Origin: an uncultured Opitutales bacterium
Lineage (GTDB): Bacteria; Verrucomicrobiota; Verrucomicrobiia; Opitutales; Intestinicryptomonadaceae
Assembly: GCA_934660865.1 (NCBI GenBank)
Contig: CAKUIA010000022.1
Span: forward strand, 1 to 23,905
Direction: 5' to 3'
Length of the DNA stretch: 23,905 nucleotides
Part shown: in pieces, positions 1-23,905 of the stretch
Position numbering within the stretch: position 1 is the first letter of the stretch
Layout of the letters: each line of letters begins with the position of its first letter
Notes under the pieces: model-generated
Database searches by the model: none
The model's input: the letters and a program-made list of their open reading frames with translations, nothing else
Told to the model about the DNA's origin: nothing
Made by a program: the position numbers and the translations under genes

Positions 1-327
1 TTGCTAAGCTATAACCCTAAACCCCAGCAAAAAATATGCCCCGTAAACTGGCAGCGCCGTTGGCAAAAAATACGCAATAACGCAGGCTTTAGCGGGCGCT
101 GGGTGCAAGACGTTTTGCGCCACACCTACGCCAGCTTTTTTGCAAAGCGTTTTAAAGACCTGCCGCGCCTACAGCTAAATATGGGACACAGCAACCAAAT
201 GCTTTTATGCCACCGCTACATCAACATGCGCAACATCTCCCGCCTTGAAGCAAAATGTTTTTTCGAGCCGAGGGGAATTTTTGAGTATGGCAATGCACGC
301 AAAAACGAACAAAGCGCTGTCCATTAA
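1..327 (+). CDS. Tyrosine recombinase / integrase, C-terminal fragment (5' part lies outside the window)
   Basis: The frame is open from the window edge to TAA at 325-327. The translation contains VLRHTYASFF and GHSNQMLLCHRYINM, matching the box II Arg-His and catalytic-Tyr region of tyrosine recombinases. Confidence 0.7.
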   Translation: MLSYNPKPQQKICPVNWQRRWQKIRNNAGFSGRWVQDVLRHTYASFFAKRFKDLPRLQLNMGHSNQMLLCHRYINMRNISRLEAKCFFEPRGIFEYGNARKNEQSAVH

Positions 328-451
328 ATGCTTTGGGTTTACCTTGAATTTAAACAAACGGCAAAAAACAGGCTGGGCCTTGCCGTGTTTCGCAACTATT
401 AATCTTTTTTGTTTGCGTAAATGCTTGGCAATCTATAGCGTGTTTTTTCAT

Positions 452-3136
452 ATGATGAAGCGAATTTTTACACTGTTGTTTACATTTGCGTTTTTAGCAA
501 GCGCGCACGCCAATATGCTGAAAAACGGCGAATTAAAATCGCGCACGGGGCTGCCGACGGGCTGGAGCTGGTATGTGTCGGGCAAGGCAAAGGCCAAGGC
601 CTTTTACGACGACGAAAGCGAAGCTTTTACCATACAAAACAACTCCGACAAATACCCGAATGTGTATGCAATGCTTTTCCAAAAAGTTGCCCTAAAGCCC
701 GACAAGTGCTACCTAGTTGAAATAGACGGCGAATATTCGGGCGAAGGCACACCCCTTATAATATACGGCGAAAGCTGGCGCATTAGAACTGCCGTTAAGG
801 TTGTGCCCAATAAAAGGAATACCTCGCTTACAACGTTTTCGCCGAAAGCCAAAGATTTGGACAAAAACGGAATTTCTACCCTTAGAATTTTAATAGACGC
901 AAAGGCGAAATATACCATACACAGCATTTCGCTTACAGAATGCAATGCACCCGTTATAACGCAGTCGAAACCAAACTTGCAGTTCTACAACGAAATGCTT
1001 GAAAAGTGCAAAGCCTATGCCGCAAAAATAAACGCGCTTAACGACTCGGCAAAAGGCGTTAAGCACCTGTATTTAAACGCCGCAACAAAAATTTTAAGCG
1101 AACATATAGCATTGGCAAACTCGCATTTGGCAAATGCAAAAAGCTTGGAGCAAAAGCAATACTACGCCGAAAAGTTCGATATGATTGTTCCCGAGCTAGA
1201 CGGCGCAATTTCCGACGCAAACCGCACTTTGCAAAAGATAAAAAACGGCAACGCCGCCGAGTTATACACCACAAATTCAGACGAAATAAAAATTGTAAAC
1301 GGCTGGCCGTACAGCACATTGGTAGACAAAGACGGCAATAAATTCCCCGACCGCCCCGTGATATATGCGGGCTTTGGACACTTCGAAAAAGTATTAAGCG
1401 ACCTGCCCATTATGCAGGCCATTGGGGCGAATATAATACAAACCGAAATCGGCCCAAACAGCGTGTTTTTGCGCGAGGGCAAAAACGGCGAATTTGAGGC
1501 CGACTTTGCCGCATTCGACAAAAAAATCGGCAACGCGCTAAAAACCGCCTACGAAAACAACGTTAAAGTTATAGTTTTGCTTTCGCCGCACTACCACCCA
1601 AAATGGTTTGCCCAAAAATACGGTTTGGGCAACTACAAGGCGGGCTTTTTTAAATACGACATAGAAAGCCCCGCCGCCCAAAAAATGTTGGACGCATTTT
1701 TTAAGGCAATGGGGCAACGCCTGCAGCAAAGCCCGTATAAAAGCGCAATACACAGCATTTGCATTACAAACGAGCCGCTCTATTCGGCGGGATACTTTAA
1801 CAACCCGAACATAAAGCCGCTTTTCGAAAAATATTTTGCGGAAAAATACGGCAATATAGAGGCATTTAACCAAATTGCAAAAACTTCGTTTAAAGACACA
1901 AGCGAGCTGCTTGAAAGCGCCGACACAAACCGCGCCGCAAAGTATGCCTTTTACGATTTTTGCAAACGCCGTTTTGCCGACTGGCATTTGGAAAACATTA
2001 AAAGGCTAAAAAGCACCCTAAAGGCCGACATCCCGTGCCACGCAAAGCTTATGGCAATGACTTCGCCCTTCCACTTCGACGGCGGCATAGACCTTGAATA
2101 TATGTCAAAGCTTGGCGCCTACAACGGCAACGACGACATTTTCTACCCCGAAGGCAAATGGGCAAGCCAGTGGGACATTTCCACTTTGGCGCACGAAATA
2201 CAGACATCGGCAATCAACGCCAGCGTAGTAAACAGCGAAAACCACATTATTAGCGACTTTGAGACGCGCCCCATAGACAACCTGCACATATACGCAAGCC
2301 TTATGCACCAGTTTGTAGGCGGAGTAAGCGCACTTGCAACCTGGGTTTACCAAGACTGGTTTTACTCCAACGAAAGAAAAGACCCCTCTGGCTGCCTTGC
2401 GGGCAACATATATTTGCGCTGCGGCAACCTTGTATACCACGCAAAAGCCTACTACGACGCCCTGCGCAACGCCGAGTATATGGAAGCGTTTATGCGCCAC
2501 AAAGGCGGCGTAGCGTTTTTGTTTTCGCCCACAAGCGTAATACACGGCAAAACCGCCTACTTTGAGCACAGCAAAACACTTTCGCTAAACGACAACTACG
2601 AAAAAGACCTGCGAAACACCTATTCGAAGATATGCCTTGCCAGCTACAAGCCGCAGTGCATAACCGAGCGCGACCTGGAAAATTCGGACATAAAAAACGC
2701 GAAAATCCTGTTTGCATCGTCGGCAAAAACGATAACGCGCAAGGCCGCCTTAAAGCTTAAGGAGCTTGCCGAAAGCGGTAAACTTAAAATATACGCCAAA
2801 GACGACGCCCTTAAGTACGACGAATTCGGCAACGAACTGGGCTTTAAAATTCCCTTTATGGCGGAGCCGAAAGACGGCTTTTTGGGCGAAATTTCAAAAA
2901 GCGTAGCGCCCCTCTTAAAATTTACGGTAAACGGAAAAAGCGAAAACAGCGGCGTGTTTGTGCGCGCCGTTCCGTACAAAGGCGCAATAATTGCATTTAT
3001 TGCAAACTACAACAAAAGCGATGCCGAAATTGCGCTTGATACGCAGTCGGAAATAAGCGACCTTATAGAGGGCTGCCCAGCCCAAAATACTTTTACTTTA
3101 AAGCCCAGGCAACTAAGGCTTTTAAGGCTGCAATAA
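452..3136 (+). CDS. Secreted glycoside hydrolase, clan GH-A, GH42 (beta-galactosidase)-like, with an N-terminal CBM-like domain
   Basis: I take the start at ATG 452 (MMKRIFTLLFTFAFLASAHA/NM signal peptide) rather than the track start at 245, which overlaps the integrase. The N-terminal ~150 aa look like a beta-sandwich domain (GWSWY...). The catalytic region has ICITNEPLY (NEP acid/base motif), FEKYFAEKYGNIEAFNQIAKTSF (GH42-like segment) and VVNSENH (candidate nucleophile Glu). Confidence 0.55.
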   Translation: MMKRIFTLLFTFAFLASAHANMLKNGELKSRTGLPTGWSWYVSGKAKAKAFYDDESEAFTIQNNSDKYPNVYAMLFQKVALKPDKCYLVEIDGEYSGEGTPLIIYGESWRIRTAVKVVPNKRNTSLTTFSPKAKDLDKNGISTLRILIDAKAKYTIHSISLTECNAPVITQSKPNLQFYNEMLEKCKAYAAKINALNDSAKGVKHLYLNAATKILSEHIALANSHLANAKSLEQKQYYAEKFDMIVPELDGAISDANRTLQKIKNGNAAELYTTNSDEIKIVNGWPYSTLVDKDGNKFPDRPVIYAGFGHFEKVLSDLPIMQAIGANIIQTEIGPNSVFLREGKNGEFEADFAAFDKKIGNALKTAYENNVKVIVLLSPHYHPKWFAQKYGLGNYKAGFFKYDIESPAAQKMLDAFFKAMGQRLQQSPYKSAIHSICITNEPLYSAGYFNNPNIKPLFEKYFAEKYGNIEAFNQIAKTSFKDTSELLESADTNRAAKYAFYDFCKRRFADWHLENIKRLKSTLKADIPCHAKLMAMTSPFHFDGGIDLEYMSKLGAYNGNDDIFYPEGKWASQWDISTLAHEIQTSAINASVVNSENHIISDFETRPIDNLHIYASLMHQFVGGVSALATWVYQDWFYSNERKDPSGCLAGNIYLRCGNLVYHAKAYYDALRNAEYMEAFMRHKGGVAFLFSPTSVIHGKTAYFEHSKTLSLNDNYEKDLRNTYSKICLASYKPQCITERDLENSDIKNAKILFASSAKTITRKAALKLKELAESGKLKIYAKDDALKYDEFGNELGFKIPFMAEPKDGFLGEISKSVAPLLKFTVNGKSENSGVFVRAVPYKGAIIAFIANYNKSDAEIALDTQSEISDLIEGCPAQNTFTLKPRQLRLLRLQ

Positions 3137-3151
3137 CCCCGCAAAAAAACG

Positions 3152-3190
3152 AAAAAAATGCGCACGGCACAAAAGCCCTGCGCATTTTTT
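3152..3190. terminator. Bidirectional Rho-independent terminator between convergent genes
   Basis: ATGCGCA (3158-3164) pairs with TGCGCAT (3179-3185). An A-run (3152-3158) and a T-run (3185-3190) flank the stem. The hairpin sits between the GH stop (3136) and the GTPase stop (3208). Confidence 0.7.
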
Positions 3191-3207
3191 GCATAATAAA
3201 AAGCGCC

Positions 3208-4455
3208 CTATTTTTTTAAGTTAACCGCGTTTTTTAATATCTTTAAAATAGAGTCTTTAAGCGCCGACTGTATTTTAAAGAAGTGCTCGCTGTCGTCGTT
3301 TTTCGACGCCCTGTAGGCGAAAGCCGAAATGCCGTCGACATCTACGGGTATGCTCTTATACTCGCTTTTGTCTATGCCAATTTTAAACTCTTTTGTAGCC
3401 GATTTCGCATAGCTTAAATTAAGCAGATTTTCTATAAAGAAAACCGCATTGCGCGTAAACTTTACGGGCAGCTGCGAATTTGCGTTAACATGGGCCATAA
3501 TTTCGGGCCTTTTTGTAAGGGGCAAAAGCGCAAACAGCCTTTTAAAAATAGACGGCTCTTTAACCAAAATTTCGCCGTCGGCAAACCTGCGAAGCGGCAT
3601 ATCTATTTTCAGCCCCGTATACTTGAAAAGCTCCAACAGCCTTTTTCTGAAGGCTTTTTCAAACTCGGCAACCTTTTCGGTTTCTTTTTCGAGCACGGCG
3701 GTGCGCTCGGCCTTTGTAGACGAAAAGCCCGAAATCGGGGCCGCGCTTTTTATTAAAACCAGCTCTTTAAGCGAGTTTAAAATCTCCAAAGCCGCCCCGT
3801 TTAGGTACGAATCTAGCAGCTGCATTCTGTTGTTTTGCAGGCCGCCAACCGCCCTTTTTAAATCGGCGTCGCCCGTTACGGTGTTCGAGTTTTTCATTTC
3901 CTCGAGCAACTTTATGCAGTCGCCCAAATTAGATTTAAATGCGTCGAAGCAAAAACACTCTATGCGCCTTTCGGCAAACTCCCTTTTCCACTGCGCGGCG
4001 TTCGATTCGTCGGTTTTGTTTATAAGCCCGAACAGCACGCAGTTTTGCCTTACATACGAAAGCGAATCCAACAAAAGCTGCGATGTTCTGCCGAAAATAT
4101 TGTCGGCATTCGAAACAATCACGCAAATGTCGGCGTCGGAAAGCGCCTTCATAATCTCGCAATCGTGCCTGTATTTTAAGTCGGTAAAGTTTTTCAAAAA
4201 CTCGGCGGGAGGGAAAAGCCCCTGCATTGCCGAGCTTTTAAAGCTTTTATACACCGCCTCGGGGTGCTGCAAACCGGGGGTGTCGACAATTTCCATATCG
4301 TTTTCGCCTATGTTAAGGCGGCGCGGCTCTATGCGCTTTGTCTCGCCCGGCATGGGCGAAACGGCAATGTTGTCGTCGCCCAAAAGGTTGGCGAACACGC
4401 TCGACTTGCCGTCGTTGGGGCGGCCTATCATAACAATTCTATAAGTTTTGCCCAT
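3208..4455 (-). CDS. P-loop GTPase (MMR_HSR1/TRAFAC-type G domain) with a long helical C-terminal region; DUF3482-like by recollection
   Basis: G1 is GRPNDGKSS (4399-4425), G3 is DTPG, and G4 is NKTD (in LINKTD). About 230 C-terminal residues carry no recognisable motif. The ATG lies 3 nt after the stop of the upstream membrane-protein gene. Confidence 0.75.
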   Translation of the reverse strand: MGKTYRIVMIGRPNDGKSSVFANLLGDDNIAVSPMPGETKRIEPRRLNIGENDMEIVDTPGLQHPEAVYKSFKSSAMQGLFPPAEFLKNFTDLKYRHDCEIMKALSDADICVIVSNADNIFGRTSQLLLDSLSYVRQNCVLFGLINKTDESNAAQWKREFAERRIECFCFDAFKSNLGDCIKLLEEMKNSNTVTGDADLKRAVGGLQNNRMQLLDSYLNGAALEILNSLKELVLIKSAAPISGFSSTKAERTAVLEKETEKVAEFEKAFRKRLLELFKYTGLKIDMPLRRFADGEILVKEPSIFKRLFALLPLTKRPEIMAHVNANSQLPVKFTRNAVFFIENLLNLSYAKSATKEFKIGIDKSEYKSIPVDVDGISAFAYRASKNDDSEHFFKIQSALKDSILKILKNAVNLKK

Positions 4456-4458
4456 ATC

Positions 4459-5886
4459 CTAAAAAAGTTTTAAATTGCGCGTGCAAACCGAGTTTATCTT
4501 TCTTTGCCACCAGGATTTTTCCACCGCCAAAGGCTCGGCAAAAGACGACTCGCCCGAATTGTACCTGCCCAGCAATATTATGTTCACAAACTTGTCGGGA
4601 TAGGCGTTTACAATGTTTTCTATGTTCTCGAAAACCTCCTCGTTGTAGTCGTCCGAAAAGCATGCAAGGTTTATTGTCTTGTATCTTGACTGCTCTTTTT
4701 CGAAATTCCCGTCGCCGAAAATATCGCTTAAAAAGTCGTATTTAAATATGTTGCTTGCGGCAACCTGGGCTTTTGACGCAATTTCGTTTTTTATTGCGGC
4801 CGCAAGCGGCAACATATCGCTACGCAACATAAGCATATTGTCGCAGTCGGCGTCTGACTTAAGGCTTTGCCAGTCGTCGGCGCAAGAGCTTGCAACCTCC
4901 ATTCTCGACAGTATTTCGTTTATTTTTCTGTCGTTTAAAAGCCTGTGTTTGCCGAAGCACCCCGAAACCCTGAATTTTGTTATAACAAAAACAAGCACCC
5001 TTAAAAAGATGCCGTAGCAAAACGCGCAAAGCAAAAAGAAGCGCGCCCAAACTTCGGAAATATCGGCAACCGACGGCAAAGGTTCGCCCGCGTTGCCGGC
5101 ATTTGCGGCATTTTGCGCTTCGGCTGTTTGCGGGGCGCTGTCTATTGGCGTTTTTCTGCTTAATGCAACCTGCCGCAAAGACGGAAACCCAACGCCTTCG
5201 CCCCAAAACGCGGCCCAGGGCAGCGCCGCAATTTTTGCCGTGTTATATACTGCGCTGTCGGAAACAAAGCTCGGCAGTGTAGTTTCTAGGCAATATTCGT
5301 ATCTTTTGCACATTTGGTTCGACAACTGCGTAAAAAATATTCCGAAAACAACGCCCAGACCCAAATATTGTGCGCAAAGCGCGCCCTTCAAAAAAATCCA
5401 TTTTCGGTTTTGGCAAAAGGCCGCGTAAACCGCGCCTTTTTTCAGTATTTTAGATACAAGCAAAGCCGCAAGCTTGTCTATGCAAATGCCGGCTTTCGGG
5501 GCAACAAATATTGCCGAGAAAAACAAAACAAGCGGAACAAGCACGCACGAAAACGCAAAAATTGCGATATTTACCGTGTGCGACGCCTCTCCTATGCCGA
5601 AAAATCTGCCCGCCATACCGTAGCCGAGCAAAATGCCAATCAAAAAAAGCACCGCCGAAAAAATCCGCAAAAACCAGTTGGCAAGCATTCCGACCGAAAA
5701 CGACCCGCCCCTCATTTTTGCAATCCAATACCTAAGCAAAGAGGTCTGGTTGGCCTTTGCACTGTCGGGCGCTTTCGAATAAAAGCTAAAATCTCTGGAT
5801 TTCTTATATTCGGCCGATTCCTTTTCGTCGTCGGCTATAAAAACTTCCAGGTCTATAATTTCGTCGGGTTTTAAGATGTTTGCCAT
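4459..5886 (-). CDS. Polytopic membrane protein with a cytosolic C-terminal domain (DUF2868-like by recollection), partner of the GTPase
   Basis: I take the start at ATG 5886 (MANILKPDEIIDLE...); the track start at 6018 would overlap the argH start. There are at least four hydrophobic helices (e.g. FLRIFSAVLFLIGILLGYGM, VNIAIFAFSCVLVPLVLFFSAIFV, YLGLGVVFGIFFTQL, FFLLCAFCYGIFLRVLVFVI), followed by a ~170-aa soluble tail. Confidence 0.6.
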   Translation of the reverse strand: MANILKPDEIIDLEVFIADDEKESAEYKKSRDFSFYSKAPDSAKANQTSLLRYWIAKMRGGSFSVGMLANWFLRIFSAVLFLIGILLGYGMAGRFFGIGEASHTVNIAIFAFSCVLVPLVLFFSAIFVAPKAGICIDKLAALLVSKILKKGAVYAAFCQNRKWIFLKGALCAQYLGLGVVFGIFFTQLSNQMCKRYEYCLETTLPSFVSDSAVYNTAKIAALPWAAFWGEGVGFPSLRQVALSRKTPIDSAPQTAEAQNAANAGNAGEPLPSVADISEVWARFFLLCAFCYGIFLRVLVFVITKFRVSGCFGKHRLLNDRKINEILSRMEVASSCADDWQSLKSDADCDNMLMLRSDMLPLAAAIKNEIASKAQVAASNIFKYDFLSDIFGDGNFEKEQSRYKTINLACFSDDYNEEVFENIENIVNAYPDKFVNIILLGRYNSGESSFAEPLAVEKSWWQRKINSVCTRNLKLF

Positions 5887-5987
5887 ATATTCTTGCGCCT
5901 TTATTAGACTACATACCCGCAAATTCCACAAGATAAAAATAAATATGTTGAAAAGAGCGCAAATGACTGTAGGCTTTTTTCCCAACA

Positions 5988-7397
5988 ATGAAAAAAAGCG
6001 CAAACGAAAAACAGGCAAGCTGGGGCGGCAGGTTTAAGGAATCGCCCAGCGACTTAATGCTTAAATTCAGCGAATCGGTCTCCTTCGACAAAAAGTTGGC
6101 CTTTTTCGACATACAAGGCTCGAAAGCCCACGCAAAAATGCTCGGCAAATGCGGCATTATAACAAAGGCCGAAGCCGCCGCCATTGTTTCGGGGCTGGAC
6201 AAGGTTGCCAAGCTTATAGAAAAAGGCGAATTTAACTGGAGGCAGGACCTTGAAGACGTGCACATGAACATAGAGCAAACGCTTACGGCAATTTGCCCCG
6301 AGGCCGCAAAACTGCACACAGCCCGCAGCCGCAACGACCAAGTTGCAACCGATATGCGCCTGTATTTTAAGTGGGCCTGCACCGACATTGTTGCAGAGCT
6401 AAAAAAACTTTTGCTTGTGCTTGCCGATTTGGCCGAAAAAAACAAAGACGTGCTTCTTGCCGGCTATACCCACATGCAAAGGGCGCAACCCGTATGCGCA
6501 GCGCACCACATTTTGGCCTGGGCTTCGGCCATAGAGCGCGACATTAAAAGGTTCGAAAACGTCTATCAAAGCGCGAATATTTCGCCTTTGGGCAGCGGGG
6601 CCATTGCGGGAACTACACTGCCTACCGACAGGGAATACGAAGCCAAGCTTTTGGGCTTTACCGACGCAAAGGGCAACGCAATTCTCACGCAAAACAGCAT
6701 GGACGGCGTTTCCGACCGAGACGTTTTTATGGAATTCGAATCGGCCTGCGCCATTGTGGGCGTGCATTTTTCGAGAATAGCCGAAGACATTATTATTTGG
6801 AACACTTCGGAATTCGGTTTTGTAAAGTTGCCCGACACTTTCACAACGGGCTCGTCGCTTATGCCGCAAAAGAAAAACCCCGACTCTTTCGAGCTGCTTA
6901 GGGGCAAATCGGCAAGGCTTATAGGCAATGCCTCTACAATGTTTACGCTGGTAAAGGGCCTGCCGCTTACCTACAATAGGGACTTGCAGGAAGACAAAAT
7001 ACCCGTATTCGATTCGAAAGAGCAGACAACAATTTGCATAAAGGTTTTGTATTCGGCGTTAAAAGGAATGGAATTTAACAGGAAAAACTGCCTTAACGCG
7101 GTGTCCGACCCCCTTCTTTTGGCGACCGACCTGGCCGACTATCTCGTCTCGCAAAAAGTGCCCTTTAGAAAAGCCCACCACATTGTGGGCGAGCTTGTCG
7201 CCCTTTCGGAGGAAAAGAAGGTGAAAATCAACGAGATTTCCGACGAAGACGCCGCAAAAATTTCGCCCGAGCTCGGCAAAAACTGGAGACAGGTTTTCGA
7301 TTTAAAACGCGCGATGAAGCTGCGCAAAGGCGTGGGCATGCCAAACGCCGAGTGCATAAAAAAACACATTGCAAAGATTAGAAAACTTGCAAAATAG
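5988..7397 (+). CDS. argH: Argininosuccinate lyase
   Basis: Full-length 469 aa. Contains WGGRF, TARSRNDQVATD, GYTHMQRAQP and the fumarate-lyase signature GSSLMPQKKNPD. Confidence 0.95.
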   Translation: MKKSANEKQASWGGRFKESPSDLMLKFSESVSFDKKLAFFDIQGSKAHAKMLGKCGIITKAEAAAIVSGLDKVAKLIEKGEFNWRQDLEDVHMNIEQTLTAICPEAAKLHTARSRNDQVATDMRLYFKWACTDIVAELKKLLLVLADLAEKNKDVLLAGYTHMQRAQPVCAAHHILAWASAIERDIKRFENVYQSANISPLGSGAIAGTTLPTDREYEAKLLGFTDAKGNAILTQNSMDGVSDRDVFMEFESACAIVGVHFSRIAEDIIIWNTSEFGFVKLPDTFTTGSSLMPQKKNPDSFELLRGKSARLIGNASTMFTLVKGLPLTYNRDLQEDKIPVFDSKEQTTICIKVLYSALKGMEFNRKNCLNAVSDPLLLATDLADYLVSQKVPFRKAHHIVGELVALSEEKKVKINEISDEDAAKISPELGKNWRQVFDLKRAMKLRKGVGMPNAECIKKHIAKIRKLAK

Positions 7398-7408
7398 CAT
7401 TTCGCAAA

Positions 7409-8137
7409 ATGGGTAAATTTAGCGATACATACCGAATTAGGGTTGCAGACCTTTCGTTTTCGGGAAGACTGAAAGAGTCGGCTTTGTTTGCAATGCTGCA
7501 GGAAGTAGCATGCGAGCACGCCGACACTTTGCACGTTGGTATGGACGACTTGTCGCCCAAAAACCTCGGTTGGGCGCTTTCTAAAATAGACCTTACAATT
7601 TTTTCCCTGCCCGAAAAGCGCAGCCGCATTGTGCTGGAAACCTGGCCCAGCGGCCGAAGCAAGGCCTTTTGCGAAAGAGACTTTAGGGCAAGCGACCAAA
7701 ACGGCAACGTGCTTTTCGAGGCGCGTTCTATCTGGATTTTGTTCGATTTAAATAAACGCCGAATGGAAAGAACCTCGGTTTTGCACGACTGGGAAATTGT
7801 GCCCGAGCGCGTTGCGGGCGACTGCGCAGAAAAACTTCTGCCGCCCGCCGTGGCGCAATTTTCAAAGCATGTTGTTTTAAGGCGCGACGACATAGACGTA
7901 AACGGGCACCTAAACAACTGCGTGTATCCCGCGCTGGCAATAGATTCGCTGCCCGAAAGCTTCTACGCAAAAAAAATGCCGCGCCGCATAAGAATTTCGT
8001 TTTTGGCCGAAATGAAAGAGTCGGACAACGCCGTTTCAAATTCGCAAATTATAGGCGAAACTTCGCTGCACGGCATTTGCGACGCCGAAACGAATAGGGA
8101 ATTTGCCCGAATAAACATAGACTGGAGAAACATTTAA
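7409..8137 (+). CDS. Acyl-ACP thioesterase (FatA/B-like hotdog fold)
   Basis: 242 aa. Begins YRIRVADLSFSGRLKESALFAMLQEVACEHA, then WILFDLNKRRM and DIDVNGHLNNCVY, which are typical of acyl-ACP thioesterases. Confidence 0.8.
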   Translation: MGKFSDTYRIRVADLSFSGRLKESALFAMLQEVACEHADTLHVGMDDLSPKNLGWALSKIDLTIFSLPEKRSRIVLETWPSGRSKAFCERDFRASDQNGNVLFEARSIWILFDLNKRRMERTSVLHDWEIVPERVAGDCAEKLLPPAVAQFSKHVVLRRDDIDVNGHLNNCVYPALAIDSLPESFYAKKMPRRIRISFLAEMKESDNAVSNSQIIGETSLHGICDAETNREFARINIDWRNI

Positions 8138-8670
8138 TGACACTTTTGCAATCTACACTGCTTTTATCGCTTATGCTGGCGGTTTTGGGAATATTTTTCC
8201 TCAGGGGCGAAAGCTCGAAACAGGCGGCCTTTAAATTTTTGCGCAGCAAAAACGCAGCCTATGTCTTATACGGGCTTGGCGGTATTTGGTTTATTTGGCA
8301 GCTTTTCAATTTGGGACAGGCCGATTTCGGCGACATAAAACACCTGCTTATTTTGCTGTTCGGAGGTGCCTGGCTGCTGTCGTTTAGGCATTTGCCCGAC
8401 TTTTTAAGCGTAAGGGGCCTGTGCGTGCTGCTTTTGCTGCTGTCGAGAGTATTTTTAGATTCGGCATATATGCTTGATATTCCCGCAAGGTATACGCTTG
8501 TTGCGACAACGTATTTTATAATTGTAGCTACAATATACACGGGCTGCCTGCCCTACCGCCTGCGCGACTTCTTCGAATGGCTGTATGCAAAAAAAATGCG
8601 TGCGCCCATTTTCGGCGCGGTTTTGATTGCGCTTGCGGCGGCCTTGGACACCTCGATTATCTTCTACTAA
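8137..8670 (+). CDS. Hypothetical integral membrane protein (about 5 TM)
   Basis: The ATG overlaps the thioesterase stop by 1 nt (TAATG). The 177-aa product is strongly hydrophobic. No recognisable motif. Confidence 0.55.
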   Translation: MTLLQSTLLLSLMLAVLGIFFLRGESSKQAAFKFLRSKNAAYVLYGLGGIWFIWQLFNLGQADFGDIKHLLILLFGGAWLLSFRHLPDFLSVRGLCVLLLLLSRVFLDSAYMLDIPARYTLVATTYFIIVATIYTGCLPYRLRDFFEWLYAKKMRAPIFGAVLIALAAALDTSIIFY

Positions 8671-8677
8671 AAATTAT

Positions 8678-9262
8678 ATGAAAAAGAATTTGCTGATAGT
8701 TTTAAGCGGCCCCGCAGGTAGCGGCAAAACAACGCTTTGCGCAAACACAATCAAGTGCGACCCCAAATTCGACAGGGTTATCACCGCCACTACGCGCGCT
8801 CCGAGAGCGGGCGAAGTAGACGGCAAAGACTACATATTCCTTAGCCGGGAGGAATTTTTAAACAAGCTGCAAAACGGCGAATTTTACGAACATGCAACGG
8901 TTCACGGCAGAATGTACGGCACGCTGAAAAGCTCCATACAAAAGGCCTTTGCAGACAACAAAGACCTATTTTTGGTAATAGACGTGCAAGGCGCAAAAAC
9001 GTGGCGCGAAATCGCAAAAAAAGACCCAATTATCGGCAACTCGCTGCTTAGCGTATTTATTATGCCCAAAAGCATAGACGAGCTTGTAAGCCGCCTGCAC
9101 AACCGCAATACCGACGACGAAGCCGAAATTGCATTGCGCATGAAAACCGCCCAAGAAGAGCTTAAATTTGCAAAAGACTTCGACAAAATTCTGCACTCGG
9201 GCACAAGGGAGGAAGACTTAAAATCCCTTTTGGAAATCATAGCCCAGGCAAGAAAGGGCTAA
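8678..9262 (+). CDS. gmk: Guanylate kinase
   Basis: I take the start at ATG 8678 (MKKNLLIVLSGPAGSGKTTL P-loop). Also contains TTRAPRAGEVDGKDYIF, YGT and VIDVQGA. Confidence 0.93.
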   Translation: MKKNLLIVLSGPAGSGKTTLCANTIKCDPKFDRVITATTRAPRAGEVDGKDYIFLSREEFLNKLQNGEFYEHATVHGRMYGTLKSSIQKAFADNKDLFLVIDVQGAKTWREIAKKDPIIGNSLLSVFIMPKSIDELVSRLHNRNTDDEAEIALRMKTAQEELKFAKDFDKILHSGTREEDLKSLLEIIAQARKG

Positions 9263-9287
9263 AAACCGACCGTGGCTTAAGGCGTTC

Positions 9288-9377
9288 TTTTCGGCTCAAT
9301 TTGTCAAGTTTTATAAGCGTTTTCGGCTCAACAGTGAGCCGTATTTTATATAAATATGGCGTTTTTTGAGCCGAAAA
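9288..9377 (+). repeat. Nested inverted repeats built from a 12-nt motif TTTTCGGCTCAA (possible compound gmk terminator or small structured RNA)
   Basis: Direct copies lie at 9288-9299 and 9320-9331, with a perfect inverted copy at 9366-9377. A partial inverted copy TGAGCCG (9335-9341) forms a 7-bp hairpin with 9324-9330, followed by TATTTTAT. Each unit is preceded by GCGTT. Confidence 0.6.
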
Positions 9378-9400
9378 TTTGAAAATTTCTTGCAGCGAAA

Positions 9401-9440
9401 ATAAAAAAATTACGCATCGCAATTTACTGCAAATGCGTAT
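9401..9440 (-). terminator. Rho-independent terminator of the HtrA-like gene
   Basis: TACGCAT (9411-9417) pairs with ATGCGTA (9433-9439). On the minus strand the stem is followed by ATTTTTTTAT (reverse complement of 9401-9410). It lies about 90 nt downstream of the stop at 9529. Confidence 0.6.
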
Positions 9441-9528
9441 GTTGCAAATCTATAAATACAAAAATACCCGACATTGCAAACCGCTCAGCCATATTTTTGC
9501 AGAATCCGCCCTAAAAAACCCTTATTTT

Positions 9529-10971
9529 CTACAAATCTTTGCTTCTGTCGGAGGACAATCGATAGTTGCGCATAATGCGCGGCATTGCCTCTTTCATTTT
9601 CTTTACGTCCAAAATTATGGGCACTTCATAGTCGAAAACAAAGGTTACATAGCCGTCGTTAAGCGAATCTATTATGCGGGCAACGTCTTTTATGGATTTT
9701 ATTTTTTGGCCGTTAATTTCGTAGAGCCTGCTGCTTGCGTACGATTGGTATCCCAAATTTACCTCGTCGCCCAATACAACCGAAAGAACTACAACTTCGT
9801 CGTCGGGCGAATCCTTTTCCTCGTCGATAAGCCTGCTTAAATGTTCGGGCGGGTTTTGCTTTGTCCATTCCGACAAGTAGCTTAGCGAAAGAGTTGTAAA
9901 TACTAGGCCTCCTGCAACATACATTTTTGGAGTTTTGTCGTACATCATCGGCGAAACCATAAAATACGGCTTTTTGGGATACATTTTTACCTCCAACTTT
10001 TTGCCGTCGCGCAGAATGCCGAAATTTACAAATTCGCCCATTTGCTTTGAGTCTACAATGGTCGAAAAATGGCGGTTTTCGCCGTTGTCGGCCTTAATGT
10101 TGCCGTTGTTCATTATTGTTTTGCCGTCTATTGTAAGCAGAACATCGCCCTTCTTTACCGGAGGGTTTTCGCCAGCAAATTTGCGGACCCTGCACACCAA
10201 CACGCCGCTTTGGGTTTCGGACATCTTAAGGTATTTGCGCGTGTCGGGGTTTTCCAGCGTAATTATGCTAATGCCCAAGTCGCCGAAGCCGTCTACCTTG
10301 CCGTCTTGTATGTCTTTTAAAAAGTGGCGTATAACGTCGGTATGTATCATATAGCCGAGGCCTTGCCTGCCCTTGTAGCCCTGAAAGGCAATGCCCACAA
10401 CCTTGCCGTTATACAAAATCGGCCCGCCGCTGTTGCCGGGGTTTATTGCGGCGTCTAGCTGGGCAGCCAAAAAGCTGTCGAGCATGGAATGCGAATAGGC
10501 AACCGCCTCTATGCGCGAAATTATGCCCTGCGTAATGGAAAGCCCGTTGCCACCCAAGGGATAGCCAACCGCCAAAACCTGCGTTCTTACAGGCGGGGTT
10601 TCGCCTATCTCGAAAGGCTCTATGCCGTCGAAAAACCGCTTGTCGGGAACTTCCAAAATCGCCAAATCGCACTGGTGGTCTATTGCCACAACCCTGGCCG
10701 AAACGGGCGAACCGTTGTCTTTTTTGAGCACCGAAACGTATGTGCTATCCGACACATTGTGGGCGTTTGTCAGAATTCTGTTGCCCGAAATTACAACGCC
10801 AGAACCGCTGCCCCTGCTTTGCCCCTTGGTAAGCCACGGCAAAAAGAAATTTGGCTTGCACGAAACCGTCTGGATTTTCACCACCCCCGAAAACTGGTCT
10901 AAAGGCTGGGCAAATGCCCCCAAAGCCGAAGCCGAAATTAAAAGCGAAACTGCTATGTGTTTAATTTTCAT
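9529..10971 (-). CDS. Periplasmic trypsin-like serine protease, HtrA/DegP (S1C) family, with C-terminal PDZ-like region
   Basis: I take the start at ATG 10971 (MKIKHIAVSLLISASALGAFA/QP signal peptide). The catalytic triad context is TNAHNV, CDLAIL and GNSGGP. The C-terminal half looks PDZ-like (GDVLLTIDGKTI). Confidence 0.88.
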   Translation of the reverse strand: MKIKHIAVSLLISASALGAFAQPLDQFSGVVKIQTVSCKPNFFLPWLTKGQSRGSGSGVVISGNRILTNAHNVSDSTYVSVLKKDNGSPVSARVVAIDHQCDLAILEVPDKRFFDGIEPFEIGETPPVRTQVLAVGYPLGGNGLSITQGIISRIEAVAYSHSMLDSFLAAQLDAAINPGNSGGPILYNGKVVGIAFQGYKGRQGLGYMIHTDVIRHFLKDIQDGKVDGFGDLGISIITLENPDTRKYLKMSETQSGVLVCRVRKFAGENPPVKKGDVLLTIDGKTIMNNGNIKADNGENRHFSTIVDSKQMGEFVNFGILRDGKKLEVKMYPKKPYFMVSPMMYDKTPKMYVAGGLVFTTLSLSYLSEWTKQNPPEHLSRLIDEEKDSPDDEVVVLSVVLGDEVNLGYQSYASSRLYEINGQKIKSIKDVARIIDSLNDGYVTFVFDYEVPIILDVKKMKEAMPRIMRNYRLSSDRSKDL

Positions 10972-11078
10972 ATCGCGGCAAATTCTATTTTTATACAAAT
11001 GCGCTTGTAAACAAAATTTTTGGCAAAAAAGCGGCGGCCTTGGGCAAAAAATACCGCGGTTAAAACGCAAAAAAACAG

Positions 11079-11096
11079 TTGCTTTCAACAAAGCAA
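11079..11096 (+). promoter_or_regulatory. Perfect palindrome TTGCTTT-CAAC-AAAGCAA 20 nt upstream of leuD (possible operator or leader hairpin)
   Basis: 7-bp arms at 11079-11085 and 11090-11096, read directly from the sequence. The function is not established. Confidence 0.25.
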
Positions 11097-11116
11097 TCCT
11101 TAGCTTATATAACAAT

Positions 11117-11710
11117 ATGGCACTTGAAAAGATTGAAAAATTTGAAGGACAGGGAGTATACCTCCCCGAAAACGACATCGACACCGACAGAATTATTCCC
11201 GCAAGGTTTATGGTGTGCGTAACATTTGAAGGCCTCGGCAAATACGCCTTTTACGACGAACGCAAAAACGCCGACGGCACCGACAAAGACCACGTTTTAA
11301 ACAAGCCGGAATACAAAAACGCAAACATAATACTGTCGGGCGCAAACTTCGGCTGCGGCTCGTCCAGAGAGCACGCGCCCCAGTCGCTTTGGCACTACGG
11401 CTTCCGCGCAATAATAGCCGAAAGCTTCGCCGAAATCTTTTTCGGCAACGCCACAACTTTGGGCATTCCCTGCGTAACGGCCTCGCACGACGACATAAAA
11501 AAGATTGCCGACGAAGTTGTATCCAAGCCCGATTCCAAGATTTTGATAGACCTAAAGGCGAAGAAAATAAGCTGCAACGGCGTTTCGGTAGACTGCCAAA
11601 TGCCCGAAAACGCGCGCCAAGCCCTAATGACAGGAACGTGGGACCCAATCGCCGAGCTTATGGAAGCCGACACCGACAAAGTCTACAATTCGCTTTGCTA
11701 CACAAAATAG
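11117..11710 (+). CDS. leuD: 3-isopropylmalate dehydratase small subunit
   Basis: I take the start at ATG 11117 (MALEKIEKFEG...). Contains DIDTDRIIPARF, NFGCGSSREHAP and YGFRAIIAESFAEIFFGN, close to the E. coli LeuD motifs. Confidence 0.88.
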   Translation: MALEKIEKFEGQGVYLPENDIDTDRIIPARFMVCVTFEGLGKYAFYDERKNADGTDKDHVLNKPEYKNANIILSGANFGCGSSREHAPQSLWHYGFRAIIAESFAEIFFGNATTLGIPCVTASHDDIKKIADEVVSKPDSKILIDLKAKKISCNGVSVDCQMPENARQALMTGTWDPIAELMEADTDKVYNSLCYTK

Positions 11711-12262
11711 ATGAACTTTATTTTTGAAGGCATAGGAATATTCGCATACCCGCTCGGGCTTTGCTCGCTTTTGGCGGTATATATAGCAATAGAAAGGCTT
11801 ATATCGCTGCGCACTTCAAAAATAATACCCGACACAATCTCGAACGCGCTTGTTTCGGGCAAAGACATTCAGGCCCTGGGCGACTTAAACTCGGTTGCAG
11901 GCCGCATTGTGTGTTTCGAAAAAAGCACCGACGCCGATGCCGACGCCCTAAAAGCCTATGCCGAGCTTGAACTTACAAAGCTCGAACGCGGAATGTTTTT
12001 GCTGGATATTGTCGTTTCGGCGGCGCCGCTTTTGGGGCTTTTGGGCACGGTTGCGGGCTTGGTCGAAGTTTTTTCGGGCAGCGGCGTTCCCGAACCCGAG
12101 GTTATCGCAAAAGGCGTCGGCCTTGCGCTTTCTACAACAATAGTCGGTTTGGCTATAGCAATTCCCGCCTTGGCGGTAGACTCGTATTTATACCGAAAAA
12201 TCGACACGCTTTCGGCAAAGATAAACATTTGCGTCGAACGCCTGCTCGACATAAAAAAGTAG
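11711..12262 (+). CDS. exbB: MotA/TolQ/ExbB-family proton-channel protein
   Basis: Contains PLLGLLGTVAGL and GLALSTTIVGLAIAIPA. The ATG follows the leuD TAG with zero spacing. Confidence 0.88.
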   Translation: MNFIFEGIGIFAYPLGLCSLLAVYIAIERLISLRTSKIIPDTISNALVSGKDIQALGDLNSVAGRIVCFEKSTDADADALKAYAELELTKLERGMFLLDIVVSAAPLLGLLGTVAGLVEVFSGSGVPEPEVIAKGVGLALSTTIVGLAIAIPALAVDSYLYRKIDTLSAKINICVERLLDIKK

Positions 12263-12676
12263 ATGGACATACGCCAACGCTCGAAGAAAAGAAGAAAACC
12301 TACCGTAAACATTGTGCCTATGGTAGACGTGCTTACGGTGTTGATTTTCTTTTTCCTGATTACAATGCAGTTTAAGCAGGTAAATGCAGTAGACATTACC
12401 CCGCCTACAATGCAGTCGTCGGAAAACGTAAACTCGAAAGACTTCCCCAACGTAATAGCCGTAAAAAAAGACGGCTCGTGTTTTTTGAACGACAAAAAAG
12501 TTTTGCCCGAAACTTTGGTTGGCGAATTTAAGTTGATATTGGCAAAAGACAAAAACGCCCCGTTTATTTTATTGTCCGACAAAGACACGCCTTTCCAATC
12601 GGTGGCAAACGTTATAGACAAAGCCGCCGTTGCAAAAATAAAAAGGCTTTCGCTTCAGGCAAAGAAGGAAAATTAG
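12263..12676 (+). CDS. exbD: ExbD/TolR-family biopolymer transport protein
   Basis: Contains NIVPMVDVLTVLIFFFLI, a single N-terminal TM and a periplasmic domain. The ATG follows the exbB TAG with zero spacing. Confidence 0.88.
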   Translation: MDIRQRSKKRRKPTVNIVPMVDVLTVLIFFFLITMQFKQVNAVDITPPTMQSSENVNSKDFPNVIAVKKDGSCFLNDKKVLPETLVGEFKLILAKDKNAPFILLSDKDTPFQSVANVIDKAAVAKIKRLSLQAKKEN

Positions 12677-12700
12677 GCCTTTGCCTACCACGCCTTTGCA

Positions 12701-12727
12701 CGCCGAAAATATTTCGGCGTTTTTTTG
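12701..12727 (+). terminator. Rho-independent terminator after exbD
   Basis: CGCCGAAA / TTTCGGCG form an 8-bp stem (12701-12719), followed by seven T (12720-12726). Confidence 0.75.
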
Positions 12728-12729
12728 TA

Positions 12730-12749
12730 CCCGAAATTTCGGGATTTTT
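12730..12749 (+). terminator. Second palindrome CCCGAAATTTCGGG + ATTTTT (tandem terminator or operator)
   Basis: A perfect 14-nt palindrome at 12730-12743 is followed by ATTTTT. It shares the core CCGAAA..TTTCGG with the preceding hairpin. Confidence 0.4.
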
Positions 12750-12831
12750 GCGTTTATTGCGCAACGGGTTTAATTTTGCGAAATTATGGCGATATAGCTG
12801 TAGAACAAAATCAAAAAAAAGGAATAAGAGA

Positions 12832-13221
12832 ATGAAAAAATTGATTACACTTGCGGCTATGTTTGCCGCCACTTGTTTGTTTGCACAAGACAACGCCCAG
12901 CAAAACGCGCCGCAAAATGCGGGCAATGCCGCGGCAGCCCAACAGGCGCCAAGCGCCGACGACGGAGCCGTGGGCGTGATAGAAATTGTGGAAATAAGTT
13001 CGGTAGACACCTGCGGCTGCACAAAGTGCGACTCGTGCAAGGGAAAATTCTGCAAGTGCGACCAAAGCACACCGCAATGCGCAAAGTGCTGCAAGGCAAA
13101 AAAAGGCTGCAAAACCGCAAAGAATTGCGACAAAGCCAAAGCCTGCAAAACAAGCGCAAACTGCGACAGGGCAAAGAACTGCCCCGACGATTCGTGCCCG
13201 AAAACGCTAAAGAGCAAATAA
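12832..13221 (+). CDS. Exported small Cys/Lys-rich protein (metallothionein-like composition), function unknown
   Basis: The ATG at 12832 is preceded by AAGGA. The signal peptide is MKKLITLAAMFAATCLFA/QD, followed by a Q/N/A-rich linker. Residues 61-122 (13012-13197) contain 15 Cys in CxC, CxxC and CC patterns, including a repeated AKNCD[KR]AK unit. Residues 61-129 contain 17 Lys. The gene has its own flanking terminators. Confidence 0.7.
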   Translation: MKKLITLAAMFAATCLFAQDNAQQNAPQNAGNAAAAQQAPSADDGAVGVIEIVEISSVDTCGCTKCDSCKGKFCKCDQSTPQCAKCCKAKKGCKTAKNCDKAKACKTSANCDRAKNCPDDSCPKTLKSK

Positions 13222-13252
13222 TTTTTGTTGGTTGTATATAGATATAAAATCC

Positions 13253-13287
13253 AGACTCCGCCCAGATTTTGCGGGGTCTTTTTTTTG
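13253..13287 (+). terminator. Rho-independent terminator of the Cys-rich protein gene
   Basis: AGACTCCGC (13253-13261) pairs with GCGGGGTCT (13271-13279), with one G-U pair, and is followed by a T-run at 13280-13286. Confidence 0.7.
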
Positions 13288-13323
13288 CGAAAAAAACATT
13301 CGCGCAAATCGGCAATTCAACAC

Positions 13324-13354
13324 AAAAAAGGCGCAAGCTAAAACAGGTTGCGCC
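13324..13354 (-). terminator. Rho-independent terminator of the YqaA-like gene
   Basis: GGCGCAA (13330-13336) pairs with TTGCGCC (13348-13354). On the minus strand the stem is followed by TTTTTT (reverse complement of 13324-13329). Confidence 0.6.
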
Positions 13355-13378
13355 TCGCAAAAAAATTATACGCAAAAA

Positions 13379-13993
13379 TTACATGCAGTATTTTACCGCC
13401 AAAAAGCCCAAAACAAGCAGCACAAAAAACGCGATTGTAAGCAGGTTAAAATATTTGTCTATAAATTCCTTAGATTTCGGGCCCACCACCCTGATTATCA
13501 GCCCTACAAGGAAAAACCTTCCGCCGCGCCCTACAATAGAGCCCAAAACAAGGTCGTATAAAGGAACGTCGCAAACGCCCGCGGTAATCGTAAAAATCTT
13601 GTAGGGAATTGGCGTAAAAGCCGCGGTAAATATGGCAAGCAGGGCGTTGTCTTTATACAAATTCTTTACGTAGTCGAAATTTTCGGGCGTAAAGCCCGGA
13701 ACGTAATTAAAGAAAAATCCCTTAACGGCCTCCCAACCGGCATGGCCTATATACCAGCCGATTACGCCCCCTATAACTGAAAACACCGTGCAAACCAGCG
13801 CAAAATACCACCATTTTTTGGGTTTGCCGTAAACAAGGGGAATAAGCAAAACATCGGGCGGAACAGGGAAAAACGAACTTTCGGCCATAGACAAAAGCGA
13901 AAGCGCTACGGTAGACTGCGGTTTGTCGGCCCAGGAGACCGTCCAGTCGTACATTCTTCTTATAAAATTTTTCTTTTTTTCGGGGGTACTCAT
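13379..13993 (-). CDS. YqaA-type (DedA/SNARE-associated superfamily) membrane protein
   Basis: I prefer ATG 13993 (MSTPEKKK...) over the TTG at 14014 used by the track. Contains ESSFFPVPPDVLLIP and AFTPIPYKIFTITAGV, characteristic of the YqaA/DedA families. Confidence 0.7.
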   Translation of the reverse strand: MSTPEKKKNFIRRMYDWTVSWADKPQSTVALSLLSMAESSFFPVPPDVLLIPLVYGKPKKWWYFALVCTVFSVIGGVIGWYIGHAGWEAVKGFFFNYVPGFTPENFDYVKNLYKDNALLAIFTAAFTPIPYKIFTITAGVCDVPLYDLVLGSIVGRGGRFFLVGLIIRVVGPKSKEFIDKYFNLLTIAFFVLLVLGFLAVKYCM

Positions 13994-14102
13994 ATAAAAA
14001 TAAAGTCGCTTCAAATAACACCATATTTCACCTTGCAGCGCAAGCCTATATAGGCGGAAATTTCATATAAAAAACCCGCCCGGGTGCGGAGATATTTTTG
14101 CG

Positions 14103-14128
14103 AACAAAAAAGCGGCAAAAACCGCTTG
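14103..14128 (-). terminator. Rho-independent terminator ending the seven-gene operon
   Basis: The minus strand reads AAGCGG-TTTTTG-CCGCTT-TTTTGTT. A second small GC hairpin plus T-run (ACCC-GGGC-GGGT-TTTTTTA) lies just downstream at about 14066-14090. Confidence 0.5.
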
Positions 14129-14164
14129 GGGGTAATTGCCGCCGTTGTGCTAAATACAATTCCG

Positions 14165-16099
14165 CTACCTGCTTAATATCTGTTTTGCCAATTTTGCGAT
14201 TTCGTCGTTGGCTATGGTCGACATCGGGTAAATGTCTTTTGCGTTTATGTAGGCAAGCAAGGCCGCCCAGTTGTCGCCCGAGGCTTTCGCCTCGTTTGCC
14301 TTTGCAAGGGCGGCGGCAAACGACGAAGCTTTCACGGTTAAATCGGCTCTGATTTTGTTTAGCTGCATGTCTTCGGGAAACTGCATATAAACTTTCTCGA
14401 CAATCTCCCACGCGGCAAAATTGTTTTTCAATCTTGCAAGCTCCTTCGCCTGCCCTATCGAAGTTTCTATAATCTCCATGCGCTTCATTATTTCCAGAAA
14501 ATCTTTGTTGCGCGTTTGGTCGGCCGCCAAAGCCGCAGCAAACCTGAAGCGGTCGTTAAAAATGCCCCTGTAGTCTTTTTGGGCGAAAAGCCTGTCGAAA
14601 TCGGAAGTGGCAACGTCTTTTAAATCTACGCGGCCAATCATTGTCTTTAAGAACTCCTGAATTTTAGGGTTTGTGGGCCAAAAGCCAACAGCCTCCTGCA
14701 GCGCGCTTTCAACCGCGGCCTGGTTGCGCGTTTGCGCCGCAACAAGCGCCTTTTGCAGGGCCAAATCGCTAAGCTGGCGCGAAGTTTGTATGAAGGCCTC
14801 TATCTGCCCCGAATCGAAGTCTTTTGTGTAGCTTTGAATTTCCTTTAAAATTTCCGAAGCCCTTTCTACATGCTTTACTTTTACCGCGTTTACAAGTTTG
14901 TCGCAATCGCGCAAATAGCGCATAATTTCGCGCTTGGAATCCATCGGGAAAGTTTTTACGCACGCCAAGTTTTCGCCCACAAAAAACGCCTCGAGCATGC
15001 GCTGCGTTGCCGAGTGTATTTCGCCGCGCGAAATCAGGTATTGGGCTGCTTTCACGGCCTTGTCGGCGTCGTTTATGGCCTCTTTGCAAAGGGCGTCCAG
15101 CGTAGAGGTTGTAAGCTTTATGTCTACGCCTCCGAATACCTGCCCTTTAAGCGAATCTATGCCCTCTATTTTCCCGTCTTCGGCGGCAAAAAGGTAGCGG
15201 TAAAAATCGTTTGCAATCATTGCATGGTAGTACCTGCGCTGGAGGAAAAACTGCACGATAAGGCTTTGGAAATCCATCTTTTGGTTTATCCTAGACGACG
15301 CCTCGTATGATTTGTTTTCCTTTATTTTCGCCTCGGTTTCCTGAATGCGCTTTTTTATGGGGTCTATTTCGTAGTCTCTCGAAGGCGGCGGCGTTGCGTC
15401 TTTGCCGCGCATCATTGCGATAAATTCGCGCCTGTCCATGCTCGAAATCATGCGCATTCCCGACTCTTTTCTGCTTCTGTCCTGCTCGAGCTTTTCGTTT
15501 TGTATTGCAAGCTTTTCTATCTTTTTGGTGGTCTGCCAAAAGTTTACAACCTTGTCGGCAATGGTTCTGCAAAGCTGGTCGTCCATCGGGTATTCCTGGG
15601 CGTTGAACAACATTCGCCATGCGTCCAAAGTTCTTTCGGCATCGCTGCCGCCGCCCTTGCCCGCCAAACGCTGACTTATGTCGACTAAAAGCTGGTTGTA
15701 GGCCAAATCTTCGCTGGTGGTTGCCGGCGGCGAATTCAAATATTTTTCGAAACGCGCCCTTATAATTTTCTGTTGGGCGTCGTCTACCTTCTTGCCCGAA
15801 AAATCTACAAGGTTGCCCTGGTTTTGCAAAAGCGAAATGATTGCCGAATTGTCGCCGCCGCCAAAGCCGCCCAAATTTATCGGCAATGCCGAAATATTAT
15901 TGCCGTTTGCGGCGTTTGCCGCGCCTTTATCGGGCGCCGAATTTTGCGCGGGCAAGGCGCTGTTTGGGGTGCTGTTTTGCCCCGCTTTAGCGCCCGTCTG
16001 TTCGGGTGTTTGCGGCAGGTTTTGCGTGTTTTGCGCCGCCTGTTGTGCATACAGCCCGCAGGCTGCAAACATAAAAATGTAAAACAAATTTCTGTTCAT
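14165..16099 (-). CDS. Secreted 644-aa, largely alpha-helical protein of unknown function
   Basis: The signal peptide is MNRNLFYIFMFAACGLYA/QQ, followed by a ~60-aa Q/N/A/P-rich linker and a long helical region with a TPR-like C-terminus. The ATG lies 1 nt after the upstream stop (TAG-T-ATG). Confidence 0.65.
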   Translation of the reverse strand: MNRNLFYIFMFAACGLYAQQAAQNTQNLPQTPEQTGAKAGQNSTPNSALPAQNSAPDKGAANAANGNNISALPINLGGFGGGDNSAIISLLQNQGNLVDFSGKKVDDAQQKIIRARFEKYLNSPPATTSEDLAYNQLLVDISQRLAGKGGGSDAERTLDAWRMLFNAQEYPMDDQLCRTIADKVVNFWQTTKKIEKLAIQNEKLEQDRSRKESGMRMISSMDRREFIAMMRGKDATPPPSRDYEIDPIKKRIQETEAKIKENKSYEASSRINQKMDFQSLIVQFFLQRRYYHAMIANDFYRYLFAAEDGKIEGIDSLKGQVFGGVDIKLTTSTLDALCKEAINDADKAVKAAQYLISRGEIHSATQRMLEAFFVGENLACVKTFPMDSKREIMRYLRDCDKLVNAVKVKHVERASEILKEIQSYTKDFDSGQIEAFIQTSRQLSDLALQKALVAAQTRNQAAVESALQEAVGFWPTNPKIQEFLKTMIGRVDLKDVATSDFDRLFAQKDYRGIFNDRFRFAAALAADQTRNKDFLEIMKRMEIIETSIGQAKELARLKNNFAAWEIVEKVYMQFPEDMQLNKIRADLTVKASSFAAALAKANEAKASGDNWAALLAYINAKDIYPMSTIANDEIAKLAKQILSR

Positions 16100-16100
16100 A

Positions 16101-16484
16101 CTATATCTTTCTAAAAGCGGTCAGCAGCAATTTGCCGTCTTCGTCTATGCGCACGTTAAAATTATACCTTTGCCCCACCGACGGGTTAAAGCCTTCAAGC
16201 GTTGCGGGAACAAGCAGCGGCAAAGACTTGCCCGAATTTGTCTTTATCAAAATAATGCGCCCGACATTTTCGGAATATGCAAGCTGGCTGTCGACCAACG
16301 CCGAAATGGAATATTCGTTGCCCGCAAACGACTTGGGCAAATCGCAATATTGGGCTATGGGCAGCTTTGCGCCGTCTTGGGCCGAACCCCCCGAATTCGC
16401 GTTTTTATACAGAAAACCTGCCACTATAAGCACAGATGCTACGGGTATTGCGGCGGCTATGATAACTGAACGTTTGTCTTTCAT
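16101..16484 (-). CDS. 127-aa N-terminally membrane-anchored protein, unknown function
   Basis: MKDKRSVIIAAAIPVASVLIVAGFLY forms a single TM, followed by a ~95-aa beta-rich domain. The gene lies 11 nt downstream of the MauE-like gene. Confidence 0.6.
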   Translation of the reverse strand: MKDKRSVIIAAAIPVASVLIVAGFLYKNANSGGSAQDGAKLPIAQYCDLPKSFAGNEYSISALVDSQLAYSENVGRIILIKTNSGKSLPLLVPATLEGFNPSVGQRYNFNVRIDEDGKLLLTAFRKI

Positions 16485-16495
16485 AGAATAGTACT

Positions 16496-16918
16496 TTATG
16501 ATATAAATCTTTTATTGTTTAACAAGAATATAATTGCGCAGAATGCAATTAGCGCAAAATTCCTAAGCAGCGGCAGCATAAGCCCCGAATTTGAAGAGCC
16601 AAAACACCCGCACGAAATGTCTAAATTGCGCCACATTGCCGATATTATGGCTGCGATAAAAACAGCAAGCATTAAAGCCACCACAATAATCGCGCTTTTT
16701 GCATAATTTCGGCACAGCAAGGCTGCGGCGCACACAAGCTCTAAAGCGGGCAAAAAATATGCGACAATCAGCGCGGCGTTTTCCGGCAAAATTTTATAAT
16801 TTAAAATTGCCGTGTAAAATTCGGGCGGGTTTGCAAGCTTCAATGCACCGGCATACGCAAATACAACAGCCAAAATTATGCGCAAGGCTGTTTCGGTTAA
16901 TTTTTTGACGTTTTCCAT
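16496..16918 (-). CDS. MauE/DoxX-family redox-associated membrane protein
   Basis: I take the start at ATG 16918 (MENVKK...); the track start at 16927 is a TTG. There are four hydrophobic helices. AYAGALKL and the C-terminal ISCGCFG motif are typical of MauE-like proteins. Confidence 0.7.
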   Translation of the reverse strand: MENVKKLTETALRIILAVVFAYAGALKLANPPEFYTAILNYKILPENAALIVAYFLPALELVCAAALLCRNYAKSAIIVVALMLAVFIAAIISAMWRNLDISCGCFGSSNSGLMLPLLRNFALIAFCAIIFLLNNKRFIS

Positions 16919-17304
16919 TTTTGCCAATCGCCCTTAAGCACAAATACTTTTTTAATGTTAAATTCGTTTCTCAATTTGTCGGCAACCGCCCTGCCCGCGT
17001 TGCAGTCGTTTGCCGAGCAATACACCAAAACCGCGCAATCGGGTTGCCACAGTTCAAAAAAAGCGGCAAGGCTGTTTTCAAAATCTTCAGCCGGCAGGTT
17101 AACCGCATTTTCAATATGCCCCGTTTTGTAGTCTTTGCGGGAGCGCGCGTCTACAACAACAAGCCTTTCTTGTAAGTTTTCGACTTCGGCAAGCGTAATT
17201 TCGGCAACTTTTGCGGCAATGCGGTTATTGTTTAGCAAAAAATTTGCAAACGCCAAAAGTATGCTTAAAAGCAAAATAACGATTATGCCGTTAATTGTTT
17301 TCAT
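16897..17304 (-). CDS. Membrane-anchored rhodanese-like domain protein
   Basis: I take the start at ATG 17304 (MKTINGIIVILLLSILLAFA). Contains VVDARSRKDYKTGHIENAVNLP and LVYCSANDCNAGRAVADKL...LKGDWQKW, i.e. a rhodanese fold with a CxxxxC active-site loop. Confidence 0.75.
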   Translation of the reverse strand: MKTINGIIVILLLSILLAFANFLLNNNRIAAKVAEITLAEVENLQERLVVVDARSRKDYKTGHIENAVNLPAEDFENSLAAFFELWQPDCAVLVYCSANDCNAGRAVADKLRNEFNIKKVFVLKGDWQKWKTSKN

Positions 17305-18616
17305 ATGCACCCAAAAACAGGCTTGTCCAATTAGGGACATAGTCGCCCACGCCGCCAAGCATTATAACCGAAATGCCGGTGTTGTTTGCCGCAATTTCGC
17401 GCCATTTTTTGCGGTTGCGCCAATCCGAAAAAATGCCCAAATATACGCTTGCATTTTCAAGCCTTAAATTGGCACATTCTTCGCTTGCGGTCATATTTAA
17501 TATTATTTTCCTGTCGGCCGAAATTTGCGAAATTTCGTCTGCATTTTTAGCCCCGCAAATAATTGCGGTTTTAAAGTTGCCGCTTTGCAAAGTGTCGCAA
17601 ACAAGCACGGTAGTTTTATTGCGGCGGCAAAATTCGGCAAGCTCGCCGCCAAACCTTAGCCCCAAAGATTTTTCGTCGGGGGCAAAAAGCAGGTAGTCGG
17701 CCGTAGTGGAACTTCCGCAAAGAACCTTGCCGTTTTCGTAAAACTTAAGCTTATATTGGCGGGGCAATGCCAACGACACCGCACATATCGCCGAAAACCC
17801 CGCAACCGTCAACAGAACAACCGACAAATAAAAACGGCCGCACAAAAAACGGCGCCTGTTGCATATTATCGCCACAAAAAGCAGCGCAAGCGGTATTACC
17901 CACAAAACCCAATAGTTTGCAACATTGCTAAACGATGCGCACAACCCGAAACAAAGCCAGGTTGCAAAGGCGCTTAAGCTAGGCAAATTGCGCGAAAACG
18001 TAAAAGTTATGCACAAGGCAAAAGCCCAAAATGCCACATATGCAATTTTAAGGCACAAATTGTGCCCGCACATAAACTCTAAATGCGAATTTATAAGCGA
18101 AATATACTGCGCGCCGTCGTCGGGGTTTTGGTACCAGTTTGCGTATACTTGCGATGGAGATTTTTCTCCCGTTCCGTTCGGAATGTCGGTTATCATTTTT
18201 AAGCCCGACAAATATATGTCGGCCCTGCAGTTTGCCGACGAGCTTTGCAAAGTTGCCATATTCGACATTCTCAGGGAAAGCGTGCTGTTTAAATACATAA
18301 AAAACGCAACCGCAAAAGCCGCAAAAATGCAAAAAATGCGCAGCTTATTTCGCGTAAAACCGCAAAGGCAAAGAAACGCCGCCAACGAAATTGCCAGCGA
18401 AACAAATGCCCCGCGAGACTGCGTTTGCAATAAAAAGCCGAACAGAACAAGCGACGCAACAATGCAAACGTAAAAACCCATTTTCTTGAAAACCGCGGCA
18501 AAAACCCACAGCGCCAATATTGCACACGCGATAAACGCCGCCGTACGGTTTGCGCTGGAAATGCCGTAGCCAAACCAGTCCAATCTTTCGGGTACAATGT
18601 CGAGCAACAGATTCAT
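17291..18616 (-). CDS. O-antigen ligase (Wzy_C)-like polytopic membrane protein with an extra ~156-aa C-terminal soluble domain
   Basis: The start at ATG 18616 overlaps the upstream stop as ATGA. LLQTQSRGAFVSL and NGTGEKSPSQVY...LINSHLEFMCGHNL resemble the Wzy_C SRG and GxG...HN motifs. The C-terminal domain is encoded at 17294-17761. Confidence 0.6.
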   Translation of the reverse strand: MNLLLDIVPERLDWFGYGISSANRTAAFIACAILALWVFAAVFKKMGFYVCIVASLVLFGFLLQTQSRGAFVSLAISLAAFLCLCGFTRNKLRIFCIFAAFAVAFFMYLNSTLSLRMSNMATLQSSSANCRADIYLSGLKMITDIPNGTGEKSPSQVYANWYQNPDDGAQYISLINSHLEFMCGHNLCLKIAYVAFWAFALCITFTFSRNLPSLSAFATWLCFGLCASFSNVANYWVLWVIPLALLFVAIICNRRRFLCGRFYLSVVLLTVAGFSAICAVSLALPRQYKLKFYENGKVLCGSSTTADYLLFAPDEKSLGLRFGGELAEFCRRNKTTVLVCDTLQSGNFKTAIICGAKNADEISQISADRKIILNMTASEECANLRLENASVYLGIFSDWRNRKKWREIAANNTGISVIMLGGVGDYVPNWTSLFLGAYENN

Positions 18617-19680
18617 TTTTCTATTATTGTCCCCCAGGCTTTTGCAAGCGGTTTTGTTGGCAGCGCAACCATATATCTTCTGTCCGCAACGTTGCCCACC
18701 GCCGATTCTACGGGGTATGCAACCTGGTTTAAATAGTCGCCAATGTAAACGGGGTGGCGCAAAAGATAGAATTTGTCGACCGGCGGCGCAACCCAATTCG
18801 GATTGCTTGCATCGGGAATAAAATTTATCAGATACTTGAAAAATTCAAGCGAAAGATTGTTTATCTGCGAGTTCGTTGCATGCCCCAAATTTTCGCCCGC
18901 CTTAAAAATTACCGCGCAGTTTAAGTCTATCATTCTTTCGTAAAATCTTTTTGCCGACGTATAGCCATATTCAAGCTCGCCCGTAGTTACAAGCCACACA
19001 ATGCCCCTTGCGTTTGCATTGGGAATATCGTAGCTGGAGTTTACGTGAATGTGTATGCCCGAAAAATACTGCGGTTTGCGCATTGCCATTCTGTGCGCAA
19101 TTTGCGCCCCGCCGCTAAAGCCGTATAGCATAACCGCGTTTCTCGGAAGCATATATTTGCCCATTATGCGCTTAAAGCCCGTTTCCCACTCCGACAGCCT
19201 GTCGTTGAAGATAAAGTCGTAGTCTTTGGCCTGCTTTGCGTTCATTTCGTCGGTGCTTACCGACGGCGAATAGCCGCCGAAATTAGACCACGTAAGCATT
19301 GCCAAATTGTTTTCGTCGGCAAATTTTATAAGATGTTTGTAGTGACTTTCCGAATAGGTAAGGTTGTTTTTTAAATCGTTGGGCAGTTTGTTCCAAGTGC
19401 ATATTGCGATAACGCCCCTTACGCACGGTATCTTTGTTTTCTTTGCGTTTTCAAACTTTTCCTTTGTCCAAATCCGCGGCATGCGCACAACATAGGCTAT
19501 TTCCTCTAGTTTGTTGCGCTTTTTCCAGTTTTTTTGGGCAACCTGCGTTTTGGCGTCGGTGCGGTAAACACTCGTGAAAATCCTGTCGCTTTCAATCAAA
19601 TATTTTTCGGGCGCCTGCGTTTGCGAAAAGGCCGCAAATGGCAGGCACAGCAAAAAAATACGCAATAAAAACCCCGCCAT
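18613..19680 (-). CDS. Secreted alpha/beta-hydrolase (esterase), paralog 2
   Basis: The start at ATG 19680 is preceded by AGGAG and overlaps the upstream TAA by 1 nt (TAATG). The signal peptide is MAGFLLRIFLLCLPFAAFS/QT. The nucleophile elbow is LYGFSGGAQ, and the candidate catalytic His is in ENLGHATN. Confidence 0.7.
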   Translation of the reverse strand: MAGFLLRIFLLCLPFAAFSQTQAPEKYLIESDRIFTSVYRTDAKTQVAQKNWKKRNKLEEIAYVVRMPRIWTKEKFENAKKTKIPCVRGVIAICTWNKLPNDLKNNLTYSESHYKHLIKFADENNLAMLTWSNFGGYSPSVSTDEMNAKQAKDYDFIFNDRLSEWETGFKRIMGKYMLPRNAVMLYGFSGGAQIAHRMAMRKPQYFSGIHIHVNSSYDIPNANARGIVWLVTTGELEYGYTSAKRFYERMIDLNCAVIFKAGENLGHATNSQINNLSLEFFKYLINFIPDASNPNWVAPPVDKFYLLRHPVYIGDYLNQVAYPVESAVGNVADRRYMVALPTKPLAKAWGTIIEK

Positions 19681-20585
19681 TACCGCTCCTGAATTTTTCT
19701 CCAAGTTTCCGCCAAATTTTCGCTTCTAAACGGGCAATACATTTCCGATTGGTCGTTAAAAATCGACACATCTAAGTCGAAACTGGAAATGTCGCAATAA
19801 ATGTCCTTTTGCGGTTTTTTGTCGCCCCGCCAAATGGCAAGCTCTTCGTCGAAAAACTCGCGCACAAATTTTTCGAACTTTGCGCTTCGGTTGTGCCCCG
19901 TGTTGGAAATGCTTACCCATATCCACGGGCGCTTGTCTTTGCGGCCGCTGTAGTAATAGCCAAAAGTCGGCTGCCAGCGAAGCCCGTCTTTTTCGCCGCA
20001 GGCTACAATGCCGCGCGCATTTGTAAGCTTTGCGCCGCTTTTGGGGTAATCCCAAAACTGCGCCGAATACGCGCACCATGCCAAAATCCTGTCGGGACAC
20101 CAGTCTATAAACCTGCTTACAAAATGCGCCCCGCCCGAAAACCCGTAAAGCACAAGGGGCAAATCTTTGCCGTATACGCGTTTTACTTCGTCTAACAGAG
20201 CCTGCCCCGAGCCGTATTGCGGCCAGTAGTAGCCCGTTTTTGTTTCGTACAAATCTTCGGGGTTCGATTGGTAGTTTAATGCGATTATCCCCAAATTGTT
20301 TTTCTTGGCAAAATCAAGCCACGGGGTTTCTTTTGTAAAAAATTCGCCGTTTGTGTTCATGCCCGGTGCAAGCACCAAAACCGCCTTTGCGTTTTCGCAA
20401 ACTACATTGCTAAACAAAAATTTGCTGTTTGCAAAAAGGCTTATTTGGCAAAAACAAAAAGCTGCCAGCAGGCAAAATTTCGGCAAAAAACAAAACCTTT
20501 TAACTTTTCGGCAAATTATAGCTGAAAATTTCAACCCATAAACGCCCGAAAAATTTTTTATTTCATTAATACTACCGAACCTCAT
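19680..20585 (-). CDS. Alpha/beta-hydrolase (esterase), paralog 1; start codon uncertain
   Basis: LYGFSGGAHF, ARGIVACGEKDG and NTGHNRS parallel paralog 2. The track start at 20621 is the TTG of a TTGACA box. Candidate ATG starts are 20603 and 20585. A TTG at 20486 (AAAGG 9 nt upstream, and a perfect TATAAT on the minus strand at 20515-20520) would give a clean signal peptide MPKFCLLAAFCFCQISLFA/NS. Confidence 0.6.
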   Translation of the reverse strand: MRFGSINEIKNFSGVYGLKFSAIICRKVKRFCFLPKFCLLAAFCFCQISLFANSKFLFSNVVCENAKAVLVLAPGMNTNGEFFTKETPWLDFAKKNNLGIIALNYQSNPEDLYETKTGYYWPQYGSGQALLDEVKRVYGKDLPLVLYGFSGGAHFVSRFIDWCPDRILAWCAYSAQFWDYPKSGAKLTNARGIVACGEKDGLRWQPTFGYYYSGRKDKRPWIWVSISNTGHNRSAKFEKFVREFFDEELAIWRGDKKPQKDIYCDISSFDLDVSIFNDQSEMYCPFRSENLAETWRKIQER

Positions 20586-20616
20586 ACGCACTACAAAACA
20601 CATACCTACAAAAATT

Positions 20617-20642
20617 GTCAAGCGTTTTTAGTGATATTTTTA
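20617..20642 (-). promoter_or_regulatory. Promoter-region motif copy A: TAAAAATATCAC-N8-CTTGAC (minus-strand reading)
   Basis: On the + strand this reads GTCAAG (20617-20622) -N8- GTGATATTTTTA (20631-20642). A near-identical block with the same spacing lies at 22110-22135. I could not place a convincing -10 box after this copy. Confidence 0.35.
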
Positions 20643-20846
20643 ATATCTTACAAATTTATTTATAAGCCTGTTTGCTGTTAATATATTTTTGCAAAATTTT
20701 GTTTTATTACAAAAAGCAAAGCCTGCAAATACACCGCATACCCTTTTATGCAACAGCATATGCGGTAAATTTTTCAACCTACTTTAATGCTTTTTCAAGC
20801 TTTTTAGCCAGTTGCGACATTTGATAAACACCGTTTCTTTTTGGGT

Positions 20847-20969
20847 CTAATCGGTTTTAATTTTTACGGAATCTGCATTTGGCTGCTGCAAATTAAAAAA
20901 CACATCGCCAAACAAATTGCATAGCGGCAACACACAAAAAAAAGAAAATACAAGCAACGACTTTTTCAT
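20847..20969 (-). CDS. Candidate 40-aa exported peptide (below the ORF-track size cut-off)
   Basis: My hand translation of the minus strand gives ATG 20969...TAG 20847 = MKKSLLVFSFFCVLPLCNLFGDVFFNLQQPNADSVKIKTD. It has an MKK + hydrophobic signal-like N-terminus and starts 6 nt after the stop of the 360-aa gene (TAG-GGTAAA-ATG). Confidence 0.3.
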   Translation of the reverse strand: MKKSLLVFSFFCVLPLCNLFGDVFFNLQQPNADSVKIKTD

Positions 20970-20975
20970 TTTACC

Positions 20976-22058
20976 CTATTTAAAGAAAATTTTAGAATCT
21001 ATACCCATAATTTTTGCATTCTCGATAGCCGCAATTTGAATGGGATTAAATTTTACAAACTTATGTTCGATGTTTTTGCCGTCTTTATTAAAAACAATTC
21101 TAAGCGAATCGCTATTTTCCATAATTTCTTCTATCTTACGATAAGTTAGCGTTTTAAAATCAACGCCGTTAATTTTCAAAATTTCGGCATTTAATATGCC
21201 CGTTTTTGCATAATTTTCATATAAATATTTAGACCATTCTTTGTTTAATTCTATGCGGTTAAACAAAATTTCCATTCCGTAATAGCCCTTATTTTTTTCC
21301 GTTCTTAATTTGTAGGTTATGGGGTCAAAAAATTTATAGTTTGCAATGGATATACGCTTTTTGTTGAACGAGTTTTCCACTTTAAACTTAAAATTTAAGT
21401 TCGGAATATAAATTTGCAAATATTCAAGCATACCGTTTTTTGCCAAGCTTGCCTTAAGCGAATATTTACCGTCGGCAAAAATATCCACCTTTTTATCGGA
21501 AAGCAGCTGCGTTATGTCGGCTTTTACCGCTTTTTTCAGTTCTGCTACAACTGCAGAGTTTAGCATTGTACGGTTGTTGCGTTCCAATTCATCTAGAATA
21601 GACGAAATATTTTCTACACTTGGGTGCAAATAACGCTGCATATTTGGGTAAGCATTGTCTTTTGCAAATAGTCTTGAATATTCGTCGCTTCCCGAATTTT
21701 CATGAAATACCCCCGCTTTGGAATATATTTTGCGCACATTATATTTTTTTGGCATGGCGGCAGCATTAAATTCCACAACTTCCGTATTCTCAAGAACGAA
21801 GGCTTCGCCGGTATTTACGCTATAGCTTATGCTTTCCGCCCTCCGGTTATTTGAAAACGATACTTTAGTTTCCGCAAATTCTATTTTTTCATCGTTCAAA
21901 TCTTCGAAAAACCGCATAGATTTAACATCGTTTTTCAAAGACAAAAGCTCGGCAAACCCCAGCATTGAAAATTCGCCTGCATACATCGCCCCCGCGCCGA
22001 TTGCAAAGGCAAAAACCACAAGTTTTAGAGCAAACATTTTCGCAAAACCGAACTTCAT
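20976..22058 (-). CDS. Secreted 360-aa hypothetical protein with a possible C-terminal PDZ-like segment
   Basis: The ATG at 22058 is preceded by GAAAGGG. The signal-like N-terminus is MKFGFAKMFALKLVVFAFAIGAGAMYA. The C-terminal GILNAEILKINGVDFKTLTYRKIEEIMENSDSLRIVFNKDGK resembles a PDZ strand pattern. Coding sequence is AT-rich. Confidence 0.6.
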   Translation of the reverse strand: MKFGFAKMFALKLVVFAFAIGAGAMYAGEFSMLGFAELLSLKNDVKSMRFFEDLNDEKIEFAETKVSFSNNRRAESISYSVNTGEAFVLENTEVVEFNAAAMPKKYNVRKIYSKAGVFHENSGSDEYSRLFAKDNAYPNMQRYLHPSVENISSILDELERNNRTMLNSAVVAELKKAVKADITQLLSDKKVDIFADGKYSLKASLAKNGMLEYLQIYIPNLNFKFKVENSFNKKRISIANYKFFDPITYKLRTEKNKGYYGMEILFNRIELNKEWSKYLYENYAKTGILNAEILKINGVDFKTLTYRKIEEIMENSDSLRIVFNKDGKNIEHKFVKFNPIQIAAIENAKIMGIDSKIFFK

Positions 22059-22085
22059 AACACCCTTTCTTTTGTAACCGCAGGT

Positions 22086-22135
22086 AGAATAAGTTTTACG
22101 CCAAACACCGTCAAGTATTTTGTGTGATATTTTTA
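22086..22135 (-). promoter_or_regulatory. Sigma70-like promoter of the 360-aa gene, including motif copy B
   Basis: On the minus strand, TTGACG (22114-22109) is followed by a 17-nt spacer and TATTCT (22091-22086). Upstream lies TAAAAATATCAC (reverse complement of 22124-22135). The ATG is about 28 nt downstream of the -10 box. Confidence 0.5.
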
Positions 22136-22179
22136 TATTTGCATACTTTTAACAAATACAAATAGCGTTTTATATCCAT

Positions 22180-22218
22180 ATAATAAAAATGTCTTTTATC
22201 CATTAGACAAAAGACATT
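22180..22218 (-). terminator. Rho-independent terminator of the upstream island operon
   Basis: A perfect 10-bp inverted repeat AATGTCTTTT (22188-22197) / AAAAGACATT (22209-22218) has an 11-nt loop. On the minus strand it is followed by TTTATTAT. It lies about 57 nt after the stop at 22275. Confidence 0.5.
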
Positions 22219-22274
22219 ATGGCACATATTGTAAGTTGCCTATGTATGTTAAACTAAATTTTTGCGCAAAATCA

Positions 22275-22865
22275 TTAAGGAGAAGTGTACTGCAGGTTTT
22301 CGCTTGCTGGAATATAGCTTTTGGCAAGAGCAAGCCACTGTTCTAAAACTTCGCCTTCGAGAACGATTGGCTTTGAGTATACCGTCAATTTATTTGGATC
22401 TATGCCTCTAAATTTCACAAAATTGTCCAAACTAGCCGTTATTTTTATTGTTTTCACCTTTTTGGGTTTTGGATTTAAAATAACGTCTTTTATAACCTCC
22501 AAAAAACTTTCGACCAGCCCATAGACCAAATATTGGCTGTTTGGGCTATCGTTATACGAATATTCGGCGCCGCACATTATATATTTTGGCAGCCCGCACC
22601 CGCAAACTATCCCTCCTAAGTTTCCGTTTTCATCTACCACAATAGCATGAATTAATATATCCATGGAATTCACCGAAGCATTATTGAACGAAATTTCGCG
22701 CAAATCTTTGGATTTATCTATAAAAAGCTTAAACGGCGCACGCAATTTTGGTTCTACAACCAAGCGCATTTTAAAGTTGTCGGCAAAAAACTTTAAATCG
22801 TCTGCTGTGTCTGCCGCGGCATACAACCCCAATATAAAAGACATGCAAATTATAAGTTTTTTCAT
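22275..22865 (-). CDS. Secreted 196-aa hypothetical protein
   Basis: I take the start at ATG 22865 (MKKLIICMSFILGLYAAA/DT signal peptide), 1 nt after the upstream TGA (TGA-A-ATG). Contains a VCGCGLPKYIMCG Cys cluster. No family recognised. Confidence 0.6.
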   Translation of the reverse strand: MKKLIICMSFILGLYAAADTADDLKFFADNFKMRLVVEPKLRAPFKLFIDKSKDLREISFNNASVNSMDILIHAIVVDENGNLGGIVCGCGLPKYIMCGAEYSYNDSPNSQYLVYGLVESFLEVIKDVILNPKPKKVKTIKITASLDNFVKFRGIDPNKLTVYSKPIVLEGEVLEQWLALAKSYIPASENLQYTSP

Positions 22866-22866
22866 T

Positions 22867-23565
22867 TCACTTAAGGCACTTACCGTTGCAAGTTGCTTCA
22901 TGTTCCCAACCTCCGCATGCACATGTAATATATCCAGAAAACTGCACATCTTTCCCATGCAACCTATGGAACTCTTCTTGTTTTACATTGTGGCTCGCCT
23001 GAAATTTTTGCTTTAAATCAACCGCCTTTCTCTCAAAATTTCTCACGGCTTCGGACAGTGCGTTTTTATACGATGAACCGGTTTCTCGCACAACTAAATT
23101 TTTTGCATGCGTGTATAGAGATGTACCTACCACATCTTTATTCCATTGTTTAATAACATTGTAGTGTCCCTGTTCGTGTATTACAATTTCGCCATGCACC
23201 CGTTTCCATGTTGTTCTACAACCGCAACATTTTATTTCGCTTAAATTATATTCCACCCATTCTGGAATAATATATCTTTGAAATCTAACTTCAACTTTAA
23301 ACAAAGAAAGGTCTGTAGCACAAGCTACAAAACAAGAAGCATCGTCAATTCCGCTATCTACTATCTTATGTCTTATTACAATGTTTTTATTATCATCATA
23401 CGCAGTAAACCCGGCAAAATGACGTCCATCCTTATCAATTATTTTCCATGTAGGCATTCCCGGTTTTGGAATTTTATTGTAGTTTTCACCGTATATATTT
23501 TCTGCGTTCGAAATGCATGCGCCCAACATAACCATTAACGCAAAGAATATTTTAATTTTCTTCAT
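22867..23565 (-). CDS. Lipoprotein with an HExxH zinc-metallopeptidase motif (DUF922-like predicted secreted Zn protease, by recollection)
   Basis: I take the start at ATG 23565. The lipobox is MVMLGAC (Cys17). HEQGH is encoded at 23164-23178 (verified codon by codon). Cys clusters are CFVAC, CCGC and CAC...CNGKC. The late FHRLHGKD segment resembles the conserved C-terminal HG of DUF922 as I remember it. Confidence 0.6.
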   Translation of the reverse strand: MKKIKIFFALMVMLGACISNAENIYGENYNKIPKPGMPTWKIIDKDGRHFAGFTAYDDNKNIVIRHKIVDSGIDDASCFVACATDLSLFKVEVRFQRYIIPEWVEYNLSEIKCCGCRTTWKRVHGEIVIHEQGHYNVIKQWNKDVVGTSLYTHAKNLVVRETGSSYKNALSEAVRNFERKAVDLKQKFQASHNVKQEEFHRLHGKDVQFSGYITCACGGWEHEATCNGKCLK

Positions 23566-23905
23566 AATATGTTGCAATTCTGTTTTTATTTTTATCATAA
23601 ACTGTACGAAATATCCCCGCAACTGACGCTAATTTAGTTTTAACCACATACTTTCCATCGGCAAAAATAATTTTTTGCGTCAGCTCGCCATTGTATTCGT
23701 CTTTTTCAAAAATCTCTGTTTTGCCATCGGGCAAATGCTTCATTTCGTATATCGTTTCGTCGTTTAGAACAGTTTTTACTTTTTCAAACTTTTCGTTATA
23801 AAAAATCTCCCTTACATTCCCCTCCGAGTCGCTTTCTCTGATTAGGTCGCCGTTGGGGTTGTAAAACCTTGTTTTTACTGTTTTCCATTCGCTTGCACCA
23901 TACGC
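23552..23905 (-). CDS. C-terminal 117 aa of a beta-hairpin repeat protein (YD/MORN-like repeats); 5' part outside the window
   Basis: My hand translation shows the frame of the 63-aa track ORF stays open to the window edge: AYGASEWKTVKTRFYNPNGDLIRESDSEGNVREIFYNEKFEKVKTVLNDETIYEMKHLPDGK...RTVYDKNKNRIATYYEEN. Units such as FYNPNGDLI and VYDKNKNRI recur. It overlaps the next gene by 14 nt. Confidence 0.45.
   Translation of the reverse strand, partial: AYGASEWKTVKTRFYNPNGDLIRESDSEGNVREIFYNEKFEKVKTVLNDETIYEMKHLPDGKTEIFEKDEYNGELTQKIIFADGKYVVKTKLASVAGIFRTVYDKNKNRIATYYEEN

Follow-up and report, generated by a model that had tools for sequence, protein, structure and literature searches.

The gene at positions 12832..13221 (+ strand) of the DNA analysed here, a stretch of 23,905 nucleotides from an uncultured Opitutales bacterium (the window), encodes a 129-amino acid protein that is probably exported and whose C-terminal domain is rich in Cys and Lys. 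The reading frame is a real gene under purifying selection, an orphan that occurs in a single narrow clade of human-gut Opitutales (Verrucomicrobiota). Among the explanations considered, the best one, which we put forward tentatively, is that the product may be a thiolate-rich metal buffer located outside the cytoplasm.

A predicted signal peptide, an acidic linker and a Cys/Lys-rich domain

The product can be divided into a predicted signal peptide, a linker (QDNAQQNAPQNAGNAAAAQQAPSADDGAVGVIEIVEISSV) and a Cys/Lys-rich domain (DTCGCTKCDSCKGKFCKCDQSTPQCAKCCKAKKGCKTAKNCDKAKACKTSANCDRAKNCPDDSCPKTLKSK). These parts, and two patterns found within the domain, are encoded as follows.

12832..12885, + strand: signal peptide MKKLITLAAMFAATCLFA, residues 1-18, with predicted signal peptidase I cleavage before Q19
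12886..13005, + strand: acidic linker rich in Q, N, A and P, residues 19-58, pI 4.05, ending in the conserved segment GVIEIVEIS
13006..13218, + strand: basic Cys/Lys-rich domain, residues 59-129, pI 9.1, with 15 Cys, 17 Lys and 1 Arg
13027..13110, + strand: Zn2Cys6-type spacing, residues 66-93, C-x2-C-x6-C-x6-C-x2-C-x6-C, with Pro before the fourth Cys (a pattern match only)
13090..13197, + strand: hexad Cys repeats, residues 87-122, five C-x5-C units, containing two 12-residue repeats; the length-variable part of the protein

The product has 16 Cys, one in the signal peptide (C15) and 15 at residues 61-122, and 17 of its 19 Lys lie within residues 59-129. Residues 61-122 (6.6 kDa) are 24% Cys and 23% Lys, have a Phe as the sole aromatic residue and no His, and include two CxC, three CxxC, one CC and five C-x5-C motifs. 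These features agree with the preliminary description of this DNA, which had pointed to a tail of 15 Cys and 17 Lys with the same motif types, one aromatic residue and no His, and had called the composition metallothionein-like. Indeed, the domain has the composition by which metallothioneins are defined operationally (small size, 15-30% Cys, CxC, CxxC and CC motifs, and few aromatic residues). A Cys content of 24% is far outside that of normal bacterial proteins and is conserved in 14 alleles, so it is not due to chance.

From C87 to C117 the Cys residues follow each other in five six-residue steps in a row, and one five-residue step then leads to C122. Inside the C87-C117 run there are two copies of a 12-residue repeat, C-K-T-[AS]-[KA]-N-C-D-[KR]-A-K-[AN], of which the repeated AKNCD[KR]AK unit noticed earlier is a part. 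The repeat is taken to be old and diverged because TRF found no tandem repeat at the DNA level in the Cys region. The residues located between the Cys are nearly all K, A, D, N, T or S, without a hydrophobic mini-core, and small residues (A or S) occupy fixed positions in the C-x5-C hexads. The mature protein is bipartite in charge (linker pI 4.05 versus Cys domain pI 9.1).

Read by eye, the N-terminus consists of MKK, a 15-residue hydrophobic stretch and LFA/QD (the slash marks the predicted cleavage site, and LITLAAMFAATCLFA precedes it), which fits the export signal that had been proposed before. A signal peptidase I site between A18 and Q19 is likely, and Q at position +1 is also found in other predicted exported proteins of the window. 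The N-terminus has no twin-arginine, and the context of C15 (AATC/AASC) is a poor lipobox. A lipoprotein reading of C15 was rejected, as the positional counterpart in a sister lineage (L010) lacks the Cys and has a canonical AFA/Q site (AFA/QDNA).

A closely similar signal peptide and Q/N linker head a 644-amino acid exported neighbour (14165-16099, - strand), and there is weak DNA-level similarity to this neighbour at the same start-codon offset (score 27 versus a shuffle mean of 17.6, sd 2.4). Given these similarities, the N-terminal part looks like an export module that is common in this neighbourhood and to which a new tail was joined.

A monocistronic transcription unit

The genes leuD, exbB (PF01618) and exbD (PF02472) lie upstream, and a gene for a DedA/VTT membrane protein lies downstream on the opposite strand. 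The signals around the Cys-rich gene are the following.

12700..12749, + strand: exbD terminator, hairpin at 12700-12720 followed by T7, MFE -19.5 kcal/mol, z -2.5
12768..12812, + strand: conserved upstream block TTTTGCRAAATTATGGCGATATASCTGTAGAACAA, near-invariant across the window, L001, L003 and L004, while the DNA just upstream varies
12820..12823, + strand: Shine-Dalgarno-like AGGA, 8 nt upstream of the ATG, read from the sequence
13253..13287, + strand: intrinsic terminator of the gene, hairpin at 13253-13279 (9-bp stem, 9-nt loop) followed by T8, MFE -14.7 kcal/mol, z -2.1

The exbD terminator parts the Cys-rich gene from exbB-exbD. Its first hairpin is conserved in L001, L003 and L004, and a second perfect palindrome, CCCGAAATTTCGGG, follows at 12730-12743 with a T-run. 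The downstream terminator is kept in all alleles. Both terminators, which the preliminary description had taken as bracketing a monocistronic gene, are real hairpins with T-runs, and the gene is a transcription unit of its own. We infer that the conserved block at 12768..12812 is the promoter region of the gene; no strong sigma-70 consensus was found in the upstream region.

The reading frame is a gene under purifying selection

Loci from related assemblies (L001, L003-L009) and alleles from the protein cluster provided 14 distinct full-length alleles. The values of dN/dS were computed in both frames because an antisense reading frame shares its third-codon positions with the gene.

12612..13307, - strand: antisense reading frame of 231 amino acids, an artefact of the shared third-codon register and not a gene

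There are 16, 13 and 44 variable sites at codon positions 1, 2 and 3, respectively. In the + frame, dN/dS was 0.05-0.21 over the whole gene (about 0.1 for the Cys domain taken alone), and in the antisense frame it was 0.21-0.38, above the + frame in every pair. All 15 domain Cys are invariant in the 14 alleles, with synonymous TGC/TGT changes at C69, C86 and C122. The sole Cys position that switches is 128, in the tail, which alternates between Cys and Ser, and the mature product has 15 Cys in 7 of the 14 alleles and 16 in the other 7. Every indel is in frame: six amino acids (CKAKKG) are lost in L003, L006, L007 and L008, and L001 has a deletion of 25 amino acids and an indel of one. These events take out one or four Cys, and the Zn2Cys6-type Cys pattern is retained in the alleles with the six-residue deletion.

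The idea that the frame is no gene, being either a chance reading frame or a shadow of the antisense one, could draw on its low-complexity sequence, its lack of homologs and the choice of an antisense reading frame by gene callers in two related contigs, but it is refuted by the substitution pattern, the synonymous changes in Cys codons and the in-frame indels. The antisense frame extends across the two terminators and reaches into exbD, and in L001 it is interrupted by a stop; dN/dS, the signal peptide, the ribosome-binding site and the flanking terminators all point to the + strand; the antisense frame is the shadow.

The L001 allele has a TGA at the Cys76 codon, seen in one assembly (L002 stops short of this codon). 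Selenocysteine at this codon is a less probable reading than a recent nonsense mutation or an error in the assembly: there was no Rfam SECIS match, the downstream fold was not significant (z -1.6), and the nearby rhodanese is the Cys form and not the Sec form.

Distribution and sequence searches

An HMMER profile searched against 1.84 billion representative proteins returned only the family's own representative, and a word-indexed search among 5.8 billion clusters yielded three, all near-identical and none of them named. GTDB genomes contributed one locus, with a product 92% identical, in a MAG of an uncultured Opitutales member that comes from a gut metagenome of the Hadza. Neither protein patterns nor a degenerate DNA pattern found a match in JGI metagenomes, and there was no match in viral contigs. 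The phrase "periplasmic metallothionein" was not found in the papers searched. The preliminary description had made its reading depend on homologs with conserved Cys spacing; no distant homologs were found, while members of the clade, in which the gene is under purifying selection, keep the Cys positions strictly.

Searches of Pfam and NCBIfam with the whole protein or the domain gave nothing usable even at relaxed thresholds (E<=10), the sole marginal matches being YjbE (E 0.05, in the signal-peptide region) and Zn_clus (E 0.4, 11.3 bits versus a 21-bit cutoff). In the PDB, phmmer and hmmsearch retrieved only Zn2Cys6 domains (GAL4, LAC9, PPR1 and Cep3; best E 0.005-0.008, overall 0.005-0.5) and scytovirin, whose match was not significant (E 0.25-3.6). 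The PF00172 spacing, C-x2-C-x6-C-x5-12-C-x2-C-x6-8-C, is matched exactly by residues 66-93; in composition-matched shuffles the strict Zn2Cys6 pattern occurred in 0.2% and the general pattern in 3.6%. AlphaFold2 gave a pLDDT of 40.5 for the full-length protein (four sequences) and 56.6 for the domain alone, Foldseek found no match for the model in the PDB, and no structural inference was drawn.

A possible metal buffer outside the cytoplasm

If the product is an exported thiolate-rich buffer, Sec export and signal peptidase I cleavage before Q19 would yield a mature protein of about 11.5 kDa in which a Q/N/A linker, acidic and disordered, precedes a basic 7.5-kDa Cys/Lys-rich domain. An anoxic, non-oxidising cell envelope would keep its 15-16 thiols reduced, and the reduced thiols would bind soft metals, Zn(II), Cu(I) or Cd(II), in thiolate clusters. 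The main cluster, which may be binuclear and of the Zn2Cys6 type, would be built by the half dense in CxC, CxxC and CC motifs (residues 61-93), and the C-x5-C hexads would supply extra, variable capacity. The flanking lysines would offset the negative charge of the cluster, a role that lysines also have in vertebrate metallothioneins. In this way the protein would serve as a periplasmic or extracellular buffer of metal, or of thiol redox state.

The number and setting of the Cys bear on this reading. An obligatory all-disulfide fold is disfavoured because the mature Cys count flips in parity (15 versus 16), because in-frame indels remove one or four Cys, because the exported proteins of the window are mostly odd in Cys, and because hydrophobic core residues are lacking. 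Bacteria that make disulfides in their envelope are expected to show a bias towards even Cys numbers in exported proteins (PMC2823432). Of the other predicted exported proteins in the window that contain Cys, six out of seven have an odd count, a tiny sample (n=7). The host, a gut organism, is presumably anaerobic. The low AlphaFold pLDDT (40-57) would fit metal-dependent folding, but it fits a shallow alignment too. Exported Cys-based metal buffers have precedents in Csp1, which is exported by Tat (PMC7558416), and in the bufferins, which are exported by Sec (PMC11626156).

Several observations speak against a metal buffer. No metallothionein, Csp or bufferin family shows homology to the protein, and a scan of the reading frames of the 24-kb window found no metal-resistance, metal-transport, metal-homeostasis or metalloregulator gene. 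The C-x5-C half is not a typical metallothionein motif and resembles disulfide-stapled repeats such as those of scytovirin; the Zn2Cys6 match fails the Pfam threshold and was noticed post hoc; and an acidic propiece followed by a cationic Cys-rich domain also suits secreted antimicrobial peptides. Furthermore, Cys is absent from the positional counterpart of the sister lineage, so selection at this locus need not involve thiols.

A more specific form of the metal-buffer reading is that the protein is a genuine Sec-exported metallothionein, a recent lineage-specific gene in which a repeat-expanding Cys/Lys tail was joined to the local module of signal peptide and Q/N linker. This form is possible, if doubtful. 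If it is true, bacterial metallothioneins would gain a new class that evolved independently, and the gene would be a clear example of a young gene born under purifying selection, an orphan already strongly constrained. The protein would also be relevant to the way gut Verrucomicrobiota deal with dietary Zn and Cu and would provide a compact 7-kDa metal-binding module.

Alternative readings of the product

The product may instead be a disulfide-stapled cationic mini-protein that is secreted as an antimicrobial or bacteriocin-like peptide, as a lectin binding glycans or mucin, or as a small solenoid, which we regard as a doubtful but serious candidate. Its Cys would form a fixed disulfide ladder, the acidic linker would be a neutralising propiece, and the basic domain would bind membranes, LPS, or sulfated or sialylated glycans. 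The bipartite charge of the mature protein favours this proposal, as an acidic propiece and a cationic domain are typical of defensin-type and antimicrobial peptide precursors. With their small residues, the five regular C-x5-C hexads are reminiscent of the disulfide-braced repeats found in scytovirin (E 0.25) and also of the Tenebrio antifreeze beta-helix, which is built of disulfide-braced C-x5-C repeats, and the strict Cys invariance suits a disulfide framework as well as it suits metal ligands. A fixed ladder is, however, hard to reconcile with a Cys parity that is not conserved, with the single-Cys deletions tolerated in several alleles and with the lack of a Gly, Pro or aromatic mini-core. 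A bias towards even Cys counts is not seen in the other exported proteins of the window, no genes for immunity, transporters or secretion were found near the Cys-rich gene in the window, and there was neither a confident AlphaFold fold nor a Foldseek match. No computation carried out here separates a metal-thiolate buffer from a disulfide-stapled mini-protein, and the two alternatives named at the outset, a metal or redox buffer and a disulfide-knotted secreted factor, both still stand. A disulfide-rich cationic peptide would be a new bacterial antimicrobial or lectin scaffold.

By analogy with the OmcA/OmcB complex of chlamydiae, the protein could be a structural component of the envelope, cross-linked by intermolecular disulfides or bound electrostatically to LPS or peptidoglycan. 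The host belongs to the Verrucomicrobiota, in the same PVC superphylum as the chlamydiae, and the product is small, probably exported, Cys-rich and very basic. Intermolecular cross-linking would tolerate a variable number and parity of Cys, and a strong ribosome-binding site and terminators would suit an abundant protein. This proposal is nonetheless improbable: Pfam gave no match to chlamydial OMP families, the product is not a lipoprotein (the sister-lineage signal peptide, without Cys, has the canonical AFA/Q), and restriction to one narrow clade would be odd for a core envelope component.

It is very improbable that the gene encodes a Sec-exported, bufferin-like RiPP precursor whose Cys are turned enzymatically into metal-binding heterocycles. 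Bufferin precursors do carry Sec signal peptides, and some MNIO-associated precursors, among them precursors from PVC bacteria, are Cys-rich (PMC11626156). A scan of the reading frames of the window, however, found no MNIO (DUF692), DUF2063, radical-SAM or other maturase gene, NCBIfam and Pfam gave no bufferin or DUF2282 match, and the gene is monocistronic with terminators on both sides. A DoxX/MauE-family gene, which could be cited in support, is located 3.3 kb away on the other strand in a separate, rhodanese-containing unit.

The position downstream of exbD

ExbD homologues were used to walk outward to related loci. Where ExbD is 87-93% identical, the Cys-rich gene is present after exbD. 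In L010-L012, where ExbD is 60% identical, the slot is occupied by another exported protein, a Cys-free orphan that begins with MKKFSLAMLIAMMASFAFA/QDNATQD and continues with several copies of GEKGQRPQRPEGxM, the copy number varying between contigs. A search with this sister-lineage repeat protein likewise showed it to be an orphan and found no bridging forms. Beyond the signal peptide and the first residues (FAQDNA.Q) the two slot genes have nothing in common, and no alignment was obtained between their upstream sequences. In L013-L018, with ExbD about 50% identical, there is no small gene, and a YjbR-like gene or a rho-like ATPase comes next.

The leuD-exbB-exbD genes are thus a conserved block followed by a variable slot. 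The preliminary description had placed the gene where tonB or tolA would follow exbBD; this claim has to be withdrawn, since what comes after exbD in related Opitutales is a gene for a rho-like ATPase, a YjbR-like gene or the gene of the Cys-free repeat protein, and never tonB or tolA. The proposal that the upstream ExbB-ExbD motor has in this product a degenerate TonB/TolA partner, or a replacement for one, could draw on the location of the gene directly after exbD, on the N-terminal hydrophobic segment and low-complexity linker of the product and on the Pro-rich repeats of the sister-lineage counterpart. It is effectively refuted by the conserved terminator between exbD and the gene, the lack of a TonB_C or TolA C-terminal domain in Pfam and NCBIfam, a signal peptide with a predicted cleavage site in place of a TonB-type anchor motif, and the absence of any small gene from the slot in more distant Opitutales.

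Comparison with known systems

There is a weak resemblance to the fungal Zn2Cys6 domains (GAL4, LAC9, PPR1; PF00172), which residues 66-93 match in spacing, in the Pro before the fourth Cys and in basic residues at the usual places. Unlike these nuclear DNA-binding domains, the protein has nine extra Cys around the pattern, and its Pfam score is below threshold. The resemblance may be a structural lead to a possible binuclear thiolate cluster and does not indicate family membership. Residues 87-122 resemble scytovirin and the Tenebrio antifreeze protein in having a Cys at every sixth residue with small residues between them; those proteins, in contrast, keep even Cys counts, and the Tenebrio protein was not retrieved by the PDB sequence search.

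OmcA is a small exported Cys-rich lipoprotein of chlamydiae of the PVC superphylum. The present protein is also small, Cys-rich and probably exported and comes from a PVC-superphylum host, but it has a predicted site of the signal peptidase I type and a poor lipobox, and no Pfam match was found.

Metallothioneins are a polyphyletic, operationally defined kind. With SmtA/BmtA (PF02069), MymT and PmtA the protein shares a small domain with very high Cys content, CxC and CxxC motifs and few aromatic residues, and like them it would presumably bind metal in a thiolate cluster. SmtA has His ligands and a zinc-finger-like fold. To our knowledge, the characterised bacterial metallothioneins are cytosolic and have no Sec signal peptide. 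Profiles of SmtA/BmtA (PF02069) and the other Pfam metallothionein families gave no significant match. The Pseudomonas PmtA has been reported on the cell surface (PMC11237414). The protein differs from SmtA/BmtA, MymT and PmtA in having far more Lys, a hexad-repeat half and a predicted Sec-type signal, and it shows no sequence match to them. The vertebrate MT1 and MT2 have about 60 residues, 20-30% Cys, Lys beside Cys, no His, almost no aromatic residues, and CxC, CxxC and CC motifs. The Cys/Lys-rich composition, the lack of His and the CxC, CxxC and CC motifs are common to both. Unlike the protein described here, however, MT1 and MT2 are eukaryotic and cytosolic and have no regular C-x5-C repeat, and there is no detectable homology. 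What sets the protein apart from the described metallothionein families, as far as the sequences tell, is its predicted Sec signal, the half made of hexad repeats, its extreme Lys content and its lack of relatives.

Two exported systems complete the comparison. Csp1 is a periplasmic Cu(I) store exported by Tat, a four-helix bundle with 13 Cys (PMC7558416). The present protein is likewise Cys-rich and probably exported, but Csp1 is a pre-folded bundle with a Cys-lined core, whereas here the predicted signal is of the Sec type and no confident helical bundle was predicted. Membership of the Csp1/Csp3 (DUF326) family found no support in a Pfam match, a twin-arginine or AlphaFold confidence. The bufferins BufA1 and BufA2 are MNIO-modified, Cys-containing proteins with a Sec signal that accumulate in the periplasm and buffer metal (PMC11626156). 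The small, Cys-containing product is common to both, and a Sec-type signal peptide is predicted for the present protein too; unlike it, the bufferins depend on adjacent MNIO and DUF2063 genes and have 4-6 Cys and a defined fold, and no such genes or domains were found in the reading frames scanned in the window. If the metal-buffer reading is true, the protein, metallothionein-like, unmodified and exported by Sec, would add a third solution to the pre-folded, Tat-exported bundle of Csp1 and the enzymatic modification of the bufferins, a solution plausible mainly in anaerobes with a reducing envelope.

Gene Calls, Start Sites and Allelic Variation

Automatic calling in public assemblies placed the antisense shadow ORF where the Cys-rich gene should be annotated in two related loci (L006:4334-5014 and L008:4320-4883, both on the minus strand), and in other contigs the call for the gene began farther upstream, at a TTG or an ATG, so that the predicted products are 164-170 amino acids long. 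As a result of these antisense or over-extended calls, the Cys-rich gene is inconsistently represented in protein databases. The longest leuD ORF in the window (10622-11710, plus strand, 362 amino acids) overlaps the HtrA-like protease gene (9529-11241, minus strand). The calls in related contigs are shorter, 197-222 amino acids for leuD and 480 amino acids for the protease, and therefore the true leuD start is probably near 11040-11120, with the protease starting at 10971.

Directly after the exbD terminator, a perfect 14-bp palindrome, CCCGAAATTTCGGG (12730-12743), precedes a T-run. It occurs in the window and in the related locus L004, and unrelated sequence takes its place in L001 and L003. 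The palindrome might act as a second terminator, or else as a strain-specific operator.

The L001 allele, present in one assembly (GCA_965307745.1), has a TGA (L001:6223-6225) at the position where codon 76 in the window (13057-13059) is the Cys codon TGC. Past the TGA the frame is open as far as the homologous TAA, via two in-frame deletions, and a pN/pS of about 0.2-0.4 is still seen in the codons that follow. The search for a SECIS that could serve this TGA found none, and the L002 sequence stops short of codon 76 and could not provide confirmation. Candidate explanations for the L001 TGA are a nonsense mutation of recent date, an error in the assembly, and recoding.

Neighboring Exported Proteins and Sister Lineage

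The features surrounding the Cys-rich gene, or occupying its slot in the sister lineage, are as follows.

14165-16099, minus strand: exported 644-amino acid protein with a signal peptide and Q/N-rich linker, MFAACGLYAQQAAQNTQN
16101-17304, minus strand: three-gene cluster (rhodanese, MauE/DoxX, 127-amino acid protein)
14015-14164 versus L004:9190-11882: indel site
L010:1980-2273, L011:1385-1741 and L012:1164-1295: exported orphan repeat protein of the sister lineage, in the slot after exbD

The 644-amino acid protein had no match in Pfam or NCBIfam. Both its signal peptide and its linker are very similar to the ones that the Cys-rich gene encodes, and the DNA of the two genes, at equal offset from the start codon, shows weak similarity (score 27; shuffle mean 17.6, sd 2.4). 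Judging by these sequences, an export module may be shared or duplicated between both genes. In the related genomes L004-L009, two additional genes, coding for a 228-amino acid protein without family and a FAD_oxidored protein (545-558 amino acids), lie between the DedA/VTT gene and the 644-amino acid protein gene. Since tblastn found neither anywhere in the window, these genomes and the window differ here by an indel of about 2.6 kb at the strain level.

The three-gene cluster may serve as a module for thiol or sulfur redox chemistry in the envelope. The rhodanese is membrane-anchored, its active-site region (LVYCSANDC) is the Cys form, and its match to "rhodanese-related (seleno)protein" is weak; the MauE/DoxX-family membrane protein matches PF07291 (E 6e-28), and the 127-amino acid protein is membrane-anchored and without family. 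No tie between the cluster and the Cys-rich gene was shown.

In the sister Opitutales lineage (ExbD identity 60%), the slot protein consists of GEKGQRPQRPEGxM repeats in variable copy number (versions of 97 versus 118 amino acids) and has zero Cys. Its database relatives amounted to one partial Opitutales protein, with none beyond.

Gln follows the likely SPase I site in about four of seven predicted exported proteins of the window, and in one of the sister lineage.

12886, plus strand: Cys-rich gene, Q19
10971, minus strand: ORF, FA|QP
16099, minus strand: ORF, YA|QQ
19680, minus strand: ORF, FS|QT
L010:2037: sister-lineage exported protein

The "Q-rule" (N-terminal pyroglutamate) was described as specific to Bacteroidetes, with no mention of Verrucomicrobia (PMC5837995). 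Among the proteins of this Opitutales clade that SPase I is predicted to cleave, several have Gln at +1, a pattern that resembles the Bacteroidetes rule.

Follow-up and report, generated by a model that had tools for sequence, protein, structure and literature searches.

Two conserved but uncharacterised modules form a seven-gene extracytoplasmic cluster in a gut Opitutales bacterium

A seven-gene cluster (G1–G7) on the minus strand of a gut Opitutales (Verrucomicrobiota) window, by which we mean the whole 23,905-nt stretch of DNA analysed here, is real and conserved, and it is a mosaic of two conserved modules, both uncharacterised. Module A, consisting of G1–G5, is an Opitutales-centred add-on, while module B, consisting of G6 and G7, is a Verrucomicrobiota-wide pair. 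We tentatively favor a reading in which the cluster is one transcription unit whose two extracytoplasmic modules act together on the cell envelope. As such, its products would make up a periplasm-facing system for envelope export, ligation, and remodeling, equipped with a thiol-redox pair and matching no known pathway. The open reading frames span 14165–20585 and are listed below, from 5′ to 3′ along the minus strand, with the two flanking signals at the cluster ends.

20622–20975, minus strand: AT-rich non-coding gap 5′ of G1, putative promoter region (GC 0.31–0.39)
19680–20585, minus strand: G1, predicted exported alpha/beta-hydrolase-type serine hydrolase, paralog 1 (open reading frame with a GFSGGA nucleophile elbow)
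18613–19680, minus strand: G2, predicted exported serine hydrolase, paralog 2, with signal peptide (resemblance to G1, conserved catalytic-type residues)
17291–18616, minus strand: G3, short Wzy_C/O-antigen-ligase-family membrane protein with 7–8 predicted transmembrane (TM) segments (PF04932)
16897–17304, minus strand: G4, N-terminally anchored, periplasm-facing rhodanese with a CxxxxC active-site loop (PF00581, 1.6e-16)
16496–16918, minus strand: G5, four-TM MauE/DoxX-family membrane protein with a periplasmic-side SCGCFG (PF07291, 5.5e-28; DoxX, 2.2e-5)
16101–16484, minus strand: G6, 127-aa protein with a predicted single-pass inner-membrane anchor and periplasmic five-stranded OB-fold domain (AF2 model, hydropathy)
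14165–16099, minus strand: G7, predicted secreted 644-aa all-alpha protein (signal peptide, AF2 model)
14075–14127, minus strand: two tandem hairpin and T-run terminator-like sites 3′ of G7 (scan matches at 14127–14110 and 14090–14075)

The original prediction had described seven overlap-coupled genes, and re-reading of the sequence reproduced the reading frames and all six junctions exactly. G1 and G2 meet in TAATG (1-nt overlap at 19680) and G2 and G3 in ATGA (4-nt overlap, 18613–18616); G3 and G4 overlap by 14 nt (17291–17304) and G4 and G5 by 22 nt (16897–16918); gaps of 11 nt and of 1 nt (at 16100) precede G6 and G7, respectively. The AT-rich stretch proposed upstream is indeed present, and within it lie a 40-codon open reading frame (20847–20969) and sigma-70-like matches at 20798–20769 and 20681–20653 that reach only 9/12; the gap returned no match in Rfam. 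At the opposite end, both predicted terminators were found as sites, and the minimum-free-energy fold forms both hairpins, the whole stretch being unexceptional (z = −1.5). Terminator-like matches internal to the cluster are at chance level (21 found, 16.5 ± 4.7 expected). Export or membrane signals are predicted for all seven products: hydropathy indicates one N-terminal hydrophobic segment each in G1, G2, G4, and G6, four segments in G5, 7–8 in G3, and a short signal-type h-region in G7. Above-cutoff Pfam matches were obtained for G3 (Wzy_C, 6.2e-11), G4 (Rhodanese), and G5 (MauE), confirming the family identities first assigned to them.

A neighborhood search with the 644-aa and 127-aa proteins, which the original prediction had suggested as a check, bears the cluster out within Opitutales. 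In all, 114 related loci were compared, and the core pair and its ABC partner were counted over 80 loci. The G1–G7 order is kept in at least 23 independent loci at G7 identities of 64–92%, so the arrangement is not due to chance. The G2–G7 order persists down to ~45–50% G7 identity and is found at ~50% in Cerasicoccus and further marine Opitutales, both genomes and MAGs, and the two modules are adjacent and coupled throughout Opitutales. Across the phylum, a G6 homolog lies directly upstream of its G7 counterpart in 65/80 Verrucomicrobiota loci, where independent gene calls give 1-nt and 4-nt overlaps for such pairs, mostly in the absence of the other five genes (in L081 the pair adjoins PHO4). 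The commonest partner of the pair is an ABCG-like exporter, a fused ABC_tran and ABC2_membrane gene on the same strand in 32/80 loci; it is upstream of G6 in 26 of them (mostly directly), just after G7 in four, and a terminal gene of the extended cluster in two (L011 and L007). This gene was not found in the window nor, for most gut relatives, in the surrounding 10 kb, and the ABC partner of G6–G7 must be encoded elsewhere in this genome.

The proposal of a single dedicated seven-gene system thus holds insofar as the cluster is conserved and coupled in Opitutales, but it is too simple, since its modules are separable: G6–G7 is phylum-wide, is mostly found apart from the other five genes, and has its commonest partner, the ABC gene, missing from the window; the hydrolase–Wzy_C–rhodanese–MauE block can occur without it; and in relatives the cluster is larger, also including DUF1573, a family of 520 aa, and the ABC gene. 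In L106–L111, G2–G5 are present and an HMM search detected neither G6 nor G7; in L107 they adjoin LysRS. Mixed orders, namely, ABC-G4-G5-G6-G7 (L019), G4-G5-G6-G7-ABC (L024), G2-x-G3-G6-G7 (L021), and G2...G7-ABC-G6′-G7′ (L015), show that parts of the two modules have come together repeatedly.

It is conceivable, if rather unlikely, that two functionally independent envelope modules—G1–G5 as a redox/hydrolase/Wzy_C unit and G6–G7 as the accessory pair of an ABC exporter—became neighbors and co-transcribed in Opitutales by happenstance, without a common substrate. The occurrence of each module without the other is consistent with such independence, as is their uneven divergence from L001, with identities of 60–63% for G4 and G5 and 92% for G7. 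However, their overlapping or near-abutting adjacency persists across Opitutales families to the same ~45–50% G7 identity, and subsets recombine, placing rhodanese–MauE immediately beside or between ABC and G6–G7 (L019, L024) and G2/G3 immediately before G6–G7 (L021), so gene-order inertia alone hardly explains the pattern.

Within module A, G1 and G2 are distant paralogs: BLASTP aligns them at 30% identity over 124 aa (E = 8e-7), with identity around the active site and LYGFSGGA common to both. The residues S150/D200/H231 of G1 are kept in 13 homologs and S189/E237/H267 of G2 in 17. While G1 has no Pfam match and resembles, among PDB sequences, the poly(aspartate) hydrolase PahZ1 only weakly (E = 0.0047), G2 gives sub-threshold matches to Abhydrolase_2, PHA depolymerase, and PahZ1. 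The paralogy first proposed thus stands, but because both proteins fall below every Pfam threshold, their designation as "esterase" is a fold-level call only. The start of G1 is ambiguous between TTG 20486, TTG 20534, and ATG 20585, and its homolog alignment begins at 20531; G2 is the best-conserved member of module A (44–88% in relatives).

The thiol-redox pair consists of G4, whose one TM segment covers residues 6–24 and whose VYCxxxxC(N/G)(S/A)S motif is kept in 13/15 homologs, and G5, which carries SCGCFG in all homologs and may alternatively start at TTG 16927. The best NCBIfam matches of G4, both below cutoff, are rhodanese_LYCAU and rhoda_near_glyco. Homolog alignments reveal conserved catalytic-type residues in each of G1–G5. 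In L106 and L107, a G5-type MauE protein and a G1/G2-type hydrolase form one in-frame fusion, which ties these two families together.

The two proteins of module B, for which the original prediction had proposed Foldseek searches with AlphaFold models, adopt folds that are predicted to be non-enzymatic in both cases. G6 matches nothing in Pfam or among PDB sequences, and a profile search found 1115 proteins. Its AF2 model (pLDDT 79.8 overall, >90 in the beta domain) retrieves OB folds, including CcmE (1lm0, rmsd 2.4 Å), the CcmE of the CcmABCDE complex (8ce8_E), and CusF/SilB; among periplasmic proteins it thus appears structurally nearest to CcmE/CusF. The invariant residues of the family (G55, N56, Y58, G75, R76, G104, Q105, G117, and K126) include no His, Cys, or Met, and the homolog alignment contains no heme or metal ligands and no recognisable ligand site apart from conserved polar and aromatic residues. 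G7, also without Pfam or PDB sequence matches, has homologs in 430 genome loci (781 representatives at E ≤ 1e-3), and all 80 fetched loci belong to Verrucomicrobiota or unclassified MAGs. Its predicted layout comprises a signal peptide, a ~60-aa disordered linker, a long coiled-coil hairpin, and a TPR-like solenoid. In the AF2 model (pLDDT 75.9; globally moderate, pTM 0.51), helices occupy residues 174–230 and 242–286, and the low-complexity, Q/S/T/P/A-rich residues 19–84 just after the signal peptide fall below pLDDT 50. Foldseek returned generic TPR matches only (E ≥ 8e-3) and no enzyme fold. G7 is probably a non-enzymatic helical scaffold. The family has 52 invariant residues, among them those of RFE(K)YL, QFFxQRRxxH, FYR, DFD, WPxNP, and AWE.

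These folds bring to mind a machine for maturing proteins or cofactors in the periplasm, comparable to System I of cytochrome c maturation or to Mau. In it, the ABC protein would export a small cofactor, which G6 would chaperone like CcmE; the apoprotein would be bound by the TPR protein, as by CcmI; and rhodanese, MauE, and DUF1573 would maintain the target thiols in their proper state. The parallel of parts is striking, extending from the TM-anchored OB fold to the ABC-2-type exporter, the TPR-like periplasmic protein, and the conserved CxC/CxxxxC redox trio, and the MauE family owes its name to a role in methylamine dehydrogenase maturation. We nonetheless consider such a machine improbable: G6 does not match Pfam CcmE (PF03100) and lacks any conserved His, Cys, Met, or Tyr tail able to hold heme or a metal, the surroundings contain no gene for a CcmC/CcmF-like protein or a target apoprotein, the Wzy_C protein and the hydrolases would be left roleless, and the family occurs in gut anaerobes and aerobic soil lineages alike.

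G3 matches PF04932 over residues 54–161 with 42.7 bits against a cutoff of 31.7, and the match is partial (model positions 2–115 of 149). R11, S67-R68-G69, R116, R131, Y162-Q163, and N176-S177-H178-L179 are invariant, as are P313, G319, N374, W399, W405, P428, and W430 in a conserved, predicted periplasmic C-terminal domain of ~150 aa. The loop charges fit a topology with the large loop and this domain outside, as judged from hydropathy and alignments read by hand, and no relative was found among PDB sequences. Given that the Wzy_C family also holds the PglL/PilO O-oligosaccharyltransferases, G3 could act in protein O-glycosylation, with its C-terminal domain binding the acceptor, the disordered G7 linker or other exported proteins as target, and the hydrolases editing the glycan. 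This is very unlikely, however, as the linker is equally present in lineages without an adjacent Wzy_C gene, the cluster is devoid of glycan-synthesis genes, nothing sets G3 apart from WaaL- or Wzy-like functions, and the ABC association would go unexplained. Least credible is a conventional operon for an LPS O-antigen ligase (WaaL) and accessory functions. In its favor are the Wzy_C match, a weak NCBIfam RfaL match, and an ABC-2 exporter in relatives that recalls the Wzm/Wzt-dependent O-antigen route. Yet RfaL scores only 20 bits against a cutoff of 277, and G3 has 7–8 TM segments, not 12, as well as an additional domain at its C terminus. Genes for core, O-antigen, Wzm/Wzt, or glycosyltransferases are absent from the neighborhood, the ABC protein is a fused ABCG-like half-transporter and not a Wzm and Wzt pair, and the conserved rhodanese, MauE, OB, and TPR partners belong, to our knowledge, to no described LPS pathway.

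Cell-surface assembly or remodeling, as originally proposed, stays the most reasonable reading, although no glycosyltransferase, flippase, lipid-carrier enzyme, or acceptor-synthesis gene was found in any cluster version examined and the two formerly unassigned proteins look non-enzymatic. In agreement with the claim that the set matches no known pathway, no component assigns it to a known unrelated one. In the joint system that we favor, the ABCG-like half-transporter would extract or flip an amphipathic component of the envelope, whose polar head (glycan or anionic) would be received at the membrane surface by the anchored OB domain of G6, and G7 would scaffold or bridge the periplasmic hand-off, the three presumably in physical contact; this logic is modelled on Ccm, Lpt, Mla, and Lol, in which an ABC transporter works with a small membrane-tethered beta domain and a partner in the periplasm. 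G3 may then transfer or ligate the exported moiety and G1 and G2, as secreted Ser-acid-His hydrolases, may trim or transacylate it, while G4 (CxxxxC) and G5 (CGC), with DUF1573 (CGC) in relatives, could form a quinone-linked thiol/sulfane redox relay.

Several known systems resemble parts of this assembly. In WaaL, essential Arg and His residues sit in a periplasmic loop of the kind that carries the invariant R116, R131, and H178 between hydrophobic segments of G3; the differences from WaaL, Wzy, and PglL are the fewer TM segments, the partial match, the added domain, and a setting free of LPS or glycan-synthesis genes. Co-clustering of an ABC-2 permease-family exporter with a Wzy_C-family protein in Cerasicoccus and L007 parallels Wzm/Wzt export followed by WaaL ligation; unlike that pathway, ATPase and permease are fused, and there is no carbohydrate-binding Wzt domain, glycosyltransferase, or polyprenyl-phosphate transferase, nor an exporter in the window. 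In Mycobacterium tuberculosis, DoxX–SseA(–SodA) forms a membrane oxidoreductase complex, and MauE/MauD serve methylamine dehydrogenase maturation. As in both, a DoxX/MauE protein here has a rhodanese-type or thiol-redox partner facing the same side of the membrane, but this rhodanese is membrane-anchored with CxxxxC, SodA, MauD, and mauAB are missing, and the pair has the Wzy_C protein and hydrolases of an envelope cluster as neighbors.

G7 shares its long coiled coil and TPR-like repeats with CpoB (YbgF) and other periplasmic scaffolds, although it is ~2× the size of CpoB, has family-specific invariant motifs and a disordered N-terminal linker, and shows neither Tol-Pal context nor detectable homology. 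CcmABCD–CcmE likewise couples an ABC-2-type exporter genetically to a TM-anchored periplasmic OB-fold protein, on which G6 superposes, and includes TPR and thiol-redox proteins; it differs in its heme-binding His/Tyr, in CcmC/D/F, in an ABC component that is not a fused ABCG-like half-transporter, and in CcmI, which is far smaller than G7 and has no coiled-coil hairpin. Finally, while the OB fold of G6 is distinct from the beta-jellyroll of LptC and the MCE domain of MlaD, with no homology detected, module B and its ABC partner share with LptB2FG–LptC, MlaFEDB, and LolCDE the co-encoding of an inner-membrane ABC transporter, a single-pass protein bearing a small beta domain in the periplasm, and a soluble periplasmic partner.

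The cluster comprises seven minus-strand genes, G1-G7: two hydrolases (G1 and G2), a Wzy_C protein (G3), a rhodanese (G4), a MauE/DoxX membrane protein (G5), a 127-aa anchored protein (G6), and a 644-aa secreted protein (G7). Read junction by junction, the reading frames agree with the original prediction, and every intergenic spacing is an overlap or a gap of at most 11 nt.

Layout of the seven-gene cluster in the window
14165-20621, minus strand, seven consecutive open reading frames, G1-G7
19680, minus strand, G1/G2 junction, TAATG with a 1-nt overlap
18613-18616, minus strand, G2/G3 junction, ATGA with a 4-nt overlap
17291-17304, minus strand, G3/G4 junction, 14-nt overlap
16897-16918, minus strand, G4/G5 junction, 22-nt overlap
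between G5 and G6, minus strand, G5/G6 junction, 11-nt gap
16100, minus strand, G6/G7 junction, 1-nt gap

A 354-nt non-coding gap precedes G1; its GC content of 0.31-0.39 fits the AT-rich upstream stretch originally described, and it matches no riboswitch or leader RNA in Rfam. Both predicted hairpin and T-run sites were found 3′ of G7 (14127-14110 and 14090-14075), and shuffled sequence yields terminator-like matches at least as often as the interior of the cluster does. Repeats in the cluster are confined to the active-site coding stretch shared by G1 and G2 (19098-19133 and 20120-20155). The hydropathy profiles favor an exported or membrane-bound state for 7/7 products. The sole loose point of the seven-gene description is the start of G1, for which 20486, 20534, and 20585 are candidates; the homolog alignment starts at 20531. 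The presumed promoter gap also contains a 40-codon frame with a signal-peptide-like start (20847-20969, minus strand; MKKSLLVFSFFCVLPLCNLFGDVFFNLQQPNADSVKIKTD), 6 nt past the stop codon of a 360-aa gene.

Co-conservation, the check called for with the original description, was assessed by searching 80 genome loci, each with a G7 homolog and 10-kb flanks, with the window proteins (tblastn), and by a reciprocal metagenome scan with the G3 alignment as query. The exact window proteins occur in metagenome assemblies only. At least 23 independent loci retain the order G1-G7, and more distant Opitutales keep G2-G7 with G1 displaced and extra genes inserted. Together with the short spacings and the flanking terminator-like sites, this order lends indirect support to the putative co-transcription of G1-G7 as a single operon. 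The G6-G7 pair is present in 65 of the 80 loci, across the phylum, with 1-nt or 4-nt overlaps in independent gene calls; outside Opitutales it stands without G1-G5, and in one locus (L081) it follows a PHO4 transporter gene. Loci L106-L111 carry G2-G3-G4-G5 without G6-G7, neither of which was found by HMM search of these contigs, and in L107 the next gene encodes lysyl-tRNA synthetase. Two extracytoplasmic modules, G1-G5 (module A) and the G6-G7 pair (module B), together make up this conserved, composite cluster. What had been presented as one seven-gene system is indeed co-conserved, extracytoplasmic, and without a pathway match, but rather than a single unit it is a lineage-specific fusion of two modules, with a likely exporter missing.

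Neighbor clustering over the 80 loci revealed a third recurrent partner, a fused ABC_tran and ABC2_membrane gene of 550-600 aa encoding an ABCG-like half-transporter, whose best NCBIfam match, the White/ABCG-type 'pigment precursor permease' model, is below cutoff. This ABC gene is on the same strand in 32/80 loci: upstream of G6 in 26, mostly directly, just after G7 in 4, and at one end of an extended cluster in 2, where it opens the 12 genes of the Cerasicoccus cluster (L011) and closes the 13 of the L007 cluster. In the window, tblastn returned no match to it better than E 0.5, and none of the ABC, DUF1573, 520-aa, 322-aa, 327-aa, and 229-aa genes of L007 is present; in relatives, the DUF1573 and 520-aa genes precede G1. 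As an observation apart, several Chthoniobacterales loci (L025, L027, L033, L046, L062, L069, L075, L076) carry, just before ABC-G6-G7, a 175-aa unknown and a divergently oriented AsmA/YhdP-like gene (weak Pfam matches), the latter another neighbor of envelope-lipid-transport type.

Mixed arrangements tie modules A and B together: ABC-G4-G5-G6-G7 in L019, G4-G5-G6-G7-ABC in L024, G2-x-G3-G6-G7 in L021, and, in L015, G2-G3-G4-G5-G6-G7 followed by three small ORFs and ABC-G6′-G7′. The second pair of L015 (12805-16951) is divergent, being about 30% identical to every other G7 sequence, and its G6′ frame opens right after the ABC stop codon; the pair has thus undergone duplication in one or more Opitutales lineages. 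That the modules are functionally independent neighbors is a serious if unlikely contender, to be weighed between the loci where each occurs without the other and these mixed orders.

A single-sequence search with G6 found 3 homologs only, and it took a profile made from the translated loci to assemble a family of 1115 proteins with a basic N-terminus, one transmembrane helix, and a domain of about 90 residues. Nine positions are invariant (G55, N56, Y58, G75, R76, G104, Q105, G117, K126), and the family alignment holds no conserved His, Cys, or Met. The AlphaFold2 model predicts a transmembrane helix (4-31) followed by a five-stranded barrel, with a domain pLDDT above 90, which Foldseek places among OB folds. 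Periplasmic matches include CcmE (1lm0, rmsd 2.4 A over 75 columns), CcmE in the CcmABCDE complex (8ce8_E), and CusF/SilB. The N-terminal anchor and OB fold of CcmE are thus present in the predicted G6 structure. At the sequence level, G6 has no Pfam match at E<=0.1, hence no PF03100; it ends at the last strand, and the conserved heme-binding His/Tyr C-terminal tail is absent. Membership in the CcmE or CusF family was rejected for want of a Pfam match and of conserved His/Met/Cys; G6 therefore has the build of CcmE while standing outside its family. A periplasmic cofactor or protein maturation system of the Ccm/Mau kind runs parallel in its component types, but G6 is without ligand residues and such a system leaves no role for the Wzy_C protein or the hydrolases, which makes it rather improbable.

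The larger partner, G7, belongs to a family of 781 cluster representatives at E<=1e-3 in an exhaustive profile search, and a pattern scan found 430 loci among 185,579 species genomes. Its homologs fall in Verrucomicrobiota throughout, at 64-92% identity in gut Opitutales MAGs, 45-50% in Cerasicoccus, Thalassobacterium, and Coraliomargaritaceae, and about 33% in Chthoniobacterales, Verrucomicrobiales, and Methylacidiphilaceae; both the G6 and G7 families are conserved across the sampled orders of the phylum. The few named homologs are called 'hypothetical protein' or 'TPR repeat protein', and the same names, the latter once, attach to ten further clusters of the family. The AF2 model (mean pLDDT 75.9, pTM 0.51) predicts a signal peptide followed by about 60 disordered residues of Q/S/P/A-rich linker, then a long helical hairpin (174-230, 242-286) and a TPR-like solenoid. 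Foldseek against the PDB returned generic TPR solenoids alone (E>=8e-3, TM 0.1-0.2, high probability); given that no match reaches E<=1e-3, an enzyme fold cannot be claimed. The window G7 has no TPR repeat match in Pfam, and two homologs carry precomputed PF13428; the modeled protein appears TPR-like at the fold level only. The 52 invariant residues in family-specific motifs argue, from sequence, that G7 may bind something specifically rather than merely act as a spacer. PglL-like O-glycosylation of the G7 linker is very unlikely.

Two further identities for G7 were considered and discarded. A lipoprotein was suggested by FAAC before the cleavage site, but homologs do not conserve this Cys and finish in a cleavage-type A-Q motif; a phage protein was suggested by one homolog named 'Caudoviricetes', but none of 50,697 phage records matched. 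Profiles of G6 and G7 against PDB sequences gave nothing meaningful (best E 0.26-0.33), and both families are without a Pfam model or a solved relative. They are two protein families without description, genetically tied to an ABC exporter.

Within module A, the domain calls of the original prediction for G3, G4, and G5 each exceed the Pfam cutoff. G3 is a Wzy_C member (PF04932, residues 54-161, 42.7 bits vs. a cutoff of 31.7, E 6.2e-11), and a distant homolog in L107 scores 26 bits to the same model. It has 7-8 hydrophobic segments and a 76-residue loop (111-186) with invariant R116, R131, and H178; WaaL, for comparison, has about 10-12 transmembrane helices and a large periplasmic loop with conserved Arg/His. 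The basic loops of G3 (KK, RNK, SRN, RRRxxxxR) fit a positive-inside pattern that would put the 111-186 loop outside, and because of this fit the loop, the ERLDWFGYG motif at the N-terminus, and a conserved domain of about 150 residues at the C-terminus are all predicted to be periplasmic. Assignment of G3 as a WaaL (RfaL) equivalog was rejected (NF012031, 20.4 bits vs. a cutoff of 277). LPS or glycan genes were found neither in the window nor in the relatives' clusters examined, and an ordinary WaaL LPS operon is hardly credible.

The two serine esterases originally proposed stand in their conserved Ser/acid/His residues but not in curated family membership, where all matches are below cutoff. 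G1 and G2 are distant paralogs with LYGFSGGA in common, and both combine a GxSxG nucleophile elbow, here GFSGG, with an acid and a His that are conserved: the triads S150/D200/H231 of G1 and S189/E237/H267 of G2 are each kept in at least 90% of homologs. No curated hydrolase family cutoff in Pfam or NCBIfam was reached, the best matches being Abhydrolase_2 (14.7 bits, cutoff 23) and PHA depolymerase (19.8 bits, cutoff 150); the PDB match is PahZ1 (E 0.005-0.36).

The remaining members of module A are thiol/sulfur redox parts. G4 is a rhodanese (PF00581, 61.1 bits vs. a cutoff of 22.2) anchored by one helix and bearing a VYCxxxxC loop, in which the first Cys is kept in 15/15 aligned homologs and the second, five residues on, in 13/15. 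G5 is a MauE/DoxX protein (PF07291, 98.3 bits vs. a cutoff of 27) with four hydrophobic segments and an invariant SCGCFG between helices three and four. By the topological reasoning applied to G3, we infer that both motifs face the periplasm. In L001, the sister MAG, the rhodanese (8752-9204) has lost the second Cys of the loop (YCKTSSANDG). Identity between the window and L001 is 60-63% for G4/G5 and 92% for G7, hence divergence is uneven within the cluster. A DoxX-rhodanese partnership is known in M. tuberculosis, and MauE has a role in methylamine dehydrogenase maturation; the G4-G5 pair resembles these systems, but their partner genes are absent from the cluster. The window and related loci contain no mauA, mauB, or mauD, and therefore no mau cluster.

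An independent tie between the redox protein and the hydrolase family, in one lineage only, comes from an in-frame MauE-hydrolase fusion joined via an extra hydrophobic segment (L106 3869-5212, L107 4929-6272), whose hydrolase half is a G1/G2-type alpha/beta hydrolase with GGFSSGAH. In relatives, a DUF1573 protein with a conserved T-S-C-G-C-T motif is encoded just upstream of G1 (L007 4715-5356; L011 948-1652; others). The listing of a UGC selenocysteine form for this family (PMC9312934) suggests that the motif is redox-active; the literature on DUF1573 yielded nothing beyond this listing as a UGC selenoprotein family. The motif echoes the SCGCFG of MauE.

The DUF1573 and 520-aa position of relatives is replaced in the window by a low-GC segment (20600-23905; 0.31-0.38 vs. 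about 0.47 elsewhere), shared only with L001, perhaps an acquired island or a region of variable 'cargo'. It encodes three orphan proteins, all of them exported and on one strand (20976-22058, 360 aa; 22275-22958; 22867-23622), the last with a lipobox-like LGAC and a weak DUF922 match. Elsewhere, a 157-aa secreted protein directly after ExbB/ExbD (12748-13221, plus strand) has an extremely Cys/Lys-rich C-terminal half (CGCTKCDSCKGKFCKCDQ...CKTSANCDRAKNCPDDSC), no Pfam match, and 93% conservation in L001. An HtrA/DegP-like gene (9529-11241, minus strand) overlaps a plus-strand frame (10622-11710) by about 620 nt; because the Aconitase_C (LeuD-like) domain of the plus-strand frame does not start until about 11130, the 5′ portion of this frame is probably non-coding. 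A GTPase (MMR_HSR1/DUF3482-like, 415 aa) and a DUF2868 protein (519 aa), 3 nt apart, form an uncharacterised pair at 3208-6018 (minus strand).

Taken as a whole, modules A and B with an exporter may constitute an envelope system, a reading we favor tentatively and hold to be somewhat short of probable. Module B would act with an ABCG-like exporter encoded elsewhere in the genome. Once this exporter had released an amphipathic component of the envelope, the OB domain of the anchored G6 would take the polar head of that component, and G7 would scaffold the periplasmic step. G3 would supply WaaL-type transfer, G1 and G2 would perform hydrolytic or transacylating editing, and G4-G5, with DUF1573 in relatives, would form a quinone-linked thiol/sulfane relay. 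Against this envelope system count the absence of the exporter from the window, the lack of glycan-synthesis genes in every version of the cluster, and the ability of the two modules to live apart.

Gut, soil, and sea all harbor abundant Verrucomicrobiota, yet knowledge of how they build their envelope is for the most part carried over from Proteobacteria. The hydrolase-Wzy_C-rhodanese-MauE block is recurrent and brings a WaaL-type membrane protein together with thiol/sulfur redox chemistry, a pairing that, to our knowledge, has not been described in known glycan pathways. Literature searches on combinations of MauE, rhodanese/DoxX, and O-antigen ligase and on Verrucomicrobia signature proteins retrieved nothing relevant. 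Two unknown genes become a module of three parts that can be tested in culturable organisms, Cerasicoccus and Thalassobacterium; were envelope assembly confirmed, a lineage-specific machine would be added, which might also serve as a target or marker in gut Opitutales. No new mechanism is demonstrated, but the lead is well defined and can be tested.

In a bolder and, on balance, unlikely extension, G6, G7, and the ABCG-like half-transporter would be an undescribed trans-periplasmic export and hand-off machine, Verrucomicrobiota-confined as far as seen and operon-fused in Opitutales to a minimal WaaL-like transferase, a rhodanese-MauE(-DUF1573) relay, and dedicated hydrolases, giving a new pathway that attaches or remodels an envelope glycoconjugate or lipid. 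The cluster has no homology to specific parts of Ccm, Lpt, Mla, or Wzm/Wzt-WaaL, but its overall logic of ABC exporter, anchored small beta domain, periplasmic partner, and ligase resembles theirs, and the trans-periplasmic machine would stand beside Lpt, Lol, Mla, or Ccm as an equivalent made of unrelated folds.
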